Assembly (NCBI GenBank): GCA_945929845.1
Contig: CAMEON010000003.1
Location: 16,723 to 80,722, forward strand
Source of the DNA: an uncultured Clostridia bacterium
Lineage (GTDB): Bacteria > Bacillota > Clostridia > Oscillospirales > CAG-272
Length of the DNA: 64,000 nucleotides
Reading direction: 5' to 3'
In this document: piece by piece, positions 1-64,000 of the stretch
Numbering within the stretch: the stretch's first letter is position 1
How the letters are laid out: every line of letters starts with the position of its first letter
The notes under the pieces: model-generated
The model's database searches: none
Told to the model about the DNA's origin: nothing
What the model saw: the letters and a program-made list of their open reading frames with translations, nothing else
Translations under genes and position numbers: made by a program

Positions 1-836
1 GCACCTCCCACTACCGCGGGCAGAAGAAATACGAAAACAACTACTCCGGCTACCTCTTCTGCGGTGACTGCGGCTCGCCCATGTTCTCACGCAGTCGTCC
101 CGACCTTGCCGATGCCTATATCTGCGGCACCTACCACACAAGAGGAAAGGCAGGTTGCACCACCCATCACATCCGTGTGGACGTGCTTGACCGTGAGTTG
201 AAGCGATACGTGGAAAGACTCTGTCATACCTCGGAGGATATGCTGAAGCGGCTTGAAGCCGAGATCAGCTTTGAGCCGAGCGCCATTCAGGACAGCACGA
301 ATGCAACCGTAGAGCTTGCCGCCCTCATCGAACAGGAGAAGGAAGCGCTCAAGATTCTGATGCGTCAAAAGGCGCGCGACCTTTCGCGTGCCAAGGGCAA
401 CGAGGACGTCATCATGGAGATGTATGACGGTTTGATCGAAGAAGCCGCCAACCGCATCCACGGACTTGAAAACCAGATCGCCATGTCGGCAGATACGAGA
501 AACACCATCATTCGCGCCAACCGACACGCCAAGGCGGTGCTGGATATCTTCCGCGATATGCTGACCAAGGAAAAGCTCGACAAGCGCGATATCAGCCTCA
601 TCGTGGACAGAATCATCGTCTACGAAAACCGCATTGAGATAAAGCTCCGAAACGATGTGGACGCGCTCCTGCGGTGTGAGGACACGCACGATGTGCCGCC
701 CACAGAGGGGCAATCCGCAAATTTTAACGAGGACACTAAAAATATCGAAAGCGCCACAGAAAAATACAGCTCTGTGGCAGTACAATCAGCAAAAAACCAG
801 AATGATAAGGTTTTTAGTGTCAATGTTATCAGTGGC
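1..836 (+). mobile_element. Right-hand end of an integrated element (prophage, ICE or intervening element) inserted in spoVT. The junction is at about nt 830-840.
   Basis: A recombinase gene lies at the extreme end. An AT-rich tail (about 715-830) is followed by an abrupt switch to GC-rich spoVT-homologous sequence at about 837. Confidence 0.6.
3..836 (+). CDS. Large serine recombinase, C-terminal part. The 5' end lies left of the window, and there is no stop codon before the spoVT-derived segment.
   Basis: The frame is open from nt 3. YLFCGDCGSPMF...YICGTYHTRGKAGCTTHHIRV is the Cys-rich zinc ribbon of large serine recombinases. It is followed by a long Glu/Lys/Leu coiled-coil-like segment and a DRIIVYENRIEIKL tail as in TndX/TnpX/SpoIVCA-type enzymes. 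Confidence 0.75.
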
Positions 837-1313
837 GGAGACCCCCTGGAAATCTATACAGACCGCGAAGGCGAGGTCATATTCAAAAAGTATTCTCCCA
901 TCGGTGAGCTGGCAGCCTTTGCCGGGCAGTATGCCGAGACACTGCACAAGACCTGTGGATTATCGGTGGCCATTTGTGACAGGGATGCTATCATTGCCTG
1001 CGCCGGTATTCCCCGGAAGGAGTTCCACGACAAGCCGCTTTCCCCGTCTTTGGAAAGCATTATTGAGGGACGCAGTCTGTATGTCCATACAGAAGGTGGC
1101 GAGTTCAAGCCCTTGACCGCAGACAGTGACTCCCACTATATCCACTGCGCCATGCCCATCCTGACCGAGGGGGACATCATGGGCTGTGTGGTGTCGGTTC
1201 GCTCCCAGGGAGACGACAACGGCGGAGACAAAGCCTCCGTTCCCGGCCCGGATGTAGAGTCCAAGCTGATTCAGACCGCCGCCGGTTTTTTGGGCAGGCA
1301 GTTGGAAAGCTGA
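837..1313 (+). pseudogene. spoVT: spoVT 3' fragment (sporulation regulator SpoVT, GAF-like C-terminal domain). About 30 N-terminal codons are missing.
   Basis: GDPLEIYTDREGEVIFKKYSPIGEL...CDRDAIIACAG...TEGDIMGCVVSV...IQTAAGFLGRQLES is colinear with B. subtilis SpoVT (sequence recalled from memory) from about residue 31 to the C-terminus. The AbrB-type N-terminal hairpin is absent. Confidence 0.8.
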
Positions 1314-1423
1314 AGCCCACCGTATGACCGGGGCAGGCGCACAGGCACGGTGAGGCATCCTTCCGATGCCATCATCGTGCTTCGCCGGTACATAGATGAA
1401 ATGGGACGATGAAAAGTTGAAAC

Positions 1424-1456
1424 GGGAGAGCCGAAGCTCTCCCGCTTTTTGTTTTT
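1424..1456. terminator. Rho-independent terminator between convergent spoVT and the ABC operon
   Basis: GGGAGAGC-cgaa-GCTCTCCC hairpin followed by GCTTTTTGTTTTT. Confidence 0.75.
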
Positions 1457-1495
1457 CTGAAAGTCAAGTCGCTTCCTGAGCCGTCCCAAAGGACA

Positions 1496-2590
1496 TCAGT
1501 CTGCAGTCAGACCGGAGCGCTCGATACCCTGAACCAGGAAGTTCTGGCAGAACGCATACAGGATGACCAGCGGCATGATGATGCACAAGCCGCAGGTATT
1601 CCGAATGGCGGCGTAGTACATATTCTGTCCGGCGTAGTCCGTCTTCAGGGATGTAGGAATATCCACGATGTCCGGCATCAGGACGATCTTGGATGTGGTG
1701 AAGAACAGCTCGGTGTAGAAGTCATCTGTCCACTGCCAGCAGAAAGCGAACAGGAAGACAGTCACCATCATGGGTATGGACAGCGGCAGGATGATGGTTA
1801 CGAAGGTACGGAAGGTACCGGAACCATCGATGTAAGCCGACTCCTCCAGCGCATCAGGCACGCCAGTGAAGAACTGACGGAGCATGAAAATGTACAAACC
1901 GTTCTTGAAAGCCAGGCCGGTTGCCGACAGGATCAGCAGAGGCCAGTAGGTGTTGGTCAGGTTCACACCGCCATCCTTCAGAGGAATCAGGTGAATATTG
2001 GCCAGTACCGCATCCAGCCCTTCTATACCTGTGGACGCATGGCCACTGAGAAGGGACAGGATACCCCAGATGTCAAAGTACCGGAACTGCATGAACATGG
2101 AGAGCTGCAGGGTCTGGTGAGGCACCACCATGGTCAGAATGACCAGCAGCATGATCAGCTTGTTCCCGCGGAAGCGGAACTTCGCCAGTCCGTAGGCGAT
2201 CAGACAGCAAACGAAGGTTTGCAGGATGCCGCAGGACAGGGAGATGATCAGGGTATTCCGGAATGCTGAGAAGTATTTCAACTCTGTCAGGACTGCCTTA
2301 TAAATATCCAGTGTAAAGTTCTTGGGGATCAGTCGGACAGTCACATCCACGAAGTCCTCCGGGGACATGAAGGAGCCGGCGATCTTTGTAAAGAAGGGAT
2401 ACAGCACGACATAGGAGATACCGATCAGCAGGACCAGGCGGAAGATGTACCAAACCACCTTCTGGAAGAAGTACAGATTCACAAACTTAGCCTTGAGTCT
2501 GTCCTTCAGGGGCGTTCTTTCGAAATCCGCCTTGATCTTCCTTTTGGTTTCTTTGGTGATTCTGGGTGTAGAATTCATATTTGCGTCCAT
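1496..2590 (-). CDS. Carbohydrate ABC transporter permease (MalG/BPD_transp_1 type) with an N-terminal extension
   Basis: Multi-pass membrane protein with the EAA-loop motif EESAYIDGSGTFRTFVTIILPLSIP. At 364 aa it is longer than the usual ~280 aa. Confidence 0.85.
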   Translation of the reverse strand: MDANMNSTPRITKETKRKIKADFERTPLKDRLKAKFVNLYFFQKVVWYIFRLVLLIGISYVVLYPFFTKIAGSFMSPEDFVDVTVRLIPKNFTLDIYKAVLTELKYFSAFRNTLIISLSCGILQTFVCCLIAYGLAKFRFRGNKLIMLLVILTMVVPHQTLQLSMFMQFRYFDIWGILSLLSGHASTGIEGLDAVLANIHLIPLKDGGVNLTNTYWPLLILSATGLAFKNGLYIFMLRQFFTGVPDALEESAYIDGSGTFRTFVTIILPLSIPMMVTVFLFAFCWQWTDDFYTELFFTTSKIVLMPDIVDIPTSLKTDYAGQNMYYAAIRNTCGLCIIMPLVILYAFCQNFLVQGIERSGLTAD

Positions 2591-2602
2591 TCTTCTGCCT
2601 CC

Positions 2603-3580
2603 TTAATCTCGTTTCTGGTAGAATACGTAGGCGGAGAATATACCGGCAATGGCCGCCAGAATCAACATCACCAGCAGGAAGTACATCCAGGCCATGGCCG
2701 AGGAGTGTACCTGTCCATCCTGACTCTGATACACCGAGTTGATATACACCATCACCGTGTTGGAGTTGGTGGTGAAGGAGTCAATGATGGTATACACAGC
2801 GTTCACCAGGATCATGGGGCTGATCATGGGGAAGGTGATCTTCCAGAAGGTCTCCCATGCGGTGGCACCGTCAATGCGGCAGGCCTCATAAATAGCAGGA
2901 GAGATGGACTGAAGTCCGGCCAGGAATATCAGCATCTGAACGCCGGAACGGTTCACAATGTCATAGATGTTATTGATCATATCAACCACATACTCCACCA
3001 GTCCTGTACCTATCTTCATGGAAGAGAACAACCGTTCAATATCAATGGCTGATACGATCTCTGATGCCGCACTGGAATTGGATCCGTCGTTGATGCCGCC
3101 CGCTTCCTCCATGTAGGAACCAAGAATGTTCTGGCCCTCTACCGACTCCATAATACCGGTGGACAGGATGACGGGGATGAAGAATATGGCACGGAACACT
3201 GCACGGCCAGCCATCTTCTGGTTCAGAAGCACGGCCATGAACAGGGAGAACAGCAGGATCGCAGGGACATCAAAGGCAAGCTCCTTCAGTCCAGCCACCA
3301 GAGTCTGCACAAAGCTGGGATCCTCTGTCAGGGCGTACTTGTAGTTTTCAAGTCCTGCCCACTCCAGATGGTATCCGCCGCCGGTCACGATCTGGAGGTT
3401 GTAGAAGCTCATCCTGATCGAGTTGAGGATGATAGGCAGATACACGATGAGAAAGCCGATGACAAACGGGAGAACAAAGACCCAACCGGCCCGGGCCTTC
3501 CGCCGATCCAAAGAAGCGATTTTACGCTTCTTTGGCTTCGGGGCACTGACCGTGGATTGCAGTTTGACTTCATTGGTCAT
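2603..3580 (-). CDS. Carbohydrate ABC transporter permease (MalF type)
   Basis: EAA-loop motif EACRIDGATAWETFWKITFPMISP and 6 TM-like hydrophobic segments. It lies 12 nt from the partner permease. Confidence 0.85.
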   Translation of the reverse strand: MTNEVKLQSTVSAPKPKKRKIASLDRRKARAGWVFVLPFVIGFLIVYLPIILNSIRMSFYNLQIVTGGGYHLEWAGLENYKYALTEDPSFVQTLVAGLKELAFDVPAILLFSLFMAVLLNQKMAGRAVFRAIFFIPVILSTGIMESVEGQNILGSYMEEAGGINDGSNSSAASEIVSAIDIERLFSSMKIGTGLVEYVVDMINNIYDIVNRSGVQMLIFLAGLQSISPAIYEACRIDGATAWETFWKITFPMISPMILVNAVYTIIDSFTTNSNTVMVYINSVYQSQDGQVHSSAMAWMYFLLVMLILAAIAGIFSAYVFYQKRD

Positions 3581-3613
3581 AATATGTTACCTCTCTTTCT
3601 TTCTCCGGTCGGA

Positions 3614-6600
3614 TCAGCGCATGACAACCACATACCCATACGCAGGGATGGTATATGTGATTCCATCATACACGACGCTCACCGAGAAGTTGTTATAGTT
3701 CAGGAGGAACGTCTTATAGCCTTCATAACTGCCGTTGCTGGTCTTCTCGCCGTAGGTGACTGCCACAATGCGGCCGTCAGCGGACAGGTACTTGGAAGGA
3801 TCCTCTTCTTCCTCGTCTTCGATGACCGTCACCACACGGATCATATCGTCAATATCCTTCTCCGTCATGGTGGTTGTTGTGGTCACATAGTAGCGCAACA
3901 GGGTCTTCAGCTTTTCGCTGGCTGTGTACAGGTCATCGCCATACACCTCAGATACATGGAAGGTGGTCTCCTTGGCAGCGCTCAGCTTGGTCAGCACAGC
4001 GTTGTAGTAGTAATACCGGATGTAAGCTGAGATCTCGGCGCACAGGGCATCCTTTGCCTCACCCTCCTCGGACTGTGCATCCGTCAGGTACATACCTGCC
4101 AGCAGCTTCTCGTAGATCTCGTTGACCCATTCGCTCATTTCCTCATCGGTCTTGAGTCTGGTCAGGGCGTAATCCGGAAGCTCTCCACGGGCTGTGCCGG
4201 TCTTGGCAGCAGCAACCAGCTCGGATACGGGTGTCTGTACAAAGTCCTTGTCGAAATACTTAATGGCGTTCTTATACTTGGTAGAATTGGTAGCAGCGAG
4301 CTTGTTGCCATCGTAAAGGGACAGCGTGGGCACCTCATCCATCAGGTACTCAGAGAAGCTCTGGAACAACAGGTAGATGTAGTAGCTCTGCACATCGGAC
4401 GCCATGGAGTAGTTACCGCTGATGTAGTAGGTCACACGGGAAGCAACATCCTTGGTGAAAGCCGTCAGAGAGTTGTAGTCCTCCGAGAAGGATTCCACAT
4501 CGCCCAGCGCACGGAGGATCATGTCATACACCTCATAGTCTGTGGTGTTCTCCGTGATATTGGCTACGATCTGATCGTGCTTGGCGGCCACTGCGGCCCG
4601 GATGGTTGCATCCATAGCACCCATCTGGCTGTCGTAGTAGTAACTGATCACCTCAGCATCAGCCAGCTTGACCAGGTATACATAGTACACAAACTCGGTA
4701 GCCTCTGCCTCCAGATCCACGCTGTCCGCAAAGGTGTGCTGTTTCAGCTTGTCAACCAGGTCGGCAATGATGCCACCCAGGTCATCCACGCTGGCCGTAG
4801 CCACGGCTTCGGTCACATAAGTCAGAAATTCCTCATTGAGTGCGGCCTTGTCCGAAGTGCTTAGTCCCGCATCCTTGAAATCGAAGGTAGGCTTGCTCTT
4901 GTCGTCCAGACTGCCCACGATGAGAGTCGCATATGCCTTGGCGTAGGCCTTGGCAATGTTGTCACTCACATCGCCGTACATATCCTTGATCTCTTCAGCA
5001 ACGATGCTCAGCTTAGCGTTCAGGGTATCATCCTTCAGCATAGCCTCCAATGCTGCCTTGAAGCCTTCGGTCTTGCCGTATGCGTTCAGTCGGTTGTTGG
5101 CCAGTGCCGCCAGGGAAGAATCACTCTTGGTAGACACGGTAATGACGCTGAGAGAATCCACAGTGCCCTCCGGCTTCATCAAAGCGATGACTGCCTGATA
5201 GTACTTGCCTTCGATGTAATTTCTCACATCCGACTCAACGGTATCGGGGGTCAGGTAGGTAGCGAAAGGATCGGCACCTTCCTCACCGGCTTTGGTGATG
5301 ATCTTGACACAGTCGGCCACAGCCTTATTCAGAACATCTGCCGACACGACGGCATCCATGCTGTAGTTACCGTCAGTCACGCCGGAAAGCAGAGCGGTGA
5401 TCTGCTTGGAAATGATGCTGTTGATACTGGTGGTCAGTTTGTTGATGTTGGTGGTGTTGGCCACGACCTTACCCTTTTCATTGACACGGGTGGGATCGAA
5501 GTTCAGAGCAGGCACCACGCTGTTGTCGCTAAGCCCGCTGACGGAGGTGTAGAGTATATTCAGGAAGTAGCCCAGCACATTCTCATCCACCTCGCTCAGT
5601 CCGTTGGCTCCCTTCTCATCGGAGAGGATGGGGTCAAAGACATACGCATCGCCCAACAGCTCCCGGAGGTGCAGGATCAGTCCGCTGACGGAGGAGGAAC
5701 CCTCCACGATACCGTACTTGGCGGCCAGCTCTGCATCAGTCAGATCCTTGTTGGCATCCAGGTAACGGAGTGCCACATAATCCACCTCTGTCAGGCCGTA
5801 TTCCTTTTGAGCCAGCATCTCGTAGAGCTTTTCGCCCTTGCCGATGACACCGATCTGGCCTGCGGTATTCTCACCGTAGCAACTGTAGAGCAGGTTGGAG
5901 ATGTGCACATACAGGAAGGTATCCACCTCTGCCTTGTCCACAGTCAGGTTGAACCGGACACCCAGCTGCTGCTCTATCATCGCCCTGGCAGATTCCAACT
6001 GCTCTCTGGCCTCGTCAATGATGCTCTGGGGTACACCTTCGGTTGCACCGATCAGGGTCTGTCCTTCCTCTGCCACCTTCAACAGGTTGGTCAGATTCTC
6101 ATACTCGGTCTCCAGTGTCAGGATCGCACGGGAGATGTTGCGAACATAGGTCTTGAGCTGTGGCGAAGCCTGCTTCTGTGTCGTCTCGGCAGAGATCAGC
6201 AGGGGAGACAATGCCTCCTTGTCCTCGGCAGAAGCGGCTTCATACTCAGCCAGCACCTTCTGATAGGCTGCATTCGCCTCCGTGTATGCGGCCAGGCGGC
6301 GCTCATAGGAGCGTTCACCGGTGACATAGAGGTAGGCGGCACCGCTGATGCTGCTGTAGTTGGTGATGCAGGAGTTGATGAAATCCTTGGCAGAAGTCTG
6401 CACGCTGGCGATGTTCTTACGGGCATCGGCTACAGCCTGACTCTGCTGCTGGCGCTCATACTCGTCCTTGTTGATCTGGTAATCCAGCACCTGCTCGAAC
6501 TCGGCCAGGATATCGTTCTCCAGCTCGTCGGTATCCGGTACACGCATACCGCTGAGGAACTCGTGGTCAATGATCAGCTTATCCTGTACATCCTTCAGTA

Positions 6601-9349
6601 CACCGTTCACCTCGTTGTAGATCTCCACGACATCGTCGTACCAGATGTCGTACCGGATGGAGTAGTACTGGCTCAGGAGGTACCACTCCTTGAGCAGCTC
6701 GGTGTTGGTGTAGGACAGGGTGAAATACAGGGAAGCACCGTTCTCAATGGCCTTCAGCTTGGCATAGTTCACATCGCCTTCCATGTTCAGCGGAGATCCG
6801 GCGAAATTCATGTAGCCGTGAAGCACCACGCCGATGAAGGGCACGCTGTAGCTGGAGCGGATATACCGGCTGGAGTCAAGGGCCACATCCAGGATGTGAT
6901 CCACATACTTCCAGGTGTAGACATTACCGCCGTCCACCATGACCTCCAGGTTGGACTTCTCCTCAGAGGACAGGTAATCCAGTGCCTTCTGAACGAAGCC
7001 TCTGGAGTCCTCCCGGTTGAAAGGTTCATCCTCGTCGAAGTCGGAGTTCAGGTCGCTGCCCAGCGTACCTACCGAGATACCGGTCACATTGTCGTACTTC
7101 AGGTAGTTGGACACCAGCTTCTCATAGAAGTGGCTGAAGTAAGCGGGGGAGATAGCCAGCATGCCGACGCTCATGTACCGCTGCTGGGTAGGCATATACT
7201 GCCGCTTATTGGTATACCGGTCGTCGATGGTCTTGACGGCATGCTTTCTCAGGGACAGCCCGTCAAACAGGCCGGTCTCGTTGACATAGGAGAAATCGAA
7301 GTCCGGGAAGATACCCAGGTTGCCATCGGTCACGCCGGCGGCGTAATCGAACAGCTCCTGCATACTGGTATCCTTGGACACGGCACGCTCCCACTTGAGC
7401 CGGTAAGGCATCTTGGCGTACATACCGCCGTTGGCAAAGCCGGTCAGCTTGAAGTTGATGTTGGTCACACCGTCAGCCGACAGCTCCTCGTACATGGTGA
7501 TAATGTCAGCCGCTGAAGTCAGGGCTTTCTTGACCGTGACCGGGATGGAGGCGATCTTCTCAATGGTCTCCAGGGATCCGAAGGCCTCAATGTACATCGG
7601 AATGTCGCCGGAGGTCTCCTCCTCAGTCAGACGGGACAGGACACCCTTGTTCACCAGATAATCCCGGTAGGCAAAGGCCATACCCAGCCAGGTTGCCTCA
7701 TACCATCCGTCAGCCTTCAGCTCTCCGGCCGCCACTTTTTCCTCGGCGACAGTCTCGTCGGTGAGCATGATGTAGTGAACCTTGAAGTTACCGGTGTACT
7801 TCCGGTCGGTGATGACAGTCCACTCGGTGTTGGTACCGACGGAAATGGAATCTGCCAGGTTGTAAGAGTCCTGAGGCCGGGGGTTGAAGTTCATCATGAC
7901 GGTGTCATAGGGAGACAGCACGCCGGAATGGTAGTACACCATATTGGTCAGCGCATCGCCTTCCTCGATGATAGCCGTAAAGCCCCTGTTCACCGTCACA
8001 GGACGGATCTCACTGGCCGAGGAAATCAGCGTGGCGTAGTCCTTGAACGCCGCGGGTACCGTTGTTCCCTCCTTCTGGGCATCCACCACCTTATCGTAGA
8101 TCAGACCGGAAATGGTCGTGGTCTTGATCTCACCGGTATCGTCATCGTACTCATCGCACTCATAGTACTGGGTATTCTCTACGATACCGAAGGCAGGATA
8201 GCGAACGACCTGCTGGTAGGTACCGGTGATCTGGTGGTAGGCATAGTCAGCACCGTAGATCTTGCTGGCCACGGAGGTGGTGTTGGTGTTGACCAGATCC
8301 TCCATGGAGAACAGGGTACCGGAGCCGTCCGGATAGAAGACATAGCCCTCATAGGCGTTGTTGCCTGCACCCATGTACGGCAGGATGCTGATATTGGTAA
8401 GCTGGTAGAGAGATTCGTTGAAGGTCAGACCGTTGACAGGCAGACGGACAGTGAAGCCGTCGTCCTCCAGGGTATACTCCAGTGCCATCTTGAACACGGG
8501 AGGATTGGTCTCGTCGCTCTCATACCCGGTGAGCTGATGGTCGTAGTCCATCTCCTCGTAGGAATACTCCGGGCAGGCGGCCTTGATCAGCTCCTCCACC
8601 TTTTCGATCTCGGTGGCGCTGGCTGTGGGGTCAAAGACCCAGATGTCCATCTCTGCGGTGATGGGGAAGGAAGCAAGCATATCCTGCTTCAGTCGGTCTG
8701 TGGCGCAGGCATCCAGATCCTTCACACCGTTGGCACCGCCATAGTAAGCCAAAAACTTCTTATAGTAGAAGTTGTCTTCATCGCCGCCATAGTACTCCAG
8801 CATGGGAGCCAGTATCTTCTCCCGGAAGCGGGAGTCCTCGATCCAACGGGGAACCAGGTGTCTGGCCTCCTCACGGCCGATGATGTACTCCACACGGATA
8901 CCGTTCTTGATATTCTTGACCGTGATCTGATCCCGGAGGGAGGCGTACTCATAGCTGCTGAATTCCTTCTCCTTGCCGTTATCCGTGTACTTGATGATGA
9001 TCTGGGAGAGATTCTGATACTTGATGCTTTCCGAAGAATTGCTGGCTCCCACATCATAGGGGTTGGTACTGATGATCTGACCGGTGACAGTATTCTTCAC
9101 CGCCACCTCACCGGAGTACTCGTCACAGTAGATCTGATAGTTGCCCTTTGTGAGCTTCAGCTTCATGGTGGCGAGCTTATCCTCCGGCGTGGCGAACACC
9201 TTTGTCAGATAATCGATCTGATTTTTCTTTTCCGTTTCCGTCTCAGTCGTTGTCTCCTCAGCCGCCACCGAGACAGTGAAAACCGTCACGACACTGCACA
9301 GCATGACAACAGCTAAGAGCAGGGAAAGGATCTTTTTACATTTCATCAT
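3614..9349 (-). CDS. Secreted 1911-aa protein of unknown function. The N-terminal ~900 aa resemble the DUF5696 family, and the C-terminal ~1000 aa are helical and Tyr-rich.
   Basis: Signal peptide MMKCKKILSLLLAVVMLCSVVTVFTVSVAA/EE. ILPYMGAGNNAYEGYVFYPDGSGTLF and the following alpha/beta segment match my recollection of DUF5696. Long uninterrupted ORF with no competing homologous ORF. Confidence 0.7.
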   Translation of the reverse strand: MMKCKKILSLLLAVVMLCSVVTVFTVSVAAEETTTETETEKKNQIDYLTKVFATPEDKLATMKLKLTKGNYQIYCDEYSGEVAVKNTVTGQIISTNPYDVGASNSSESIKYQNLSQIIIKYTDNGKEKEFSSYEYASLRDQITVKNIKNGIRVEYIIGREEARHLVPRWIEDSRFREKILAPMLEYYGGDEDNFYYKKFLAYYGGANGVKDLDACATDRLKQDMLASFPITAEMDIWVFDPTASATEIEKVEELIKAACPEYSYEEMDYDHQLTGYESDETNPPVFKMALEYTLEDDGFTVRLPVNGLTFNESLYQLTNISILPYMGAGNNAYEGYVFYPDGSGTLFSMEDLVNTNTTSVASKIYGADYAYHQITGTYQQVVRYPAFGIVENTQYYECDEYDDDTGEIKTTTISGLIYDKVVDAQKEGTTVPAAFKDYATLISSASEIRPVTVNRGFTAIIEEGDALTNMVYYHSGVLSPYDTVMMNFNPRPQDSYNLADSISVGTNTEWTVITDRKYTGNFKVHYIMLTDETVAEEKVAAGELKADGWYEATWLGMAFAYRDYLVNKGVLSRLTEEETSGDIPMYIEAFGSLETIEKIASIPVTVKKALTSAADIITMYEELSADGVTNINFKLTGFANGGMYAKMPYRLKWERAVSKDTSMQELFDYAAGVTDGNLGIFPDFDFSYVNETGLFDGLSLRKHAVKTIDDRYTNKRQYMPTQQRYMSVGMLAISPAYFSHFYEKLVSNYLKYDNVTGISVGTLGSDLNSDFDEDEPFNREDSRGFVQKALDYLSSEEKSNLEVMVDGGNVYTWKYVDHILDVALDSSRYIRSSYSVPFIGVVLHGYMNFAGSPLNMEGDVNYAKLKAIENGASLYFTLSYTNTELLKEWYLLSQYYSIRYDIWYDDVVEIYNEVNGVLKDVQDKLIIDHEFLSGMRVPDTDELENDILAEFEQVLDYQINKDEYERQQQSQAVADARKNIASVQTSAKDFINSCITNYSSISGAAYLYVTGERSYERRLAAYTEANAAYQKVLAEYEAASAEDKEALSPLLISAETTQKQASPQLKTYVRNISRAILTLETEYENLTNLLKVAEEGQTLIGATEGVPQSIIDEAREQLESARAMIEQQLGVRFNLTVDKAEVDTFLYVHISNLLYSCYGENTAGQIGVIGKGEKLYEMLAQKEYGLTEVDYVALRYLDANKDLTDAELAAKYGIVEGSSSVSGLILHLRELLGDAYVFDPILSDEKGANGLSEVDENVLGYFLNILYTSVSGLSDNSVVPALNFDPTRVNEKGKVVANTTNINKLTTSINSIISKQITALLSGVTDGNYSMDAVVSADVLNKAVADCVKIITKAGEEGADPFATYLTPDTVESDVRNYIEGKYYQAVIALMKPEGTVDSLSVITVSTKSDSSLAALANNRLNAYGKTEGFKAALEAMLKDDTLNAKLSIVAEEIKDMYGDVSDNIAKAYAKAYATLIVGSLDDKSKPTFDFKDAGLSTSDKAALNEEFLTYVTEAVATASVDDLGGIIADLVDKLKQHTFADSVDLEAEATEFVYYVYLVKLADAEVISYYYDSQMGAMDATIRAAVAAKHDQIVANITENTTDYEVYDMILRALGDVESFSEDYNSLTAFTKDVASRVTYYISGNYSMASDVQSYYIYLLFQSFSEYLMDEVPTLSLYDGNKLAATNSTKYKNAIKYFDKDFVQTPVSELVAAAKTGTARGELPDYALTRLKTDEEMSEWVNEIYEKLLAGMYLTDAQSEEGEAKDALCAEISAYIRYYYYNAVLTKLSAAKETTFHVSEVYGDDLYTASEKLKTLLRYYVTTTTTMTEKDIDDMIRVVTVIEDEEEEDPSKYLSADGRIVAVTYGEKTSNGSYEGYKTFLLNYNNFSVSVVYDGITYTIPAYGYVVVMR

Positions 9350-9369
9350 TCAGGCTTCTCCTATCTGCG

Positions 9370-11535
9370 TTAGATTCTGTACTGAATTTCGGTGACAAGG
9401 TTGGTGATCAGGCTGACGATCTTTCCGACCAGCGTAGTGAACAGGACGGCAATGAACATGATGAAGACCATCGCTACCACTGTACCCAGAACCGTGATCA
9501 CATTCTTACCCATAGAGTAATCGTGTGTCACCATGGTGCCGAAGAAGATCAGGATACCCAGCCAGATGAAGGCCAGTGTGCCGATGAAGCTGACGATCTG
9601 GGTCTCTGTGGTCACACAGAAGTTGGAATAAATGGTCGCAGGGATAATGAGCAGGGGCAACGGCACCAGGCTGTAGGAGCAGGCGATGAAGATATCCTTG
9701 AAGGAACCTTCGCCCTCAAACAGGGTAGTCAGGCACCAGTTGGCCAGGACGAACAGGAACAGCGGAACCAGCACGCCCAGCACCTGTGCCCATACGCCGG
9801 CATAGCCGCCGTTGGGATTCATCAGATACCCCTGGCCGATGGCCTGGTAGTAGAAGGTGGCGATCGCCAGCACGATAAAGAAGACGGATGCTCTCACCGA
9901 GCCGCGCTTCTCATGCTTCAGATCCCAGAAGCCGTCGAAGGGATGGAAGATCACATGGAAGCCGTAGGCGACCTCCTGCCAGAAGGTGCGCTTCTTTCCG
10001 GAAACCGCCACCTTCTTGTTGATCTTGGCCATGGTGCGGAAGAACAGCACCACACCCACGATGACAACCACAATGATGAGCAGCAGAACAATGAAGTAAG
10101 TGGACATCCATTCCTTCCGGATCTCCTTATAGGAGTTGGACCAGTTGGTGGTATCGTATGCGGATTCAAAGTAGGTAAGGGAGTTTGCGTAGTCCTTGTT
10201 CCGGTACATGGCCTGGCCGATACCGACATAGGCTGAGTCGAAGTTGGAGTTCCGCTTCAGCACATCCGTCCACAGATCGATGGCCAGGTCGTAATCCTGC
10301 GTACTCTCAGCGGCGATAGCCTGAAGCAGAATGTCGCCGTACTCGGTGCGCTGGAACACGGTGATATTGTTGTTGGTCTTATCCAGAACCATCAGGTTGG
10401 TATCCTGATAGGCTACAGCCTCAATACTGCCCAGGTTACCCAGCATGGTACCGTTATCACCGAAGGCAAAGAGCAGGTTGCCGTCAAAGTCATAGGTGTA
10501 GATACGGTTTCTCTTCTCGTCAATGAGGGACCAGGTGTTCTCCGGGCCGACAGCCACATCAATGATGGTGGACACGCCAGTGATATCATCGGTGGAGCGG
10601 GTTGAGAAGTCAATTTCACCGGCGGGAATATGGAAGCCGTTCCGGCGCATGATCTCCGTACCGTTGGCATTGAGAAGCTTGACGGGGGAATACTTACCGG
10701 ACTTATCGTTTCCTCTGATGGATGCTTCCACATCCGCATCGTCAATGGTGGAGGTGGTGGCGTACACCAGGTTCTTCTCCCGGTTGATGGCCACATTGTT
10801 GAACTCCGTGGACACCACTGTCTCAGAGGCTTCCCTCTGCGCATCGGTCTGGAAGCGTCGCCAGATGATATCCCAAGCGGACAGGGACACGGCCTGGGCA
10901 CCGATGAATCCGGTGAATTCACCGGCATCGGTCATGACGATGACGCCCTGATAGGTGGTGGAGGACACCACATACAGACGGTTGTAAGCGTCCACGGCAA
11001 TGGCCACCGGCTTATAGACCGAGTTTTCATCGAAAAGCTGGGATTCCGGCTCCTCGATGATGCGGACGAACTCTCCGTTCTCATCAAAGACCACGACCCG
11101 GTTGGAGCCGGTATCGCAGACCCAGATCAGGCGGTCATACTTTTCATTCGGCTCGCTGACGAACACACCCTGGGGAGCAGCCAGACTGTCCGGCACGCCC
11201 TGGTCGTTGTCAAACTCGGAGATGGTAAACTTCAGCTTGTAGTAGCGGTCCAGCACCACGATGCGGTTGTTGCCGGTGTCGGCGATGTAGATGTTCTGGT
11301 TCAGGTCAGTGACCATATCCCCGGGGTTGGCCAGGGGGATCTCCAGTCCCATATCCACCGCATTGACTGCCTTGATAGCGGTATACGCATCCGGAGAATA
11401 CAGAGCCTTACCATCCTTATCGTAGGTGTAGGTCTGGTAGGCAGAGCCGGCACTGGAGGTGACGACCAGGGAGGAAGCCACCATCAGCAGGGAAAAGATT
11501 ACACAGAGACACTTTTTCATACTCATTTTCTTCAT
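9370..11535 (-). CDS. Secreted NHL-repeat beta-propeller / TPR / C-terminal Yip1-type 5-TM membrane domain protein
   Basis: Signal peptide. NHL-like blades (NIYIADTGNNRIVVLD, IWVCDTGSNRVVVFD, RLYVVSS). TPR-like DLWTDVLKRNSNFDSAYVGIGQAMYRNKDYANSLTYFE. Five hydrophobic helices at the C-terminus. Confidence 0.7.
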   Translation of the reverse strand: MKKMSMKKCLCVIFSLLMVASSLVVTSSAGSAYQTYTYDKDGKALYSPDAYTAIKAVNAVDMGLEIPLANPGDMVTDLNQNIYIADTGNNRIVVLDRYYKLKFTISEFDNDQGVPDSLAAPQGVFVSEPNEKYDRLIWVCDTGSNRVVVFDENGEFVRIIEEPESQLFDENSVYKPVAIAVDAYNRLYVVSSTTYQGVIVMTDAGEFTGFIGAQAVSLSAWDIIWRRFQTDAQREASETVVSTEFNNVAINREKNLVYATTSTIDDADVEASIRGNDKSGKYSPVKLLNANGTEIMRRNGFHIPAGEIDFSTRSTDDITGVSTIIDVAVGPENTWSLIDEKRNRIYTYDFDGNLLFAFGDNGTMLGNLGSIEAVAYQDTNLMVLDKTNNNITVFQRTEYGDILLQAIAAESTQDYDLAIDLWTDVLKRNSNFDSAYVGIGQAMYRNKDYANSLTYFESAYDTTNWSNSYKEIRKEWMSTYFIVLLLIIVVVIVGVVLFFRTMAKINKKVAVSGKKRTFWQEVAYGFHVIFHPFDGFWDLKHEKRGSVRASVFFIVLAIATFYYQAIGQGYLMNPNGGYAGVWAQVLGVLVPLFLFVLANWCLTTLFEGEGSFKDIFIACSYSLVPLPLLIIPATIYSNFCVTTETQIVSFIGTLAFIWLGILIFFGTMVTHDYSMGKNVITVLGTVVAMVFIMFIAVLFTTLVGKIVSLITNLVTEIQYRI

Positions 11536-11548
11536 ATCAGCACCTCCG

Positions 11549-12421
11549 TTAATCCTTCATACCACTGGAACCCATAGTCTCTATGATGTTTGACTGGGAT
11601 ACGACGAAGACCAGGATAGGCACCAGCATCATGATGACCTGAGCAGCGGCGGAAGCACCGGCACGCTTGATACCTCCGGCGGTGATCTGACCGATGGCAT
11701 AGTTCAGCGACTTGTACTGCTCGGAGTAGATGTACATGGATGCGCCTGCGTTCCACAGCCCTTGGAAGGAGTAGATGATCAGCGTCAGCCAGGCAGGCTT
11801 GACCATGGGCATAGCGATGATCCAGAAGGTTCGGAACTCGCCGGCACCGTCCAAACGGGCGGATTCCAGTACCGAGTCGTTGACATTGGTATCCATGAAC
11901 TGCTTCATCAGGTACAGACCCAGGGAGGAACACCAAGCCGGGACGATCAATGCCCAGTAGGTATCCAGCCAATGCAGGTTCGCCATCAGAATGAAGGAAG
12001 TAATTGCGGTGACGGTGGAGTTGAACATCAGGGACAGCTGTACGATCTGGAACATCCCCTCCCGGCCGGGGAACTTGATCTTAGCCAGGGCGTAGGAGGC
12101 CATGGAGGCCAGCAACAGGTGTCCGAAGGTACCGGCCACGGATGTCAGCAGGGTATTGAATATGTACCGGGAGAAGGGCACCCAGGAGATATTCATCAGG
12201 GTGAACAGGTCGCGGAAATTCTTGAATGTGGGGCTGATGACATAGAATCGGGGCGGGAACATCCACAGCTCATCCAACGGCTTCAGCGACTGGATAAGGA
12301 TGTACCACATGGGGAGGAACATGAACAGGCCCAGGTTGATCAGAATGATGGAAATACCTGTGTCGCCCCCCGCCGAACGGGCCAGGACGACCTTATGATT
12401 TCTTGTTCTTAATTTTGCCAT
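11549..12421 (-). CDS. Carbohydrate ABC transporter permease (MalG type), second pair
   Basis: EAA-loop motif ESARLDGAGEFRTFWIIAMPMVKP; 290 aa; 6 TM. Confidence 0.85.
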   Translation of the reverse strand: MAKLRTRNHKVVLARSAGGDTGISIILINLGLFMFLPMWYILIQSLKPLDELWMFPPRFYVISPTFKNFRDLFTLMNISWVPFSRYIFNTLLTSVAGTFGHLLLASMASYALAKIKFPGREGMFQIVQLSLMFNSTVTAITSFILMANLHWLDTYWALIVPAWCSSLGLYLMKQFMDTNVNDSVLESARLDGAGEFRTFWIIAMPMVKPAWLTLIIYSFQGLWNAGASMYIYSEQYKSLNYAIGQITAGGIKRAGASAAAQVIMMLVPILVFVVSQSNIIETMGSSGMKD

Positions 12422-12422
12422 A

Positions 12423-13367
12423 TCACGTACCTAACCTTGAAATTATTTTCTTGACCAGCAAGTTGGCACCGACCATGATGAGAAATAGCAGCACGGCGAT
12501 GGCCGACGAGTAACCGATCTCATACCGCTGGCCTCCGTAGTCCTCCAGATGGTGCATGATGGTGTGGGCACAGTAGTTGACAGACGGGAAGCCCGCCAGA
12601 GCCGTGACGATACCACCGAAGCCGAAGGAGCCTGTGATGGACATGACGGCACCGAACATCAGCTGAGGCTTCATGGACGGCAGGGTGATGTAGTACAGCT
12701 CCTGCCACCGGTTGCGGACACCGTCCACAGCTCCGGCCTCGAACAGGGAGTGATCGATACCTTGCAGACCGGCGATGAAAGCCAGGAAGGAGGTACCCAA
12801 AGAGGTCCACAGGGCAACGATGATACACAGGGGCATGACATACTTTTCGTCCTGAAACCAGGCAATTTCGGTATCAATGATACCCAGCTTCAGCAACACG
12901 GCGTTGGCCCAGCCGTAGGAGTCAGACGAGAACAGGGTTGCCCAGATCAGGTACGCCTGACCGGAAATAGACGGTGCGTAGAAAATCAGGGTGACGATGG
13001 CGCGAACCTTGGGGGGCAGCTCATTGATGAACCACGCCACCAGGAAGGACATCAGGTAGGACGCAGGGCCTACGATGACGGCGAAGATGAAGGTGTTCTT
13101 GATGGCGATGAGGAACACATCGTCATCAAAGAACAGCGTCACATAATTCTTCAGCCACACGATATTCGGGACTTCCAACATGTTGAAGTCGGTAAAGCTG
13201 AGCAAAATGGAGAAGACGACAGGCACGATGGTGAACAGGGTAAAGAAGATCATGTAGGGGGCGACCATCAGGTAAGCGACCCAGTTCTGCTTGGCTTCTT
13301 TCAGCTTCCATTGCATCTTTGTCAATTCTCGCGAGGTGGCTTTTTTCTCTGCTGTTTTTGTAGCCAT
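12423..13367 (-). CDS. Carbohydrate ABC transporter permease (MalF type), second pair
   Basis: EAA-loop motif EAGAVDGVRNRWQELYYITLPSMKP; 314 aa. There is a 1-nt gap to the downstream permease. Confidence 0.85.
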   Translation of the reverse strand: MATKTAEKKATSRELTKMQWKLKEAKQNWVAYLMVAPYMIFFTLFTIVPVVFSILLSFTDFNMLEVPNIVWLKNYVTLFFDDDVFLIAIKNTFIFAVIVGPASYLMSFLVAWFINELPPKVRAIVTLIFYAPSISGQAYLIWATLFSSDSYGWANAVLLKLGIIDTEIAWFQDEKYVMPLCIIVALWTSLGTSFLAFIAGLQGIDHSLFEAGAVDGVRNRWQELYYITLPSMKPQLMFGAVMSITGSFGFGGIVTALAGFPSVNYCAHTIMHHLEDYGGQRYEIGYSSAIAVLLFLIMVGANLLVKKIISRLGT

Positions 13368-13416
13368 TTACTCTCTCTCCTTACATAGATTGGTTTTGGA
13401 GTCTGTACACAAACAG

Positions 13417-16400
13417 TTACATCAGACCGTTGATGTCATCCAGGAAGTCTGCCAGGCACTTGAACTGTGTGATGATCTCTGATGTATTCTTGTACACCTC
13501 GTAAGAGAAGCACTTGCGTACCTTCTTCTTTTCAGCCTTGGTCAGGGATGTATCGTCCATGTCGTATCCCATGGTGGCATTTCTGTCCTCCACGAACTTG
13601 GAACCATCGGGGTCCAGCTTCCCATACAACTCCCGGACAGCGTCAGCGGCAGTGAGCAGGGCGGCCTGGTTCTCGCTCTTGATGGCGGACTCCACCTGTT
13701 TCAGAAGAGCATCATACTCAGAGGAGTAGCTACCGTTGCTGCGGATCAGCTCCACAAGCTGGCCAGCCTGTGCCAGGCGCTTCTCCAAGAGGTTGGTGTA
13801 ATCCACATCTCCGTCAGACAGCGTCTCCAGGTTGAACTCGTTCCGTTTCCGCTCAATCTCCTTGTTGATGGTGTTGATGTACTGCAACAGGCTGTCGGAG
13901 GGATCGGCTTTATCGTTGAAGGCACTGAGGAAGGCGAAGTTGGTGTAACGGTCGATGATGTAGTATCCGGGGTAGTTGGGCACGGAAGCCAGGTTTTCGA
14001 ACTGACTCTGCACCTGCGCATACTCACTGGTGGTCCAGGGCAGGCTGGCCAAGGCCTTGCCGTTAGCCGTGGGCTGTTTTGCGGAGGGACCCAGAATAGC
14101 GACCATCTCGTTGGCAAAGCTGACCTGGCACTTCTCGCCGGTGTACCACTTCATGAAATCCCAGGCGCGGTCTCTCTGCTCGCCCTCGCATCCCTTGACC
14201 ATGACCACAGCAGTCACCGCAGAAATGGACACATTGTTGACGCTTCCGTCCTCCTGAAGCTCGCCGGGCAGGGGCATGAACTCCCACTTACCCTCGATCT
14301 CGGTGGCGAACACCTTGAGCTGGTTGTACACGCCGGTGTAGTCGCCAAGCACGATGGGCATCTCGCCGGTACGGAACCGGTTGGCAGCATTGTAAATGTA
14401 CGGGAAGGAATACATGGTGAACAGGTCGCACATCTTCTCGAAGGAAGCCAGACCCACCTGGGAATCCAGGTTGATGCGCATGCCGTTGTCAGCGAACAGG
14501 TCACCGTTATTCTGATACAGGAAGATCTTGTAGTCGGTGGTCAGACCGATCTGCATATTCTTGGACTGGAGGACGGGGATGCACGCCATCAGCTCATTCC
14601 AGGTCCGGGGAACCTCCAGATCCAGGTCAGCCAGGATGTCCGTCCGGACGAACATCATGGGGAAGGACTGGTTCTCAGGCAGGCCGTAGCAATGGGTGAT
14701 CTGATCCGCATCTTCCATGCTCAAAACCACCATGGCGGCGTCGTTGAAGCTCTCTGTCGTCTCCTCGAAGTCCTCAAACCCTTCAATATTTACAAGGGCG
14801 GAACGGATGGCGTAGTTGATGACATCCGCCTGACCCAGGCCAAGGTACACATCCGGGCCGGATTCTGCCAGGATGGAGGGTAGCAGGGTACCGCCGGCCA
14901 CCAGCTTCAGATCCACGGCAATGTCGGAGTTGGGGGTGTAGTCGTTGTTGATCAGGCTACGGAGAACCTGAGACTGGTCACGGGCGGTAGCCAGCCACAC
15001 CTCCACGGACTCGGCGCTGCTCTCCTCCATGGCGCCCATGCTGTTGTAGTCACGGACAAAGCTCTGGAAGAAGCCCTTCACCTCATGCAGGAAGGACTGG
15101 AAGAAGTTCGGTGTAGCCTTGGGCAGATCTGCACCGGCGGGCTGGATCAGCACATAGTCCAACTGAAGCGGCTGGGTCTGTGCATCGGACAGGAAGGTAC
15201 CCAGTGTACCGATGTTGGTCTTGAGGGACTCCAGGTTCTTTGCCACATCGTCGTCATCCTTGCCCATCTCGTCCAGCAGTCGGGCGATCTTCTCCAGTGT
15301 AGCCACATTGGAAGATTTCTCACCGGCCAGCTCGGTCAGCAGATCCGCCATATCATAGAGGCGGATGGACTGCTTGACCATATCGATCATGGTGTCCGGC
15401 ATGACAGAGGTAAACTCGTAGTCACGCAGGCTGTCAGGGGATGCGCCGGTCAGCTTCATGATGTTCAGGTAATCATTGTTGATATGGGTCAGCACATCCT
15501 CAACCTCGTTGACCAGCTCGCCCATTTTGCCCAGCGTCACTTCAAAACGGATGGTATACTCCACGCCGGCCTGAAGGTACACCTGGAAGTCAGTCAGCTG
15601 ATCCTTGGCGTTGATCTTGCCGTCTCCGTTGGTATCGGTGCGGTCTCCCAGGGTCAGGGTGGTCACCTGCCAGCTGGTGCTATAATTATAGGTAAGCTGC
15701 TTAGCCTCGGCAAAGGGAGCACCGTTGTAGTAACCGCGGTCGCCTTCATTCAGCCCGGTGCTGTACAGGTACATGGCACGGCATACGGAGATACCGTCCA
15801 GCACATCCTGCTTGTAGCGGGACACGATGTCGTACATACCGGAGCTGTCCACCTTAAAGGTGTACTCCAGCCACTGACCGGCGGTCTGCCACTTCTCGCC
15901 GCCCACCGTGTTCAGCACGGAGCGGGTTGCATCCGTGGGGGAATTGATGGCGCAGGCGCGATCCTCCACCGGGTAGATGGTGGTGTGAGAGGTGGCGGAG
16001 GTGAATTCGCCCTCCAGCTTGATGGTATCCTGGCCGGGGGCTACACCCTCATACTGCTTGATATACTCCTCGTAGGAAGGAGCAAGCTCCAGGGGATAGA
16101 GCGTGATGGAGCCAATGGTCATGGGCTCGTTCTTGCTCTCCAGGGTAATGGTATTTTCGCCGGCCTCCAGAACGAACTCAAAGTCGTCCATGTAGTACCC
16201 ACTGGAATCCTTCACATAGTAGGTCATCCACTTGGGTGTCTGTACCGAGCCGGGGCGAAGCTCATTTTTCTCCACATCGATCACGAAGTACCGGACAAGA
16301 TGCGCCTCGCAGAAGTCTGTCATGGCGGCTGTCATGTAGTCCGGCTTGGAGAAAGTGACCTTCCCATCCTGGATGGTCACATTGCTGAACCCGGCACTCT

Positions 16401-16944
16401 CGGCGGCAGCCTTGACTGTCTCCGCCGACTGCTTACCCGGGTCTACCACAGCCTTCTCGTAAGAGTTGGTCCAGTTCTTGACGAGGGTCAGGAAGCGGGC
16501 CTCAGAGAAGGGCACCTGGCCGTTGATCATCAGCACACGCTCAATGGAGGTAGTGCGGTTGGCATCCGGATAGTATTCAAGCTTGATGGCATACTTTCCG
16601 GCCTTGGGGACATTGACTGTCCATGTGACCGAGCCATCCTGAGGCGTATACAAGCCTTCCTGGTTGTCGACCTCCACCCACTTGAAGCCGTCGCCCTCCG
16701 TCACACAGTCATGCAATGGTACTTCAACGGTGTCCGTAGCACGGGGCACATCGGCATGCTTGGCCGCATACTCCTCATAGGAGATGGCATTCAGCAACTC
16801 CTTGATGCTCTCCAAGGATCCGCTTGACGAGCTGCTCTTGGTGCCGGATGTTCCATCGGCAAAAGCCAGCACTGTTGCGTTGCCCAGAAGCATCGCCACG
16901 CACAGGCACAGTGCAGCCAGCTTTAGAAGTTTCGTTCCCTTCAT
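13417..16944 (-). CDS. Giant extracellular solute-binding protein (1175 aa). Two CBM-like beta-sandwich modules are followed by a family-1 SBP domain and a helical tail.
   Basis: Signal peptide ...LGNATVLAFA/DG. CBM-like signatures GSVTWTVNVPKAGKYAIKLEYYP and GQWLEYTFKVDSSGMYDIVSRYKQ. The C-terminal half resembles sugar SBPs. It is the first gene of the operon. Confidence 0.75.
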   Translation of the reverse strand: MKGTKLLKLAALCLCVAMLLGNATVLAFADGTSGTKSSSSSGSLESIKELLNAISYEEYAAKHADVPRATDTVEVPLHDCVTEGDGFKWVEVDNQEGLYTPQDGSVTWTVNVPKAGKYAIKLEYYPDANRTTSIERVLMINGQVPFSEARFLTLVKNWTNSYEKAVVDPGKQSAETVKAAAESAGFSNVTIQDGKVTFSKPDYMTAAMTDFCEAHLVRYFVIDVEKNELRPGSVQTPKWMTYYVKDSSGYYMDDFEFVLEAGENTITLESKNEPMTIGSITLYPLELAPSYEEYIKQYEGVAPGQDTIKLEGEFTSATSHTTIYPVEDRACAINSPTDATRSVLNTVGGEKWQTAGQWLEYTFKVDSSGMYDIVSRYKQDVLDGISVCRAMYLYSTGLNEGDRGYYNGAPFAEAKQLTYNYSTSWQVTTLTLGDRTDTNGDGKINAKDQLTDFQVYLQAGVEYTIRFEVTLGKMGELVNEVEDVLTHINNDYLNIMKLTGASPDSLRDYEFTSVMPDTMIDMVKQSIRLYDMADLLTELAGEKSSNVATLEKIARLLDEMGKDDDDVAKNLESLKTNIGTLGTFLSDAQTQPLQLDYVLIQPAGADLPKATPNFFQSFLHEVKGFFQSFVRDYNSMGAMEESSAESVEVWLATARDQSQVLRSLINNDYTPNSDIAVDLKLVAGGTLLPSILAESGPDVYLGLGQADVINYAIRSALVNIEGFEDFEETTESFNDAAMVVLSMEDADQITHCYGLPENQSFPMMFVRTDILADLDLEVPRTWNELMACIPVLQSKNMQIGLTTDYKIFLYQNNGDLFADNGMRINLDSQVGLASFEKMCDLFTMYSFPYIYNAANRFRTGEMPIVLGDYTGVYNQLKVFATEIEGKWEFMPLPGELQEDGSVNNVSISAVTAVVMVKGCEGEQRDRAWDFMKWYTGEKCQVSFANEMVAILGPSAKQPTANGKALASLPWTTSEYAQVQSQFENLASVPNYPGYYIIDRYTNFAFLSAFNDKADPSDSLLQYINTINKEIERKRNEFNLETLSDGDVDYTNLLEKRLAQAGQLVELIRSNGSYSSEYDALLKQVESAIKSENQAALLTAADAVRELYGKLDPDGSKFVEDRNATMGYDMDDTSLTKAEKKKVRKCFSYEVYKNTSEIITQFKCLADFLDDINGLM

Positions 16945-17807
16945 TCACTTTTCCTCCTGGTTGGTTTTTCGGAACGCCACCCGGGACAGGTGCGGCATTC
17001 CATGGGGTATTCTGCCATGTCGGGTGCATAGGAAAGTCCCTGTCCGCACCCTCCCTGCGTGTCAGCCGCCCCGGTTCTGAGCGGAAAGCAACGATTGCGC
17101 CGAAGGCGGGCGCAACGCCGCCGTGTTTCCAGCCGGAAACAGCAGACGCCAAGCAGTGAAGCAGACATATGTACACGAAGCCAGGACAGAAAGCCACCGT
17201 CGGCGGCCGGAACAGCCGTCGGCACACGCAAAACCAGCCCCAGAGCCGTGTGAGCACGGCCCAAAGGATAACAGAGCCGTCACCTCAAGGTCGAGGGACG
17301 GGTCATTCTATCTCTGCGTGCTGAGCCTTTTCCGTCGGGACAACTGCACAACACCCCAAATTGACCCCTACATCATACCACAAAAGTGCCAAAATGTCAA
17401 GAGGTTCTGCGGTCTCCATCATATATAACCATCCCCGGAAGCGGGAAGACTTGGAAGGTTTTCGCTTGTTCACAATTTATTCACGGAAAGGTGTCCCGTT
17501 CTCTCTTCCATTTGACACATTCCATCGAACGCTTTTCATAGCAAAATACAGGGTGCTTTCACTTCCTTTTCCGGAACTTTTTTTGGTTTTTCACATATCA
17601 TTCACATTTTGACATATATTTTTTACTGTTTTTTAACCTTTTATTCAAATAAAGAGACCGTTGCACGGCCTCTTTTCGCAATCTTATGATTTCATTCACC
17701 AATGAACCGCCCCGCCGGGTATAGTCGTTTTGCACAAATTTTGGGCAACTTTTTCTACACTCCGTCAAAACCAACAAATTTGCTGTTCCTTCTTTTTGCA
17801 TTCGGTC

Positions 17808-17836
17808 TTGCAATCTTGGGCGGAATGTGTTATACT
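17808..17836 (+). promoter_or_regulatory. SigA-type promoter of the RlmI-like gene
   Basis: TTGCAA (17808-17813), 17-nt spacer, TATACT (17831-17836) preceded by TGT (extended -10). RBS AAGGAAG lies before the ATG at 17873. Confidence 0.7.
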
Positions 17837-17872
17837 GTTCGCAGTTTTTGACGGCAAGAAAGGAAGCCACGC

Positions 17873-19132
17873 ATGAATAACAGAGAAGATTTCATTACAG
17901 CCCGGGTCAGCCTGACGAAGAAAGGAAGCGATTTTCTATCCGGCGGGCATATCTGGGTGTATGCTGACGAGATCACCGCCGTGAATGGCACCCCGGTAGA
18001 CGGTGAACTGGTGGATGTGCTGTCCGACCGGGATCGGTACCTGGGCACCGGCCTGTACAACAGCCACTCCAAGATCCGGGTGCGGTTGCTGTCCCGCAAC
18101 GCCAACGACACCTTTGATGCCGCCTTCTGGGAGCGGCGGGTGCGCTACGCCCTGTCCTACCGCCGGTCGGTGATGGGGGAGCAGGATCTCAACGCCTGCC
18201 GTCTGATCTTCGGGGAGGCGGACAGCTTCCCCGGCCTGACAGTGGATCGGTTCGGCCATGTGCTGGTAGCTCAGATCCTTTCCCTGGGCATGGAGCGGCG
18301 GCGGGACATCATCCTGCCCCTGCTCGTCCGCCTGCTCCGGGAGGAGTTCGGGCAGACGGTGGACACGGTGTACCTGCGCAACGATGAGGTATTCCGGAAC
18401 CTGGAAGGCATGACCCAGGAGAAGGCCTTCTACACCTTCCCCGGCCTGGGCCTGCACACGGAGGCCGAGGAGGACGGCACCGTGACCATCACCGAGAACG
18501 GCATTCTCTACCGGGTGGACTACATCAACGGGCAGAAGACCGGCTTCTTCCTGGATCAGAAGTACAACCGCCGGGCCATCCGCACCCTGGCCCAGGGGCG
18601 GCAGGTGCTGGACTGCTTCACCCACACCGGCTCCTTCGGGCTGAACGCCGCCGCGGCCGGAGCCGCCCATGTGGTGTCCGTGGACATCTCCGCCGATGCG
18701 CTGGCTATGGCCGCTGTCAACGCCCAGGCCAACGGGTTGGCGGACAGGATCACCTATGTGCAGGCGGATGTGTTTGACTACCTGAAGGGGCTGCTGGCCG
18801 GCGGACGGAAGGCTTCCCCCTTTGACTTCATCATCCTGGATCCCCCCGCCTTCACCAAGAGCCGGGACACCCTGCGCAACGCCATCAAGGGCTACCGGGA
18901 GATCAACGCCGCCGCCATGCGGCTCCTGCCCCGGGGCGGGTACCTGGCCACCTGCTCCTGCTCCCACTTCATGACCGATGCCTACTTCAAACAGATGCTG
19001 CACAACGCCGCCGAGGATGCCGGGGTCTCCCTGCGGCAGGTCGAAGCCCGCCAGCAGGGGCCGGATCACCCCATCCTGTGGAATGTGCCGGAGACCAACT
19101 ACCTGACCTTCTACATCTTCCAGGTGGTGTGA
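17873..19132 (+). CDS. Class I SAM-dependent rRNA (cytosine-C5) methyltransferase, RlmI/YwbD-like (PUA plus MTase domains)
   Basis: LDCFTHTGSFGL (SAM-binding motif I) and IILDPPAFTKS (motif IV DPP), with an N-terminal PUA-like region. Confidence 0.8.
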   Translation: MNNREDFITARVSLTKKGSDFLSGGHIWVYADEITAVNGTPVDGELVDVLSDRDRYLGTGLYNSHSKIRVRLLSRNANDTFDAAFWERRVRYALSYRRSVMGEQDLNACRLIFGEADSFPGLTVDRFGHVLVAQILSLGMERRRDIILPLLVRLLREEFGQTVDTVYLRNDEVFRNLEGMTQEKAFYTFPGLGLHTEAEEDGTVTITENGILYRVDYINGQKTGFFLDQKYNRRAIRTLAQGRQVLDCFTHTGSFGLNAAAAGAAHVVSVDISADALAMAAVNAQANGLADRITYVQADVFDYLKGLLAGGRKASPFDFIILDPPAFTKSRDTLRNAIKGYREINAAAMRLLPRGGYLATCSCSHFMTDAYFKQMLHNAAEDAGVSLRQVEARQQGPDHPILWNVPETNYLTFYIFQVV

Positions 19133-19228
19133 GGCAGGATCAAGCCCTGTATCTGCGCAAATTTTTCTATTATTTATTGTTTTCTCAATTTTTTGTTTAT
19201 ATTCAAAAGCTCCATTCAGTCCCGCCAA

Positions 19229-19266
19229 AGGAAAAGGGCTCCCGGTGGGGAGTCCCTTTCCTTTTC
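19229..19266 (+). terminator. Probable terminator after the methyltransferase gene
   Basis: Imperfect hairpin GGAAAAGGGCTCCC...GGGAGTCCCTTTCC followed by TTTTCTG. Confidence 0.5.
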
Positions 19267-19270
19267 TGTC

Positions 19271-20368
19271 TTACCCCCTGTCTATGGACAGAGGCAGGCT
19301 GATCTGACATAGTCCGATGTGGCGGTCAAGATGACCCGTGCCGTCACCGGGCACGCCATCGTAGAACAGGTACAGTGTATGCTCGTCCTTCTGCACCACG
19401 GAGGGCATGCCGATGGCTCCGTGTGCCCAGTCGTTCCGGGTTCTGTCCATCACAATGGCCTTGTTCTCCGGATCCCACCGATCCAGGCGGGGGCTCCAGT
19501 ACACCCAGACCGCATCGGTATACTGGTTGGCATAGATGTGGTTGGTGAACAGCCAGTACAGTCCCGACGACGGCTCATAGAAGACGGACGCATTCTCGAT
19601 GTCCTCCTCCGGCGGCAGGATGGGTTCGGGATCCTTCACCCAGAAGGCCCCCTCGGCGGCGGGCTTGTCAAAGTCATCGGCGGCTTCCAGATCGTCGGTG
19701 CGGGCCAGCCCCAGGGAACGCTTGGTCACGCCGGAGCAGGAGCCGCTGTAGATCATGATGTACTTCTTCTCGTGGGTCGGGTCGTTGGCGTAAGCCGGGT
19801 TGGCCATCACCGGCCCCGGCGAGGCAGTGGCATCGTCCCAGCTCCCCGGTGCCCCCGCCGGGAAGCAGACCCGCTTCTCGCACCCGGGACGGTCGCAGAG
19901 TTTTTGCCACGGGCCGCCGGGGCTGTCGGCGGTAGCCAGTAGCGTGGAGTAGCAAAAGGCCGGGATCCCCTCCCCGGAGCAGTGGTCAGCCCCCAGGTAG
20001 TAGCGGTACCACCGATCCCCCGCCCGGAAATCCCAAGGCGAGCTGGCGGAGCAGAAATCCTTGTACACCTCCCAGGACGATTCCGGGTGGGTCAGTGCCG
20101 AGGAGCACAGGGTGGGGCCCAGCTTCTCCCAGCGAAGCAGATCCCGGCTCCTGGCCGAGCAGGCGTTCCAGTAGCTTTCGTGGGTCTTGCCGGGCATAGC
20201 CCCGTCATAGGACAGGTAGTAGACCGGCGCCCCCGGCTGGCTGTCATCCACGGTGATGACGGCCTCCCGGATCCCGCCGCCGTCCCATGGGTACATGGAC
20301 TCTCCCTCACCGTCCGGGGACAGAATGATCCCCCGATCCTTTACATTTGCAAGATAGTTCATACTCAT
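19271..20368 (-). CDS. Hypothetical cytoplasmic protein, possibly a five-bladed beta-propeller glycoside-hydrolase-like fold (GH43/32/130 superfamily)
   Basis: Repeated W/Y-rich blade-like segments and no signal peptide. The assignment is from general resemblance only. Confidence 0.35.
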   Translation of the reverse strand: MSMNYLANVKDRGIILSPDGEGESMYPWDGGGIREAVITVDDSQPGAPVYYLSYDGAMPGKTHESYWNACSARSRDLLRWEKLGPTLCSSALTHPESSWEVYKDFCSASSPWDFRAGDRWYRYYLGADHCSGEGIPAFCYSTLLATADSPGGPWQKLCDRPGCEKRVCFPAGAPGSWDDATASPGPVMANPAYANDPTHEKKYIMIYSGSCSGVTKRSLGLARTDDLEAADDFDKPAAEGAFWVKDPEPILPPEEDIENASVFYEPSSGLYWLFTNHIYANQYTDAVWVYWSPRLDRWDPENKAIVMDRTRNDWAHGAIGMPSVVQKDEHTLYLFYDGVPGDGTGHLDRHIGLCQISLPLSIDRG

Positions 20369-20459
20369 TATCTCCTATGCTTCAGAAGTCTTTGAAGGAG
20401 CCAGGGGAGCCGCAGTTCGCCATACGGCACTTCACAATCAGGGAGTTCCCCGATAAATC

Positions 20460-21416
20460 TCACTCCTTCTCGTTCTCGTCGTTCAGGTACTGGCTGATCA
20501 CATACTTGGGTCGGTGCTTGGTCTCCAGGTAGATCTTCCCGATGTACTCGCCGATGACACCGATGGCCAGGAGCTGGACACCGCCCAGCGCCCAGATGGA
20601 CACGGCCAGGAAGGTCCAGCCCTCCACCGTGTGCCCGGTGAAGTGGCGGATGAGGGAGTAGATCAGGATGACCAGACTCACCGCAAAGACCGCCCCGCCC
20701 AAGGCGGCGATCATACGGATGGGCTTGACGGACATGGATGTGATGCCCTCAAAGGCGAAGGAGACCATCTTCTTCAGGGGGTACTTGGACTCCCCGGCGA
20801 ATCGCTCCCCCCGCTCGTAGGACACCGTGGTGCTCTTGAAGCCCACCAGCGGCACAATGCCCCGGAGGAACAGATTGACCTCGTCGAACCGGGACAGAGC
20901 CTCCAGTGCCCGGCGGCTCATCAGGCGGTAGTCGGCGTGGTTGTACACCGTCTCCACCCCCATGGCCCGCATGAGCTTGTAGAATCCCTGGGCGGTGGTG
21001 CGCTTGAAGAAGGTGTCCTTCTTCCGGGAGCTTCTCACGCCATAGACCACCTCATACCCCTGGTTGTACCTGTCCACCATTTCGTCTATGGCGTTGATGT
21101 CGTCCTGTAGGTCAGCATCCATGCTGATGGCGGCATCACATTCTTCCCGCACGGTCATCAGCCCCGCCATGAGGGCATTCTGGTGCCCCCTGTTGCGGGA
21201 CAGGCAGACGCCCCGGAACATCGGATCGGCGGCGTGCAGGTCGCAGATCATATCCCAGGTCTTGTCCTTGGAGCCGTCATTGACAAAGACAATGCGGCTG
21301 TCCCGGCCTATCTTCCCGGCCTCCATCAGTGCCGTATACTTCTCCTTCAACCGCCGGGAGGTCTCAGGCAGTACCGCCTCCTCGTTGTAGCAGGGGATCA
21401 CAAGGTATAATGTCAT
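20460..21416 (-). CDS. GT2 polyprenol-phosphate glycosyltransferase (GtrB/CsbB/ArnC-like)
   Basis: LVIPCYNEE, VNDGSKDKT and DADLQDD motifs plus two C-terminal TM helices. The start is reassigned to the ATG at 21416 (MTLYLVIP), which has RBS GAGAGG. The longer 342-aa ORF would overlap the upstream gene. Confidence 0.85.
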   Translation of the reverse strand: MTLYLVIPCYNEEAVLPETSRRLKEKYTALMEAGKIGRDSRIVFVNDGSKDKTWDMICDLHAADPMFRGVCLSRNRGHQNALMAGLMTVREECDAAISMDADLQDDINAIDEMVDRYNQGYEVVYGVRSSRKKDTFFKRTTAQGFYKLMRAMGVETVYNHADYRLMSRRALEALSRFDEVNLFLRGIVPLVGFKSTTVSYERGERFAGESKYPLKKMVSFAFEGITSMSVKPIRMIAALGGAVFAVSLVILIYSLIRHFTGHTVEGWTFLAVSIWALGGVQLLAIGVIGEYIGKIYLETKHRPKYVISQYLNDENEKE

Positions 21417-21459
21417 AATCAACCTCTCGTTCCTTTCAGAATATTGTGTCAGGATGTGC

Positions 21460-23697
21460 TCATATCCAGAAATCAAAGAGCCTCTCAAAGTCCAGGTAGG
21501 CCGAAGCCAGGTAGCCGGACTTGTTGGCGTACTCGTAGAGCATGGCTCCGTTGATGACCAGTGCCACCACGGCGGCCACCACGAAGAACCGCTCCAGAAC
21601 CGTCTTCATCTGCTTCCCCGCCTCCCTGACATACAGGTACCACAGCACCAGTGCTCCGCCGAGGATCAGTTGCCAGGCGAAGTCCGTGCAGTACCGCACG
21701 CCGTAGCCGCTCTCCCATATGGAGAAGATGATGGCCAACGGAACCAGAATGCAGGTGGGCACCACCAGGCAGAGGGCCTCCACCCGCTCCTTCTTCCCCA
21801 TGGTCTTCAGTGCCCGACCAGCCCCCAGGTAGCCAAACACCGGAAGGGAGCGGAACAGCAGCCCCACGGCATTCTGATTGGCCACATAGTAGTAGCCGTT
21901 GGCGCTCAGGGTGGAGAAATTGGAGAACACATAGGGGAACTCCGGCTTCACAATGGGGAAAGCCAGCAGGAAATTATACAGGCCGATCATGACAAAGTCC
22001 GTGTGGTACCGGGAGCGGGTAAAGTCGTTGATGGTCAGGGAGTACTGGATGCCGAAGTCCAGCACCGAGCCGAAGCGGGCGTAGTTGTACAGCATCTGCA
22101 CCCCGCCGATCACCACGAAGGGAACCAGAGCCGCCACCAGGTACTTGACCACCGCCGTGCGGAAGGTGTCCTTCCCCTGCGTTGGCCCCTTACCCTTCGG
22201 TTTTTCCTTCTTCCCTGCCCCGGGGTCTGCCTCCGCTTCGACCCTTCTGACCGCCTCCATGTGCCGACGCAGGCCGAAGTACAGGAAGATCAGTGCCGCA
22301 AAGCAGTACAGTGCCAGGGTAGGCCGGGACAGCACGGCAAAGGACAGGCAGACCGAGGACAGAGCCAGGTGGCGGTACCGGATCGGTCGGCCCCCCAGTA
22401 CCCCGGCACGGAACAGGAAGAAGAAGCCGGCGCAGGTGAACATGAACCCGCACGCCTGGGCTATTTCGTAGAAGTTGTCCGCCATGAAGTTGTACCACAC
22501 CCCGCTGGAGACCTGCATGACAAACAGGGTGCACAGCAGGATATTGTTGGGCACCCCCCGGCCATAGCGGTCGGCCAGCTCCAGAAACAGCAGGGTCAAG
22601 AACAGGATGCCCACCGCCCCGAACAGGAAAACAGCCTCCGCCGTGGGGAAGTAATACCCGGTCAGCACATGGTAGGGCAGGAACAGCAGGATCACCGGTG
22701 CTATGCCGTAGTAGGAGTAATACTTGCCTTCATACAAGAGGTGATCCCACTTGTAGTACACACCGGCTGCCCGTCGGGCACTCCAGTCGTAGGGATTCTC
22801 CATGTCCAGCAGATCCTGCCCGGGGGTATCCAGGAGGGACACCTGCCCGGCCTCAAAGGCATCCACCAGCTCTTGGGTGATCTGATTGCCTCTTTCGTTG
22901 GTAAAGCCGGTGGATATGCCGCCGCCGGTGTCGTACATGTTCAGCCATGTGACCGCCAGTGCCCCCAGCATCATGGCGGCCGTCATGACCAGGGCCGCCG
23001 TGCGGAGCAGGCTCTGCCGCTCCCCGAAGGCCGCCCTCCAGCCGGGGAAGGCGCAAAGGGCGTACAGGGCCAGGGCCGCCAGCATGAACAGGCAGAGCCG
23101 CAGAGCCGAGAAGTGCATAGGCACCGCCCGGTTCAGCGTAATGCCCTCCAGGGTGAAGGTCTGATCCTTGGCGGCAGTCAGCCGGAGGCGCAGGTCGCTG
23201 ACCTGCCCCGACAGATCCAGCACAATGTAGGCCGTCCTGTCGTTGCCCCGGACGATCTGCCCATCGGCCACCGTCGTCCGGTAGGAGGCAGACTGGGTCT
23301 CATCCTTGGCATCCACCTTGACTGTCACCGCCGGCGTACCTTTATCCCCCAGTGCCGTGTCCGCCTCCGGCAGGTCACAGCGGATGTACACCGTGCCCAC
23401 CTGCCTGTCAAGACCGGTCAGGGTGACGGTCACTGTCCCGCCCTTGTTGTCAGAGGTCAGGGTGTTGCCCACGGTGCCGGTGATGCTGACTGCATCGGAG
23501 GACAGGTCTATGTCCGCCGGCTCATACCCGCCGAAAAGCAGGTGGAAGGAGTGGAAATTGGCCACGAATACCTCAAAGAGCACGGCCACGGCCAGGAGGA
23601 CAATGCCCACCCGCCGGGTTCTCTTCTTCTTTGGCAGGAACCAAAGTCCGGTCAGAAAAGCCGCAAAGCAAATCAGATACGCCACGATCCCGGTCAC
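21460..23697 (-). CDS. Polytopic membrane protein, putative GT-C-type glycosyltransferase (YfhO/ArnT/PMT-like) with an N-terminal extracytoplasmic beta-rich domain
   Basis: More than 12 hydrophobic helices and aromatic-rich loops (YYKWDHLLYEGKYYSYYGIAPV). It is adjacent to a GtrB-like GT2, as in csbB-yfhO. Confidence 0.55.
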   Translation of the reverse strand: MTGIVAYLICFAAFLTGLWFLPKKKRTRRVGIVLLAVAVLFEVFVANFHSFHLLFGGYEPADIDLSSDAVSITGTVGNTLTSDNKGGTVTVTLTGLDRQVGTVYIRCDLPEADTALGDKGTPAVTVKVDAKDETQSASYRTTVADGQIVRGNDRTAYIVLDLSGQVSDLRLRLTAAKDQTFTLEGITLNRAVPMHFSALRLCLFMLAALALYALCAFPGWRAAFGERQSLLRTAALVMTAAMMLGALAVTWLNMYDTGGGISTGFTNERGNQITQELVDAFEAGQVSLLDTPGQDLLDMENPYDWSARRAAGVYYKWDHLLYEGKYYSYYGIAPVILLFLPYHVLTGYYFPTAEAVFLFGAVGILFLTLLFLELADRYGRGVPNNILLCTLFVMQVSSGVWYNFMADNFYEIAQACGFMFTCAGFFFLFRAGVLGGRPIRYRHLALSSVCLSFAVLSRPTLALYCFAALIFLYFGLRRHMEAVRRVEAEADPGAGKKEKPKGKGPTQGKDTFRTAVVKYLVAALVPFVVIGGVQMLYNYARFGSVLDFGIQYSLTINDFTRSRYHTDFVMIGLYNFLLAFPIVKPEFPYVFSNFSTLSANGYYYVANQNAVGLLFRSLPVFGYLGAGRALKTMGKKERVEALCLVVPTCILVPLAIIFSIWESGYGVRYCTDFAWQLILGGALVLWYLYVREAGKQMKTVLERFFVVAAVVALVINGAMLYEYANKSGYLASAYLDFERLFDFWI

Positions 23698-23754
23698 AGA
23701 GGAACCTCCTTTTCATACAGTGTCAGCTGTCAGCCTGAAAATATGCCCGTTTTG

Positions 23755-24720
23755 TTACTGCTTCACGCCCAGCACGGCACCACCGATGATGCCGGCATCG
23801 TTCTTGAGGGCGGCAATGCAGATCCGGGTATTGGGCACGATACCCTGCCCGTACACCTCCTTGCGGATCATGGGCACCAGTGCCTCCAGCAGGGAGTCCC
23901 CCTCGTTGGAAATGCCGCCGCCGATGGACAGCACCTCCGGCTGGAATATGTTGATGATGTTGGCAAGCCCCTGGGCCAGGTATTTCAGGTAGATGTCCAC
24001 CACCTCACGGGCGGCCTCATCTCCGGCCCGCATGGCGTCAAAGGCTGTGCGTCCGGACACCTTGCCCTTTTCCTCCGCCAGGGTGCTCATCAGGGTGGGT
24101 CGCCCGGTGGCGGCGCGGGCCGCTATCTTCTCTTTGGTCATGCGGATCAGGGCGGTGGCGGAGCTGTACGCCTCCCAGCATCCCCTCCGTCCGCAACCGC
24201 AAGGCTCTCCGTCGGCCACAATGACGATGTGCCCCAGCTCCGCCCCCGCATAGTTGAAGCCGGAATACACCTTGTCGTCGATGATGATCCCTCCGCCAAC
24301 GCCGGTGCCCAGGGTGATCATCACCGAGTTGTGGGTGCCCTTGGCTGCCCCGGCAATGGCCTCGCCCCAGGCGGCGGCGTTGGCATCATTCTCCACGAAC
24401 ACACGGGGTGCCGGGAAACGCTCCTTGATGAATGCGCAGATGGGGAACCGGCGGAAGGGCAGGTTGCAGGAATACTCAATGATCCCGTCGTCATGGTTGG
24501 CGATGCCGGGGGAAGCGATACCCACCGAGGCAATGTCAGCGACAGCAAGACCCGCCTTCTTGCAGACCGTATGGCACAGCCCGGCCATGTCGGCGGCGAT
24601 CTCCTCCGGCGCACGATCCGCCCCGGTGGGGATGCTCTCCTTGCATACGATCTCAAACTTTTCATTCACAATTCCGGCGGCAATGTTGGTGCCCCCAAGG
24701 TCAATGCCAATGCGATACAT
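23755..24720 (-). CDS. glcK: ROK-family glucokinase
   Basis: MYRIGIDLGGTNIAAGIV... N-terminal ATP motif and the ROK zinc motif CGCGRRGCWEAY. Confidence 0.85.
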   Translation of the reverse strand: MYRIGIDLGGTNIAAGIVNEKFEIVCKESIPTGADRAPEEIAADMAGLCHTVCKKAGLAVADIASVGIASPGIANHDDGIIEYSCNLPFRRFPICAFIKERFPAPRVFVENDANAAAWGEAIAGAAKGTHNSVMITLGTGVGGGIIIDDKVYSGFNYAGAELGHIVIVADGEPCGCGRRGCWEAYSSATALIRMTKEKIAARAATGRPTLMSTLAEEKGKVSGRTAFDAMRAGDEAAREVVDIYLKYLAQGLANIINIFQPEVLSIGGGISNEGDSLLEALVPMIRKEVYGQGIVPNTRICIAALKNDAGIIGGAVLGVKQ

Positions 24721-24868
24721 AATTCTTTCTCCATTTACTGTTTACTGTTTGTTGAATTCGGCCTCCCGCACCTGCCATGCCCGGCCTGTGGAAAGCCATA
24801 CCTATTATACAACAAGCAGGAAATTCTGTCAAGGTTTTCCCGGAATTTATGAAAGTTTGGTAGGTTGA

Positions 24869-25031
24869 GGGAACGCCTGGGGGCTTCTTGAAGCGTACCG
24901 AATTTGAATAGAAACCTGTTTGAAAGTTCTTGGGGGTCTGAGTTCGGAAGTTTGCCGCATGGCAAACTTCATGCAATTGCACTGCGTCAGTGCAATTGCT
25001 GTTCTTATCAAGAAGCCCCCAGGCGTTCCCC
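24869..25031. repeat. Palindromic repeat unit related to the MITE family (copy E)
   Basis: Perfect 23-bp inverted repeat GGGAACGCCTGGGGGCTTCTTGA (24869-24891 / 25008-25030). It encloses two perfect hairpins (24947-24970 and 24973-24999). The inner module is nearly identical to 38892-38960. Confidence 0.85.
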
Positions 25032-25066
25032 ATGTACCCGTCTGACCAGGAAGTATGATAATACCC

Positions 25067-25095
25067 TTGACATTCGGTGGGAAATCGGGTATAAT
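25067..25095 (+). promoter_or_regulatory. SigA-type promoter
   Basis: TTGACA (25067-25072), 17 nt, TATAAT (25090-25095). RBS AGGAGG lies before the ATG at 25128. Confidence 0.75.
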
Positions 25096-25127
25096 GGTAG
25101 TATGCCATTCATCAGGAGGTAAAAAAC

Positions 25128-25331
25128 ATGAAGGTTACGAAAGAATCCATCATCGGCGATGTGCTGGACGCTGCGCCGGACACCGCCGCCTTTTTCTTCG
25201 AGATCGGTATGCACTGCCTGGGCTGCCCTGCATCCCGGGGCGAGTCCATCGAGGAGGCCTGCCAGGTGCACGGCACCGACGCTGACGAGCTGGTCGAGAA
25301 GATCAACGCCTTCCTTGCAGAGAAGGAGTAA
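25128..25331 (+). CDS. DUF1858 / hybrid-cluster-protein-associated redox disulfide domain protein
   Basis: 67 aa. The GMHCLGCP motif and overall length match the family as recalled. Confidence 0.65.
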   Translation: MKVTKESIIGDVLDAAPDTAAFFFEIGMHCLGCPASRGESIEEACQVHGTDADELVEKINAFLAEKE

Positions 25332-25457
25332 GCCCTGACCCACAGAGACAGGGCGTGACCGCCGGGAACCGCACGCAGAGGGCAGGCACCGGGGCGGGAG
25401 TACACAGATATTTCCCGCCTCCGGAGTATCGCCCTCTGCGGGTTCCCCTATTCTATA

Positions 25458-26246
25458 TTGGGAATCAAGCATTTGCCTATGATAAAACTGACCCCCCGCC
25501 TGCAAAGTGCCGTGGACTACGTGCGCCCCGGCCACCTGTTCGCCGATGTGGGCACCGACCATGCGTACCTGCCCATATACCTGTGTCAGACAGGCCGCCT
25601 GACCCCTGTTCCGCTCGCCGACGGGAGCCGCCTCTGCGCCCTGGCCTCCGACATCAATCAAGGCCCGGTGGACAGGGCCGCCGCCCATGTGGCCATGGCC
25701 GGGCTGTCTGACCGCATCCGCACCCTGCGCACCGACGGGCTGTCCGGGCTGGATGTGTACCGGCCCACCGACATTGCCATCTTCGGCATGGGCGGGGAGC
25801 TGATCGTCTCCATCCTGGAGGCCGCCCCCTGGACAAGGAGCCCGGCGGTGCGGCTGATCCTGCAGCCCATGACCCACCCGGAAAAGGTGCGGGCCTTCCT
25901 GCTCGGCACCGGCTTCACCCTGGTGGGGGAGACCCTCTCCCAGGAGGGACAGCGGATTTACCAAACCGTGTGTGCCTGCGGCCCCGCCGCAGACAGCCTG
26001 CCCGTCCGGCCGGAGAGCCTGTCCCCCGCCGGACTGCTGACCGGCTTTTCCTACCCGGAGAGCCAGTGTCCCCTCCACCTGTCCCTCATCGACAGGCAAC
26101 TGTCCTCCGCCGCCGCCCGCCGGGAAGCCCGGGCGATGGCCGGGCAGGATGTGTCCGGGGAGGATGCACTGCTGGAGGATCTCCAAAGACTCCGTGCCGC
26201 AGTGGCCGCCGGGCTGTCGCATGGAAATGCACCGACACCCCTGTGA
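25458..26246 (+). CDS. trmK: tRNA (adenine22-N1)-methyltransferase TrmK
   Basis: LTPRLQSAVDYV...FADVGTDHAYLPIYL...ASDINQGP...DRIRTLRTDGL. It is followed by a nif3-like gene, as in B. subtilis yqfN-yqfO. The start could instead be 25479. Confidence 0.75.
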   Translation: MGIKHLPMIKLTPRLQSAVDYVRPGHLFADVGTDHAYLPIYLCQTGRLTPVPLADGSRLCALASDINQGPVDRAAAHVAMAGLSDRIRTLRTDGLSGLDVYRPTDIAIFGMGGELIVSILEAAPWTRSPAVRLILQPMTHPEKVRAFLLGTGFTLVGETLSQEGQRIYQTVCACGPAADSLPVRPESLSPAGLLTGFSYPESQCPLHLSLIDRQLSSAAARREARAMAGQDVSGEDALLEDLQRLRAAVAAGLSHGNAPTPL

Positions 26247-26298
26247 AAGAGTCACACGGTTTTCGGTTTTCACATATCAGGAATGATAGGAGGTATGG

Positions 26299-27144
26299 GT
26301 GTACCGCTCCCTGGCGGTATGCCCTGATGATATACGCATGACCGTACAACAGCTGTATCAATTTCTGGAGGATCGCCTGCCCCGAAGCCTGTCCTGCGGC
26401 TGGGACAATGATGGCCTGTCCTGCTGTCCTGACCCGCTGACACCTGTCCGCCGGGTGCTGATCTCCCTTGACCCCACCGAGGATGCGGTGCGGGTAGCCG
26501 CGGAGGAGGGTTACACCGTCCTCCTGACCCACCATCCGCTCCTGTTCCGGGGGCTGAAGGCCGTGAATGGCGGGGACACCGGCTCCCGGAAGGTCATCCG
26601 GCTGATACAGGCCGGCGTGACCGCCATGTCCTTCCATACCCGGCTGGATGCCGCTGACGGCGGAGTCAACGACACCCTGGCCGGCCTCTTGGGGCTGGAG
26701 CAGATCCTCCCCTTTGGAGACACCGAGGGAGAGGATGCCAACCCGGCCGGGAAGCCCATCGGGCGCATCGGTACCCTGCCCTGCCCGGAGTCCCTGGATG
26801 ACTTTGTCCGCCGGGTCAAGGCCGCCCTGCATCTGCCCGGTCTGCTGTGCGCCGGGTGCGGCAAGCCGGTGCACCGTGTGGCCGTGCTGGGCGGTGCCGG
26901 TGACGACGATGTGTACGCCGCCATGGCCGCCGGGGCTGACACCTACCTGACCGGGGAACTGCGGTATCACCACCTGTGCGATGCCCCCTTCTCCGGCATG
27001 AACCTGCTGGCCGCCGGACATTACCACACCGAATTTCCGGTGACAGCGGTGCTGGCCCGCATGGTGGAGGACATATACCGGGCAGCCGGAGAGACCCCGG
27101 TTCCGGTGCGCATCATCGGCTCAGACCGGGTCGTGTGGCGGTAA
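26299..27144 (+). CDS. Nif3-like dinuclear metal centre protein (YqfO family)
   Basis: LLTHHPLLF, TGELRYHH and AGHYHTEF motifs. GTG start with RBS AGGAGG 5 nt upstream. Confidence 0.8.
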   Translation: MYRSLAVCPDDIRMTVQQLYQFLEDRLPRSLSCGWDNDGLSCCPDPLTPVRRVLISLDPTEDAVRVAAEEGYTVLLTHHPLLFRGLKAVNGGDTGSRKVIRLIQAGVTAMSFHTRLDAADGGVNDTLAGLLGLEQILPFGDTEGEDANPAGKPIGRIGTLPCPESLDDFVRRVKAALHLPGLLCAGCGKPVHRVAVLGGAGDDDVYAAMAAGADTYLTGELRYHHLCDAPFSGMNLLAAGHYHTEFPVTAVLARMVEDIYRAAGETPVPVRIIGSDRVVWR

Positions 27145-27192
27145 CAGCCATCCTGCGCCCCATGAGCAGAACCGCATGAAAGGAGAGATTCC

Positions 27193-27390
27193 ATGAAGAT
27201 CCGTTTGAATGACGACCCGGAGGTAGTTCGTACCGTCAAGGAGGGTCTGGCCGCCAAGGGCGGGTACTGCCCCTGCCGGGTGGGCAAGTCTGAGGACATC
27301 AAGTGTATGTGCAAGGAGTTCCGGGATCAGATCCGGGATCCGGATTTTGAGGGGTACTGCCACTGTATGCTGTACTACAAGGAAAAGTAG
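27193..27390 (+). CDS. Small ferredoxin:thioredoxin-reductase catalytic-subunit-like protein
   Basis: 65 aa with CPC...C.C...CHC cysteine pattern (GGYCPCRVGK...KCMCKEF...GYCHCMLY). Confidence 0.6.
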   Translation: MKIRLNDDPEVVRTVKEGLAAKGGYCPCRVGKSEDIKCMCKEFRDQIRDPDFEGYCHCMLYYKEK

Positions 27391-27425
27391 GCACATATCA
27401 GGTACAGCAATCTGACCGGAGACAT

Positions 27426-27470
27426 AAAAAACCACCCACCCGATGCCAAAGCGGCACCGGGTGGGTTTTT
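27426..27470. terminator. Bidirectional rho-independent terminator
   Basis: CCCACCCG...CGGGTGGG hairpin flanked by an A-tract and a T-tract, between convergent genes. Confidence 0.8.
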
Positions 27471-27483
27471 CGCACACAGGACA

Positions 27484-28230
27484 TTATGCTTTGCTGAGAA
27501 AGTTCTTCAGCAGAGGGCTTCTGGGATTTCCGAAGACCTGCTCCGCACTGCCCATTTCCTCAATGATGCCATCCGCCATGAAGATGACCTTATCCGCCAC
27601 GCTCCGGGCGAATTCCATCTCATGGGTCACCACCACCATGGTGCTGTCCCCGGACTTCAGTCCCCGGATGACAGAGAGCACCTCCCCGGTCAGCTCCGGA
27701 TCCAGGGCGGAGGTAGGTTCGTCAAAGCAGAGGATGTCCGGGGACAGGGCCAGTGCCCGGGCAATGGCCACCCGCTGTTGCTGTCCGCCGGACAACTGAC
27801 AGGGGTAGAAGTCCGCCTTCTCGGAAAGGCCCACCCGATGGATGAGCCGCCGGGCTTCCTCCTGGATCTCCTCCGGTGTCCCCCGGCCAAGAAGGGTGGG
27901 TGCCAGGGTCACATTCTTCAGCACGGTGTACTGGGGAAAGAGGTTGAACTGCTGGAACACCAGACCAAAATGCAACCGGGCCTGCCGGATCTCCTCGTCC
28001 CGGCGCTTCCCCTTGACCGGGCCGTCAAAAATACATTCCCCGTTCACCGAGATCCTGCCGCTGTCCGCCGTTTCCAGAAAGTTCAGACAGCGCAGAAGCG
28101 TGGTCTTTCCCCCGCCGGAGGAGCCGATGATGGCCAGCACCTCCCCCTTCTCCAGCGAGAAGGTGATGTCCCGCAGTACCTTCACCGAGCCGAAGGATTT
28201 GGACAGATTTTCTACAGACAGTACAGACAC
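27484..28230 (-). CDS. Polar amino acid ABC transporter ATP-binding protein
   Basis: Walker A GSSGGGKTT, signature LSGGQQQR, Walker B ILCFDEPTSALD. Confidence 0.9.
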   Translation of the reverse strand: MSVLSVENLSKSFGSVKVLRDITFSLEKGEVLAIIGSSGGGKTTLLRCLNFLETADSGRISVNGECIFDGPVKGKRRDEEIRQARLHFGLVFQQFNLFPQYTVLKNVTLAPTLLGRGTPEEIQEEARRLIHRVGLSEKADFYPCQLSGGQQQRVAIARALALSPDILCFDEPTSALDPELTGEVLSVIRGLKSGDSTMVVVTHEMEFARSVADKVIFMADGIIEEMGSAEQVFGNPRSPLLKNFLSKA

Positions 28231-28249
28231 AGCCTTACCTCCTCATGGC

Positions 28250-28942
28250 TCAGTTGAAATAGGACAGCTTCTTTTCCAGCTTCTTGAACAGAATGGTCAG
28301 CACGCCGCTGAAGACCAGGTAGTAGACCGCCGTGAAGAACAGCGGCCATATCTCCCCGGATATGCCCTGGGAGCCCTTCATGAAGGCCTGCCCGGCCCAG
28401 ATGATCTCCTGCAGGGCGATGATCCGTGCCAGCGAGGTATCCTTGACCAGCGTGATGATCTCGTTGGCCATGGGGGGCACGATGCGCTTGACCATCTGAA
28501 GCAGTGTGACCTTGAAGAAGATCTGGGACTTGGTCAGACCCAGCACCTGTCCCGCCTCGGTCTGCCCCCGGGGTACGCCCAGGATGCCGCCCCGGTAGAT
28601 CTCCGAGAAGTAGCAGGCATAGTTGAACACGAAGGCCACCGAGGCGGCCAGGAAACGGCCGGTCTCCCCGCTACCCCATATGTTGTTGCCCAGCACCAGG
28701 CCGGGAAAGTAGAAGATGATGAGCAGTTGGATCATCAGCGGGGAGCCCCGCACCACCCAGATGATACCGTTGACCAGCCAGGACAGCGGCTTGAAGCGGG
28801 ACATGGATCCGAAGCAGATGATCAGTCCCAGGGGGATAGCCCCTGCCAGGGTGACAAGGAACAGCTTCAGCGTCTGCAGAAAGCCGGTATTCAGAGCCGA
28901 GAAGACGGTGGGAAACTGCTCAATGAAATTCTCAAAAATCAT
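28250..28942 (-). CDS. Polar amino acid ABC transporter permease (His/Glu/Gln/Arg family)
   Basis: 230 aa, 5 TM, typical HisM/GlnP-like sequence (GGILGVPRGQTEAGQVLGL). Confidence 0.85.
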   Translation of the reverse strand: MIFENFIEQFPTVFSALNTGFLQTLKLFLVTLAGAIPLGLIICFGSMSRFKPLSWLVNGIIWVVRGSPLMIQLLIIFYFPGLVLGNNIWGSGETGRFLAASVAFVFNYACYFSEIYRGGILGVPRGQTEAGQVLGLTKSQIFFKVTLLQMVKRIVPPMANEIITLVKDTSLARIIALQEIIWAGQAFMKGSQGISGEIWPLFFTAVYYLVFSGVLTILFKKLEKKLSYFN

Positions 28943-29078
28943 ACGGACTCCTCATATGTGGTGGTCAAAAGACCCCGGAACAGGGGACTGCGTGGCAGAA
29001 AGACCGCTGCCTCTCTGCCACGCAGGGTGTATGGACAGCCGCCCGGGCCGGGCGTGTCCGGCGGGTGCCGTGTATGGC

Positions 29079-29879
29079 TTACTTGGAGTAATCCGTGATC
29101 AGGTACTCCCCGATCCCGTACTTGTCGGCGATCTGCTTCAGCGTGCCGTCGGCGGCCTTGGCGGCGAAGAATTCGTTCAGCTTATCCGCAAGGTTGGAAT
29201 CCTTCCGGAAGCCCACGCCGTACTCCTCGGTGGCCAGGCTGGCGGTGTAGGTCAGGTTGCTGTAGCCGGTGCCCTCGCCGACGGAGGCCACAGCCATCAG
29301 AAAGTCGATCACAGCGGCATCGCTGGTACCGGCGGCTACCTCCATCAGGGCGGCCTGCTGATCTGCCACCTCGGTGCAGGTGAAGCCGTTGGCTACAGCG
29401 GCGGCCTGACCGGCAGAGCCCTTCTCCACGGCGAACCGCAGGCTCTTGCAGGCCTCGGCGGTCTTATACTGGTCTGCCACATCGGCACGGACGATGACCA
29501 CCTGGGCGTTGTTGAAGTAGGGCTTGGAGGTAGCCATGGCGGACTTGACCTCATCGATCAGGGTCATGCCGTTCCACACGCAGTCGATGTTCTTGGCATC
29601 CAGCTCGAAGGTCTTGCTGTCCCAGTCGATGAGCACGAATTCCACATCCACGCCGATATACTGGGCAAAGGCGGTGGCAGTGTCAGCGTCAAAGCCGACC
29701 CACTTCCCGTCTGCATCCTTATAGTCCATCGGCTCAAACTCGGTGATACCCACCACCAGCTTTCCCTTGTCCTTCACATAGGCAAGGTCATCGGCATTCT
29801 TCTGTCCGCAGGAGGTAAAGCAGACCCCCAGACTCATGGCCATCACAAGGGCCAGGGCAAGCGCAAGCATTCTTTTCAT
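29079..29879 (-). CDS. Amino acid ABC transporter substrate-binding lipoprotein
   Basis: Lipoprotein signal ...SLGVCFTSC/GQ. Family-3 SBP-like sequence (DVEFVLIDWDSKTFELDAKNIDCVWNGMT). Confidence 0.85.
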   Translation of the reverse strand: MKRMLALALALVMAMSLGVCFTSCGQKNADDLAYVKDKGKLVVGITEFEPMDYKDADGKWVGFDADTATAFAQYIGVDVEFVLIDWDSKTFELDAKNIDCVWNGMTLIDEVKSAMATSKPYFNNAQVVIVRADVADQYKTAEACKSLRFAVEKGSAGQAAAVANGFTCTEVADQQAALMEVAAGTSDAAVIDFLMAVASVGEGTGYSNLTYTASLATEEYGVGFRKDSNLADKLNEFFAAKAADGTLKQIADKYGIGEYLITDYSK

Positions 29880-29960
29880 GATACGATTCCTTTCTGTCCT
29901 TCAGTGTTGTTTTGTTCTGCCGCTTTAGCTCTTTACTCTGCTAAAGCGATGAATGACTAT

Positions 29961-29989
29961 ATTATACACGATGACAGCCCATTTGTCAA
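29961..29989 (-). promoter_or_regulatory. SigA-type promoter of the amino-acid ABC operon
   Basis: On the minus strand: TTGACA (29989-29984), 17 nt, TATAAT (29966-29961). Confidence 0.7.
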
Positions 29990-30030
29990 GGGCTTTTCTT
30001 AAAAAAATGTAAAATGCAATGAAAATGCGT

Positions 30031-30290
30031 GTTACAGTTCGTTACAGTTCAGGCGGGGGATGGGGATACGGTGGGAAACTTCTTGAAAGAAGTTTCCCAC
30101 ACCCTTCAAGAACTTTCAAAACATGTATTGTTTACTGTTCGGGGCGTTATTCTGTCATATATTTGCTATCATTTTCCCAGAGGAGCCAGCGTTACTGTTA
30201 CCCGAAATAGCAAAAACGCCCTCGCGGGGACCCCTATCCCCGCTCTACAGCGAAAAGGGGAGCGTACTACGGGGGTAGGTGAACGGTAAC
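30031..30290 (+). repeat. MITE-like repeat, full-length copy A
   Basis: Starts with tandem GTTACAGTTC GTTACAGTTC and ends GAACGGTAAC. About 85% identical by eye to 36365-36611 and to the reverse complement of 47118-47368. Flanked by AAAATGCGT / AGAATGCGT. Confidence 0.85.
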
Positions 30291-30345
30291 AGAATGCGTT
30301 ACCGTTGGCGGTTCGGCTATTTGGCTTTACAATGAACCCGGTGCA

Positions 30346-30385
30346 TCAAAAACCCGGGAAAGCCCTCTGCAAAGGGTTCCCCGGG
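30346..30385 (-). terminator. Rho-independent terminator of the oxidoreductase/isomerase operon
   Basis: Minus strand: CCCGGGGAACCCTTTGCAGAGGGCTTTCCCGGG followed by TTTTT. Confidence 0.75.
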
Positions 30386-30404
30386 TTGCGGTATTTTTCA
30401 GAGC

Positions 30405-31373
30405 TTATGCCCAGCTCATGGTGGTGGGCTTTTCCTCAAAGATGCAGACAGACTTGAGGAAAGCCACGGCCTTGGCCAGACCCTCGTCAATGGTCATGAC
30501 GCTGTCCTCATGCTCGATGGACAGCACACGGTCATACCCGCACAGGCGCAGGTTGGAGATCATATCCCGCCAGTAGGTCTCGCCGTTGCCGTAGCCCACG
30601 GTGCGGAAGACCCAGGAGCGGTGCAGTTCGTCAGAGTAGTGCTTGGTGTCCAGCACACCGTTCTTGGCGGTGTTGTACGGGTCGATCTTGGTGTCCTTGG
30701 CGTGGACATGGTAGATGGCACCGGCCAACTCCCGGATGGCGGCCACCGGATCCATGCCCTGCCAGACCAAGTGGGACGGGTCGAAGTTGGCACCGATCAC
30801 CGGGCCGACTGCTTCCCGCAGGCGGAGCAGGGTGGCGGGATTGTACACGCAGAAGCCGGGGTGCATCTCAAAGGCGATATGGGGCACATGGTGAGCCTCG
30901 GCAAAGGCACCGGCCTCCTTCCAGTAGGGAATCAGCTTCTCATTCCATTGCCAGTCCAGGATGGCCAGGTAATCCTCCGGCCAGGGACAGGTGACCCAGT
31001 TGGGGTACCTGGACTGCTCGCAGTCTCCGGGACAGCCGGAGAAGGTGATCACCGTATCCACGCCCATCTTCTCCGCCAGCAGGACAGCGTTGCGGAAATC
31101 CTTATCATACTGGGCGGCCACGGCCTTGTCCGGATGCAGGGCATTGCCGTGGGCGGCCAGGGCGCAGACCTCCACATCGTACTTCTTCAGGGTGTCGATG
31201 AAGGCCTGGTACTTGGCCGGATCAGCCAACAGCTCCTCCGGGTTGCAGTGGGCCTTGCCGGGATACCCGCCGGCACCCAGCTCCACAGTGTGGACGCCCA
31301 GACCGGTCAGGATCTTCAGCGTTTCATCCAGGGGCTTTCCCCCGTACAGGTTTGCAAGAACACTCAGTTTCAT
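30405..31373 (-). CDS. Sugar phosphate isomerase/epimerase (xylose-isomerase-like TIM barrel)
   Basis: 322 aa with a typical AP_endonuc_2/TIM pattern (VELGAGGYPGKAH..., FEMHPG..., HVHAKD..., LSIEHED). Confidence 0.75.
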   Translation of the reverse strand: MKLSVLANLYGGKPLDETLKILTGLGVHTVELGAGGYPGKAHCNPEELLADPAKYQAFIDTLKKYDVEVCALAAHGNALHPDKAVAAQYDKDFRNAVLLAEKMGVDTVITFSGCPGDCEQSRYPNWVTCPWPEDYLAILDWQWNEKLIPYWKEAGAFAEAHHVPHIAFEMHPGFCVYNPATLLRLREAVGPVIGANFDPSHLVWQGMDPVAAIRELAGAIYHVHAKDTKIDPYNTAKNGVLDTKHYSDELHRSWVFRTVGYGNGETYWRDMISNLRLCGYDRVLSIEHEDSVMTIDEGLAKAVAFLKSVCIFEEKPTTMSWA

Positions 31374-31430
31374 AGTCAGAATACCTCTTTTCCCATCATT
31401 TTTCCATTTGTGAATTGAATATAGCAGGCA

Positions 31431-32966
31431 TCATTCCACATTGAATCTCACAACGAAGGCGGCCTGCCCCGGCTCCAGCTGCAGGTGCAGATCCTCAGAG
31501 TTGTCTGCCCGCACGCAGCCCTCGTCCGTCCATACGGCGGTATATTGCAGGCCATCGAAATGCAGTGTCACATCGGCATCCTTGGTGTAGCTGACATTCA
31601 CCACATAGTAAGCCTCACGCCCTTCCTCATCCTCAAAGCAACCGATCACCGCCTTGCCGGAGGAGGCTTCCACATCCTTCAACACGCCGAAGGAATCCAG
31701 CACCACTTCACAGCCTGCTAAAGAGGGCCGCCGGGACACGGCACCGTAGTTGGCCAGCATGATGCCCTTGTTGTCGTAATCCAGGAAGACACCCTTGAAG
31801 GCTTCCAGCTCCTCGTTGACAGCCTTGACCTTGTCATAGAGCGGCGTAGTCTCTCCGTGGGCATCGATCATGTTGGTATACTCCCAGCCCTCGTAATGCT
31901 CGCAGGTCAGGAAGTAGGCAAAGCCCTTGACACCCATGGCCAGGTTGAGGTGCGCATTCAACCGGATCTCCTCCAGGGTCGGCTCCCGCATACCGCTACT
32001 GCCGGAGGACTGAATGAAGGTGTACAGCTCCACCCCGGCCCGATCGGCCTCCTCCTTGGCGATGGCGATATTCACCATCATTTCAGGGAGGGAGTCCCCG
32101 GAGCTTGCCTGGTAGGGATAGTAATCAAACATCAGCAGGCTGGGCTTCACTGTCTCCAGGTAGGTGCGGACATAGTTGCGGTAATCCGAGGTGATCACGC
32201 TGGGCGGTGCGTAGGTGGGGAGCAGGTTGGCCAGCACAGGGAGCGTGTTGTCCTCCCCCAGCCCCTCCCGTATCTTCCCCAGGGTGTCAGCCACCTCACC
32301 AATGCCGTCAAAGGAGGGTTCGTCCTTGACATAGATGGCCGCCAGCGCATCGGCATCCTCCGAGTCCAGCATGGCCCGGATCTTCTCCAAGGAGTAGTCC
32401 GCTCCCTGACCGACGCAGTTATACCACAGCTTCATACCGGCTTTCTTGGCCGAGGAGAGGGACTCCAGAGGCTAGTAGGAGGAACTCCACTCCTCCAGGG
32501 TGATCATGAAATTGAGGCCCGCATCGGCCAGTAGCTGGAAGGCGGCATCATAGCTACCCTCCACGCCGGTGTACCCGTCCCGTAGCTGGGAGGCGGGGGT
32601 GGCCCAACCGCCGATGGGCAGTGTGTTGCCCTGGTACTCTCCGGACAGCATACGCAACATGCGGGTGCGTTCGTCCTCGGTCAACACCGGCTGCCCTGCG
32701 GTCTCCTCCTCGGTTACTGCGTCAGTTGTCGCAACCGTCGTAGCCTCCGTCATACGCTCACTCTCCCCTTCTTCGGTCGCAGGCTCTGTGGTATCCTCGT
32801 CTCCGGCGGATGTGGCGGTGGGCACACTTCCGCCCTCGGAGAAGCGGGAATCCAACTCCTCCTTCAGCGTGACGGAGCCGACCCCGTTTGACTTTGATGC
32901 ACAGGAGGCAAAGCACACGATCAGCATACACAGGCAAAGGCACAGGGCAATCATTCTTTTCTTCAT
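31431..32966 (-). pseudogene. Secreted lipoprotein with a glycoside-hydrolase-like TIM-barrel region, interrupted by a single in-frame TAG (32474-32472)
   Basis: ORFs 32966-32472 and 32435-31431 share one frame. The read-through translation is ...ITLEEWSSSY*PLESLSSAKKAGMKLWYN... Lipobox CFASC at the N-terminus. IYVKDEPS and FDYYPYQ resemble GH TIM-barrel strands. Confidence 0.6.
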
Positions 32967-33023
32967 AAACGATCCATCCTTGATTCAGTCGTTCAGTCTC
33001 TTCTCAGCCTTGAGAGACTGTCT

Positions 33024-34112
33024 TCAGAAGCGGTACAGGTCGCCGGTCTTGGCGGAGATGTAAATGCCCTCCAGGATCCGTGTGACCGTGAAGGCCTGCT
33101 CCGGCAGGACGCAGGGCTGCTTGTCGTTCCGCACGGCATCGATCCACTGGGCGGCCTCCAGCACGGCGGGGTCGGCACTGGTCACGCCCTCAAAGAAGGC
33201 GGCTCCGGCGGCGGAGAAGTTGGGCTTGAAGACATACTGGCAGTTCTGCCGGATGCCGTTGATGCGCAGGCCGTCGTTCATGTCGCCGCCGGCCAGGGTG
33301 CCGCAGATGGTGGTGACGGCTTCCCGCACATCCAGGGTGTTCAGAGCCCAGGCGGACTCCAGGTTGATGACGGCACCGTTCTCCATGACCACCATACCGA
33401 AAGCACTGTCCTCCACCGTGAACTTTTCCGGATCCCAGTTGCCCCAGGCGTTGCCCTGGTTGGTGTCCTTGTTCAGCTTGTGGAAGGTCTGACCCAGGCA
33501 GTACTTGGGCTTGTAGTTGTCCATCATCCACAGCGTCAGATCCAGGGCATGGGTGCCGATGTCGATGAGAGGTCCGCCGCCCTGCTCATACTCGTTCAGG
33601 AACACGCCCCAGGTGGGGACAGCCCGGCGGCGCAGAGCGGTGGCCTTGGCGTAGTAGATCTCGCCGAAGGTGCCGGCCAGGCACTCGTTCTTCATGTACT
33701 GGGCATCTGCCCGCTGGCGGCTCTGGTAGCCGATGGTCAGCTTCTTGCCGGTCTCCCTGGCGGCATCCAGCATCTTCTTGGCTTCCTCGGAATTGATGGC
33801 CATGGGCTTCTCGCACATGACATGCTTTCCGGCATGCAGGGCATCCACCGTGATGAAGCTGTGGGCCCGGTTGGGAGTGCAGACATGCACCACATCAATG
33901 GACTTGTCCTCCAGCAGCTTGCGGTAGTCGGTGTAGACCGCCGCATCCGGGGTGCCGTAGTCCTGTCTGGCCTTCTGCGCCCGCTCCTCAATGATGTCGC
34001 AGAAAGCGACCATCTGCACGCCGGGGATCTGCTTCAGGGAGGGCATATGCTTGCCGTTGGCAATGCCTCCGCATCCGATGATGCCCACCCGAATGGTATT
34101 CTCCTGTCCCAT
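33024..34112 (-). CDS. Gfo/Idh/MocA family NAD(P)-dependent oxidoreductase
   Basis: IRVGIIGCGGIANGKHMPSL Rossmann motif and EKPMA motif; 362 aa. Confidence 0.85.
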   Translation of the reverse strand: MGQENTIRVGIIGCGGIANGKHMPSLKQIPGVQMVAFCDIIEERAQKARQDYGTPDAAVYTDYRKLLEDKSIDVVHVCTPNRAHSFITVDALHAGKHVMCEKPMAINSEEAKKMLDAARETGKKLTIGYQSRQRADAQYMKNECLAGTFGEIYYAKATALRRRAVPTWGVFLNEYEQGGGPLIDIGTHALDLTLWMMDNYKPKYCLGQTFHKLNKDTNQGNAWGNWDPEKFTVEDSAFGMVVMENGAVINLESAWALNTLDVREAVTTICGTLAGGDMNDGLRINGIRQNCQYVFKPNFSAAGAAFFEGVTSADPAVLEAAQWIDAVRNDKQPCVLPEQAFTVTRILEGIYISAKTGDLYRF

Positions 34113-34173
34113 ATTTTTGTCTCCTTACATTTTACATGATCCTGGTTTGGATTCCGCATATGCGGCCAATATC

Positions 34174-34202
34174 ATTTTACCGCATCCCGGATGATTTTGC
34201 AA
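34174..34202 (-). promoter_or_regulatory. SigA-type promoter of the oxidoreductase operon
   Basis: Minus strand: TTGCAA (34202-34197), 17 nt, TAAAAT (34179-34174). The palindrome CCGCATATGCGG lies downstream. Confidence 0.55.
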
Positions 34203-34417
34203 TGATTTTTCACAGTTCTCCGACATTTTCGGCAGGTTGTACAAAATGAGGGAGAATTTTGTGGCAGGTTGACGATTGAAAAAAAGTCGCCTGCTTTTCG
34301 CAAGCAAGTGTCTGTCGTGCATACATTGGTTTTTCAGGGAAATGCTGATTGCATGCGGAACTGTAACGAACTGTAGCCGAACCATAACGATTTTCGTGAC
34401 CAACCTCCGGAAATCCC

Positions 34418-34446
34418 TTGACAAGTGGGGGGATTTTGTGTATAAT
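34418..34446 (+). promoter_or_regulatory. SigA-type promoter of rny
   Basis: TTGACA (34418-34423), 17 nt, TATAAT (34441-34446). RBS AAGGAGG lies before the ATG at 34521. Confidence 0.75.
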
Positions 34447-34520
34447 AGATATATGTCCGCCCGTCCATCCCGGCGGGCGGCGTTTCATATTCATTCAATA
34501 CTGTATAAGGAGGTGTAAAA

Positions 34521-36074
34521 ATGAATCCACTGATAGCAGCCATTGGTATTCCTGTGGCATTGGTCATCGGTGTGGTGGTCGGCGTAGTGGTCGGCATGGT
34601 CATCCGGAAACGGGTCGCCGAGGCAGAGATCGGCTCGGCTGAGGAAGAAGCGGCCAAGCTGGTTGACGAAGGCCGCAAGCAGGCGGAGACCCTGAAGAAG
34701 GAAGCCCTGCTGTCCGCCCAGGAAGAGAACCTGCGCACCAAGAAAGACATGGAACAGGAGATCAAGGATCGCCGGGCCGAAGTCTCCCGCACGGAGTCCC
34801 GACTGGCGAAAAAGGAAGAGAACCTGGACAAGAAGAGCGAGCTGTTCGATCGTAAGAACGAGCAACTGGACAAGCGGATCAAGGAGGCGGAAGCCGTCCG
34901 TGAGCAGGCCGACAGCGTGCTGGCTCAGCACATGGCCCGGCTGGAGCAGATCTCCGGCTATACCAGCGAACAGGCTAAGGCAGAGCTGGTCGCCAACATG
35001 GAGACGGAAGTGCGCCACGAGATGGGCCAGCGACTGGTGGAGCTGGAGGCACAGTACAAGGAGGAGGCAGACGAAAAAGCCCGCCATATCATGGCACTGG
35101 CCATTCAGCGCTGCGCCGGTGACTTCGTGGCCGAATCCACCATCTCGTCCGTGGCTCTGCCCAGCGAGGAGATGAAGGGACGCATCATCGGCCGGGAAGG
35201 CCGGAACATCCAGAAGCTGGAGACCCTGACCGGTGTGGAGCTGATCATCGACGACACGCCGGAGGTCATCACCATTTCCGGCTTTGACCCCATCCGCCGG
35301 GAGGTTGCCCGCCTGGCTCTGGAGAAGCTGATCGCCGACGGACGCATCCATCCCACCCGCATCGAGGAAATGGTGGAGAAAGCCAAGAAGGAAGTGGATG
35401 CCGCCATCAAGCAGGCCGGAGAGAAGGCTACCTTTGAGGTCAACATCCACGGCATCAATCCTGACCTGGTTCGCCTGCTGGGTCGATTGCATTACCGCAC
35501 CAGCTACGGGCAGAATGTCCTGCAGCACTCGGTAGAGGTGGCCATCCTGGCCGGGATCATGGCCGAGGAGCTGGGCGTAGACCCGGTGCTGGCTCGCCGT
35601 GCCGGACTGCTTCACGACATCGGCAAGGCGTTCCCCTATGATGTGGAAGGCTCCCATGTGCAGATCGGTGTCAATGCCGCCAAGAAGTACAAGGAGAGCA
35701 AGGAAGTCATCCATGCCATTGAAGCGCACCACGGCGATGTGGAGCCCCAGACGGTGGTGGCCGTGTTGGTACAGGCCGCCGATGCCATTTCCGCCGCCAG
35801 ACCCGGTGCCCGCCGTGAGGACATGGAGAACTACATCAAGCGTCTGGAAAAGCTGGAGGAGATCGCCGAGAGCTACGCAGGTGTGGAAAAGGCGTACGCC
35901 ATCCAGGCCGGGCGGGAGCTGCGGGTGATGGTCAAGCCGGAAGCCGTCAGCGATGCCGATATGGCACTCATTGCCCGTGAGATGGCCGAGAAGATCCAGG
36001 CGGAGGTTAAATACCCCGGCCAGATCAAGATCAATATCATCCGGGAAAGCCGTGCCGTCAGCTACGCCAAGTGA
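34521..36074 (+). CDS. rny: Ribonuclease Y
   Basis: N-terminal TM helix, coiled-coil region, KH domain ([12 protein letters not shown]) and HD domain (LHDIGKA...HH); 517 aa. Confidence 0.95.
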
Positions 36075-36324
36075 GCATATCCCCTTCGCAACGCTTACCC
36101 GCCCACAAGGGCCACTTTATGTAACATAAAGGGATCAATGGAATTTCACACCACGGTTCTGTCTATATTTGTTATTTGTTGTCTATTGGTTATTGTCTGT
36201 TGTCCGCCCAGCCAAACGGCGGTTTTCACAATAAAATAACATACAGTCCCCATGTTCATAATCGCCGCACGGACCGCAGACCCTTCGGTGTCATGCGCCG
36301 GACGCTGTGGCTTGGTATAAAGAT

Positions 36325-36364
36325 CATCCCGCATCCTCCCCCGTGGAGGGTGCGGGATCTTTTG
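36325..36364 (+). terminator. Strong rho-independent terminator 250 nt downstream of rny
   Basis: ATCCCGCATCCTCC-cccgt-GGAGGGTGCGGGAT followed by CTTTT. Confidence 0.8.
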
Positions 36365-36611
36365 GTTACAGTTCAGGTAGGGTACGGGAGAACGCCTGGG
36401 GGCTTCTTGAAAGAAGCCCCCAGACCCCCAAGAACTTTCAAAACATGTATTGTGTATGATTCGGAGCGTTATTCTGTCATATATTTGCTATCATTTTCCC
36501 AGAGGAGCCGGCGTTACTGTTACCCGAAATAGCAAAAACGCCTTCGCGGGGCCCCTCGCCCCGCTCTACGGCGGAAAAGGGAGCGCACGGCGGGGGCAGG
36601 TAAACTGTAAC
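36365..36611 (+). repeat. MITE-like repeat, full-length copy B
   Basis: GTTACAGTTCAGG...CAGGTAAACTGTAAC. Internal perfect hairpins at 36398-36421 and 36546-36564. Flanks are GATCTTTTG / GATCCTTTC. Confidence 0.85.
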
Positions 36612-36652
36612 GATCCTTTCGTGTGGCGGTTGCTCACAGGGAAATATGCCTC

Positions 36653-36681
36653 TTGCATTCCGGGGGACTTTGTGCTATACT
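36653..36681 (+). promoter_or_regulatory. SigA-type promoter of the LRR lipoprotein gene
   Basis: TTGCAT (36653-36658), 17 nt, TGC-TATACT (36676-36681). Confidence 0.6.
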
Positions 36682-36731
36682 GTAGGCAGACGCAAAGGAT
36701 CTGCCTGCGGCAGAGCAGAGGAGGAAGTATC

Positions 36732-38171
36732 ATGAAGGGAAGCAGAAAAAAATACAGACGGCCCGGCACTGTCCTGGCCCTGTGCCTGGCGGGGCTTGTC
36801 CTGACCGGGGCACTGGCCGGATGCGGGGACGGCCCGGCAGGCGGAAATACCTCCGGGGAAACAGTGGCAACGGTGGCAGGGGTGGAAACCGACAGTCTGT
36901 CGGACAGCCTGTCTGATACCCTGCCGGACGACCGAGCCTTTACCCCGGTGGATGCCTATGCCGCCCGGCTGACCGATGCCTTTGCCGCCGCCACGCCGGT
37001 GCCGGAGGAGGATGTGACCTATACCACCGACGGGGGCGGCGCTGTCCTGACCGGCTACACCGGCGGGGAGACCGTGGTTGTCATTCCGGACACCCTGGGC
37101 GGCCTGCCGGTGACGGCGGTGGCCGAGGGTGCTTTCCGGGACATGAGCAGTCTGCGTGCCCTGTCCCTGCCAGCCACTGTCCGCTCCGTGGGCTTTGGTG
37201 CCTTGCAGGGGTGCCGGAGCCTGGCTACCCTGCGGACACCGATCATGACCTGCGGGGAGGCGGGGGACTGGTTCGGTGCGCTGTTCGGGGCGGCCTCCTA
37301 TGAGATCAACGCCTCGGAGGTGCCCTCCTCCCTGACCACCCTCCTTATCACCGGCGGCGATACCGTGCCAAAGGGGTGCTTCTACGGGTGTACCAGTCTG
37401 GAGGCAGTAGGTCTGCCGGAGGGCGTGAAGAGCCTGGAGCCGTTCGCCTTTTACGGGTGCGACAGCCTGGCCTATGTCACCCTGCCGGACGGCCTTGTTT
37501 CGGTGGGACAGTACGCCTTCGCTTACTGTCCTTCCCTTCTGAACCTGTCTGTCCCCGCCTCGGTGGAGGCCATGGGCATCAGTATGCTGGAGGGCTGTGG
37601 GGCGCTGGAAACGCTGACCCTACCCTTTGTGGGGGAGAGCCGGGAGGCGGCAGACCATCGCTACCTCGGCTACCTGTTCGGAGCCGCCGACCACACCTTC
37701 ACCGAGGGCTACATACCCGCCTCCCTGATCCGCCTCACCCTGCTGCCCGGTTGCGGAGACATCCCGGCCAACGCCTTTTACAGCTGCTCCCGCCTCCGGG
37801 AGGTGATCCTGCCGGAGGGCGTGACCGCCATCGGTCATCGGGCTTTCTACCGGTGTGCGTACCTGGCGGCCATCGCCCTGCCGGATAGCCTCCGGGCTAT
37901 CGGTGACGAGGCCTTCAAGAGCTGTGCCCGGCTGACGGATGTGGACTTGTCCATGGTAGCAGACGGGCAACAGCTGGGCGTGCAGTGCTTCATGAATTGC
38001 ACAAGCCTTGTGACCGTGACCTTGTCCGGTAGCCTGTCCGCCCTGCCGGACGGTATGTTCTCCGGCTGTACAGTCCTTTCGGAAGTGAGGGGCAACGACA
38101 GCCTGCCCCGGAGCGGCAGTGCCTTTTACGGTTGCGACCGGCTGGCCGGGCGGGAGGAAAGCGGGACATAG
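36732..38171 (+). CDS. BspA-type leucine-rich-repeat surface lipoprotein
   Basis: The start is reassigned to the ATG at 36732 (RBS GGAGGAAG). The upstream part of ORF 36450 lies inside repeat copy B. Lipobox LAGC/GDG. Repeated ...AF.GC.SL..V.LP..V..IG..AF... units. Confidence 0.8.
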   Translation: MKGSRKKYRRPGTVLALCLAGLVLTGALAGCGDGPAGGNTSGETVATVAGVETDSLSDSLSDTLPDDRAFTPVDAYAARLTDAFAAATPVPEEDVTYTTDGGGAVLTGYTGGETVVVIPDTLGGLPVTAVAEGAFRDMSSLRALSLPATVRSVGFGALQGCRSLATLRTPIMTCGEAGDWFGALFGAASYEINASEVPSSLTTLLITGGDTVPKGCFYGCTSLEAVGLPEGVKSLEPFAFYGCDSLAYVTLPDGLVSVGQYAFAYCPSLLNLSVPASVEAMGISMLEGCGALETLTLPFVGESREAADHRYLGYLFGAADHTFTEGYIPASLIRLTLLPGCGDIPANAFYSCSRLREVILPEGVTAIGHRAFYRCAYLAAIALPDSLRAIGDEAFKSCARLTDVDLSMVADGQQLGVQCFMNCTSLVTVTLSGSLSALPDGMFSGCTVLSEVRGNDSLPRSGSAFYGCDRLAGREESGT

Positions 38172-38211
38172 GCCACGCTCCCCTTCCCCAGTCCGGGCTT
38201 CCCGTCAGGTG

Positions 38212-38766
38212 TTACTCCACGGTCGTCTTTTCAAACCCGTGGATGAAGCCGGAGACATCCGCAGAGCATATGTCTCCCCCGATGACACGGTTGCGGTACA
38301 CCAACACATTGGCGTACACCGGGCCTTCCCAGCCGTCATAGTTGGTCACGGCAAAGGTGTAGCGGGTGACGGACTTCTTCTTGTACTTGGTCAGATCCAG
38401 CCCCTGAGCCTTCTGCATCTCGTTGTACCCGGCAAAGACCTTGTCAAACTCCGCCGGGATGGTCACCTGGGCGGTCTCGGCCGACCCCGCATCCACCACC
38501 CAGCCGAACTGGGACAGGAAGCCGGCGGCGCTGTCAGCGGATTTGACCTTGTCGTAGGTGTATGTAACCGCCGTGGAGCTGTCGCCCGCCTGCGCACCCT
38601 CCCCGGCCTGGCCGGCTCCCGATGCGTTGGCCGCCTGCCCCTTGTCGGTGGTGCTGTCACCCGCATAGGCAGGGACAAAGGCGATCAGGGTGATCAGAGC
38701 CGCCAGAGCGATGCACACAATGCCGAAGAACCGGATGGTGCTGGCCCGCATGGAATAAATGAACAT
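38212..38766 (-). CDS. DUF4830-like membrane-anchored protein
   Basis: N-terminal TM anchor. GFLSQFGWVVD...IPAEFDKVFAGYNEMQKAQGLDLTKYKKKSVTRYTF matches the family as recalled. Confidence 0.5.
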   Translation of the reverse strand: MFIYSMRASTIRFFGIVCIALAALITLIAFVPAYAGDSTTDKGQAANASGAGQAGEGAQAGDSSTAVTYTYDKVKSADSAAGFLSQFGWVVDAGSAETAQVTIPAEFDKVFAGYNEMQKAQGLDLTKYKKKSVTRYTFAVTNYDGWEGPVYANVLVYRNRVIGGDICSADVSGFIHGFEKTTVE

Positions 38767-38891
38767 ATGCTTCTCCTCCGTTCATGCAGTGATCCTATGG
38801 ACTGGTAGAGTGTATGCGGCGGGCAGGAAAAGTATGATTCAGTCAGAAAACTGTCGCCGGAATTGTGGTCGATATATGACCGTACCCTTGC

Positions 38892-39046
38892 TTTGAAAGT
38901 TCTTGGGGGTCTGGGTTCAGAAGTTTGCCGCATGGCAAACTTCATGCACTGGCAACATCCGGCATCGCCGGTGGAGCCAGTGCTGTTCTTCTCAAGAAGC
39001 CCCCAGGCGTTCTCCTCCCCCACCTGAACTGTAACCGTACTGTAAC
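38892..39046 (-). repeat. Partial or derived MITE copy D. One end has an expanded hairpin and finishes with GAACTGTAAC-c-GTACTGTAAC.
   Basis: TTTGAAAGTTCTTGGGGGTCTGG...CAAGAAGCCCCCAGGCGTTCTCC...CACCTGAACTGTAAC matches the reverse complement of the copy B 5' end. It shares the GAAGTTTGCCGCATGGCAAACTTC hairpin with copy E. Confidence 0.8.
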
Positions 39047-39073
39047 AAATTTTTCAGAATTTTTCGATTTTTA

Positions 39074-39102
39074 TTGACAAATTGCGCACAGTCGGTTATA
39101 AT
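39074..39102 (+). promoter_or_regulatory. SigA-type promoter of the T-box leader
   Basis: TTGACA (39074-39079), 17 nt, TATAAT (39097-39102). Confidence 0.75.
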
Positions 39103-39109
39103 ATCCGTA

Positions 39110-39452
39110 ACATTGGCGATGACCAGAGGCAAGTAGGCCGGGGGATCCGCACAGAGAACTGCCGGGTGGTGCGAGGCAGGGGGAGAAGCCGGGCTGAATA
39201 CGATCTGTGAGCTGTGTCCCCAAGGATCGACTGCCCGCCGGGCAGGAACCGAAGGGGCAACGGGTCTGCCCGTTACAGCAGAATGACATGACCGCAGGAT
39301 CATCCGCAGACCGGAGATGGCCAACCGGATGCAGACATTCCTCCCGGATACGTCGGCGAGGCCTCTTTCCGCAAGGGAGAGGTGAATAGAGGTGGTACCG
39401 CGGATCCGCCGCCCTCTGACCCCACGGTGGGGACAGGGCGGTGTTTTTGTGT
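39110..39452 (+). promoter_or_regulatory. T-box riboswitch leader (tRNA-sensing transcription attenuator)
   Basis: K-turn GCGATGA...TGAGC, S-turn AGTA, AGAGA bulge, distal loop GGGTGGTGCGA and the specifier region GAA-TAC-GA. The T-box sequence AATAGAGGTGGTACCGCG is at 39385-39402. A terminator hairpin at 39409-39441 is followed by TGTTTTTGT. Confidence 0.8.
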
Positions 39453-39558
39453 CCCTGTGCCTTACCGACCATCACATCAGGAGCTACGCCCGCCGGGCGA
39501 TGGCTCGCCGCAGGTACCGGAACAGAAAACCGGCAGGCGGCAGAAAGGAAGGTCAGTC

Positions 39559-41184
39559 ATGGTAGTCAAAATCATTCTCATTGTGGTATTCTTCGCCGCC
39601 CTTCTGGCAGTCGGCGTGGCTAGCCGGAGGAAGAGCCGGGGCGTGGAGGGCTTCGTCCTGGGCGGGCGGGCCGTAGGTCCCTGGCTCACCGCCTTCTCCT
39701 TCGGCACCTCCTACTTCTCGGCCGTCATCTTCATTGGGTACGCCGGCCGGTTCGGTTGGAACTTCGGCCTGGCCTCCACCTGGATCGGCCTTGGCAATGC
39801 CTTCATCGGCTCCCTTCTGGCCTGGGTGGTGCTGGGACGCCGCACCCGCATCATGACCCAGCATCTGGGTAGCCGCACCATGCCGGACTTCTTCGGCCTG
39901 CGATTCGGCTCCCGTGCCCTGCGGCTGTGCTCCGCTGTCATTGTATTCCTGTTCCTGATCCCCTACACCGCTTCCCTGTTCAATGGCCTGTCCCAGCTCT
40001 TTTCCACCTCCTTCCGTGGCCTGAACTACGCCTGGTGGGTGATCATCATGGCGGTACTCACCGGTATCTATGTCATCATCGGTGGGTACATGGGTTCCGC
40101 AGTGAACAACTTCATTCAGGGTATCATCATGCTGGTGGGTATCGTGGCCGTCGTCGGTGCTGTGCTGTCCCAGAACGGCGGCCTGACCGAGGCCATCGCC
40201 GCCCTGTCCGCCGGGCAGACCGTCACTTCCTCCGGCACGGTGTTTCAGGGCGCTTACGCCTCCTTCCTCGGCCCCCAGCCGTTGCAGCTTCTGGGCGTGG
40301 TGATCCTGACCTCCCTGGGCACCTGGGGTCTGCCCCAGATGGTGGGCAAGTTCTACGCCATCAAGGACGAGGGAGCCATCAAGAAAGGGACTGTCATCTC
40401 CACCTTCTTCGCCGTGGTTGTGGCCGGCGGCTGTTACTTCCTGGGCGGCTTTGGTCGTCTGTACGCCGACAGCATCCCCATGGCCGCCGATGGTGTCACG
40501 CCTGCCTCCTTCGATGCCATCATCCCCGCCATGCTGGAATCCGTGAATATCCACCTGGGACAGGGCGGTGATTGGCTGATCGGCCTTGTGCTGATCCTGG
40601 TGCTGGCGGCCTCCATGTCCACTCTGTCCTCTCTGGTCATCACCTCCGCCTCCACCATCACCCTTGACCTGGTAAACGTCCTGCGGGGGAAGCAGGGGAA
40701 GGAAAAGCGGGATCTGCTCCTGATGCGCCTGCTCATCGCCCTGTCCATCGCCGTATCCGCTGTCATTGCCATCGTGGTGGCGAACAACAAGGATCTTGCC
40801 AGCCGCCTGTACATCTCTGACCTGATGGGCATTTCCTGGGGCACGCTGGCCGGCTGCTTCCTGGCTCCCTTCCTGTACGGGCTGTTCTGGAAGAAGGTCA
40901 CCCGCCCCGCCGTGTGGGCCAGCTTTGCCACCGGCCTTGGCATCACCCTGTCGGAGTTCGTGCTGACCTCGGTGGCGCATATCCGTTTTGCCAACCCGGT
41001 ACTGGCTTACTTCTTCAATTCCCCCATCAATGCCGGTATGCTGGCTATGCTGGTGGGTCTTGTGGTGGTGCCGCTGGTCAGCCTGCTGACCAAAAAGGCC
41101 GTGCCGGAGGGCGTGGACGCTATGTTCTCCTGCTACAACCGTGTGGTGGAAGTGCCGGTCAGCACGGCACTGGAGGAGCAGTGA
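39559..41184 (+). CDS. Sodium:solute symporter family (SSF) transporter
   Basis: The start is reassigned to the ATG at 39559 (RBS GAAAGGAAGG). ~13 TM. GRAVGPWLTAFSFGTSYFSAVIFIGYAG is typical of the SSF/PutP/PanF family. Confidence 0.8.
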   Translation: MVVKIILIVVFFAALLAVGVASRRKSRGVEGFVLGGRAVGPWLTAFSFGTSYFSAVIFIGYAGRFGWNFGLASTWIGLGNAFIGSLLAWVVLGRRTRIMTQHLGSRTMPDFFGLRFGSRALRLCSAVIVFLFLIPYTASLFNGLSQLFSTSFRGLNYAWWVIIMAVLTGIYVIIGGYMGSAVNNFIQGIIMLVGIVAVVGAVLSQNGGLTEAIAALSAGQTVTSSGTVFQGAYASFLGPQPLQLLGVVILTSLGTWGLPQMVGKFYAIKDEGAIKKGTVISTFFAVVVAGGCYFLGGFGRLYADSIPMAADGVTPASFDAIIPAMLESVNIHLGQGGDWLIGLVLILVLAASMSTLSSLVITSASTITLDLVNVLRGKQGKEKRDLLLMRLLIALSIAVSAVIAIVVANNKDLASRLYISDLMGISWGTLAGCFLAPFLYGLFWKKVTRPAVWASFATGLGITLSEFVLTSVAHIRFANPVLAYFFNSPINAGMLAMLVGLVVVPLVSLLTKKAVPEGVDAMFSCYNRVVEVPVSTALEEQ

Positions 41185-41207
41185 TACCAACCCGCAGATT
41201 TTCCCGA

Positions 41208-41239
41208 GGGGCTGTTGCGCAGAGCAACAGCCCCTTTTT
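41208..41239 (+). terminator. Rho-independent terminator
   Basis: GGGGCTGTTGC-gcaga-GCAACAGCCCC followed by TTTTT. Confidence 0.85.
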
Positions 41240-41244
41240 ATGGG

Positions 41245-41312
41245 AGGACGAGGGGAACGATGGGGGGACTTTCTATAGAAAGTCCCCCCGAACCCCTTCA
41301 AAGACTTTTCAC
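41245..41312 (+). repeat. Partial MITE-related copy G (hairpin-1 module only)
   Basis: GGGGGGACTTTCT-ata-GAAAGTCCCCCC perfect hairpin followed by CCCCTTCAAAGACTTTTCAC. This parallels GGGAAACTTCTT-gaa-AGAAGTTTCCC + CCCTTCAAGAACTTTCAAAAC in copy A. Confidence 0.6.
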
Positions 41313-41348
41313 GCATGGTTATCATTCAGAAAAAATTTCTGAAACCCC

Positions 41349-41401
41349 TTGACAAACCACACCGGAAGGTGTATAATACAAACACTTGAACATATGCTCA
41401 A
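41349..41401 (+). promoter_or_regulatory. SigA-type promoter plus a candidate ArsR/CadC operator
   Basis: TTGACA (41349-41354), 17 nt, TATAAT (41372-41377). The 16-bp near-palindrome TTGAACATATGCTCAA (41386-41401) sits just downstream. Confidence 0.65.
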
Positions 41402-41420
41402 TTGTTTGAAGGAGGAGACG

Positions 41421-41843
41421 ATGGAAGAAAGCACTGTGAACCTGCATAGCAATCCGCAAATTTCTGCCCAGGATGCGAACCGGGATCCGGCTGTCGAAGC
41501 ACCGGTGTGCGAGCAGCCCGAGACCCACCCGGACATCATAGCGCAGGTGCGGGAGAAGATGCCCGGAGACGGAGAACAGCTCCGGCTGGCCGACCTGTTC
41601 CGCATGTTCGGTGATCCCACCCGGGTGCAGATCCTGTCTGCCCTGCTGGCCTCCGAGCTGTGCGTCTGCGACCTGGCTCAACTGCTGGGGCTGACGGTCT
41701 CAGCCGTTTCCCATCAGCTTCGCCTGCTCAAAACGGCGGGGCTGGTGACATACCGGCGGGCGGGGAAAAATGTGATCTACGCCCTGGCCGACGACCATGT
41801 CCGCACCATTCTGGCCTGCGGCATGGAACACATTCTGGAATAA
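41421..41843 (+). CDS. cadC: ArsR/SmtB-family metal-sensing repressor (CadC-like)
   Basis: The start is reassigned to the ATG at 41421 (RBS AAGGAGGAG). ELCVCDLAQLLGLTVSAVSHQLRLLK is the HTH with the alpha3 Cys pair. Confidence 0.8.
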   Translation: MEESTVNLHSNPQISAQDANRDPAVEAPVCEQPETHPDIIAQVREKMPGDGEQLRLADLFRMFGDPTRVQILSALLASELCVCDLAQLLGLTVSAVSHQLRLLKTAGLVTYRRAGKNVIYALADDHVRTILACGMEHILE

Positions 41844-41870
41844 CATTTCACTCAGAAAGGAGATACGGGT

Positions 41871-42092
41871 ATGAGAAAGGTATTTGAAATGGAGGATCTG
41901 GACTGCGCCAACTGTGCGGCCAGAATGGAGGAGGCCATCCGGAAGATCGATGGCGTGACCTATGTGAACATCAGCTTCATCGCCCAGCGGATGACGCTGG
42001 AGGCAGACGATGCGGTATTCGATGCCATTGCCAAAAAGGCCGCCAAGGCCTGCGCCCGGATAGACAGTGACTGCCGGGTGATCCTCAAGTAA
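41871..42092 (+). CDS. Stand-alone heavy-metal-associated (HMA-like) domain protein
   Basis: MRKVFEMEDLDCANCAARMEEAIRKIDGV... is the DCANCA-type N-terminal domain. In clostridial Cd/Zn ATPases it is normally fused to the ATPase. Confidence 0.7.
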   Translation: MRKVFEMEDLDCANCAARMEEAIRKIDGVTYVNISFIAQRMTLEADDAVFDAIAKKAAKACARIDSDCRVILK

Positions 42093-42102
42093 AGGCGACG
42101 CC

Positions 42103-44046
42103 ATGAAAAGGAAACAAAAGCGGGCACTGGCGGAAATACTGATCTCCGGTGCGATCTTCCTTGTTTGCGAGGGTCTGTCCCTCTCCGGTGTGTTGCCTGC
42201 CCCCACAGACGGGTACGACTGGGTGACGCTCTGCGTGTTCCTGGTTCCCTACTTCTGCATCGGGTGGCGGGTGTTGGCTAAGGCCGCCCGGAACATTGCC
42301 CACGGGCAGGTGTTTGATGAGAATTTTCTCATGGCGCTGGCTACGGTGGGTGCCCTGTGTATCGGGGAATACCCGGAAGCGGTGTTCGTCATGCTGTTCT
42401 ACCGTGTGGGCGAATGGTTTGAGGACCTGGCGGTCGGCAGGAGCCGAGCCTCCATCGCCGCCCTGATGCAGATCCGCCCGGACAGTGCCAACCTGGAGCG
42501 GGACGGTGCCGTGGTGGAGGTCTCCCCGGAGGAGGTAGCCGTAGGTGACATCATCCAGGTACGCCCCGGGGAAAAGATCCCGCTGGACGGCGTGATCCTG
42601 GAAGGCGCCACCACCCTGGACACCGTGGCTCTGACCGGGGAGTCGGTGCCCCGGGATGCGGAGGTCGGGGACACGGTGATCAGCGGATGCGTCAACCAGA
42701 GCGGCCTCATCCGGGTGCAGGTGTCCAAGGTATTCGGAGAGTCAACCGTGTCAAAGATCCTGTCTCTGGTGGAAAATGCCGGGGAGCGGAAATCCAGGAG
42801 CGAGCATTTCATCACCCGCTTCGCCAAGTATTACACCCCCTCGGTGGTGATCGCGGCAGTGCTGTTGGCTGTCCTTCCCCCGCTGATCATCGGCCCCTCG
42901 GATTTTTCCGTATGGAGCACCTGGATCTACCGGGCCATGTCCTTCCTGGTGGTCTCCTGTCCCTGTGCGCTGGTCATTTCGGTGCCGCTGTCCTTCTTCG
43001 GCGGGATCGGCGGTGCCTCCCGTCAGGGTATTCTGATCAAAGGCTCCAACTACCTGGAAGCTCTGGCAGCTTGCGATACGGTGGTCTTTGACAAGACCGG
43101 CACACTGACCGAGGGACGGTTCGCCGTCAGCGAGATCCTGCCCTCCGGCGATGTGTCCCCGGACGATCTGCTCCGCTATGCGGCCGGGGCGGAAGCCTAC
43201 TCCAGCCACCCCATTGCCCGGGCTTTGCGGGAGGCCGTGGCAAAGCCCTTGGAGGAGGGGGAGCTTCATCCGGCTACGGTGGAGGAGATCGCCGGGCACG
43301 GGGTGAGGGCGACGGTGGGAACCGTAGCCGGAAGCAGTCCCTCTTGCCTGCCCTCCCGGCAGGTGTTGTGCGGCAACCGGCGGCTGATGGAGTCTGCCGG
43401 GGTGGCATACGCCCCCTGCGACAGGCCGGGTACCGTGGTGTATGTGGCACTGGACGGCGTGTATGCCGGATGCCTAGTGGTAGCTGACCGGATCAAGGCG
43501 GATGCCGCCGGAGCCATGGAGGCTCTGCGAGCCTGTGGCGTGACCCGGACGGTGATGCTGACCGGCGATGGGGAGGCCGTGGCCGGGGAGGTCGCCCGGC
43601 AGCTGGGGATCAGCGAGTACCGGGCCGGGCTTCTGCCCGGGGACAAGGTGGACTGTCTGGAGTCCATTCTGAATGACAGCCACCGAGGCCGGGGCAGCAA
43701 GGTCGCCTTCGTGGGGGACGGCATCAACGATGCCCCGGTGCTGGCCCGTGCCGACATCGGCATCGCCATGGGCGGTATGGGCTCGGATGCGGCCATTGAA
43801 GCGGCGGATGTGGTGCTCATGGACGACAAGCCCTCCGGCATTGCTAAGGCAGTGGGCATCGCCCGGCGCACCCTCCGCATCGTGCGGCAGAATATTGTCT
43901 TTGCCCTGGCGGTCAAGGCCGCTGTGCTGATCCTGACTGCGCTGGGTGTCCTGGGCGATGCCGGGATGTGGGTCGCCGTCTTCGCCGATGTGGGTGTGGC
44001 TGTCCTGGCCATTCTCAACGCCATGCGCGCCATGCGGGTCAAGTAA
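42103..44046 (+). CDS. cadA: P1B-type Cd2+/Zn2+-translocating ATPase
   Basis: TM6 CPC (VSCPCALVISVP), [15 protein letters not shown] and TM8 FADVGVAVLAILNAMR (Asp typical of the Zn/Cd subgroup). Confidence 0.85.
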   Translation: MKRKQKRALAEILISGAIFLVCEGLSLSGVLPAPTDGYDWVTLCVFLVPYFCIGWRVLAKAARNIAHGQVFDENFLMALATVGALCIGEYPEAVFVMLFYRVGEWFEDLAVGRSRASIAALMQIRPDSANLERDGAVVEVSPEEVAVGDIIQVRPGEKIPLDGVILEGATTLDTVALTGESVPRDAEVGDTVISGCVNQSGLIRVQVSKVFGESTVSKILSLVENAGERKSRSEHFITRFAKYYTPSVVIAAVLLAVLPPLIIGPSDFSVWSTWIYRAMSFLVVSCPCALVISVPLSFFGGIGGASRQGILIKGSNYLEALAACDTVVFDKTGTLTEGRFAVSEILPSGDVSPDDLLRYAAGAEAYSSHPIARALREAVAKPLEEGELHPATVEEIAGHGVRATVGTVAGSSPSCLPSRQVLCGNRRLMESAGVAYAPCDRPGTVVYVALDGVYAGCLVVADRIKADAAGAMEALRACGVTRTVMLTGDGEAVAGEVARQLGISEYRAGLLPGDKVDCLESILNDSHRGRGSKVAFVGDGINDAPVLARADIGIAMGGMGSDAAIEAADVVLMDDKPSGIAKAVGIARRTLRIVRQNIVFALAVKAAVLILTALGVLGDAGMWVAVFADVGVAVLAILNAMRAMRVK

Positions 44047-44083
44047 GCAGGAAATGCGCAGGACCTTGATAGCATTTCATACG

Positions 44084-44176
44084 AAACAGAGCGTTATGTC
44101 CTTTCTGTATCGTTTTCCAAATGCCGGAATGAACCGGTATCGGAAGCGATACAGAAGGCACAACGCTCTGTTTTAT
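44084..44176 (+). terminator. Long imperfect inverted repeat followed by a T-tract; probable cadA terminator
   Basis: AAACAGAGCGTTATGTCCTTTCTGTATCG ... CGATACAGAAGGCACAACGCTCTGTTTT. Confidence 0.5.
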
Positions 44177-44216
44177 CGTGAAGGTGCTGTCCCTTCCCTG
44201 CCTTTCTCTCCCCCGA

Positions 44217-44252
44217 ACGAAAAAGGAGGAACCTCCCGAAAGAAGTTCCTCC
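44217..44252 (-). terminator. rplA terminator
   Basis: Minus strand: GGAGGAAC-ttctttcgggag-GTTCCTCC followed by TTTTTCG. Confidence 0.7.
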
Positions 44253-44276
44253 CTGCAACAGGGTTCAGGCAGGTGA

Positions 44277-44972
44277 TCAGCTCAGCTTAGCCTGGTTGAT
44301 CTTGATGCCGGGGCCCATGGTGGAAGCGATGACACAGCTCTTGATATACTGACCCTTGCAGGCAGCGGGACGAGCCTTGACGACAGCACCGACCAGCGTA
44401 TCAAAGTTAGCCTGCAGCTTCTCGGCACCGAAGGATGCCTTGCCGATGGGGCAGTGGATGATGTTGGTCTTGTCCAGACGGTACTCGATCTTACCGGCCT
44501 TGGCTTCCCGGACGGCACGAGCCACATCCGGGGTCACAGTGCCGGCCTTGGGGGAGGGCATCAGGCCCTTGGGACCCAGCACCTTACCCAGACGACCGAT
44601 GGTACCCATCATGTCCGGAGAGGCGATGACCACATCGAAATCGAACCAGTTCTCCTTCTGGATCTTCTCGGCATACTCCACGCCGCCCACATAGTCAGCA
44701 CCGGCATCCAGTGCCTTCTGCACATTGTCGCCCTTGGCGAAGACCAGCACTTTGGCGGTCTTACCGGTACCGTTGGGCAGAACCACGGCACCACGGACCT
44801 GCTGGTCAGCGTGACGGGAGTCAACACCCAGGCGGATGTGGATCTCGATGGTCTCATCGAACTTGGCGCGGGAGGTCTGGCAGACCAGTGCCAGTGCCTC
44901 GGCGGGATCATACATCTTATTCTTTTCCAGCAGCTTCACGCTGTCTGCATACTTCTTTCCGACTTTAGCCAT
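44277..44972 (-). CDS. rplA: 50S ribosomal protein L1
   Basis: [15 protein letters not shown]...[18 protein letters not shown]... is unmistakably L1. Confidence 0.97.
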
Positions 44973-44991
44973 TGTGTTGTACCTCCTCTAC

Positions 44992-45417
44992 TCAGTCCTC
45001 GACCGTGATACCCATGCTGCGGGCCGTTCCGGCAACCATGCTCATGGCGGCCTCCAGGGAAGCGGCGTTCAGGTCGGGCATCTTGATGGTGGCGATCTTC
45101 TTCACCTGTTCCCGGGTCAGCTTGGCTACCTTGGTCTTGTTGGGGACGGCAGAGCCGGACTCAATGCCTGCTTCCTTCTTGATGAGGACAGCGGCAGGGG
45201 GGGTCTTGGTGATGAAAGTGAAGGAACGGTCGGCGTAGACGGTGATGACGACCGGGATGATGAGGCCGATGTCATTCTTGGTCTGCTCGTTGAAGGCCTT
45301 GGTGAAGACAGGGATAGCAACACCGTACTGACCCAGAGCCGGGCCGACAGGGGGCTGCGGGGTGGCCTTACCGGCGGGAAGCTGCAGCTTGATATAACCC
45401 AAAATTTTCTTTGCCAT
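44992..45417 (-). CDS. rplK: 50S ribosomal protein L11
   Basis: [33 protein letters not shown].... The start is reassigned to the ATG at 45417 (141 aa). Confidence 0.97.
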
Positions 45418-45599
45418 AATGAATAAACCTCCAGATGTGGTACTTGCACGGGAGAAGGGCCAGGGGCGAATTTTCTCCCTCCCACGACAGCTTGCGGTAT
45501 AGCGGACGCAGGCTGTATTCTTGAATGTAGTATCCGGTCTGCTTTGCGGGGACGCACTGGTGGGCACCCTGCGGGGTTGACCGCACCCCGGAGAAAGGA

Positions 45600-46139
45600 T
45601 CAGTCAGCCGGTTTGATCATGGAGACATCCATCTCCACCGGCATATCACGGCGACCGCGCTTGACCAGCACGGTGGCGTTGCGCATGTCATCGGAGATCG
45701 ACAGGACAGTCCCGGTATATCCCTCGAACAGGCCGCCCACGATCTTCACATTGTCACCGACCTGGAAGGACAGGCGAACCTTGACCTCCTCGATGTTCAA
45801 TGCTTCCACCTCCGCATCGCTGAGCGGTGTGGGGCGGGATCCGGGGCCTACGAAACCGGTCACGCCGGTGATATTCCGGACTGCGTGCCAGCTGGCATCG
45901 GTCATGATCATCTTGACGAAGACATAGCTGGGGAAGGTCTTTACCTCCACCGTCTTCTCGGTGTCCCCGTTCTTCTCCACAACGGTCTCCACCGGGATCC
46001 GGACATCGTAGATCAGGTCTCCGAGTCCGCGGTTCTCCACGATCTTTTCAAGGTTTGCTTTGACCTTGCTTTCATAGCCTGAATAGGTGTGCGCCACATA
46101 CCACCGCAGGCCTACATTCATCTTATCAATATCACTCAT
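45600..46139 (-). CDS. nusG: Transcription termination/antitermination factor NusG
   Basis: [20 protein letters not shown] (NGN domain) and [21 protein letters not shown] (KOW domain). Confidence 0.95.
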
Positions 46140-46163
46140 GATTCCAGCACCTGTAATACCCGG

Positions 46164-46703
46164 TCAGAACAGATTGCCCAGAAGGACGATTCCTTCAGAG
46201 AAAGCTAAGTCCAGAAGACCGACCAGCACAGTCAGGATCAGGATGATGACAACGACGACGATGGAATTTTTCTTCAGCTTGTCCTTGGGACACCAGACGA
46301 TCTTCCCGCACTCGCTCCGGATAGCCTTGAACCACACCGGGATCTTGGCACGGAAGACGATGGCCAGAACCACGAGAGCCACGAGGATCACGCCGCCCAC
46401 GACCAGGTTCACGATCCCGGTGGTGTGGTCAACCTTCCCTGTGGTACCGGACGAAGCGTTGGTGACAGCTTCCGTCTGGGTCTCGCCTGTGGTCTCCGCA
46501 GAGGAGCCAGCCTCGGTGCCCTCCTCTGCCTCCGATTCGTCCCCGGTCTCAGCGACGGTTACCTCCTCGGTCACATCGGTGGCATCCCCTTCCTCGGCGG
46601 AAGCCGTTACAACCGTCATGCACATCATGGACACCATGACAAAGACAGCCATCAGAACGGCGAGGAGCGCGGTCAGCTTTTTTCTGCTGCTAATTGCGTT
46701 CAT
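46164..46703 (-). CDS. secE: Preprotein translocase subunit SecE with a ~115-aa N-terminal extension (two extra TM helices and an acidic loop)
   Basis: The C-terminal WFKAIRSECGKIVWCPKDKLKKNSIVVVVIILILTVLVGLLDLAF is the SecE core. The long form is supported by RBS GGGGAGGA 6 nt before the ATG at 46703. No Met codon was seen between residue ~29 and the SecE core, and the in-frame GTG codons there lack an evident RBS. Confidence 0.85.
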   Translation of the reverse strand: MNAISSRKKLTALLAVLMAVFVMVSMMCMTVVTASAEEGDATDVTEEVTVAETGDESEAEEGTEAGSSAETTGETQTEAVTNASSGTTGKVDHTTGIVNLVVGGVILVALVVLAIVFRAKIPVWFKAIRSECGKIVWCPKDKLKKNSIVVVVIILILTVLVGLLDLAFSEGIVLLGNLF

Positions 46704-46719
46704 CTTTTATCCTCCCCGC

Positions 46720-46881
46720 TCACTTGGATTCTTTGTGCAGAGTGTGCTTGCGGCAGAATTTGCAATACTTCTTCAGTTCAAGTCTGTCGGGGTCATTCTT
46801 CTTGTTCTTCTTTGTGTCGTAGTTTCTCTGCTTGCACTCGGTGCAAACCAGAGTCACCTTGACTCTTGCTTCATTAGCCAT
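46720..46881 (-). CDS. rpmG: 50S ribosomal protein L33
   Basis: [53 protein letters not shown]. Start at 46881 with RBS GGGAGGTG. Confidence 0.95.
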
Positions 46882-47050
46882 ACTATCGGCACCTCCCATT
46901 AAAAATTTCTTACAGACCGGCAAAGACATGGCCATCCGGTCTGCGCAGGCTGAAAGCCCGCTGTGTACCTCCCTCCGAATGCGCCGTGCGCCCGCCTTGT
47001 GGCGCAAGATCCCGGACGCAACAAAAAAAGCCCATCACAGAGGTAGAGGT

Positions 47051-47079
47051 ATTATATCACATTTTCTCCCCGCTGTCAA
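47051..47079 (-). promoter_or_regulatory. SigA-type promoter of rpmG-secE-nusG-rplKA
   Basis: Minus strand: TTGACA (47079-47074), 17 nt, TGA-TATAAT (47056-47051), with an A/T-rich UP-like stretch upstream. The leader is ~170 nt. Confidence 0.75.
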
Positions 47080-47117
47080 TACTTTTTTCAAAAAATGTCC
47101 CGGTCGGCTTCAGCCTT

Positions 47118-47368
47118 GTTACAGTTCACCTACCCCCCGCCGTGCGCTCCCTTTTCCGCCGTAGAGCGGGGCGAGGGGCCCCCGCGAAGGCGTTTCTGCT
47201 GTTTTGGGCATCAGCAACGCTGGCTCCTTTGGAAAAACGACAACAAATATATGACAGAATAACGCTTCGAATCATACACAATACCTGTTTTGAAAGTTCT
47301 TGAGGGGTGTGGGGAACTTCTTTCAAGAAGTTCCCCACCGCATCCCGTACCCCCACTTGAACTGTAAC
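47118..47368 (-). repeat. MITE-like repeat, full-length copy C (inverted orientation)
   Basis: GTTACAGTTCACC...CTTGAACTGTAAC. The hairpins are at 47311-47336 and 47166-47185. It is flanked by CAGCCTT on both sides. Confidence 0.85.
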
Positions 47369-47653
47369 CAGCCTTGTTACAGTTCAACCAGGCGGCTTTG
47401 AAACAATCGCATAACCTCATGCTTCATATGTGTCATACTTTGCATTTCGGACGGATATGGAATCTGCCCCAATAACGGTAGGGGCGAACTGTGTTCGCCC
47501 GCATGGAACTGGGCGACCACATCCGTATACGGCGGTCGCCCCTACCATTGTAAAAACCTGTACGGAATATCATATGATACGGTTATTCCACGGCCACCAG
47601 GCTGAACTGTAAAACCTGAACTGTAATTTTTATATAAAGTGCGATGAAGCCTC

Positions 47654-47703
47654 TTGACAAATACCCTCCGGGGGTATATAATATACATACCCTCCGGGGG
47701 TAT
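47654..47703 (+). promoter_or_regulatory. csoR-copA promoter with two CsoR operator copies
   Basis: TTGACA (47654-47659), 17 nt, TATAAT (47677-47682). ATACCCTCCGGGGGTAT occurs twice (47661-47677 and 47687-47703) and matches the B. subtilis copZA CsoR operator TACCC-N-GGGGGTA as recalled. Confidence 0.8.
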
Positions 47704-47721
47704 TTGAAAGGAGAAAACCGT

Positions 47722-48087
47722 ATGGATGATATGCAGACAAGCACCAATGAGGGAGAAAGTGACGCAGAGGATGTCGGGAAGGCAGGCGATTGCTGTTGCT
47801 GTGGGCAGGACAAGACCACCCCGCGCACCGAAGATGAGAAAAAGAAGCTGTTGAACCGGCTGAAGCGCATCGAGGGGCAGGTGCGGGGACTTCAGGCCAT
47901 GATCGAGCGGGATGCGTACTGCAACGATGTGCTGAACCAGTCGGCGGCGGTGAGTGCGGCGATTCACGCCTTCAACCGGGAGCTGTTGTCCCGTCATATC
48001 CACACCTGCGTGGCCAGGGACATCCGGGAGGGAAAGGATGAGGTCATTGACGAGCTGACCGACACCCTCTTCAAGCTGATGCGGTAA
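47722..48087 (+). CDS. csoR: Copper-sensing repressor CsoR
   Basis: LLNRLKRIEGQVRGLQAMIERDAYCNDVLNQSAAVSAAIHAFNRELLSRHIHTCV carries the Cys-His-Cys Cu(I) ligand pattern. Start at 47722 (RBS AAAGGAG). Confidence 0.9.
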   Translation: MDDMQTSTNEGESDAEDVGKAGDCCCCGQDKTTPRTEDEKKKLLNRLKRIEGQVRGLQAMIERDAYCNDVLNQSAAVSAAIHAFNRELLSRHIHTCVARDIREGKDEVIDELTDTLFKLMR

Positions 48088-48165
48088 GCCGTTCGTCCGG
48101 CCCATGTATAGGGTCGGGGAAGGCAGGGAATCAATAAGTATGTACAGAAAAGTGAGGTCTTATCA

Positions 48166-50727
48166 ATGGTACAATATCGTGTGACCGGCATGAGCTGTGC
48201 GGCGTGCAGCAACCGGGTAGAAAAAGCGGTGTCCAAGGTGCCCGGCGTCACCTCCTGCTCGGTCAGCCTGCTGACCAACTCCATGGGCGTGGAGGGAACA
48301 GCCACGGCTCAGGCCGTCATTGCCGCCGTGGAAGCGGCGGGATATGGGGCTTCCCTGAAGGACGACCCCAAAGAGAGCACAAAGGGAGGTCGGTCAGCCT
48401 CTGCCGAGGAGGCGCTGGCGGACAGGGAAACGCCGGTGCTCCGGCGACGGCTGATCGCCTCCATCCTGTTCCTTGTGGTGCTCATGTACTTCTCCATGGG
48501 ACACATGATGTGGGGCTGGCCTCTGCCGTCCTGGTTTGACGGCAACCATGTGGCTATGGGTCTGGTTCAGCTCCTGCTGGCCGCCATCATCATGGTCATC
48601 AACCAGAAGTTTTTCATAAACGGCGTGCGGGGTGTCCTGCATAAGGCACCCAACATGGACACGCTGGTCTCCCTTGGCTCGGCGGCCTCCTTTATCTGGA
48701 GCGTGATTGCCCTCTTCATGATGACGGACGCTCAGGTGAAGGGGGATATGGAGCGTGTCATGGTGCTGATGGACGAGTTCTACTTTGAGTCCGCCGCCAT
48801 GATCCTGACCCTGATCCTTGTGGGCAAGATGCTGGAGTCCCGCTCCAAGGGAAAGACCACCGACGCACTGAAGAGCCTGATGCGGCTGGCCCCCAAGCAG
48901 GCCACCCTTGTGAAGGACGGGGCAGAGGTCACTGTCCCGGTGGAGCAGGTCAGGCAGGGGGACATTTTCGTGGTTCGTCCGGGGGAAAGCATCCCAGTGG
49001 ACGGCGTAGTCCTGGAGGGTCAAGGGGCAGTGGACGAGTCTGCACTGACCGGGGAGAGCATACCCGCAGACAAGGCGGTCGGCGACCCGGTGTCAGCGGC
49101 CACCATCAACCAGTCCGGCTTCCTCCGGTGCCAGGCTTCCCGTGTGGGGGAGGACACCACCCTGTCTCAGATCATCAAAATGGTCAGTGATGCCGCCGCC
49201 ACCAAGGCCCCCATTGCCAAGATCGCCGACCGTGTGTCCGGCGTGTTTGTCCCCATCGTCATAGGCATCTCCCTTGTGACGCTGGCTGTCTGGCTCCTCA
49301 TCGGGCAGACCTTTGCCTATGCCCTGGCCAGGGCTATCTCCGTGCTGGTCATTAGCTGTCCCTGCGCCCTGGGTCTGGCTACGCCGGTGGCCATTGTGGT
49401 GGGCAACGGGCTGGGAGCGAAGAATGGCATCCTGTTCAAGACCGCCGTGTCTCTGGAGGAGGCAGGCAAGGTCAGGATCGTGGCACTGGACAAGACCGGC
49501 ACCATTACCAAAGGACAGCCCCAGGTGACAGACCTGCTCCCTGCCGACGGACAGACAGAGGAAACGCTGTTGCGGGTCGCCTGCGCCCTGGAGCGGAAAA
49601 GCGAGCACCCCCTGGCCCGGGCTGTGTGCGCCTACGGGGAGGAGAGGACGGTTCCCGCCGAGGAGGTGGCGGACTTCACCGCCCTGCCGGGCAACGGTCT
49701 CTCTGCCACCCTTGGCGGGGAGCGGCTGGTGGGCGGCAGTGTGAAGTATGTGGGCGACCTCCTGCCCATTCCCGAGTCCATGCGGCAGGCGGCCGACCGG
49801 CTGGCCGGGAGCGGAAAGACCCCTCTGGTGTTCGTCAAAGGGCAGGAGCTGATAGGCATCATCGCCGTAGCCGACACCGTCAAGGAGGACAGCCCCCGGG
49901 CCATCCGGGAGCTGCGGCGCATGGGCATCCGGGTGGTCATGCTGACCGGTGACAATCAGCGCACCGCCAAGGCCATCGGGGCGCAGGCGGGAGTGGATGA
50001 GGTCATCGCCGGTGTACTGCCGGACGGCAAGGAAAGCGTCATCCGGGATCTGAAAAAGCAGGGCAAGGTGGCCATGGTGGGCGATGGTATCAACGATGCC
50101 CCTGCCCTGACTGCGGCGGACATCGGTATGGCCATCGGTGCCGGGACAGATGTAGCCATAGATGCGGCGGATGTGGTGCTGATGAAGAGTACCCTGGCCG
50201 ATGTCCCGGCGGCCATCCGCCTGAGCCGTGCCACCCTGCGCAACATCCATGAGAATCTGTTCTGGGCCTTCATCTACAACATCATCGGCATTCCGCTGGC
50301 CGCCGGTGTGTTCGTGGGTCTGGGACTGACACTGAACCCCATGTTCGCGGCGGCGGCCATGAGCCTTTCCAGCGTCTGCGTGGTCTCCAACGCCCTGCGG
50401 CTGAATTTCAAGAAACTGTACCCCGCCAAGCCGGATGAGGCGGCCGAGCATGACGAAAAGGCCGGAGAGACCGCCCCTCCGGTCGATCAACCACAGACAC
50501 CCCCGGCGTCTGCGGCCCTGACCCGTACTCTGCGCATCCAGGGCATGATGTGCGGCCACTGTGAGAACCGTGTCCGTCAGGCACTGGAAGCTCTGCCGCA
50601 GGTGGATGCCGCCACCGTCAGCTACAAGGAGGGAACGGCGGTGGTCACACTGAACCAGGCGGTGGACGATGCCGCTCTGAAAAAGGCGGTGGAGGATCAG
50701 GATTACCAGGTGCTATCCATCCGGTAA
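48166..50727 (+). CDS. copA: Cu+-exporting P1B-1 ATPase CopA with both N-terminal and C-terminal HMA domains
   Basis: [18 protein letters not shown] ([11 protein letters not shown]), [30 protein letters not shown] and a C-terminal [15 protein letters not shown]. Confidence 0.93.
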
Positions 50728-50748
50728 GAATATATACCGTAGTATTTC

Positions 50749-50775
50749 GGGGCTTCCGTTTGATGCGGAAGCCCC
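50749..50775 (+). terminator. Hairpin after copA (terminator-like, but with no clear U-tract)
   Basis: GGGGCTTCCG-tttgat-CGGAAGCCCC. Confidence 0.4.
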
Positions 50776-50781
50776 CTCTGA

Positions 50782-50853
50782 GTTACAGTTCAGGTAGGGT
50801 ACGGGAGAACACCAGGGCTGTTCTTCTCAAGAAGTTCCCCACCGTATCCTTCG
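50782..50853 (+). repeat. Truncated MITE copy F (5' end only)
   Basis: GTTACAGTTCAGGTAGGGTACGGGAGAAC is identical to the start of copy B. It is followed by a degenerate right hairpin arm, CTCAAGAAGTTCCCC. Confidence 0.75.
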
Positions 50854-50859
50854 TTCCCC

Positions 50860-51363
50860 TTACGGAATGATAGCGGCCACGCCGTAGGAGATGAGAGTCA
50901 TGACCACGCCAGCCACCAGGACACCGATGAGGGCGGAGAGGAAGGCGCGCCAGAACTTCATATCCATGATAGCGGCCACAAGGGAGCCTGTCCAGGCTCC
51001 GGTGCCGGGCAGAGGAATGGCGACGAACAGCACCAGTCCCAGGGAGGCGTACTTTTCCACCTTCCCCCGGTTCTTCTCCGCCTTGCGGAACAGCCAGCCG
51101 GCCACCTTATTGAAGGCCTTTACCCGGCATTTGGACATCCAGGTCAGTATGCCCTTGATGAACAGCAGGATGAAGGGAACCGGCAGAATGTTCCCGATGA
51201 CACTGATGAGGTAGGTCTGCCAGAAGGGCAGGCCGAAGCCGGCCCCCAGGGGAATGGCTCCCCGCAGTTCAATGATAGGAAGCAGGGAGCAGAAAAACAC
51301 GCACCACTCCCGGCCTACGGTCTCCAGAAAAAAATTCGCAATCGCTTCTTTCACAGGAAACAT
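50860..51363 (-). CDS. Small multidrug-export-family membrane protein (COG2426 / Sm_multidrug_ex)
   Basis: LPIIELRGAIPLGAGFGLPFW...NILPVPFILLF; 167 aa; 4-5 TM. Confidence 0.65.
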   Translation of the reverse strand: MFPVKEAIANFFLETVGREWCVFFCSLLPIIELRGAIPLGAGFGLPFWQTYLISVIGNILPVPFILLFIKGILTWMSKCRVKAFNKVAGWLFRKAEKNRGKVEKYASLGLVLFVAIPLPGTGAWTGSLVAAIMDMKFWRAFLSALIGVLVAGVVMTLISYGVAAIIP

Positions 51364-51432
51364 CCTCCGGATGAGCCGCAGACCACAGGGGTGCGGCTTC
51401 TTTATGGAACCGCCGAATCAATCAGCGGTTCC

Positions 51433-52164
51433 TTATTTATGAAGCTCAAAGCTGCCGTTCATCAGCAACAGGAAGGCAACCACGCAGGCCGCCACCACGG
51501 CCAGACCCAGGACAAGCACCAGGACACTGCGCCGGTTCATGTGGAGGTGATTGGCCTCCGGTACAGCGGAAGCGGGCAACATCCGTGCCCGGCGAAGGGC
51601 AACGGACACCGGGCGGTACAGGATCATCACCAGTCCGGCATTGAGCAGAGATTTCACGAGGTTGAAGGGCAACAGCAGGGTCGGGATCATGGTGATCACG
51701 GTCTTGACCGGTGCGTGCATATAAAGCGGCGTGATTACGATGTTCAGAAGGATCATGACCGCTGTCATGGACACCACAGCGGCGCAAAGGCCGACGATGG
51801 CACTGTTCAGGGTGTGCCGTCTTCTGTACACCGCACTGGCCACCACGCTGAAAGCGGCTGACGACAGGAAGTTCATGATGAAGCCGTAGAATCCGGTATC
51901 GCTGACGGTGATCATCTCGATCAGGGCGACCACCAGAGAGATCAGCGCACCGGCCCAGGGGCCGAACATCATAGCGGCAAGGGTGATCACGGCATCCTTG
52001 GCGTCAAAGGTCAGAAAGGACACCTTGATGCGCAGGACGAACATGGTAGCAAAGGCCAGCGCCGCAAAGACAGCGAGCAGAACCATTTGCTTGATCTTCA
52101 TGTTGGTATTGAGCTGTTCGTGGGCGGCCACAGCAGGCCCGCCCTGTTTGTTGAAGTGAGACAT
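51433..52164 (-). CDS. ECF-transporter S (substrate-capture) component, putatively cobalamin-specific (CbrT-like) from its leader
   Basis: S-component-like core with 6 TM (FDAKDAVITLAAMMFGPWAGALISLVVALIEM...) plus a ~55-aa C-terminal extension with one more TM. RBS GGGGAGG. No ECF A/T genes are nearby. Confidence 0.6.
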   Translation of the reverse strand: MSHFNKQGGPAVAAHEQLNTNMKIKQMVLLAVFAALAFATMFVLRIKVSFLTFDAKDAVITLAAMMFGPWAGALISLVVALIEMITVSDTGFYGFIMNFLSSAAFSVVASAVYRRRHTLNSAIVGLCAAVVSMTAVMILLNIVITPLYMHAPVKTVITMIPTLLLPFNLVKSLLNAGLVMILYRPVSVALRRARMLPASAVPEANHLHMNRRSVLVLVLGLAVVAACVVAFLLLMNGSFELHK

Positions 52165-52284
52165 AGGTTATAACCTCCCCGATTCGGTGTGCGTAAGGCA
52201 CCAAACAGAGAGAATCGCCGCACGACCCCTGGGGCCGACGACCGACGGCCGGCATCACCGGCACATCCGTTCAAGCTGTGCGCA

Positions 52285-52450
52285 AAACGCCCGGGCAGGA
52301 CAAAAGCCGCCGGGCTGACACCGCTTTTATCTTCTCCCATCCAGACTGTAACTGTCGATGCAGGAATTGCACCTGCTCAGCCTGCGCCGTGTGGCACAGG
52401 GTCGCGGATTTTTACCGCCGGTATGGAATTTCACCAATCCCCGAATATTT
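52285..52450 (-). promoter_or_regulatory. Cobalamin-riboswitch-like aptamer. The expression platform continues to the RBS at about 52175.
   Basis: Minus strand: GGGGATTGGTGAAATTCCATACCGGCGGTAA...GCGA, ...ACAGT...GGATGGGAGAAG and the B12-box-like CAGCCCGG...GTCCTGCCCGG. These have the same order and wording as E. coli btuB (GGGAATCCAGTGCGAATCTGG..CGCAGCGGTAA..GCGA, CACTGCC..GGTGGGAAG, AAGCCCGAAGACCTGCCGG) as recalled. Confidence 0.6.
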
Positions 52451-52502
52451 TTAATTAGAAATCATTGGATCCCCTGCCCGGTTCCCCGGTGCGGTGGGTG
52501 CG

Positions 52503-52545
52503 GAAAAACAGGATCCGGCAGGCAGACTGTACATCCGCCTGCCGG
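52503..52545 (-). terminator. Probable tuf terminator
   Basis: Minus strand: CCGGCAGGC-ggatgtacagtct-GCCTGCCGG followed by ATCCTGTTTTT. Confidence 0.6.
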
Positions 52546-52594
52546 GGCAGGGTTCCGACAAGTATCTGTCAGAACCGGTTTCTGATCATAGTGA

Positions 52595-53800
52595 TCAGGC
52601 GATGATCTCGGAGACGACGCCGGAACCGACGGTACGGCCGCCCTCACGGATAGCGAAGCGGAGACCCAGCTCGCAGGCCACGGGGGTGATCAGCTCCACG
52701 GTCATATCCACATTATCGCCGGGACGGCACATCTCAACGCCCTCGGGCAGCTGGATGGTGCCGGTCACATCGGTGGTTCTGAAGTAGAACTGCGGGCGGT
52801 AGCCAGCGAAGAAGGGCTTGGAACGGCCGCCTTCCTTCTCACTCAGGACATACACATGACCCTTGAAGGAGGTGTGGGGGTGCACGGTGCCGGGCTTAGC
52901 CAGAACCTGACCTCTCTCGATGCCGTCCTTAGCGATACCACGGAGCAGAGCACCGATGTTGTCACCAGCCTCAGCCTGGGGCAGCAGCTTGTGGAACATT
53001 TCCACACCGGTCACCACGGTGGTGACCTTCTCCTCGGTCAGACCGACGATCTCAACGGTATCGTTGACCTTCAGCGTACCTCTCTCCACACGGCCGGTAG
53101 CCACAGTACCACGACCGGAGATAGAGAACACATCCTCCACAGGCATCAGGAAGGGCTTATCAGCCTGACGGTCGGGGGTGGGGATATAGTCATCCACAGC
53201 ATCCATCAGCTCCAGGATGCAAGCATACTCGGGAGCGTTCAGGTCGGTGCTGGTGGATTCCAGAGCGTTACGGGCGGAGCCACGGATGATCGGAATATCA
53301 TCACCGGGGAAGTCGTAGGAAGACAGCAGGTCACGAACCTCCATCTCCACCAGATCCAGCAGCTCTTCATCGTCGACCAGGTCGGTCTTGTTCATGAACA
53401 CAACGATGGCAGGCACGCCGACCTGACGAGCCAGCAGCACATGCTCACGGGTCTGAGCAAGAGGGCCATCGGTAGCGGCCACGACCAGGATAGCACCGTC
53501 CATCTGGGCAGCACCGGTGATCATGTTCTTCACATAGTCAGCGTGCCCGGGGCAGTCCACATGGGCATAGTGACGCTTGTCGGTCTCGTACTCGACGTGA
53601 CGGGTGTTGATTGTGATACCACGAGCCTTCTCCTCGGGAGCGTTGTCGATCTGGTCATACGCCATGAACTCGTTCTTGCCGTTCTTCAGGGACAGGGTCT
53701 TGGTGATAGCGGCGGTCAGGGTGGTCTTACCATGGTCGACATGTCCGATGGTACCAATGTTAACGTGGGGCTTTGTACGCTCAAATGTAGCCTTTGCCAT
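52595..53800 (-). CDS. tuf: Elongation factor Tu
   Basis: [33 protein letters not shown].... The start is reassigned to the ATG at 53800 (RBS GGAGGA 8 nt upstream). The ATG at 53809 abuts the RBS. Confidence 0.97.
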
Positions 53801-53908
53801 TGTAAACATCCTCCATAAAATTAGTTTTTGATTTGATATTGGACTTATATAAAGGGTTCTCAGAAATCAGGCGATCCCGGCGCACCGGCCGGGTGCCTGT
53901 GATGCGGG

Positions 53909-55996
53909 TCAGCCCTGAGCCTTCCCGCGGGCCTTGATGATCTCCTCCTGGATGCTCTTCGGCACTTCTGCGAAGTGGCTGGGCTCCATGGAGTAGATAC
54001 CGCGACCCTGCGTCTTGGAACGCAGATCGGTTGCATAACCGAACATATTGGACAGCGGCACATGTGCGGTGATCTCCTCCACACCGCCGCTGGCTGCCTC
54101 CATGGTCAGGATCTGACCACGGCGGGAGTTGAAATCGCCGATGACATCGCCCATGTACTCTTCAGGCACAATGGTGACCACCTTCATCACAGGCTCGGTC
54201 AGGACGGGATCTGCCTTGCGCATAGCCTCCTTGAAGGCCATGGAGCCGGCGATCTTGAACGCCATTTCCGAGGAGTCCACCTCGTGGTAGGATCCATCGT
54301 ACAGGGTGACCTTCACATCCACCACATTGTAACCGGCAAGCACGCCGCTCTGCATAGCACCCTGGATACCGGCATCCACCGCAGGAATGAACTCCTTGGG
54401 GATGGAACCGCCCACCACAGCGTTGACGAACTCGTAGCCCTTGCCCGGCTCGTTGGGTTCGATGGTGATCTTGACATGTCCGTACTGGCCGGAGCCGCCG
54501 GACTGCCGCTTGTACTTGGTCTCCTGATCCACCTTCTTGCGGATGGTCTCCTTGTAGGCGACCTGGGGCTTACCGATATTGGCCTCCACCTTGAACTCAC
54601 GGAGCATACGCTCCACGATGATCTGAAGGTGCAGTTCGCCCATACCGGCGATGATGGTCTGTCCGGTCTCCTCGTCCGTCCAGGTACGGAAGGTGGGATC
54701 CTCCTCTGCCAGCTTGGCCAGAGCGATACCCATCTTCTCCTGACCGGCACGGGTCTTGGGCTCGATGGCCACACGGATGACAGGCTCCGGGAACTCCATG
54801 GACTCCAGGATGATGGGATGCTTCTCGTCGCAGAAGGTGTCGCCGGTGGTGGTGTTCTTCACACCGATGGCGGCGGCAATGTCACCTGTATAGCAGGTGT
54901 CAATATCCGTCCGGTCGTTGGCATGCATCATCAGGATACGACCCAGCCGCTCCCGCTTGCCCTTGGTGGAGTTATACACGATATCTCCGGCGTTGACAGT
55001 ACCCGAGTACACACGGAAGTAGCACAGCTTGCCCACGAAGGGGTCAGTCATGATCTTGAAGGCCAGTGCGGAGAAGGGCGCATTGTCGTCCGCCTTCCGG
55101 CTGTCCTCCTCACCGGTGGCGGGATCAACACCGGTCACATCGGGAATGTCTGTCGGGGCGGGCATGTAGTCCACCACGGCATCCAGCAGCTTCTGCACGC
55201 CCTTGTTGCGGTACGAGGAGCCACAGCAGACCGGCACGACCTGGTTGGCGATGGTGGCCTTCCGGATGGCACCCTTGATCTCCTCTACGGTCAGCTCTTC
55301 GCCTTCCAGGTACTTCTCCATCAGGGTATCATCGGTCTCGGCGACCTTTTCCACCAGCTCATCGCGGTACTGCTGAGCCAGCTCCTTCATATCCTCGGGA
55401 ATGGGCTCTACACGCACATCCTTGCCGTCCACATCGTAGTACACATCGGCCTCCATGTTGACCAGGTCGATGATGCCCCGGAAGGTCATTTCCTTGCCGA
55501 TGGGAAGCTGGATGGGAAGCGGATTGGCATGGAGTCTCTCCTTCATCATGTCAATGACACGGAAGAAGTTTGCGCCGGTGATGTCCATCTTGTTGACATA
55601 GGCCATACGCGGCACATGGTACTTATCAGCCTGACGCCACACGGTCTCAGACTGAGGTTCAACACCGCCCTTGGCGCAGAAGACCGTCACGGAGCCGTCC
55701 AGCACACGCAGGGAACGCTCCACCTCGACGGTGAAATCCACATGCCCGGGGGTATCGATGATGTTGATCCGATGCTCCTTCCAGTAGCAGGTGGTAGCGG
55801 CAGAAGTGATGGTGATACCTCTCTCCTGCTCCTCTTCCATCCAGTCCATGGTGGCCGCACCCTCATGCACCTCGCCCAGCTTGTGAGTTTTGCCGGTGTA
55901 GAAAAGAATACGCTCCGTTGTAGTGGTTTTTCCGGCGTCGATATGCGCCATGATGCCGATGTTGCGGGTTCGTTCAAGCGAATATTCCCTTGGCAT
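53909..55996 (-). CDS. fusA: Elongation factor G
   Basis: [35 protein letters not shown]...; 695 aa. Confidence 0.97.
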
Positions 55997-56054
55997 TACT
56001 TTTCTCCTTGGTTTTGAATTACGAAAGATTCAGCCTGCGGCAACTGCCCGCAGA

Positions 56055-56525
56055 TCAGTATCTGTAGTGGGCAAATGCCTTGTTGGCCTCTGCCATACGG
56101 TGAGTCTCTTCCTTCTTCTTGAAAGCGCCGCCCATACTGTTCTTGGCATCAATGATCTCATTGGCCAGTCTCTCAGCCATGGTGCGCTCCGAGCGGGTTC
56201 TGGAATAGGTGATGAGCCACCGCAGAGCCAGGGTCTGCTGGCGATCTGCCCGGACCTCCATCGGCACCTGGTAGGTGGAGCCGCCCACACGGCGGGCCTT
56301 CACTTCCAGCTCAGGCTTGATGTTGTCAATGGCTGCCTGGAACACCTCCAGGGGGTTCTGGCCGACCTTCTCTTCGATGATGCGGAAGGCATCATACACG
56401 ATGGTCTGTGCCACGCCCTTCTTGCCGTCATACATCACATTGTTCACCAGCTTGGTCACAAGCTTGGAGCCGTACAACGGATCCGGCAAGACATCTCTCT
56501 TGGATATAGAACCTCTTCTTGGCAC
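56055..56525 (-). CDS. rpsG: 30S ribosomal protein S7
   Basis: [40 protein letters not shown]... Confidence 0.97.
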
Positions 56526-56776
56526 TGTAACTTCCCTCCTTCATTAGTAGTAGAATGAAATCATAGGTACTCAAAAGCATTCTTCTTCTGTTCACGCGCC
56601 TGATGTGATTTCCTGACTGCCCGGCAGGCCGGGTATATAAACATTAAAAATCAGTGGGACACACAGGATCGTCTCGAATGGACTGCTATCTTCTACCTTC
56701 CGTCCATAACGCAGAACGGAGTGGCGGCCGCACACGGCAGCATCCCGCAGCCTTCCGGCCGGGGGGTGAAGCAGAA

Positions 56777-57196
56777 TTACTTCTTCTTCTTGGGAGCCTT
56801 TGCGCCGTACTTGGAGCGGCCCTGGTTGCGGTTGGCAACGCCCTGGGCATCCAGCGTACCCCGGATGATGTGGTAACGCACACCGGGCAGGTCACGCACA
56901 CGACCACCGCGGATCAGCACCACAGAGTGCTCCTGCAGACTGTGACCGATGCCGGGGATGTAGGTGGTGACTTCCATGCCGTTGGTCAGGCGGACTCTCG
57001 CGATCTTACGCAGAGCGGAGTTCGGCTTCTTGGGGGTGGTAGTGGAGACCTTGGTGCAGACGCCTCTCTTCTGGGGAGAAGAATGGTCTGTGGTCTTGCC
57101 CTCCAGGCTGTTGAAGCCATGCTGAAGCACCGGAGCCTTGGACTTGTACACACGGTCGGCACGACCCTGTCTGACAAGCTGGTTAAAGGTTGGCAT
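56777..57196 (-). CDS. rpsL: 30S ribosomal protein S12
   Basis: [12 protein letters not shown]...[21 protein letters not shown]... Confidence 0.97.
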
Positions 57197-57323
57197 TCCT
57201 GAAATTCCTCCTTCTTCTGAAATTTAATGTTTATATACAGGCACACACCGGCACTGGCCGGCGGTGGAACTGCCTCGGATCCGCATACGGGCAGAATTAT
57301 CCCATACCCGCACACTGTACACT

Positions 57324-57352
57324 ATTATAGCATAAGGTGGCCCTTTTGTCAA
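57324..57352 (-). promoter_or_regulatory. SigA-type promoter of the str operon (rpsL)
   Basis: Minus strand: TTGACA (57352-57347), 17 nt, TGC-TATAAT (57329-57324). Confidence 0.75.
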
Positions 57353-57554
57353 GAAAACATTCCCGGGCGGAAAATTTTCTCCCTATTTCACAATTTACCC
57401 CGACACCATCTCGGCCGGTTTTGTGGAAATCACGGCGTACCCCGCACACAGCACCCGGGGCTTTCCCAAGGAAGCCCCGGGCACCATGGCACATAGCGGT
57501 AGCCGTCCCGCCTGACAGCTTCACCCACCAGGCACGGCTACAGGAGGAATGGTC

Positions 57555-61187
<3,633 letters not shown>

Positions 61188-61280
61188 TCTATCTGTAATT
61201 TAGCAGTTTGGCAATCGTCTCCCCGGGGGGCGGCGGCGCAGGGTGTGCGCCCCCTGTATGACACCCCCGGGAGGGGGGAT

Positions 61281-64000
61281 TCAGTCCTCGTCTCCTCCGT
61301 CGCTGTCACTGTAACTGTCGCTGTCGCTGTCACCATATATGTCATCGGCATCGAAGGACGGGCTTTCCTCATACTCATCGGTCTCGCTGTACTCTTCGTC
61401 GGGGTTGATCTCACTGTGCTCCATCAGGAAGGAATCCGACAGGTTCTCGCCCTCTGCGGTCTGACCCAGCACCCGGTCGATCTCCTCTTCGTCAGGATCC
61501 CTCAGATCCCGGGGCAGGCGGCGGCGGTAGGCAGGCGGGTCGTCCTCGTTGCACAGGGCGGACAGATCCACTTCCTTGCCCTCCTTGTCCAGCACACGGA
61601 CATCCAGAGCCAGTGCCTGCAGCTCCTTGACCATGACCTTGAAGGATTCCGGTACGCCGGGCGTGGGAATGTTCTGACCCTTGATGATGGCCTCGTAAGC
61701 CTTCCGCCGACCGGTAATATCGTCGGACTTGACGGTCAGGATCTCCTGCAGGGTGTAGGCGGCACCGTAGGCCTCCAGCGCCCAGACTTCCATCTCACCG
61801 AAGCGCTGGCCGCCGAACTGAGCCTTACCGCCCAGAGGCTGCTGGGTGACAAGGGAGTACGGGCCATTGGAGCGGGCGTGGATCTTATCGTCCACCAGGT
61901 GGTGCAGCTTGAGGTAGTACATGATGCCCACCGTGACAGGGTTATCAAAGGGCTCGCCGGTGCGGCCGTCGTACAGGATGGTCTTGCCGTCAAACAGGCG
62001 GAGGGTATCCTTCTTCCGCAGGGACTCCACATAGGCGGCATCAGCCTTCTCCTCCGGCGTGAGCTGGCGGTAGTAGTGGGTCACATCGCCCTCGTATACA
62101 GGCGGAACCTCCATGTCATACTTGCCGTCGGCACTGCTGATCTCGAACAGATCCTTGCCCTCCGGGTTCTCCCCGGCGAACAGGGGACGGCTGTAGTTGG
62201 CCATATGCAGGCACTCGGAAATGTCCCGCTCGTTGGCACCGTCGAACACCGGGGTCATGATCTTCCAGCCCAGTTTCTTGGCGGCGATGCCCAGGTGAAC
62301 CTCCAGCACCTGCCCGATGTTCATACGGGAAGGCACGCCCAGGGGGTTCAGCACAATGTCCAGCGGGGTGCCGTCCGGCAGGAAGGGCATATCCTCCGGC
62401 GGCAGGATGCGGGACACCACACCCTTGTTGCCGTGGCGGCCGGCCATCTTGTCGCCTACGGAGATCTTTCTCTTCTGGGCCACATACACCTTGACCACCT
62501 TGTTGACGCTGGCAGGCAGGTCGTCCCCGGCCTCTCTGGAGAAGACGCGGACATCCACCACCACGCCGGACTCACCGTGAGGCAGGCGCAGGGAGGTATC
62601 CCGGACTTCCCTTGCCTTCTCTCCGAAGATGGCACGGAGCAGTCTTTCCTCGGCGGTCAGCTCGGTCTCACCCTTGGGGGTGATCTTACCCACCAGGATG
62701 TCTCCGGCCCGCACCTCGGTGCCCTTCTTGACGATACCGTCGGCGTTCAGATCCTTCAGGACATCGTCGCCCACATTGGGGATCTCACGGGTGATCTCCT
62801 CCGGGCCCAGCTTGGTGTCCCGGGCCTCGTGGGAGTATTCTTCAATGTGCAGGGAGGTGTATACATCGTCCCGCACCAGGCATTCATTCAGAAGGACGGC
62901 GTCCTCGTAGTTGTAGCCCTCCCAGGTCATGAAGCCGATGAGGGCGTTCTTACCCAGGGACACCTCGCCGTTGCAGGTGGCGGGGCCATCGGCAATCACC
63001 TGCCCGGCCTTGACCTCTTGTCCCTGCCGGACGATGGGCCGCTGATTGAAGCAGGTACCCTGGTTGGTCCTCTTGAACTTGCGCAGGACATAGGTCTCCT
63101 TGGTGCCATCCGCAGAGGCTACCACGATCCGGTCGGCCTCCACATGCTCCACATACCCGTCCTTCCGGGAGACCACCACCACACCGGAGTCCACGGCGGC
63201 CTTGTATTCCATACCGGTACCCACAATGGGGCTGTCGGTGACCATCAGGGGCACAGCCTGCTTCTGCATGTTGGCACCCATCAGGGCACGGGTGTTGTCG
63301 TCATTCTCCAGGAAGGGGATCATAGCCGTAGCCACGGACACCACCATCTTCGGGGACACATCCATGAAGTCCACCTTGGAGGCATCAATGGAGGCGATCT
63401 CCGTGCGCTCTCTGGCAGTGACCTTCTGGTTGATGAAGTGCCCTTCCTCATCCAGCGGCTCGTTGGCCTGAGCCACCACATAGTTGTCCTCCACATCGGC
63501 GGTCATGTAGACCACCTCGTCCGTCACCCGGCCGGTGGCCTTGTCCACCCGGCGGTACGGGGCCTCAATGAAGCCGTAGTCGCTGATGCGGGCGTAGGTG
63601 GTCAGGTAGGAGATCAGACCGATATTGGGGCCTTCGGGGGTCTCGATGGGGCACATACGGCCATACTGGGTGTAGTGTACATCACGGACATCGAAGGAGG
63701 CACGGTCACGGGAAAGACCGCCGGGGCCAAGGGCAGACAGACGGCGGCGGTGGGTCAGCTCGGCCAGGGGGTTGTTCTGGTCGGCGAACTGGGACAGCTG
63801 GGAGGAGCCGAAGAACTCCCGGATGGCCGTCACCACCGGCCGGATGTTGATCAGTGCCTGGGGCGTCAGCTTCTCGTTGTCCTGGATGGTCATGCGCTCC
63901 TTGATGATCTTCTCCATCCGGACAAAGCCGATGCGGAACTGGTTCTGGAGCTGCTCGCCCACCGAGCGGATTCGACGGTTGCCCAGGTGGTCGATGTCGT
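61281..64000 (-). CDS. rpoB: DNA-directed RNA polymerase subunit beta (the 5' end lies beyond the right edge of the window)
   Basis: The frame is open to nt 64000. Conserved GPNIGLI, NMQRQAVP-like (NMQKQAVP), [13 protein letters not shown] and [12 protein letters not shown] motifs. It has an acidic ~100-aa C-terminal tail. Confidence 0.98.

Follow-up and report, generated by a model that had tools for sequence, protein, structure and literature searches.

In the skin element, carried with SpoIVCA in sigK of B. subtilis and C. difficile, and in SPbeta, carried with SprA–SprB in spsM, the recombinase gene is located at one end of the element, and a precise excision rebuilds the interrupted open reading frame (ORF; PMC4191935, PMC5025042). 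Both elements target mother-cell genes and their excision is confined to the mother cell (PMC4191935), with the result that the element is retained in the germ line. Every characterized element that interrupts a sporulation gene is placed in one of the mother cell, and it is to this location that their excision without loss is generally attributed. The gin element of B. cereus, which is not a prophage, likewise has serine recombinases and splits gerE, a small sporulation regulator (PMC5595907). Integrative and mobilizable elements (IMEs) with serine integrases combine the integrase with a relaxase and MobC/NikA, plus cargo, and have no conjugation apparatus (PMC5704250). Engineered serine integrase–RDF fusions, for their part, indicate that a protein added at the C-terminus can change the direction of recombination (PMC5737554).

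The gene considered here, spoVT, is a forespore gene in both B. subtilis and C. difficile, under the control of sigma-F and sigma-G; C. difficile cannot form heat-resistant spores without it (PMC3789822). A preliminary description of the present DNA, made from its sequence alone, had invoked the precedent of elements excised from sporulation genes in the mother cell. Of that parallel the first part stood, inasmuch as a sporulation-gene coding sequence is interrupted, spoVT being split at codon 32; the other part, a mother-cell target, does not apply to this element and is not directly transferable because spoVT is a forespore gene (PMC3789822). The same description knew of no report of spoVT as an integration target, and none was found in our literature searches.

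An Open Reading Frame Shared by a Recombinase and SpoVT

The window—by which term we denote the whole 64-kb stretch of DNA analyzed—starts within a reading frame (frame 3) that is free of stops from nt 3 to the stop codon at nt 1311–1313, with 11 and 18 stops occurring in the other two frames over the same span. All the features given below are on the + strand, except attR, to which no strand is assigned. The first segment (nt 3–674) corresponds to the C-terminal half of a large serine recombinase whose 5' end is cut by the window edge, and comprises a zinc ribbon (nt 45–209; translation residues 15–69, Pfam Zn_ribbon_recom, E = 1.6e-12), a coiled coil, and a C-terminal domain extending to ...DVDALLR. 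There follows a variable AT-rich linker, of 43 codons here (nt 675–803), which is predicted to be disordered and across which the recombinase frame stays open up to the attachment site; the GC content falls to 0.36–0.46 over nt 701–825 from about 0.55 nearby. The next 12 codons, DKVFSVNVISGG (nt 804–839), constitute the element-derived P arm of the attachment site, and the remainder (nt 840–1313) is the host-derived 3' portion of spoVT, from Asp32 to the natural stop, encoding what is left of the AbrB-type hairpin domain, namely its second half, together with the complete GAF-like C-terminal domain.

That last portion was recognized by the match of translation residues 302–435 to SpoVT_C (E = 5.4e-35), of residues 276–435 to positions 27–180 of the TIGR02851 spore_V_T profile, and of nt 828–1307 to residues 28–177 of B. 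subtilis SpoVT (PDB 2w1t). Its score of 141.9 bits remained below the TIGR02851 equivalog cut-off of 235.9, and neither a second spoVT piece nor codons 1–31 were found anywhere in the 64-kb window; this copy is a 3' fragment from which, as it stands, no functional SpoVT would be expected. The intrinsic terminator of spoVT (nt 1423–1454; a 9-bp stem with 7 GC pairs, a 4-nt loop, and a T-run) is predicted to end the recombinase transcript as well in the integrated state. The single frame, the zinc-ribbon half of a large serine recombinase, the AT-rich stretch, and the SpoVT-colinear part reaching the natural stop had all been discerned in the preliminary description, and these matches bear them out; the split, which had been placed near nt 830–840 with some 30 codons missing, could be located at nt 840–841.

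Attachment Sites and Crossover Point

All four forms of the site were found, three of which were compared directly: an empty site (attB, locus L085), a left junction (attL, L156), and the right junction in the window (attR). In L085 an intact spoVT adjoins the same downstream permease as in the window, and from nt 840 on to the right the uninterrupted allele runs collinear with the window (95.8% over 1,870 bp), to which it is unrelated on the left; an intact SpoVT at the same locus (P0121) is 98% identical to the SpoVT part of the window. Homology to the window stops exactly at nt 841 in the remnant L088, the same GA join is present in L221, and the attP of L089 is a 44-bp palindrome having a GA as its symmetry center. 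These four comparisons identify the central crossover dinucleotide as the GA of nt 840–841, namely, bases 1 and 2 of the spoVT Asp32 codon. The attR of the window (nt 818–863) is accordingly made up of the 22-nt P half-site TGTCAATGTTATCAGTGGCGGA (nt 818–839, within the P arm), the GA, and the host B' half-site CCCCCTGGAAATCTATACAGAC.

The attB is the DNA coding for the conserved SpoVT hairpin (...RRTMRIREGDPLEIYTD...), and the attP is a near-palindrome with the layout GTCAATGTT-N12-GA-N12-AACATTGAC, in which the P and P' arms form an 18/22 dyad around the GA; counted in silico, 18 of 22 positions are symmetric in attP and 8 of 22 in attB. Across 85 loci the P arm is conserved at the DNA level, synonymous positions included, its dS being 0.19 against 0.45–0.55 in the flanking segments.

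The attR form was found in the window and in 84 other loci, independent of one another and including isolate genomes, with the junction in frame every time. At least 120 metagenome junctions, against about one expected by chance, have the attL form, and all of the 80 that we examined join SpoVT 1–33 to a tail to be described below; L081 is the sole locus with both ends. The inferred attR-type junction of a serine-recombinase element in spoVT is in this way supported by the empty site, by the left junctions, and by the attP forms; an alignment with intact relatives, which had been suggested for defining attB, did so in L085, where homology begins at nt 840, and the 5' spoVT fragments that were predicted do exist, as the left junctions of relatives with codons 1–33. 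More than 98% of the copies have the orientation that produces the fusion. A flipped-core variant with TC (L090 and L151) integrates in the opposite one, and in L151 the recombinase reads into antisense spoVT without any SpoVT fusion.

The left junction of the window's own element is outside the window, and no same-species copy of it was recovered: L140, L156, and L164 were rejected as such, since they belong to a related species only (88% over 117 nt). No spoVT 5' fragment was found in the 10-kb flanks of the first four related loci because the elements are longer than those flanks; and since the elements usually exceed 10 kb, the other junction should lie at a considerable distance leftward of it. 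The attP form was found in only two short contigs, L089 and L090, which are the true cases among the fragment proteins with non-SpoVT tails. Of the other candidates for that form, the best two "Bacteriophage sp." matches proved to be pieces of chromosome in which the fusion is integrated, P0243 (L088) is what remains of a decayed copy at a secondary site, and P0285 and the remaining fragment proteins look by their sequence like truncated remnants. A protein search across the in-silico attP junction recovered no attP-form recombinase, while in IMG/VR the attP palindrome pattern matched only unrelated hairpins and the strict attL pattern had no match.

Two Alternative C-Termini for the Recombinase

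Judged by its domains and its attachment sites, which fulfill the criteria for that class, the window protein is a large serine recombinase. A full-length relative (P0001) contains the Resolvase (6.6e-15), Recombinase (3.5e-22), and Zn_ribbon (3.5e-12) domains; and the recombinase scores below the cut-offs of the named NCBIfam equivalogs CcrB and XisF and is therefore not one of those. The nearest solved structure is SprA, at a distant 64 bits, and in distant unfused relatives the alignment ends near query residue 225. The AlphaFold model of P0001 has long helices at residues 365–494, a linker with a pLDDT below 50, and a SpoVT part at 84–91; with a pTM of 0.29 the model is unreliable for the recombinase half.

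The recombinase segment has a dN/dS of 0.12 and the linker one of 0.41. The latter measures 12–62 aa and takes 24 different lengths among the 80 sequences compared, yet is always in frame: the recombinase frame is open across it in 79 of 79 distinct sequences, compared with 21/79 and 1/79 for the other frames. Selection keeps the linker frame open.

The attP lies within the 3' end of the recombinase ORF. In the attP form that ORF crosses the site and ends 25–40 codons later on a conserved tail, coded at the opposite end of the element, of about 25 aa with the pattern ..TLT....F..A...L..R.., whose F, A, and R residues are conserved in 66–67 of 69 unique tails; this tail is the native C-terminus of the recombinase. 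That the recombinase lacks a stop codon of its own, as the preliminary description had it, is correct for the integrated state, but does not hold for the excised state. Because attP is inside the recombinase ORF, integration swaps the C-termini: the recombinase loses its tail, which passes onto SpoVT 1–33, and gains some 150 aa of SpoVT. The recombinase gene is complete only in the circle, and the enzyme encoded differs between the two states: when integrated it is a SpoVT_C fusion, and when excised it bears the conserved short tail. Such a natural, state-dependent remodeling of the C-terminus of a large serine integrase bears on the control of directionality and on integrase engineering.

The two halves of the fusion have evolved independently. 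The divergences of the recombinase and the SpoVT half are uncorrelated (r = -0.16, with example pairs at 97 vs 37% and 86 vs 100%), and the dS values are 0.55 and 1.10, respectively. The SpoVT 3' part has a dN/dS of 0.22, with no stop or frameshift in 85 of 85 loci. The homology between the window and its closest relative L001 ends at the stop codon, with the right flanks differing, which pattern had raised the idea that the SpoVT-like part was cargo of the element; that idea was rejected on account of the empty site, whose downstream gene is the same, and of the discordant divergences of the halves.

Distribution and Carriers of the Family

More than 120 protein clusters (58–92% identity) combine Resolvase, Recombinase, Zn_ribbon, and SpoVT_C. 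Among the GTDB species genomes, the best 80 of the 518 matches, the only ones checked for the fusion, were all full-length fusions; these include R. flavefaciens 007c, a cultured carrier. Ruminococcus sp. Marseille-P6503 and Oscillospiraceae bacterium 50-58 are further carriers in culture. The design recurs across many gut Clostridia. In the loci of relatives we found the Relaxase PF03432 (23 loci), NikA/MobC (16), and MobA_MobL (6), so that their gene content satisfies the definition of an IME, with the corresponding part of the window's own element being off the left edge. Specifically, L001 contains a NikA-like gene and an S24 repressor; phage tail genes adjoin the fusion in L095; and L090 has an ORF that, judged by eye, is XhlA-like. 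Most loci have no virion structural or lysis genes within 10 kb, and IMG/VR yielded only 6 relatives. The integration module sits on different carriers, mobilizable elements and what appear to be prophages, and moves horizontally among the Oscillospirales.

The elements often carry anti-phage cargo, such as CRISPR-Cas or restriction-modification, and in certain cases one spoVT gene is doubly split, each time by a different element; the spoVT site is a landing pad of 45 bp, broadly conserved, on which defense islands accumulate. Three tandem serine recombinases are present in the spoVT of L119, L162, and L173. The same recombinase was also found inserted in cas1 and in a yoaP-like gene; a relative's recombinase (P0307) reads into an unrelated gene; and in some genomes an attL remnant lies beside a whole spoVT. 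Since L081, L088, and L221 are decayed or secondary-site copies, not every copy is active.

A Small Upstream ORF and Its Promoter Signal

In 47 loci a conserved, unannotated ORF of 70–90 aa is located about 120 nt upstream of the recombinase. It had no family match in Pfam, PHROG, or NCBIfam, and we infer from its position and conservation only that it is the best candidate for a directionality factor, its function being untested. The host spoVT of the carrier taxa has a sigma-G/F-like promoter, GYATA-N17-AAYAMTA, in 35 of 56 upstream regions, compared with 0.8 in shuffled sequences. A weight matrix built from those host promoters gave a median score of 6.4 upstream of the small ORF and of -1.5 in the controls (Mann–Whitney p = 5e-13), with scores of at least 10 in 26% of the small-ORF upstream regions and in 3.8% of the control regions, which latter include spurious ORFs; in the matches the -10 element ends at -18 to -22. 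No enrichment was obtained with the strict sigma-factor consensus of the textbooks; a one-position relaxation and the weight matrix were required to reveal it. The signal is found in only about a quarter of the elements and is weak in the clade nearest the window.

Structural Account and Competing Interpretations

We hold with considerable confidence that the left edge of the window is inside an integrated element of a family that inserts into spoVT by means of a large serine recombinase, with the sites, the crossover, and the chimeric ORFs set out above; which confidence extends to the structural account only, and not to the timing or the purpose of excision. According to this account, strand exchange at the GA of the Asp32 codon, within the hairpin-coding DNA that serves as attB, joins SpoVT 1–33 to the recombinase's native tail at attL and, at the attR contained in the window, the recombinase with its disordered linker to SpoVT 32–188, the latter product making use of the spoVT stop and terminator. 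While thus occupied spoVT is inferred to be non-functional; and the recombinase, along with a directionality factor, would excise the element precisely and restore both spoVT and the full-length recombinase gene, an inference for which there are no excision data. That the ORF is restored is deduced from an in-silico join alone, which yields a 188-aa SpoVT plus attP; the L085 allele could be one that no element ever entered, and excision itself was not observed. Against this structural account must also be set the lack of experimental or read-level evidence of excision in any carrier, and the great rarity of attP forms in the assemblies.

A misassembly at nt 830–840, or a dead partial copy with the real spoVT elsewhere, might still be argued from the cut left edge of the window and from the genome beyond the 64 kb not being open to inspection; but the junction recurs in 85 loci of independent assemblies, isolates included, an intact allele is known from this very locus, flanked by the same gene downstream, the SpoVT part has no disabling mutations, and the break at the GA is base-precise in four independent comparisons. 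This reading is effectively refuted, and with it both the assembly error and the decayed second copy that had been named as possible refutations of the junction. A plain parasitic or neutral insertion is a quite tenable alternative, even if we would not go so far as to prefer it. The conserved hairpin DNA would then be a broad-host landing pad, the function of SpoVT would be lost and probably proper sporulation along with it, excision would serve horizontal transfer only, and the fusion ORF would be a by-product of the position of attP. The carriers, as mobilizable elements and prophages with defense cargo, fit that interpretation, as do the insertions in cas1 and the yoaP-like gene, the decayed copies and double insertions, the attL remnants beside a whole spoVT, and the flipped-core variant without a SpoVT fusion; and many gut Firmicutes have lost sporulation. 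It is harder to reconcile with the absence of any stop or frameshift among the 85 spoVT 3' parts at a dN/dS of 0.22, which absence a recent acquisition could nonetheless explain, or with the forespore-type promoter signal before the small ORF; and the loss of spoVT, which leaves C. difficile without heat-resistant spores (PMC3789822), would come at a price to gut anaerobes that are transmitted as spores.

A developmental switch in the forespore would extend the structural account rather than compete with it: excision at the time of sporulation would restore spoVT, the circle would stay in the non-dividing spore, and the full-length recombinase would re-integrate it at germination. That spoVT is under sigma-F/sigma-G and needed for heat-resistant C. 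difficile spores (PMC3789822) speaks for such a switch, together with the promoter signals before the host gene (35/56 vs 0.8 shuffled) and the small ORF (p = 5e-13), the intact SpoVT 3' part (85/85, dN/dS 0.22), and the regeneration of the conserved recombinase tail upon excision. Direct evidence, however, is absent, every characterized precedent excises in the mother cell (PMC4191935), the signal before the small ORF is confined to about one-quarter of the elements, is weak in the clade nearest to the window, and was measured against controls containing spurious ORFs, the attP forms are rare, and some spoVT genes are split by two different elements; we consider the switch doubtful. Its fully reversible version, in which a forespore-expressed directionality factor would rebuild the two genes in one event and the circle would persist until re-integration at germination, we judge unlikely. 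More improbable still is that the recombinase–SpoVT_C fusion be itself a functional product, the GAF-like domain acting as a sensor or oligomerization module and regulating the recombinase in the integrated state, for instance by locking it or by making excision depend on a signal. The read-through under selection (79/79 open), the SpoVT part predicted to fold independently behind a flexible linker, the more than 98% of copies in the fusing orientation, and the ability of engineered C-terminal fusions to switch the directionality of serine integrases (PMC5737554) would agree with such a role. In the attP form, nevertheless, the frame has to extend as far as the conserved tail, which suffices to explain the read-through; the SpoVT part follows the host and not the recombinase, so that there is no co-adaptation; and the recombinases of L151 and of the P0307 relative read into antisense spoVT and into an unrelated gene, respectively.

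The presence of this abundant family in a forespore regulator either breaks the mother-cell-gene rule or marks a widespread, mobile-element-driven loss of sporulation in gut Oscillospirales. Were the forespore switch true, the principle that a sporulation gene tolerates an intervening element only if it is a mother-cell gene would no longer hold.

Comparison with Known Systems

What is shared with skin and SPbeta is the interruption of a sporulation gene by a prophage-like element that encodes a large serine recombinase at one of its ends. The spoVT element differs from both in that its target is a forespore gene and its regulated excision is unproven. To our knowledge, no attachment site inside the recombinase ORF has been reported for skin or SPbeta, whereas in the spoVT element attP has that location and translation continues from the recombinase into the target gene. 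With gin the spoVT loci L119, L162, and L173 share the three tandem serine recombinases; gerE, however, is a mother-cell regulator, no fusion ORF has been described for gin, and the spoVT family is far more widespread and includes relaxase-bearing mobilizable elements. In contrast to the IMEs with serine integrases, the spoVT element disrupts a coding sequence, and the same integration module is also present on apparent prophages. The SprA–SprB fusion of PDB 9dxd is artificial, while in the spoVT case a fragment of a host transcription factor is appended, without any known effect on the recombinase.

Other systems link the state of integration to a change in a protein or a gene. The Listeria phage phi10403S in comK exemplifies active lysogeny, in which reversible excision is a switch without loss of the element; that excision occurs in vegetative cells inside phagosomes and involves no developmental compartment. 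In the mycobacteriophages BPs and Brujita, with a tyrosine integrase, immunity depends on integration, whose state alters the C-terminus of the repressor, whereas the protein altered in the spoVT element is the recombinase. The attP of the Myxococcus phage Mx8, where intP becomes intX, and of the Sulfolobus SSV1 is within the integrase gene, so that the free and integrated proteins differ; both use tyrosine recombinases that target tRNA genes, and neither is known to show, as the spoVT element does, an in-frame fusion to a host domain or, in return, the passage of the integrase tail to a fragment of a host gene.

Recurrence and Origin of the Recombinase–SpoVT Fusion

An open frame (frame 3) runs in the window from nt 3 to the stop codon at nt 1311–1313, a span over which the two remaining forward frames contain 11 and 18 stops. 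The translation carries the recombinase zinc ribbon at residues 15–69 (Pfam, E 1.6e-12) and, beyond the AT-rich stretch separating the two parts, SpoVT_C at residues 302–435 (E 5.4e-35), with nt 828–1307 aligning with residues 28–177 of B. subtilis SpoVT (PDB 2w1t); the preliminary description of a single frame leading from a recombinase zinc ribbon into a spoVT remnant was therefore accurate. The SpoVT equivalog model, for its part, aligned only from profile position 27 and scored under its cut-off, as is expected of a fragment, and no further pieces of spoVT were found within the 64-kb window.

The 436-aa product, used as query, matched over 120 protein clusters (about 735 aa; 58–92% identity), all of them with the Resolvase, Recombinase, Zn_ribbon, and SpoVT_C architecture. 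When GTDB was scanned with one genome per species, 518 genomes proved to have a relative; the best 80 matches covered the whole fusion and came from the Oscillospirales (Acutalibacteraceae, Oscillospiraceae, Ruminococcus flavefaciens 007c, Flavonifractor, Lawsonibacter, and others). The recombinase ORF entered the SpoVT part without a stop in 85 loci, and the linker was open in the recombinase frame in 79 of 79 distinct sequences, against 21 and 1 of the 79 in the other frames. Since that frame stays open despite 24 different linker lengths (12–62 aa), the read-through must have been kept by selection. The spoVT junction is recurrent and no accident.

The window and locus L001, its closest relative, are homologous only up to the stop codon and have different genes downstream, from which we had first suspected that the SpoVT-like part travelled with the recombinase. 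This possibility was ruled out by the discordant identities of the two halves and by an empty site. The pairwise identities of the recombinase and SpoVT halves were unrelated (r = -0.16), as exemplified by pairs with 97% versus 37% and 86% versus 100%. Over the pairs compared, the recombinase had a dS of 0.55 and SpoVT one of 1.10. The empty site, on contig L085, contains an intact 204-aa SpoVT (P0121; 98% identical to the query) followed, as in the window, by a 364-aa ABC permease; the two sequences are collinear from window nt 840 rightwards (95.8% over 1,870 bp), but their left flanks are unrelated. The independence of the halves, along with L085, indicates on sequence grounds that the SpoVT part is host DNA at its native locus and that the recombinase is part of an element that moves horizontally.

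Attachment Sites and Crossover

The intact spoVT of L085 also defined attB, ...ATGCGGATTCGGGAAGGC-GA-CCCCCTGGAAATC..., to be compared with ...GTCAATGTTATCAGTGGCGGA-GA-CCCCCTGGAAATC... at the window junction. The other junction, carrying the 5' spoVT codons, was found in relatives: the first attL instance, MKATGIVRRIDDLGRVVIPKEIRRTMRIREGDPLQ..., lies in locus L081, 6 kb upstream of the fusion gene and on the same strand, and a metagenome scan for the codons I-[RK]-E-G-D-P followed by eight free bases and the predicted half-site gave at least 120 matches, when about one was expected by chance. SpoVT codons 1–33 plus a short tail and a stop were present in 80 of the 80 attL matches examined. The attP forms, rare in assemblies, were recovered on two short contigs (L089 and L090) as GTCAATGTT-N12-GA-N12-AACATTGAC, a 44-bp dyad centered exactly on GA. 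Joining the attL left half and the window right half in silico gave a 188-aa SpoVT, the reciprocal product being attP, with 18 of 22 symmetric positions against 8 of 22 in attB. Integration via strand exchange at GA can thus be regarded as demonstrated. The observation of a split spoVT is confirmed, its position being refined from about nt 830–840 to a crossover at nt 840–841, and the interpretation of the junction as the attR of a serine-recombinase element is supported by the attB, attL, and attP forms.

Exchange of C-Termini at an attP Inside the Recombinase Gene

The alignment of distant unfused relatives (at most 43% identity, 540–670 aa) stops near window residue 225, so that the catalytic and DNA-binding body ends at about nt 674; there follow a linker, the P arm, and the sequence across the site. 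The attP is accordingly placed, by sequence comparison, inside the recombinase ORF. The P half-site is itself translated, as the 12 codons immediately ahead of GA (DKVFSVNVISGG), which have conserved synonymous positions and a depressed dS of 0.19. In the excised form a tail of some 25–40 aa lies across the site. It opens with TTLT, the translation of the P' half-site; farther on, outside the reach of the att half-site, F, A/G, L, and R are retained at helical spacing in 66–67 of 69 distinct tails. In the integrated form the tail stays on SpoVT 1–33, and the recombinase gains SpoVT 32–188 together with the spoVT stop and terminator. In the structure model the SpoVT part reached a pLDDT of 84–91, the linker remained below 50, and the recombinase body was unreliable. 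Most simply, the frame has stayed open because the form of the enzyme that is competent for integration requires its tail, the SpoVT fusion itself resulting from geometry because GA occupies codon positions 1–2 in both sites. Strand exchange at GA inserts the element into spoVT and swaps the C-termini. While occupied, spoVT would, we infer, lose its function, as it lacks one half of the AbrB-type DNA-binding hairpin domain; that a precise excision restores this function is inferred from the site structure.

Fusion to SpoVT_C as such is not required. In a rare variant attP (L090:1799-1842) the central dinucleotide is flipped to TC, and in the matching integrated form (L151:612-2429) a 606-aa recombinase on the opposite strand reads into antisense spoVT codons 1–31 rather than SpoVT_C. 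Likewise, P0307, an 813-aa large serine recombinase of the representative library (31% identical), runs on into an NMT1/THI5-like substrate-binding protein, taking in its C-terminal portion (profile positions 122–249 of 252). Read-through into the target gene is thus a habit of the family, for which SpoVT_C specifically is dispensable.

Two insertions lie elsewhere. L088:2902-3468 (ENA ERZ28657267) is a decayed secondary-site copy, of which 437 bp from the 3' end of the recombinase gene survive between an acyl-CoA-ligase-like ORF on the left and the 3' portion of a YoaP-like gene, the latter join falling precisely at GA; the homology to the window stops at nt 841. In L221:4757-4918 (Logan ERR13995532), a secondary-site insertion disrupting a cas1 immediately downstream of cas9, the first 27 cas1 codons are joined at GA (nt 4835) to the element P' arm and tail, the translation reading ...YMVIRGEDP and then TLTTLTHVARFVHALMDLSKRIGLE up to the stop; the B arm shares 11 of 22 bases with the spoVT attB.

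Within spoVT, three tandem serine recombinases, 25–27% identical to the related protein P0001, were observed in L119:986-6144, L162, and L173 (also protein P0392) directly upstream of ...LTQA-DDLGRVVIPKEIRRTMRIREGDP-tail, spoVT having therefore been split twice by two different elements, near codon 10–11 and at codon 32. Foreign sequence replaces the first 8–16 spoVT codons in L101, L115, and L141, and the region coding for the hairpin seems to be a hot spot for insertions. Four further loci (L166:86-1202, L170:2014-3515, L150, and L174) contain an attL-type fragment—promoter, codons 1–33, and element tail—with a complete spoVT 0.4–0.7 kb farther on. The two copies of the 5' segment, only 72–93% identical, must therefore have different origins, one possibility being a defective circle with captured spoVT 5' DNA that entered by homologous recombination.

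Content of the Elements and of the Window

A small ORF of 70–90 aa, conserved in 47 loci some 120 nt upstream of the recombinase and on the same strand (e.g., L001:9618-9884, L004:9689-9913, and L084:9650-9877), has the motif ..VEIWLTRAE..L.PLY.EYK.KKY.V.VF.SG..DL...T..LL.HN and matches no family in Pfam, PHROGs, or NCBIfam. It is an uncharacterized partner protein of this recombinase clade and, as inferred from position and conservation, the best candidate for a directionality factor. To its left we found MobA/VirD2 relaxases (23 loci), NikA/MobC (16), and MobA/MobL (6), as well as AAA_25, HTH proteins, Bro-N, and RhuM; the relaxase- or MobC-bearing elements are integrative mobilizable elements, and at least one carrier (L095) has phage tail genes. 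Two INPHARED "Bacteriophage sp." records from human feces, L086 (MT836658.1) and L087 (MT839487.1), were rejected as phages, being in fact bacterial chromosomal fragments in which the integrated fusion adjoins recN, argR, and nadK-like genes.

The left ends of the elements, just inside attL, carry putative anti-phage cargo, as judged from reading ORF sequences without family models: in L114, a CRISPR-Cas module that is complete from Cas3 to Cas1 and Cas2 (396–8184 nt to the right of attL); in L132 and L154, type I restriction-modification; and in L109 and L129, genes of the helicase, macro-domain, ATPase, or PLD type. Except for L081, no locus with 8–12 kb of flank spans a whole element, and most elements must therefore exceed 10 kb. 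L081:5705-11705, the sole locus with both junctions within 10 kb, contains in its 6-kb interval SCIFF, its radical-SAM maturase, and an Orn/Lys/Arg decarboxylase, which genes are housekeeping-like, without mobility genes; its P' half-site is degenerate (QITW in place of TTLT), and it is probably a fossilized or remodeled element.

As to the window itself, GC is 0.52–0.56 over the first ~18 kb (1–18000) and 0.58–0.64 beyond (18000–64000). The low-GC part may be a separate island or simply a carbohydrate-utilization locus; in it lie sugar ABC permeases and, at 3614-9349 on the minus strand, a 1,911-aa ORF whose N-terminus resembles a signal peptide. An FMN riboswitch (Rfam RF00050, 102 bits; 52325-52452, minus strand) lies upstream of a 243-aa membrane-protein ORF (51433-52164, minus strand).

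Excision and Sporulation

Expression of spoVT falls in the forespore line, and C. difficile needs the gene to form heat-resistant spores (PMC3789822), whereas the characterized intervening elements are all in mother-cell genes and are excised there only, for which reason they are not lost (PMC4191935). The regions upstream of host spoVT have a conserved GYATA-N17-AAYAMTA promoter of the sigma-G/F type (35 of 56, against 0.8 in shuffles), also present at the empty site. A weight matrix made from those promoters gave a median of 6.4 upstream of the small ORF versus -1.5 in controls (p = 5e-13) and a score of at least 10 in 26% versus 3.8%, the -10 element ending at -18 to -22; the clade nearest the window shows little of this signal. 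This weak evidence hints that a subset of the elements may be expressed in the forespore. We consider a link between excision and the forespore unlikely on present evidence, and still more doubtful a full switch, in which excision there would rebuild both spoVT and, on the circle, the recombinase gene, with re-integration at germination.

The spoVT 3' parts are intact in 85 of 85 cases, with a dN/dS of 0.22, which is consistent with restoration; recent acquisition could yield the same picture. That the insertions simply use a landing pad, without any developmental role, is a real possibility, though we stop short of calling it probable. We give little credence to a function of the fusion protein in its own right.

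Comparison With Known Systems

We found no paper describing spoVT as an integration target in full text and supplements, most subscription journals being outside that scope; the large computational serine-integrase catalogs may list the site without comment. The nearest systems are skin/SpoIVCA, SPbeta/SprA-SprB, and gin, which have in common with the spoVT elements the recombinase class, the split sporulation gene, and, as far as inferred here from the sites, the reconstruction by excision; the compartment of the target gene differs, however, attP lies here inside the recombinase ORF, and regulated excision is unproven for the spoVT elements. The closest solved recombinase, SprA, is distant (64 bits). 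Phage Mx8 and SSV1 also have attP inside the integrase gene, although these encode tyrosine recombinases directed to tRNA genes, unlike the spoVT elements, and in mycobacteriophages BPs and Brujita the repressor C-termini depend on the integration state. In engineered integrase–RDF fusions, C-terminal additions can switch directionality (PMC5737554). Against this background, the unusual features of the spoVT elements are the forespore target, the reciprocal C-terminal swap, the breadth across the Oscillospirales, and the use of spoVT as a landing pad by several element types.

Follow-up and report, generated by a model that had tools for sequence, protein, structure and literature searches.

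The fifth gene of a seven-gene ABC importer cassette in the window (the whole stretch of 64,000 nucleotides that was analysed) encodes a secreted protein of 1911 amino acids (aa) which belongs to the DUF5696 family, and its open reading frame (ORF) is one genuine gene. With slightly better than even confidence, the protein is regarded here as the cassette's own extracellular glycan-processing enzyme subunit and not as a solute-binding protein (SBP). A helical module of about 920 aa is inserted in its DUF5696 domain, and the last beta strands of this domain are thereby displaced to the extreme C-terminus.

Domain organisation of the DUF5696 protein

The ORF, for which the earlier note on this DNA had given no strand, lies on the minus strand and runs from ATG to stop. 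All motifs quoted in that note were located in the translation: GDIPMYIEAFG (aa 581-591), GIFPDFDFSYV (679-689), ISVGTLGSDLNSDFDEDEPF (758-777), VMVDGGNVY (803-811), VPFIGVVLHGY (836-846), ISYYYDS (1568-1574), YYISGNY (1641-1647), IRYYYYNAV (1777-1785) and LLRYYVTT (1817-1824), as well as the acidic run EDEEEEDP (1844-1851) at which the helical insertion ends. The following features are distinguished:

3614..9349 (-), whole ORF of the DUF5696-family secreted protein, 1911 aa plus stop (ORF list, translation, Pfam, homologues)
9260..9349 (-), predicted Sec signal peptide, aa 1-30 (hydropathy scan; AxA-type site kept in homologues)
9218..9259 (-), Thr/Glu-rich linker, aa 31-44 (sequence reading; variable and acidic in homologues; pLDDT <50)
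8555..9217 (-), N-terminal mixed beta/alpha domain, aa 45-265 (pLDDT ~80-90; alignment to the Butyrivibrio homologue L081)
8168..8554 (-), first part of DUF5696, aa 266-394, profile positions 3-134 (Pfam, alignments)
7988..8167 (-), small lineage-specific insertion of ~60 aa, aa 395-454 (gap between the Pfam stretches; alignment)
6548..7987 (-), second part of DUF5696, aa 455-934, profile positions 134-577 (Pfam, DSSP of the model, Foldseek)
7040..7042 (-), codon of D770, candidate catalytic nucleophile (invariant-residue lists, strand assignment from the model)
3794..6547 (-), all-helical insertion of ~920 aa, aa 935-1852 (AlphaFold pLDDT 87.5, pTM 0.75)
5126..5434 (-), copy 1 of a duplicated helical module of ~100 aa, aa 1306-1408 (hhalign)
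3938..4237 (-), copy 2 of this module, aa 1705-1804 (hhalign, iterated HMM)
3617..3793 (-), C-terminal beta unit, aa 1853-1911 (modelled with six strands; terminal in relatives)

The resemblance to DUF5696 suggested in the earlier note turned out to be right: PF18952 matches with 409.3 bits (E=3.9e-122) at a gathering cut-off of 25.6 bits, and all listed homologues carry this domain. No NCBIfam model matches the protein. The family is very large: a phmmer search at E<=1e-3 yields 3995 representatives of clusters formed at 50 % identity. The coverage of the 612 profile positions is not contiguous but falls into positions 3-134 (aa 266-394) and 134-577 (aa 455-933), whereas a Butyrivibrio protein of 839 aa is matched in one stretch (profile 3-612, aa 222-835). 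The first part contains the invariant motifs PDGSG (D341) and YGxD (D368); the second, whose last residues are HEFLSG (aa 929-934), includes a barrel-like beta/alpha region (about aa 580-925). The site of the small insertion at aa 395-454 is a second insertion hot-spot, and protein P0262 holds several hundred Cys-rich residues there. The domain at aa 45-265 lies outside the Pfam model, whose match begins at aa 266, and is common to the Butyrivibrio homologue. The alternating beta/alpha character ascribed to the centre of the protein is borne out by the AlphaFold secondary structure at aa 580-925. As to the N-terminal ~550 aa, which had been called beta-rich, beta structure is present, but the model shows a mixture of beta and alpha.

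A cleavable signal peptide had been reported as seen directly. It is a reasonable prediction rather than an observation, since a KCKK n-region and a hydrophobic stretch at aa 10-28, the only strongly hydrophobic one in the protein according to the hydropathy scan, are followed by VAA|EE, and homologues retain the AxA-type site before an acidic or Thr-rich linker. As stated before, the known retention signals are absent: the protein contains neither an LPXTG-like motif ([LI]PX[TSA][GAN]) nor, at E<=0.01, an SLH, a dockerin or any second Pfam domain, there is no Cys at the position of a lipobox after the hydrophobic region, and the hydropathy scan shows no C-terminal transmembrane anchor.

A conserved seven-gene cassette

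The cassette consists of a giant SBP, permease pair A, an NHL/TPR-like/Yip1 membrane protein, the DUF5696 protein and permease pair B. Besides the DUF5696 gene, these features were assigned:

17372..17400 (-), best promoter-like match ahead of the cassette (TTGACA, 17-nt spacer, TG-TATGAT; 11/12, consensus match only)
13417..16944 (-), gene 1, giant solute-binding protein, 1175 aa (Pfam)
12423..13367 (-), gene 2, permease A1, BPD_transp_1 (Pfam single-sequence score 24.5, just below the cut-off of 26.4)
11549..12421 (-), gene 3, permease A2 (EAA motif at aa 186)
9370..11535 (-), gene 4, membrane protein of 721 aa (domain and hydropathy searches)
2603..3580 (-), gene 6, permease B1, MalF/UgpA-like (domain searches)
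1496..2590 (-), gene 7, permease B2, MalG/UgpE-like (EAA motif at aa 250)
1423..1444 (.), GC-rich hairpin scored on the plus strand, candidate terminator between the end of permease B2 and a convergent spoVT-like gene

The GC-rich hairpin is a candidate for the element that would close the operon of about 16 kb. Rfam gave nothing credible on the 5' leader of the cassette. The giant SBP of the window has a signal peptide, no lipobox and an SBP_bac_8 domain at aa 693-945. The product of gene 4 combines a signal peptide, an NHL beta-propeller, a sub-threshold TPR-like region, a transmembrane segment at aa 481-499 and a Yip1 domain with five transmembrane segments. The two permease pairs are non-identical (~24 % identity).

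The identical gene order was found in all 62 related loci of gut metagenome-assembled genomes (MAGs) with seven complete genes. Nine distant loci, from Butyrivibrio, Acetatifactor, Roseburia, a Lachnospiraceae contig, three Paenibacillus species, Cohnella and Neobacillus, show the same order with position-by-position orthology; in three of them (some Bacilli) a MalK-type ATPase gene heads the cassette. The DUF5696 protein is never free-standing but part of an invariant ABC importer cassette in every locus examined, and the cassette is an ancient, invariant operon of Firmicutes, present in rumen and gut Clostridia as well as in soil Bacilli.

Fold and candidate active site

A TIM-barrel glycosidase had been guessed for the central region, and at the level of the fold this guess is supported. 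The best PDB matches of the head model in Foldseek all belong to GH129; although the model has a mean pLDDT of only 66, with barrel loops often below 50, 5opq (E=1.4e-16), 8rzk (1.9e-15) and 5wzn-5wzr (5wzn, NagBb, at 7.7e-12) were all hit at E-values of 1.4e-16 to 2e-9, with a probability of 1.0 and TM-scores of 0.48-0.53 normalised by target. A second tier at E ~1e-5 consists of GH31 enzymes (MYORG, cycloalternan-forming enzyme, glucan lyase, FjDex31A), followed by GlgE, a GH13-type alpha-glucan enzyme, and by GH97. The conserved core (aa 45-934 and 1853-1911) appears in the model to have an alpha-glycosidase-type architecture: a beta-rich domain at the N-terminus, then a barrel-like region in which beta and alpha elements alternate, and a beta unit at the end.

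No link to any CAZy family was found for the 1911-aa protein at the level of sequence. Pfam searches at E<=10 returned no family besides DUF5696 in five sub-regions of the protein and no recurring weak glycoside hydrolase (GH) match in 40 diverse DUF5696 members. Among PDB sequences no GH129 chain was detected by phmmer and profile searches. The matches that did appear with the single protein and a 42-sequence profile (ATP synthase gamma, terminase, beta-lactamase) are chance hits at E>=0.017. For GH31 there was no PF01055 match, and when the DUF5696 profile was compared by hhalign with E. coli YicI, which served as a proxy for mapping catalytic residues, the result was not significant (probability 0.3 %).

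D770, in the loop after predicted strand 4 of the model, is the only carboxylate of the barrel region which never varies in any of the alignments, even among distant members. It is the candidate catalytic nucleophile, a role suggested by conservation and by the modelled position. R779, N809, H844 and N855 are likewise invariant across members from Clostridia and Bacilli, and E588 and D859 are conserved at 90 % or more; all seven residues are placed just downstream of predicted barrel strands. E869 is invariant as well; D770, D859, E588 and E869 are possible counterparts of the catalytic carboxylates of GH129. D806 (after strand 5) and D825 (after strand 6), positions expected from a GH13/GH101-like layout, are not conserved in distant members, and the DUF5696 alignments yielded no clear general acid/base residue.

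Proposed function

As a subunit of the cassette, the DUF5696 protein would be exported by means of its predicted signal peptide and might be kept at the cell surface non-covalently by membrane-embedded partners, for which the NHL/Yip1 protein, in a putative physical complex, is the obvious candidate. There it may act on an extracellular glycan by cleavage or transglycosylation, for which D770 is the candidate nucleophile. The products would be caught by the giant SBP and imported via the two CUT1-type permease pairs.

The earlier note had assigned the protein to the SBP position of the second transporter. This is correct with respect to gene order: the DUF5696 gene ends 33 nt upstream of permease B1, the first of two BPD_transp_1 permease genes, and lies directly upstream of permease pair B in every one of the more than 70 loci examined. 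However, the protein possesses neither an SBP_bac Pfam domain nor an SBP fold, its fold matches are glycosidases, and the cassette has its own giant SBP. The usual SBP gene slot could nevertheless be taken literally, in that a glycosidase-derived pseudo-enzyme binds a glycan without catalysis and, as a functional SBP, passes it on to permease pair B. The window's clade, in which no ordinary SBP gene accompanies permease pair B, would fit such a receptor, as would the single universally invariant carboxylate of the barrel and the missing clear acid/base residue. Yet the invariant D, R, N and H behind the barrel strands resemble a catalytic constellation, and the one or two ordinary SBP genes directly behind permease pair B in Lachnospiraceae could serve this pair; moreover, we know of no type I ABC importer which is fed by a protein with a glycosidase fold. 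A non-catalytic receptor is considered unlikely.

A slightly lower probability still is given to a function in envelope housekeeping, where the cassette would recycle the cell's own wall-associated or capsular glycopolymer, with DUF5696 as the trimming enzyme, instead of scavenging dietary or host glycans. In the window and the related gut MAGs the neighbours of the cassette are core and sporulation genes (spoVT, an RlmI-like methyltransferase gene, alaS, spoIIGA, sigma factor genes, sufBD), with no adjacent regulator or CAZyme gene. Clustering of the flanking genes of 80 loci revealed no conserved CAZyme or regulator. The giant SBPs (~1000-1350 aa, mostly without lipobox) are highly conserved between classes (~290-580 bits) while the flanking CAZymes vary between taxa, which suggests one common ligand, and a scan of 185,579 species-representative genomes showed relatives at 310 places, a further point for housekeeping. 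Against it, the cassettes of Lachnospiraceae and some Bacilli belong to sugar-utilisation loci of the usual inducible type, in which LacI or histidine-kinase regulators occur together with GH43, GH53, GH26 or GH113 genes; GH35, GH42, GH2 and GH38 genes are also found among the flanks in other taxa. In addition, the cassettes of Butyrivibrio and P. cellulosilyticus are plasmid-borne, which would be unusual for an essential envelope function. An extracellular enzyme that processes a glycan for uptake by the cassette remains the preferred reading.

The helical insertion and the displaced beta unit

The protein had been described as ending in a long helical half and a small beta domain. Both are present, with helices throughout from about aa 935 to 1850 and a six-strand beta unit behind them in the AlphaFold model, but the helical half is not a C-terminal extension: it is inserted before the domain's own beta end, between the barrel (HEFLSG) and the last beta strands. 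Canonical proteins end in V.VTY..G..NY...V.G...A..Y right behind HE(F/L)L in the alignment. The same motif which closes these DUF5696 proteins of 757-839 aa is found in the C-terminal unit of the window protein (DGRIVAVTYG ... LNYNNFSVSV ... YTIPAYGYVVV). The assignment of this beta unit as the end of the DUF5696 domain, displaced by the insertion, is based on global alignment, intermediates and Pfam coverage. When the insert is removed in silico, the Pfam alignment reaches profile position 600, though the score is not raised. By itself the unit gives a weak profile-profile match (E=0.029), an HMM of it built from close relatives did not detect canonical DUF5696 proteins, and the C-terminal 68 aa have no Pfam match at E<=10.

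That several genes were fused by frameshift or assembly errors, or that the helical half is not translated, has practically no probability: the length of canonical DUF5696 proteins (750-860 aa) is the sole point in favour, and the ORF is not a fusion artefact because it is found at full length in more than 100 homologue clusters (most of the best 120 span 100 % of the protein, at 46-100 % identity and 1870-2040 aa), with the same architecture in homologues from many separate assemblies (46-84 % identity over 100 % of the length), with the conserved beta unit in frame at the extreme C-terminus of 137 cluster representatives, and with a helical region modelled at a pLDDT of 87.5.

Among these 137 representatives the spacer between the two anchors measures 19-1463 aa, with the beta unit always terminal, and the insert varies in sequence as well as in length. 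The module of about 920 aa carried by this lineage of uncultured gut Clostridia is, to judge from the model, well folded, and it evolves fast. The earlier note could assign it no function, and it has no known match: Pfam gave nothing at E<=10, and Foldseek of the helical model found no PDB or BFVD match (best E 0.038 and 0.024, TM ~0.1). Unrelated solenoids, cohesin subunits and tape-measure proteins among the Foldseek hits were dismissed at E>=0.024 and TM ~0.1. Within the insertion one module is duplicated; copy 1 (GNYSM ... GKYYQAV) and copy 2 (PDYAL ... YYYYNAV) match each other in hhalign with a probability of 97 % and E=7e-11, and exactly two copies are present in 124 relatives according to the iterated HMM. 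No other pair of segments of the helical half shows significant repeat similarity, and in other clades the helical module of the window protein could not be detected. Since there is only one clear duplicated module, and other clades lack it, the view that the different insert lengths generally reflect different copy numbers of a single repeat was rejected. The length of DUF5696 proteins does not correlate with that of the giant SBPs; with the length of permease B2 a rho of -0.45 was obtained, confounded by start-codon choice and phylogeny.

The insert is dispensable for the core function, since canonical members of 750-860 aa lack it, and we infer that it is an accessory appendage which may act as spacer, scaffold or interaction platform. 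A further-reaching reading, possible but rather doubtful, is that the cassette forms an unrecognised Gram-positive surface machine for glycan uptake, a "utilisome", in which a glycosidase-fold protein of a new GH family and a giant SBP without lipid anchor, both exported, are kept over two distinct permease pairs by the NHL/TPR-like/Yip1 membrane scaffold. The hypervariable insert (19-1463 aa) would then be a lineage-tuned structural arm with a new fold, which might reach across the cell wall or serve in assembly or in the capture of glycans.

Neither "DUF5696" nor "PF18952" occurs in the literature searched, and no description of the cassette (Yip1/NHL with an ABC transporter) was found there; the cassette appears to have been studied by nobody. 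A very large family without published function can now be tested for being extracellular enzymes of GH129/GH31-like type, and a candidate nucleophile is available for this. Characterisation of one cultured example could define a new CAZy family and the role of bacterial NHL/Yip1 proteins in transport, and could show how a Gram-positive cell keeps an SBP and an enzyme that both lack a known anchor. The insertion of 920 aa is an unusually clear case of a domain split by a fast-evolving insert of variable length.

Comparison with known systems

Canonical DUF5696 proteins (750-860 aa) of Lachnospiraceae and Paenibacillaceae share the signal peptide, the invariant residues and the cassette position with the window protein, which differs by the insertion of ~60 aa (aa 395-454) and by the helical insertion of ~920 aa that splits the Pfam domain at profile position ~577.

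GH31 enzymes have their nucleophile Asp behind strand 4, with Arg and His behind later strands. D770, R779 and H844 of the DUF5696 protein resemble this pattern, and a second-tier structural likeness exists to E. coli YicI (alpha-xylosidase), MYORG (alpha-galactosidase), the cycloalternan-forming enzyme of Listeria and alpha-1,4-glucan lyase; the GH31 fold supports hydrolase, transglycosylase or lyase chemistry. In contrast to these structural features, the sequence comparisons with YicI and PF01055 reported above gave no relationship.

Gram-positive polysaccharide-utilisation loci, e.g. of Bifidobacterium, Roseburia and Ruminococcus, combine a surface glycoside hydrolase with a CUT1 importer and its lipoprotein SBP. 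Here, too, a secreted glycosidase-like protein is encoded together with an SBP and MalF/MalG-type permeases, an ATPase gene is missing from the operon of the window, as is common in Firmicutes, and in other taxa the cassette has LacI regulators and GH genes as neighbours. However, the cassette has two permease pairs, an SBP of ~1000-1350 aa mostly without lipobox, an ever-present NHL/Yip1 membrane protein and a gene order fixed across classes, and its DUF5696 protein carries no LPXTG, SLH, carbohydrate-binding module (CBM) or dockerin.

The closest structural relatives of the DUF5696 head are found in GH129, where the 3,6-anhydro-D-galactosidase ZgGH129 of Zobellia galactanivorans (5OPQ, 8RZK) gives the top matches and the alpha-N-acetylgalactosaminidase NagBb of Bifidobacterium bifidum (5WZN) is among the best. 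Both have several domains, with a beta-rich one at the N-terminus, a (beta/alpha) barrel and beta strands at the C-terminus, and the barrels of GH129 and GH101 are described as alpha-amylase-like and partially broken (PMC8106489). Unlike GH129, the DUF5696 protein has an extra N-terminal domain and the helical insertion of 920 aa and is obligatorily encoded within an ABC transporter cassette; sequence similarity is not detectable, and the catalytic pair of GH129 could not be mapped onto it.

A Yip1-domain membrane protein encoded with an ABC transporter is also known from YknWXYZ of Bacillus, whose Yip1-family protein YknW is an accessory of the transporter with a proposed role in modulating its assembly (PMC4887032). 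YknYZ, however, is a MacB-type exporter with a membrane-fusion protein, whereas the permeases of the cassette are subunits of a type I importer, and the Yip1 domain of the cassette is either part of one protein with an extracellular NHL propeller or linked to it by translational coupling.

Gene cluster and open reading frame

The gene encoding the DUF5696 protein is the fifth of seven on the minus strand of the window, separated by intergenic gaps of 1-49 nt. The cassette and its flanking signals are composed of:

17400-17372, minus: best promoter-like site upstream of the cassette (consensus match)
13417-16944, minus: gene 1, giant SBP of 1175 aa with SBP_bac_8 at aa 693-945, a signal peptide and no lipobox
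minus: gene 2, permease A1
minus: gene 3, permease A2
9370-11535, minus: gene 4, 721 aa, with signal peptide, NHL propeller, sub-threshold TPR region, transmembrane segment and Yip1 five-TM domain
3614-9349, minus: gene 5, DUF5696 protein of 1911 aa
minus: gene 6, permease B1, MalF/UgpA-like
minus: gene 7, permease B2, MalG/UgpE-like with EAA motif
1423-1444: GC-rich hairpin downstream of permease B2, common to the convergent spoVT-like gene

A GC-rich leader of ~430 nt (16945-17400, minus strand) with a terminator-like hairpin at 17116-17094 lies between the promoter-like site and the SBP start codon. An Rfam search of this leader returned no credible family (best E=0.032, far under the gathering score); the leader might act as an attenuator, or regulate the 16-kb operon in another way. 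At the other end, the listed 410-aa ORF at 81-1313 (plus strand) shows a SpoVT C-terminal domain at aa 276-409 only, and the actual spoVT-like gene is probably far shorter than that. Upstream of the cassette, past a divergent PUA/SAM methyltransferase gene, two minus-strand ORFs (19271-20368 and 20460-21488) comprise a 365-aa ORF with a weak, sub-threshold GH43 match (E=8e-4) and a GT2 glycosyltransferase. A Pfam search of the 1132-aa ORF at 21454-24852 (plus strand) gave zero matches.

Both the ORF listing and the translation give 1911 codons from ATG to stop for gene 5, and all peptide motifs quoted in an earlier note on this DNA occur in the product at the relative positions described there. 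A search of 5.8 billion proteins yielded 1187 relatives. Most of the best 120 clusters span 100 % of the query (46-100 % identity, 1870-2040 aa), and the full-length relatives stem from numerous independent assemblies, which represent uncultured Clostridia of gut and rumen. The ORF is therefore a real gene and no chimera. A fusion of several genes by sequencing errors, considered in the earlier note, is refuted as the origin of the 1911-aa frame by these homologues with complete coverage.

The sole strongly hydrophobic segment in a hydropathy scan, aa 10-28, is directly followed by VAA/EE and a Thr/Glu-rich linker, and the AxA-type site is kept among homologues. Of the cleavable signal peptide claimed earlier, the segment and the site thus stand, while export and cleavage are presumed from them. 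The reported absence of LPXTG, SLH and dockerin was borne out: a motif scan gave no LPXTG-like match, and the Pfam search revealed, besides DUF5696, neither SLH, dockerin, CBM nor any further domain.

Family and fold of the head

The window protein belongs to DUF5696 (PF18952), to which a resemblance had previously been suggested. The match (409 bits, E=3.9e-122) is split over two stretches, aa 266-394 (profile 3-134) and aa 455-933 (profile 134-577; model length 612). Zero NCBIfam models were found for the protein, PDB sequence searches with the single protein and with a 42-sequence profile gave no sequence relatives, and the terms 'DUF5696' and 'PF18952' were found in no paper in the literature search. 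Public records label the proteins of Paenibacillus sp. 32O-W (P0406) and P. protaetiae (P0411) 'glycoside hydrolase' and the remaining ones DUF5696 or hypothetical. Two paralogues exist in some Paenibacillus genomes (P. hamazuiensis, Paenibacillus sp. 32352).

The head (aa 30-1010) was modelled with AlphaFold2 from 42 input sequences (mean pLDDT 66, pTM 0.59); the N-terminal domains reach 80-90 and many barrel loops are poor. According to DSSP, a mixed beta/alpha N-terminal part is followed by a regular strand-helix alternation from about aa 585. The top PDB matches in Foldseek are GH129 enzymes (ZgGH129: 5opq, E=1.4e-16, and 8rzk, the Michaelis complex of a D486N variant, 1.9e-15; NagBb: 5wzn-5wzr, 8e-12 to 2e-9) with a TM of ~0.5 per target. 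A second tier at ~1e-5 consists of GH31 members (MYORG, cycloalternan-forming enzyme, alpha-glucan lyase and FjDex31A), below which stand GlgE, a GH13-type alpha-glucan enzyme, and then GH97. This coherent list supports, at fold level, the former guess of a TIM-barrel glycosidase-like domain, and the model points to a glycosidase architecture of the DUF5696 core with GH129 and GH31 as nearest families. A Pfam search at E<=10 with sub-regions of the window protein and 40 diverse family members gave DUF5696 only and no sequence bridge to GH families, and when E. coli YicI (GH31) was compared with a DUF5696 profile by hhalign, the probability was 0.3 %.

Candidate active site

Conservation was assessed by alignment with distant family members from Butyrivibrio, 28 % identical to the window protein, and Paenibacillus, 24 % identical. 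Invariant across them are D770, R779, N809, H844, N855, E869, W903 and H929 in the barrel region as well as E291, E312, D341 (PDGSG motif) and D368 (YGxD motif) in the N-terminal domain; for E588 and D859, conservation is 90 % or more. In the head model, E588 is found at the end of strand 1, D770 and R779 after strand 4 and N809 after strand 5, H844 comes after the strand VPFIGVV, and the following loop contains N855 and D859. The nucleophile of GH13, GH31, GH101 and GH129 is an Asp after strand 4. By inference from this analogy, D770 is proposed as candidate nucleophile. A search of the alignments for an acid/base residue gave no convincing candidate, since neither D806 nor D825 is kept in distant members; the protein is thus a putative enzyme. 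The missing acid/base residue and the position of the gene would also suit a non-catalytic, SBP-like receptor; however, the glycosidase-like fold and the invariant polar constellation speak against such a role, which is considered unlikely.

An insertion within the DUF5696 domain

Among relatives, the first ~1000 residues and the last ~65 are conserved, and the part between them varies in length and sequence. HMMs for two anchors, the head end (aa 860-936) and the C-terminal beta unit (aa 1853-1911), were applied to 150 representatives of 50 % identity clusters. Both were present in 137 of them, with a spacer of 19 to 1463 aa (quartiles 109, 288, 572) and the beta unit always at the extreme C-terminus (median tail 3 aa). 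Canonical DUF5696 proteins of 757-839 aa carry the terminal motif V.VTY..G....NY....V.G..v.A..y about 12 residues past HE(F/L)L, and in the 839-aa Butyrivibrio protein profile positions 3-612 cover aa 222-835, i.e. to the last residues. The match of the window protein breaks off at profile position 577; after in-silico removal of aa 935-1852 it reaches position 600 with a score that is no higher. Profile-profile comparison of the C-terminal unit alone was weak (E=0.029). Taken together, these results identify the small beta domain as the regular C-terminal end of DUF5696, with ~920 residues inserted between HEFLSG (aa 929-934) and this end. The helical region and the terminal beta unit described before are both present, but the latter is part of DUF5696 and the helices interrupt it.

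A folded structure is predicted for the insert with high confidence: modelling of aa 985-1911 (mean pLDDT 87.5, pTM 0.75) gave ~35 helices, one of 62 residues near the start, and then a six-strand unit. Pfam gave no hit for the insert, and Foldseek yielded no match of the model in the PDB (best E=0.038, TM ~0.1) or BFVD (best E=0.024). One internal duplication is clear: hhalign pairs aa 1306-1408 with aa 1705-1804 at a probability of 97 % (E=7e-11), which accounts for two of the 'YY' motifs pointed out previously. Exactly two copies of this module exist in each of 124 close relatives. It was undetectable in other clades, and therefore the inserts of different clades are not recognisably homologous. 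Within the close family, identity is 32-66 % for aa 985-1911, essentially the insert, versus 60-80 % for the head.

A second insertion hot-spot lies in the N-terminal domain at aa 395-454, ~60 extra residues in the window protein. At the equivalent place (columns ~550-1080 of the alignment with distant members) the relative P0262 has several hundred residues with repeated Cys-rich (CxxC-type) modules, and it also shows a weak hyaluronate-lyase N-terminal beta match. In other relatives the DUF5696 core starts 700-1000 aa from the N-terminus.

Conservation of the cassette

In 185,579 species-representative genomes, 310 stretches coding for relatives were located, and 80 of these loci were fetched. 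Wherever the flank was long enough, the seven genes recur with unchanged order and orientation; 62 loci have all seven complete. In the window's clade the flanks are housekeeping and sporulation genes (spoVT, RlmI-like methyltransferase, alaS, spoIIGA, sigma factors, sufBD), and neither CAZymes nor regulators were found there in the fetched loci. The same cassette occurs at nine distant loci, in Butyrivibrio fibrisolvens D1 (plasmid pNP243), an Acetatifactor contig, a Roseburia MAG, a Lachnospiraceae contig, Paenibacillus cellulosilyticus, P. alkalitolerans, P. mucilaginosus, Cohnella nanjingensis and Neobacillus kokaensis. The cassettes are orthologous gene by gene: for instance, the first Butyrivibrio permease scores 370 bits against A1 versus 35 bits against B1, and the two permease pairs share a mutual identity of only ~24 %. 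The giant SBP is conserved far better than DUF5696 (576 vs 181 bits). The cassette is invariant and ancient.

Its surroundings vary by distant locus, with GH43, GH53, GH26, GH113+GH2, GH35+GH42, GH2+GH38 or luciferase-like oxidoreductases, often beside LacI or histidine-kinase regulators. Three Bacilli loci have a MalK-type ATPase gene at the head of the cassette, and Lachnospiraceae cassettes possess one or two ordinary SBP genes downstream of permease B2. The core-genome flanks in the window's clade would fit a housekeeping cassette that recycles the cell's own envelope glycans, but elsewhere it resides in inducible sugar loci and on a plasmid, which leaves this explanation slightly less probable still than a receptor role of DUF5696.

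Across the 62 complete cassettes, permease B2 ORFs (362-415 aa) tend to be shorter where DUF5696 is longer (Spearman rho -0.45, p=0.0003), a relation probably confounded by start-codon choice and shared ancestry; the lengths of the other five proteins show no correlation with that of DUF5696.

The giant SBP and the NHL/Yip1 protein

In the window and the 80 fetched loci, the giant SBP has 1138-1346 aa, with an N-terminal part of ~650-690 aa devoid of any domain above threshold and sub-threshold CBM35 and Golvesin_C matches only at aa 103-144. Its signal peptide is of the AxA type. A lipobox-like motif is present in 10 of 65 loci and absent in 55, which is unusual for a Gram-positive SBP. The retention problem raised for DUF5696 hence extends to two cassette proteins.

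NHL and Yip1 form a single fused gene (710-750 aa) in the window clade and some Bacilli. In several other taxa (Lachnospiraceae, P. alkalitolerans, Cohnella) NHL (~490 aa) and Yip1 (206 aa) are separate genes with an overlap of ~20 nt (positions compared: window 9370-11535, minus strand; Butyrivibrio locus L081, 7210-9305; distant locus L083, 7915-9985). The pattern resembles a fusion or fission of genes and argues for an extracellular propeller attached to the Yip1 membrane domain.

Proposed function and comparison with known systems

The DUF5696 protein would be exported, cleaved by signal peptidase and held non-covalently, with the NHL/TPR-like/Yip1 protein as natural candidate holder. It may cleave or rearrange an extracellular glycan, with D770 as putative nucleophile, and the products would be captured by the giant SBP and imported via the two permease pairs. 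Two observations favour a dedicated substrate over a generic uptake module: DUF5696 is the only member of the cassette proper that resembles an enzyme, and conservation of the SBP extends across classes despite varying flanking CAZymes.

For a Yip1-family protein acting as an ABC-transporter accessory, YknW provides a precedent (PMC4887032). As DUF5696 is already catalogued in Pfam, though uncharacterised, the window protein is not categorically new. New are the giant helical insertion, hypervariable and without a detectable structural match, by which DUF5696 is split in gut Clostridia, the placement of DUF5696, at fold level, within the GH129/GH31 architecture, and its recognition as an obligate member of an ABC cassette that keeps a fixed set of seven or eight genes throughout Bacillota.

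Follow-up and report, generated by a model that had tools for sequence, protein, structure and literature searches.

What are the closely similar sequences of about 250 bp that recur between the genes of this clostridial DNA segment, and what placed them there? The DNA analysed (termed the window) is a stretch of 64,000 nucleotides from an uncultured Clostridia bacterium. An earlier note, made from the sequence alone, had described a MITE-like family with 11-bp terminal inverted repeats, inserted by a transposase with duplication of the target. Our analysis leads to the same type of element. The repeats are a recently active family of non-autonomous MITEs that generates 8-bp target duplications, and this conclusion is well supported by the comparison of strains presented below. 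The family itself is new; MITEs as a kind are already known, so that the elements are ordinary in that sense and do not overturn the understanding of MITEs.

Examination of the window sequence and BLAST searches place three full-length copies (A, B and C) where they had been described. They are 84-87% identical over about 250 bp, in agreement with the previous estimate by eye of approximately 85%. The 11-bp inverted ends are likewise present at every full copy, as GTTACAGTTCA on the left and TGAAC(T/G)GTAAC on the right. The inverted repeats extend over 11-13 bp, i.e. GTTACAGTTCA(G). Elements are 247-261 bp in length, with a long variant of 305 bp. Allowing at most one mismatch, GTTACAGTTCA is matched 14 times in the window where 0.32 matches are expected, and this number was reached in none of 100 shuffles. 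In total the window contains at least seven copies or fragments, and every copy lies between called genes, as had been claimed. The features are as follows; element X and the solo decamers had been missed previously.

30041-30290, plus strand: copy A, full element; 30031-30040 is a tandem duplicate of the terminal decamer GTTACAGTTC.
36365-36611, plus strand: copy B, in the T-tract of the rny terminator.
47118-47368, minus strand: copy C, upstream of rpmG-secE-nusG-rplKA.
47376-47627, plus strand: element X, 252 bp, with family ends.
38886-39047, minus strand: truncated copy, right half absent; alignment score 76, shuffle maximum 26.
50782-50853, plus strand: truncated copy with left end and hairpin module; score 66, shuffle maximum 24.
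24869-25031, no strand given: internal fragment of the long-hairpin subfamily, without terminal repeats.
41245-41312, plus strand: doubtful relative without ends; score 23, shuffle maximum 22.
34357-34390, minus strand: solo end-like decamers GAACTGTAAC GAACTGTAGC CGAACCATAAC.

The direct repeats reported to flank the full copies are real, but their length is 8 bp by comparison with empty sites, rather than the 7-9 bp first proposed. Copy B lies between GATCTTTT (36356-36363) and GATCCTTT (36612-36619). Copy A, the right end of which is the variant GAACGGTAAC, is flanked by AAAATGCG (30022-30029) and AGAATGCG (30291-30298), which match at 7 of 8 positions with one extra base on the left. The duplication around copy C is CAAGGCTG; one base has been lost from the window copy at the right junction, so that only 7 bp match there.

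Alignment against shuffled sequences divides the truncated copies that had been listed. Those at 38886-39047, 50782-50853 and 24869-25031 are clear, while that at 41245-41312 is only marginal; its layout is similar, with a G-rich stretch, a perfect hairpin and CAAAGACTTT. The copy at 38886-39047 begins with a doubled left end (GTTACAGTAC-G-GTTACAGTTC), followed by the long-hairpin variant of module 2 and then CAAGAACTTTCAAAG, and it is kept in two sister-strain contigs (L001 and L002). The fragment at 24869-25031, in which the inverted arms GGGAACGCCTGGGGGCTTCTTGA and TCAAGAAGCCCCCAGGCGTTCCCC enclose two small hairpins, is 94% identical to 38892-38954. The copy at 50782-50853 is located between the stop codon of copA and a convergent small-exporter gene.

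Element X has the ends GTTACAGTTCAACC...CTGAACTGTAAA/..AAT, of which the right is doubled, and an interior unrelated to that of copies A, B and C. Copy C has inserted directly against its left end, and no target duplication is detectable around X itself. The interior carries hairpins of the form GTAGGGGCG...CGCCCCTAC (47478-47545), found nowhere else in the window. The same motif is present in 5 of 33 otherwise unrelated metagenome elements bounded by terminal inverted repeats (TIRs; L079, L083, L087, L089 and L090), which suggests that this hairpin might be a module common to several MITE families.

The left part of the element consists of the left end and a G-rich stretch, and then a perfect hairpin (hairpin 1). 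To the right of this are a conserved CAAGAACTTTCAAAAC block, an AT-rich centre, two GC-rich hairpins and the right end. Hairpin 1 exists as two stem haplotypes, together with a variant that is longer by 58 bp and has two extra small hairpins; the latter is present in L001, L060 and L115, and in the window fragments at 24869 and 38886. The stem is fully paired in 8 of 8 short copies compared, with changes on both sides at 5 of the 12 pairs. Note that this is a perfect palindrome in the DNA, and its pairing could result either from selection or from templated correction. An extended -10-like sequence, TGnTAT(A/C)AT, can be seen by eye in the AT-rich centre; a scan for consensus promoters called none inside any copy.

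The copies share no open reading frame. Single-base insertions and deletions between copies break any common frame, and an 86-aa ORF across copy A is not conserved. Neither gathering nor permissive thresholds revealed an Rfam family for the element, the best score on copy B being 15.8 bits against a threshold of 66. The only Rfam family to pass in the window is an FMN riboswitch (RF00050, 102 bits) at 52325-52452 on the minus strand, upstream of the gene for an ECF-type riboflavin transporter S component (51433-52164, minus strand).

We compared the window with sister contigs that encode an identical RNase Y, AP-endonuclease-fold protein or SecE, drawn from independent metagenomes and MAGs. 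The samples are from pig and other animal gut, the host is probably a spore-forming, Clostridia-like member of the Bacillota with a GC content of about 58%, and the contigs are 96-99.6% identical to the window (mostly 98-99%). The evidence for polymorphism consists of metagenome assemblies from independent samples and assemblers, rather than of isolate genomes. The earlier note had named sites that are filled in all related strains as the result that would speak against its reading. Instead, empty sites were found, which favours a transposon, and the empty and filled alleles at site B, upstream of rny and at site C support transposase-mediated insertion with target-site duplication.

At site B five contigs with an identical RNase Y (L002, L004, L005, L006 and L007) have the empty sequence GGGATCTTTTCGTGCGG. 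This holds a single 8-bp target GATCTTTT, of which there are two in the filled allele. Site B is filled in L001, where the duplication is perfect, i.e. GATCTTTT-G[GTTACAG...CTGTAAC]-GATCTTTT-CGTGCGG. What appeared to be an insertion in L006 is a run of N. Upstream of rny there is an extra copy in L002 flanked by GAACCATA, an 8-mer that is single in the window and in L009. This locus, at which the window has the decamers at 34357-34390, is a hot spot with at least five alleles, and there are sister strains with one or two full copies. At site C two contigs (L069 and L070) have the copy of the window with a perfect CAAGGCTG duplication, and a third (L068) has a copy of another subfamily in the opposite orientation, with the duplication ACAAGGCT. 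Both alleles reduce to the empty sequence TTGAACTGTAACAAGGCTGAAGCC, and therefore represent two independent insertions placed 1 bp apart.

Site A is filled in all strains examined, and the odd right end GAACGGTAAC is common to all of them. The interiors at this site are mosaic, with three different combinations of modules among the strains, and they seem best explained by gene conversion or recombination between copies. Resident copies exchange sequence, giving mosaic alleles.

Four sites are thus polymorphic among strains of 98-99% identity. Insertion within the species has been recent and repeated, and one site was hit on two independent occasions. Essentially every large structural difference between the window (about 27-50 kb) and the strain contigs compared with it is due to the elements; all of these differences lie at element sites. 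Moreover, 17 of 42 contig ends from the species stop within the repeat. This is expected for an element of high copy number, and the repeats explain the fragmentation of short-read assemblies of this species. The polymorphic sites could act as strain markers in gut metagenomes.

Genes next to the copies include rny, a gene for a BspA-type LRR protein, rpmG-secE-nusG-rplKA, csoR-copA, trmK and an ABC transporter operon. The distance from the end of a copy to the -35 box downstream is 26-41 bp, and three of the promoters concerned agree with the consensus at 12 of 12 positions. The right end of element X is followed after 26 bp by the -35 box of the csoR-copA promoter, the decamer cluster at 34357-34390 precedes the rny promoter by 31 bp, and copy C precedes by 38 bp the -35 box in the consensus promoter of rpmG-secE-nusG-rplKA. 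Copy B is about 41 bp upstream of a promoter-like sequence of the LRR gene (TTGCAT...TATACT), which was recognized by eye and not called by the scan. The simplest explanation for the gathering of copies in the short stretches that separate terminators from the -35 boxes of strong promoters is that insertions elsewhere have been selected against. With core-operon promoters tens of base pairs away, the elements are a plausible source of differences in expression between strains.

There is a tentative indication that insertion occurs beside existing ends. This is striking within the species, at sites A and C and upstream of rny; in metagenomes, end-like motifs beside insertions are weakly enriched (4 of 63 flanks, compared with 7 of 570 controls).

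Copy B (36365, plus strand) and the truncated copy at 38886-39047 (39035, minus strand) are inverted with respect to each other and bracket the LRR and DUF4830 genes over 2.67 kb, an arrangement that looks like a composite transposon. Strains without copy B retain both genes, and there is consequently no evidence that the segment moves as a unit.

The ends are distributed well beyond this species. A scan of metagenomes with the pattern GTTACAGTTCA-N220-250-GAACTGTAAC gave 37 loci with elements of about 250 bp bearing the 11-bp ends, in sequences of 27-58% GC. One of these (L084) belongs to the family of the window, and several others are independent multicopy families in which homology reaches precisely as far as the ends. 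Of 35 metagenome elements, 14 have 8-bp flanks that agree at 6 or more of 8 positions, compared with 1% in mismatched-pair controls, and this signal is confined to the 8-bp register. The TIR pairs in L045, L054 and L166 are chance matches. A scan of GTDB genomes with an 18-mer end pattern gave 46 hits, which is below chance expectation, and none was in the window family. Short relatives of 52-95 bp, with one GTTAC and one GTAAC end, are present in MAGs of Lachnospiraceae and 'Oribacterium'. Copy B has no BLAST match among PLSDB plasmids or INPHARED phages. Searching published full texts for the end sequence returned only unrelated primers, and we found nothing specific on MITEs in the gut Clostridia in the literature searched. 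At L084 1087-1114 there is a mini-palindrome of 28 bp made of two ends (GTTACAGTTCA-N6-TGAATTGTAAC), located 22 bp from a full family member; this may be a footprint or a minimal element.

What then moves the elements? The window contains no transposase with matching ends, as had been noted; no TIR pair with the spacing of an insertion sequence encloses a transposase gene, and tblastn of the window with IS6 and ISBst12 transposases gave no match. An autonomous element with exactly the end GTTACAGTTCAG was found neither in the window and about 100 kb of sister-strain contigs, nor among the 46 GTDB genome hits, nor at any of the IS66 or ISBst12 loci inspected, about 100 in number. The loci examined from the species contain no ISBst12-like coding sequence, and a search of all loci for IS-sized TIR pairs with 8-bp duplications gave only noise. 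A Pfam scan of 62 ORFs beside the metagenome MITEs revealed no transposase among the 25 families matched most often, out of 96.

The ends and the 8-bp duplication nevertheless match those of the ISBst12 group, and the family is assigned to ISBst12-type mobilization on this basis. We infer that the mobilizing enzyme probably belongs to this group, which is the single-ORF branch of the IS66 family (ISBst12, ISDge4 and the 'ISGka4-family'). Bona fide members encode one protein with DDE_Tnp_IS66, zf-IS66 and DUF6444 domains, and generate 8-bp duplications as does our element. The element on pHTA426 has the ends GTATCTATTCAGCCC and GTAACTATTCAGCCC and the 8-bp duplication GACGAGTT, and GTAACTATTCAGCC is the end type of the elements of pHTA426 and pLDW-1. 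Members from Geobacillus, Bacillus thuringiensis and IMG/VR end in GTAACTATTCAG, GTAACTGTTCAG, GTAACAATTCAG and GTTACTACTTAG, the last three of these coming from IMG/VR loci. Perfect 8-bp duplications surround seven members (L206, L207 and L211-L215). Judged by eye, the duplication is also perfect in L202 and matches at 7 of 8 positions in L203, and in L209 it is found only if the left end is shifted by one base. An abundant insertion sequence of pig-gut Lachnospiraceae (143 contigs) has the ends GTAACTGTTCAGAACCCC and an 8-bp duplication. Two further gut elements agree with the ISBst12 end type, with an GTAACTGTTCAGGACACCC end, and three ISBst12 homologues (P0224, P0196 and P0183) all have GTAACT(A/G)TTCAG ends. 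ISDge4 has the ends GTGACTACTCAGCA and GTAACTGCTCAGCA and an 8-bp repeat, and is reported to transpose by copy-and-paste (PMC12898284).

Over the group as a whole, the ends GTAAC(T/A)(A/G)(T/C)TCAG are identical to those of our element, GT(T/A)ACAGTTCAG, at 9-11 of 12 positions. The window end GTTACAGTTCAG is identical at 10 of 12 positions to GTAACTGTTCAG (L207, L212 and L217-L225), and GTAACAGTTCAG, one end of the short Lachnospiraceae relatives, is identical at 11 of 12. The window end departs from the common ISBst12 consensus at positions 3 and 6; either variant base occurs by itself in some ISBst12 element, but no element was seen with both. Variation between GTTAC and GTAAC at the tip is present both within the ISBst12 group and among the MITEs. 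Members of the group occur commonly in gut Clostridia of the same type of sample. The hosts of the ISBst12 transposases that were retrieved seem to have a lower GC content than the window. Our element differs in its length of about 250 bp and the lack of a transposase gene. Beyond the first 12-13 or so bases of each end, no resemblance to the ISBst12 elements examined was noticed. A shallow search of the literature found no described MITE derived from the ISBst12 group.

In the explanation that we consider probable, and hold with fairly good confidence, the repeats are non-coding MITEs of about 250 bp moved in trans by a DDE transposase of the ISBst12 group with 8-bp target duplication. The transposase, supplied in trans, would recognize ends of the kind carried by its own group (GTAAC(T/A)(A/G)TTCAG), which match those of the element, as does the 8-bp duplication. 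It would cut the target with a stagger of 8 bp, leaving an 8-bp duplication around the inserted element. Since copy-and-paste transposition has been reported for one member of the group, amplification of the family would also be explained. The link would provide this poorly studied branch of IS66 with natural non-autonomous substrates and a defined minimal end sequence; for experimental transposition of the branch we found a single report in the literature, from 2026.

Classical IS66 elements, with three ORFs (tnpA-tnpB-tnpC), resemble the element in their 8-bp duplication and in the GT.A...G tip. However, their ends (GTAAGCG/GTAACCG...AAT) lack its TTCAG block, and the ends of the element were found in none of 80 IMG/VR IS66 loci, nor in L199 or L200. 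A mobilizer of this class was rejected, the relic described next and the 80 IMG/VR loci having ends of the GTAAGCG type. The relic of a classical IS66 element lies approximately 2-3.5 kb beyond the left edge of the window in sister contigs (L115 14527-16055, and L116). It comprises a tnpA-like gene (132 aa), TnpB_IS66 (118 aa) and only the C-terminal 104-136 aa of DDE_Tnp_IS66, and is bounded by perfect 19-bp ends GTAACCGCCCAATCTTCCC with no visible duplication. A truncated MITE copy is located about 290 bp to the right of the relic (L115 16343-16653).

Known bacterial MITEs offer close parallels in form. The Correia/NEMIS elements of Neisseria, BOX and RUP of Streptococcus pneumoniae and MITEAba12 are short, non-coding, multicopy and intergenic, like the element described here. 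Modular bacterial MITEs similarly contain hairpin modules that recombine into mosaics, and lie near promoters and terminators. The duplications are TA for Correia and RUP and 9 bp for MITEAba12, as against 8 bp for our element. Correia/NEMIS, BOX, RUP and MITEAba12 differ from it also in their ends, host phyla and presumed transposases, and have no sequence similarity to it. REP and REPIN elements (RAYT, Y1) are short palindromic intergenic repeats with compensatory changes in the stem, and in this they resemble the element; REPINs lack the target duplication and DDE-type inverted ends, whereas the element has 8-bp duplications and precise empty sites.

It is conceivable that the MITEs are moved by a different or undescribed transposase that makes 8-bp duplications, the likeness to ISBst12 ends being coincidental or convergent; candidates are the zinc-finger IS6-like elements of Clostridia, ISL3, IS256 and IS1595. 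The exact ISBst12 partner was not found in the loci examined, and several transposase families generate 8-bp duplications, including the long IS6-like elements of Clostridia (PMC6807381). The IS6-type end has G1, T3, C5 and G7-T9 in common with the element. Yet no more than 6 of 11 positions agree with its consensus GGTTCTGTTGCAAA, and a tblastn search with Tnp26 matched neither the window nor any locus; on these two grounds a derivative of IS6/IS26 was rejected (PMC6807381). In the ISBst12 group, by contrast, more than 12 independent elements have ends that agree with it at 9-11 of 12 positions and have the 8-bp duplication in common, and the GTTAC/GTAAC dimorphism of the MITEs recurs in the ISBst12 element L211. 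We therefore regard another transposase as unlikely. The perfect pairing of hairpin 1 in 8 of 8 short copies with its changes on both sides at 5 of 12 pairs, the fixed position of copies relative to terminators and promoters, and the recombination of interiors between copies might alternatively be taken to indicate structured elements maintained by the host, whether REP/BIME/REPIN-like, a family of small RNAs or terminator-promoter cassettes spread by recombination. Such elements would not account for precise presence and absence alleles with 8-bp duplication of unrelated targets, and REP and REPIN elements moved by Y1 make no such duplication. No Rfam family matches, orientation relative to genes is inconsistent (A is convergent, and the L068 copy is inverted at site C), and compensatory changes in a palindrome could arise at the level of DNA without selection on RNA. 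Maintenance by the host is thus very improbable.

Sites A and C have, at a distance of 7-8 bp from the element, a further sequence that resembles an inverted end, and this creates a palindrome of 10-12 / 7 / 10-12. This is the form that the core site of a tyrosine recombinase might take (TTGAACTGTAAC-AAGGCTG-GTTACAGTTCAA), in which case the repeats would be cassettes. But the palindrome at site C owes its outer arm simply to the adjoining end of element X, no such arm exists at site B, and the enrichment of end-like motifs beside insertions (4 of 63 flanks, 7 of 570 controls) is weak. No two sites have the same duplicated 8-mer, and in the empty alleles the 8-mer is single; these are therefore duplications from a staggered cut rather than a conserved crossover core. 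We give almost no weight to recombination of this type. A broader version of the ISBst12 explanation can also be envisaged, combining a large ISBst12-dependent superfamily of MITEs with landing beside existing ends and co-option as modules that tune promoters; as a joint proposition this is improbable. Within it, the 11-bp end may be invariant across bacteria of 27-58% GC, and arrays may be built directly upstream of the strong housekeeping promoters of rny, rpmG-secE-nusG, csoR-copA and an ABC transporter. The hairpin and the -10-like motif (seen by eye) may then have been co-opted as insulators or as terminator-promoter modules. If this were so, operons would be tuned differently in different strains.

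We note three further differences among the strain contigs. In L003 (a contig of GCA_019972995.1; 9434-9700) the sequence downstream of the copy at site B is an X-like fragment and another gene in place of the LRR gene; either recombination between elements has rearranged this region, or the assembly is chimeric. In L115 an isolated left end, GTTACAGTTCAGGTACC, precedes an amidohydrolase gene (position 19090). The sequence of L116 departs from that of L115 at precisely this point, which suggests another polymorphic junction. Lastly, in the window (31431-32966, minus strand) and in L003 there are two ORFs of 334 and 164 aa, with no Pfam hit, in the place of a single ORF of 510-511 aa in L001 (4423-5955) and L058-L067. 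This suggests that the split is a frameshift or stop polymorphism.

Follow-up and report, generated by a model that had tools for sequence, protein, structure and literature searches.

In the window (the whole 64-kb stretch of DNA analyzed here, from an uncultured gut Firmicute) and in related DNA, short mobile elements that lie upstream of host promoters nearly always end 40 ± 2 nt from the -35 hexamer. The observations show a mobile element that makes target-site duplications (TSDs), promoters that belong to the host, a spacing that is maintained, and repeated insertion at the same positions. We consider it probable that insertion is aimed at a narrow promoter-upstream zone and that the spacing is fixed as the element goes in, with promoter-bound RNA polymerase as the putative ruler. 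That the spacing is set at insertion and not by later selection we infer from where the copies sit when there is room to sit elsewhere, from recent insertions that recur, and from the behavior of a second, unrelated family.

The terminal motif GAACTGTAAC, allowing at most one mismatch, occurs 17 times in the 64-kb window against 1.9 occurrences expected, a count reached in none of 100 shuffles. The motif makes up the outermost 10 nt of the terminal inverted repeat (TIR) in a MITE-like family of about 250 bp, here called family 1, whose full repeat is GTTACAGTTCA...TGAACTGTAAC. TIR ends are present on elements A, B, C, and D (Table 1) and on the copies in L014, L015, L017, L018, L060, and L062. 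The elements A, B, and C are 84-88% identical to one another; copy lengths run from 135 to 260 bp, and several interior variants exist. The hairpin of element B in L001 (9405-9466) and in L008 has an extra palindromic module of about 60 nt compared with window positions 36415-36419, and the same module is also found in E, G, and L029, indicating that element interiors are mosaic.

The only open frames in the copies are chance ORFs of 50-95 aa without a Pfam domain. In A and C one frame is open throughout (86 and 76 aa; window 30029-30289, plus strand, and 47126-47356, minus strand), and databases contain such ORFs as hypothetical proteins predicted by gene callers (P0001-P0008, P0129-P0145), which are probably spurious. 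Together with strain-contig look-ups, the chance ORFs inside the element served as handles by which further copies were sampled. An exact scan with the 18-mer CCCTACCTGAACTGTAAC gave three chance-level loci in the genome collection and five loci in the metagenome collection; no autonomous partner with GTTACAGTTCA-type ends was present in these eight loci, and the sole transposase gene found inside a copy has other ends. Element B had no BLAST match among plasmids and phages, and a literature search for GAACTGTAAC returned unrelated primers only. Rfam had no match on any family-1 copy. Its matches in the window are confined to a T-box leader (39110-39419, plus strand; 79 bits, below the Rfam gathering score of 93), upstream of an SSF transporter gene, and an FMN riboswitch (52325-52452, minus strand), upstream of an ECF-type riboflavin transporter gene.

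Two other identities were entertained for the repeats. Palindromic repeats of the REP/BIME type are short imperfect palindromes that make no target duplication and have a RAYT-type enzyme as their mover. They are ruled out here, the units being about 250 bp long with TIRs and duplications of 7-9 bp. A likeness of GAACTGTAAC to the LexA box or another known operator found no support and was dropped.

Mobility is evident from the comparison of strains. Contigs 98-99% identical to the window were retrieved through its proteins from gut metagenomes and two MAGs. In nine of them (L002, L004-L007, L019, L020, L023, and L030) element B is precisely absent: the empty site reads GGGATCTTTTCGTGCGG and the filled site GATCTTTT(G)[element]GATCTTTTCGTG, giving an 8-bp TSD, GATCTTTT. 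The LRR promoter next to it, TTGCAT-17-TATACT, is identical with and without B. Over the family as a whole the TSDs are 7-9 bp long (GATCTTTT, GAACCATA, ACGAACTGC, CAGCCTT, AGCCTTGT, TATTGCAT, CCGCCTTC, and AAGTGATC), and some old copies have none. The empty site of B and the other 7-9 bp duplications establish that family 1 is a MITE-type transposon and that the promoters are host DNA; TIRs, TSDs, an empty site, and a small size without a transposase gene are all found. All family-1 polymorphisms among about 20 strain contigs fall in promoter-upstream zones.

Gene order breaks exactly at some copies. A different gene follows B in L003 (9434-9700; = L031), L060 and L061 have different left neighbors at 2500-2960, and L004 and L030 break upstream of 34338. 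This suggests recombination between copies or, alternatively, assembly chimeras at repeats.

The sequence-only reading had picked out six ends that lie upstream of consensus promoters, and a recount returned the same cases and gaps: rny (34358-34377, 40 nt to TTGACA at 34418), T-box/SSF (39026-39046, 27 nt), csoR (47604-47627, 26 nt), the ABC operon (minus strand, 30050-30031, 41 nt), rpmG (minus strand, 47127-47118, 38 nt), and LRR (36602-36611, 41 nt to TTGCAT at 36653). Its remark that the motif reads towards the promoter is true but trivial, as any outward end of an element with inverted ends does so. Five of the six promoters are perfect TTGACA-17-TATAAT, the LRR promoter being the sixth. 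The spacer is 17 nt in all the promoters, so the -35 box, the -10 box, and the transcription start are equally possible as the reference point for the spacing. The promoters are credible; the start site predicted from the one at 39074, for instance, coincides exactly with the beginning of the T-box leader.

The DNA between the element end and the -35 box has a mean pairwise identity of 0.29, and the only feature common to these stretches is A/T-rich tracts 5-16 nt ahead of the -35 box. Element-free promoters (57352 and 17400) have such tracts too and the same host architecture. With only 29% identity, the flanks are not homologous, which argues that the promoters belong to the host, as does the promoter in the empty site of B; the earlier view that the promoters lie outside the element is thus borne out. 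Two candidates fall with these results. Promoters traveling as part of a larger mobile cassette do not agree with unrelated flanks and spacers or with a promoter kept in the empty site. Nor is this a promoter-carrying MITE of the Correia type, given the promoter in the B empty site and -35 boxes that lie 26-42 nt outside the element.

The 64 kb hold nine perfect promoters (24804-24832, 25067-25095, 29961-29989, 34418-34446, 39074-39102, 41349-41377, 47051-47079, 47654-47682, and 57324-57352). In front of most of these stand CC(C) and an A/T-rich tract, and eight have an element or a relic upstream. Perfect promoters may attract the element, or they may evolve after its arrival.

Table 1. Family-1 copies, relics, and neighboring features. 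Positions are those of the window; the gap is counted from the named element end to the -35 hexamer. The last six rows are loci outside the window.
Feature	Positions	Strand	Gap to -35 (nt)	Remarks
Solo end of MITE-2	34338..34357			TIR GGAAAYGCTGATTGAATG, TTAG/TTAA-type duplication; directly adjoins the motif array
Array of three TIR-like 10-mers (GAACTGTAAC, GAACTGTAGC, c, GAACCATAAC)	34358..34388	+		No element body in the window strain
Host upstream DNA, 29 nt	34389..34417	+		A/T-rich, UP-like; retained in all strains
rny promoter	34418..34446	+		Perfect TTGACA-17-TATAAT; precedes the RNase Y gene
Element A	30031..30290	+	41 (outer copy of left end), 51 (inner copy)	Left end duplicated in tandem; flanking repeat AAAATGCGT / AGAATGCGT; ABC-operon promoter 29989-29961 (minus strand)
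Element B	36364..36611	+	41 (right end)	Left end on the T-tract of the rny terminator; LRR promoter 36653-36681
Element G	38889..39046	-	38 (body-contiguous end), 27 (outer fragment)	Left-truncated; body-contiguous right end 39026-39035, outer fragment 39037-39046; -35 at 39074
Element C	47118..47368	-	38 (left end)	Directly abuts D; TSD CAGCCTT; promoter of rpmG-secE-nusG at 47079-47051 (minus strand)
Element D	47376..47627	+	40 (inner right end, 47604-47613)	Family ends, different interior; csoR promoter 47654-47682
Element E	24869..25039			Without TIRs, truncated/rearranged; between divergent perfect promoters 24832-24804 (-) and 25067-25095 (+)
TIR-less relic	41250..41320	+		Upstream of perfect promoter 41349-41377
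Partial element	50782..50850	+		Between convergent genes; no promoter nearby
Copy in L060			40	ECF-sigma promoter; other region of the same species
Copy in L061			41 and 40	Divergent pair
Copy in L062			40	ProRS promoter
Copy in L062			39	Hydrolase promoter
Copy in L017			42	Other organism
Copy in L018			40 and 40	Other organism

Gaps were counted, by script and by hand, up to the first T of the -35 hexamer, starting at the end that runs on into the element body. Measured this way in a sample of 14 loci, which is not a genome, the end lies 38-42 nt from the hexamer at 13 of the 14, in at least three organisms (p about 1e-11 to 1e-16, and <1e-10 for any plausible range). Minor gap classes are found at 26-29 nt and 50-52 nt. 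Four elements lie between divergent promoters and are about 40 nt from both. The clean exception to the 38-42 nt rule is the 41349 site, where L024 and L026 have a full copy whose end is 28-29 nt from the -35 box; L067 is ambiguous, as its gap to a weak promoter (9/12) is either 17 or 29 nt.

The spacing is tighter than the sequence-only reading had stated, once the body-contiguous end is used. The gaps of 26 and 27 nt are as it measured them, but they belong to an outer fragmentary copy, the body-contiguous end being at 40 nt in D and 38 nt in G. It had also placed TIR-less ends of E and G close to -35 boxes, which is true of E, with a boundary 36 nt from the minus-strand -35, but not of G, to the left of which there is no convincing promoter. 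A first reading of our own, that E ends 13-16 nt from its -35 boxes, was overturned by a canonical copy at the E site in L034, with gaps of 39 and 40 nt to the two -35 boxes.

An unbiased scan covered non-redundant DNA totaling 178 kb. This DNA holds 17 perfect promoters, nine with an outward-reading motif within 150 nt upstream; a single inward-reading motif was found. The gaps are 26, 27, 38, 38, 40, 40, 40, 40, 41, 42, 50, 51, and 91 nt. Eight of these 13 gaps fall in a single 5-nt bin (p = 1.6e-9, or 2.4e-7 when corrected for bin choice), and no copy in the scan lies 43-49 or 53-90 nt from a perfect promoter. At least seven family-1 copies lie away from any recognizable promoter, inside operons, beside stop codons, or between convergent genes (for instance in the pth-mfd spacer, 1 nt past the polA stop codon, 31 nt before a start codon, and after terminators).

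Insertions also recur. The array upstream of rny consists of relic ends and is a recurrent insertion target: other strains have three independent insertions inside it, with end-to--35 gaps of 39, 40, and 52 nt. One of them has the TSD ACGAACTGC (L029, L009, and L002), another the TSD GAACCATA (L002 and L005), and the third is in L007 and L010. Upstream of rpmG there are two insertions in opposite orientations, that of element C and an independent one in L021 with the TSD AGCCTTGT, a gap of 40 nt, and a 2-nt overlap with the TIR of D. Recurrent insertions at the rny and rpmG sites are 1-13 nt apart. The copy in L014 is 1 nt from a resident end.

Could such regularity arise after insertion? If elements entered intergenic DNA at random, and if a promoter could work only with about 32 nt of its native DNA kept in front of the -35 box, then in compact spacers the survivors would be left at about 40 nt by selection only. 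The A/T-rich, UP-like tracts 5-16 nt upstream of the -35 box are in keeping with such a need. Some sites offered little choice in any case: a terminator and the -35 box left a space of about 35-41 nt for B, the L060 copy, and the copy at 41349 (38-41 nt for B and L060). The four elements between divergent promoters are centered in what would have been, prior to insertion, gaps of 70-73 nt from one -35 box to the other, which may be a minimal natural spacing with the center alone tolerating an insertion, and the copies away from promoters hug functional edges, as seen at the polA stop codon and before the start codon. We nevertheless regard selection, the chief rival, as a rather unlikely explanation of the spacing. 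Where the free window is wide, as at A (about 92 nt free), L062 (about 67 nt), and L017 (more than 100 nt), the copy is still promoter-proximal at 40-42 nt. When each of nine sites is given its own free window and a protected UP zone of 24 nt, the joint probability of the observed positions is still 7e-7. The empty intervals at 43-49 and 53-90 nt from perfect promoters also weigh against selection.

The age of the insertions and the comparison with another element bear on the same question. The spacing is already present in strain-specific insertions, which must therefore be recent, and these recur at the same nucleotides. A second MITE family, MITE-2, enters the same regions but does not obey the family-1 spacing. 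It is unrelated to family 1, about 160 nt long, strain-polymorphic, and has inverted ends GGAAACGCTGATTGAATG...CAATCAGYGGTTCC with TTAG or TTAA flanks. Full copies of about 160 nt occupy the 34338-34357 site in L030 and L004, and others are found at window positions 25467 (L030) and 27470 (L035); in the contigs themselves, MITE-2 sequences are at L030 3727-3887 and 12764-12926, L035 2740-3227, and L004 1-79. Roomy sites, recent and recurrent insertions, and a second MITE family that inserts elsewhere together favor placement at insertion. A further insertion of about 136 nt, a GC-rich hairpin between DUF1858 and trmK (L034 4077-4214, window about 25455), is unrelated to both MITE families.

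Recurrence might also come about if the transposase were drawn to its own terminal repeat, the spacing then being inherited from a few founders. Copies do lie against resident ends: C is flush against D, the L021 copy overlaps the TIR of D, the L014 copy is next to a resident end, the insertions upstream of rny are within the 10-mers of the array, and a TIR-like sequence, GTTACCGTTG, lies beside A. Adjacency of this kind is, however, expected under promoter targeting too, since the duplication re-creates the target and later copies would come to lie flush against resident ends, as C does against D and as in L014. The positions of the founders themselves go unexplained by homing, and the empty site of B has no TIR-like motif. 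Nor is there a relic beside the copies in L060, L062 (two copies), L017, and L018, each of which stands singly at 39-42 nt. We therefore find homing to resident ends hard to credit as the source of the spacing.

The tandem outer copies of D, G, and A and the rny array are best read, from their sequence, as terminal fragments of earlier insertions. They would be what remained after a new copy had entered the zone 10-14 nt to the inner or outer side of a resident end and the resulting nest had collapsed. In D, the outer copy, ACCTGAACTGTAAT, corresponds to the final 14 nt of the canonical end and not to a bare 10-mer.

A transposase gene does occur inside one copy. In L018 a gene for a 526-aa IS1182-family transposase (NF033551, E 2e-82) lies inside a family-1 copy, and the IS1182-type ends, GGAGCCGTAAAAAAAGTCCCC in L018 and AAGGGGCTGTAAAAAAAGTCCC in the P0123 loci, differ from GTTACAGTTCA. 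In L018 the IS ends lie inside the element, and the IS takes the place of its central hairpin. The L018-type site exists with a plain element as well (P0006), and L059 has the element on one side only. From the internal IS ends and these two cases it follows that IS1182 is a separate secondary passenger and not a demonstrated parent. The 2.1-kb unit of L018 was considered as the parent and rejected on account of its own internal ends and of relatives at 64-73% identity that lack GTTACAGTTC ends.

The IS1182 units span 1037-2939 in L018 and 150-2030 in L059. In L002 (1-50), a strain of the window's species, the same IS end is found upstream of rny. The hairpin arms of the element, GGGGGCTTCTT/AAGAAGCCCCC, are vaguely like the tips of the IS ends. 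Tandem arrays of 7-8 bp units are found by element or IS ends: CTACTGT, repeated about 14 times with CTACTGTAAC at the end (L064 10190-10275), ACTGTCAA about five times (L062 16395-16420), and TACGGTC three times (L059, about 2030-2055). The unit has the length of a TSD, and the arrays could be footprints of insertion and excision or products of slippage.

The sequence-only reading had offered two alternatives, targeting of the region upstream of promoters, and a protein-binding site that the element has distributed to unrelated operons. Polymorphic copies, TSDs, recurrence, and the spacing in three organisms favor the first. A spread binding site is not needed, since recent, strain-specific copies have the spacing from the outset and the tandem motifs are accounted for as end fragments. 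In its developed form, the second alternative takes the terminal repeat to be a putative site for a regulator or for the transposase, with copies at an activating distance or helical phase being kept. Class I activator sites, as in CRP-type activation, have a range near -70 to -80. The element end is centered near -80 and tandem copies near -70, within that range; the three gap classes (26-29, 38-42, and 50-52 nt) are roughly one helical turn apart. Against this, copies are present or absent among near-identical strains with the promoter unchanged, and the operons concerned have no function in common. Tandem outer copies such as ACCTGAACTGTAAT are end fragments of earlier elements, and degenerate or TIR-less copies (E and the right end of the L061 copy) hold the same position. 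Regulatory exaptation accordingly strikes us as very improbable.

We prefer the view that placement is made at the promoter, and the following steps would account for it. A putative DDE-type transposase would move the MITE of about 250 bp by staggered target cuts of 7-9 bp. New copies would enter a narrow zone upstream of sigma-A-type promoters and not random intergenic DNA, the duplicated 8 bp lying about 32-40 nt upstream of the -35 box, or roughly at -75 to -68 from the transcription start. This would put the element end at 40 ± 2 nt from the -35 box while leaving the promoter its own UP-like DNA. Minor registers would lie about one helical turn nearer (26-29 nt) or further (50-52 nt). As the duplication would re-create the target beside the promoter, the zone would remain a hot spot, later copies landing beside or within the end of a resident copy; collapse of such nests would leave tandem end fragments, as upstream of rny.

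The ruler in this scheme would be some protein that marks the promoter; bound RNA polymerase, with the alpha C-terminal domains, is the simplest candidate, and the target would be the first free, bent DNA at about -70. Our more specific suggestion, which is tentative, is that the transposase may measure from promoter-bound RNA polymerase, either from the alpha C-terminal domains or from the bend at its upstream edge, to a point about 72 bp before the transcription start; secondary registers would be offset by one helical turn. The three gap classes one helical turn apart would fit a target on one face of the DNA, but nesting would produce them equally, and we do not lean on them.

If targeting is the correct reading, it would explain how elements can be so dense without harm to the host, with a copy or relic at eight of the nine perfect promoters of the window. 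The element would also be a natural tool to mark active promoters, and it would raise the question of how a transposase reads a promoter. There is a practical side as well: the copies break short-read assemblies at promoter regions and add spurious "hypothetical proteins" to databases.

Bacterial MITEs are short and non-coding, have TIRs and TSDs, are found in many intergenic copies, vary among strains, and often lie upstream of genes (PMC10969869). In these general traits family 1 resembles the known bacterial MITEs, such as the Correia elements of Neisseria and RUP of pneumococcus. Correia elements, however, act via promoters of their own, whereas family 1 has promoters of the host beside it, about 40 nt beyond the element end, and the promoter is there in the empty site as well. 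The literature searched, including a review of MITEs (PMC10969869), contained no report of a fixed distance to host promoters for MITEs or insertion sequences. If the spacing is set at insertion, family 1 would be a case of a bacterial transposon that finds its target by the architecture of a promoter and not by sequence.

The insertion sequences IS5 and IS1 have hot spots upstream of silent or weak operons of E. coli (glpFK, flhDC, and bgl). They share with family 1 reproducible positions upstream of promoters, and in their case the positions are influenced by DNA structure and bound regulators. The IS5 and IS1 hot spots are, however, few, locus-specific, and recovered under selection for activation, whereas family 1 follows one spacing rule at no fewer than 14 unrelated promoters, with no evidence of activation. 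In yeast, Ty3 integrates at the start sites of Pol III transcription and Ty1 upstream of Pol III genes. As with family 1, their position is given by distance from a transcription complex and not by sequence, the same spots recur, and the flanks are non-homologous. The Ty elements differ in being eukaryotic LTR retroelements with a known protein tether, whereas family 1 is a bacterial element with TIRs and TSDs, for which a tether would act about 72 bp upstream of the start site. Should the polymerase prove to be the ruler, family 1 would be a bacterial counterpart of polymerase-tethered Ty integration.
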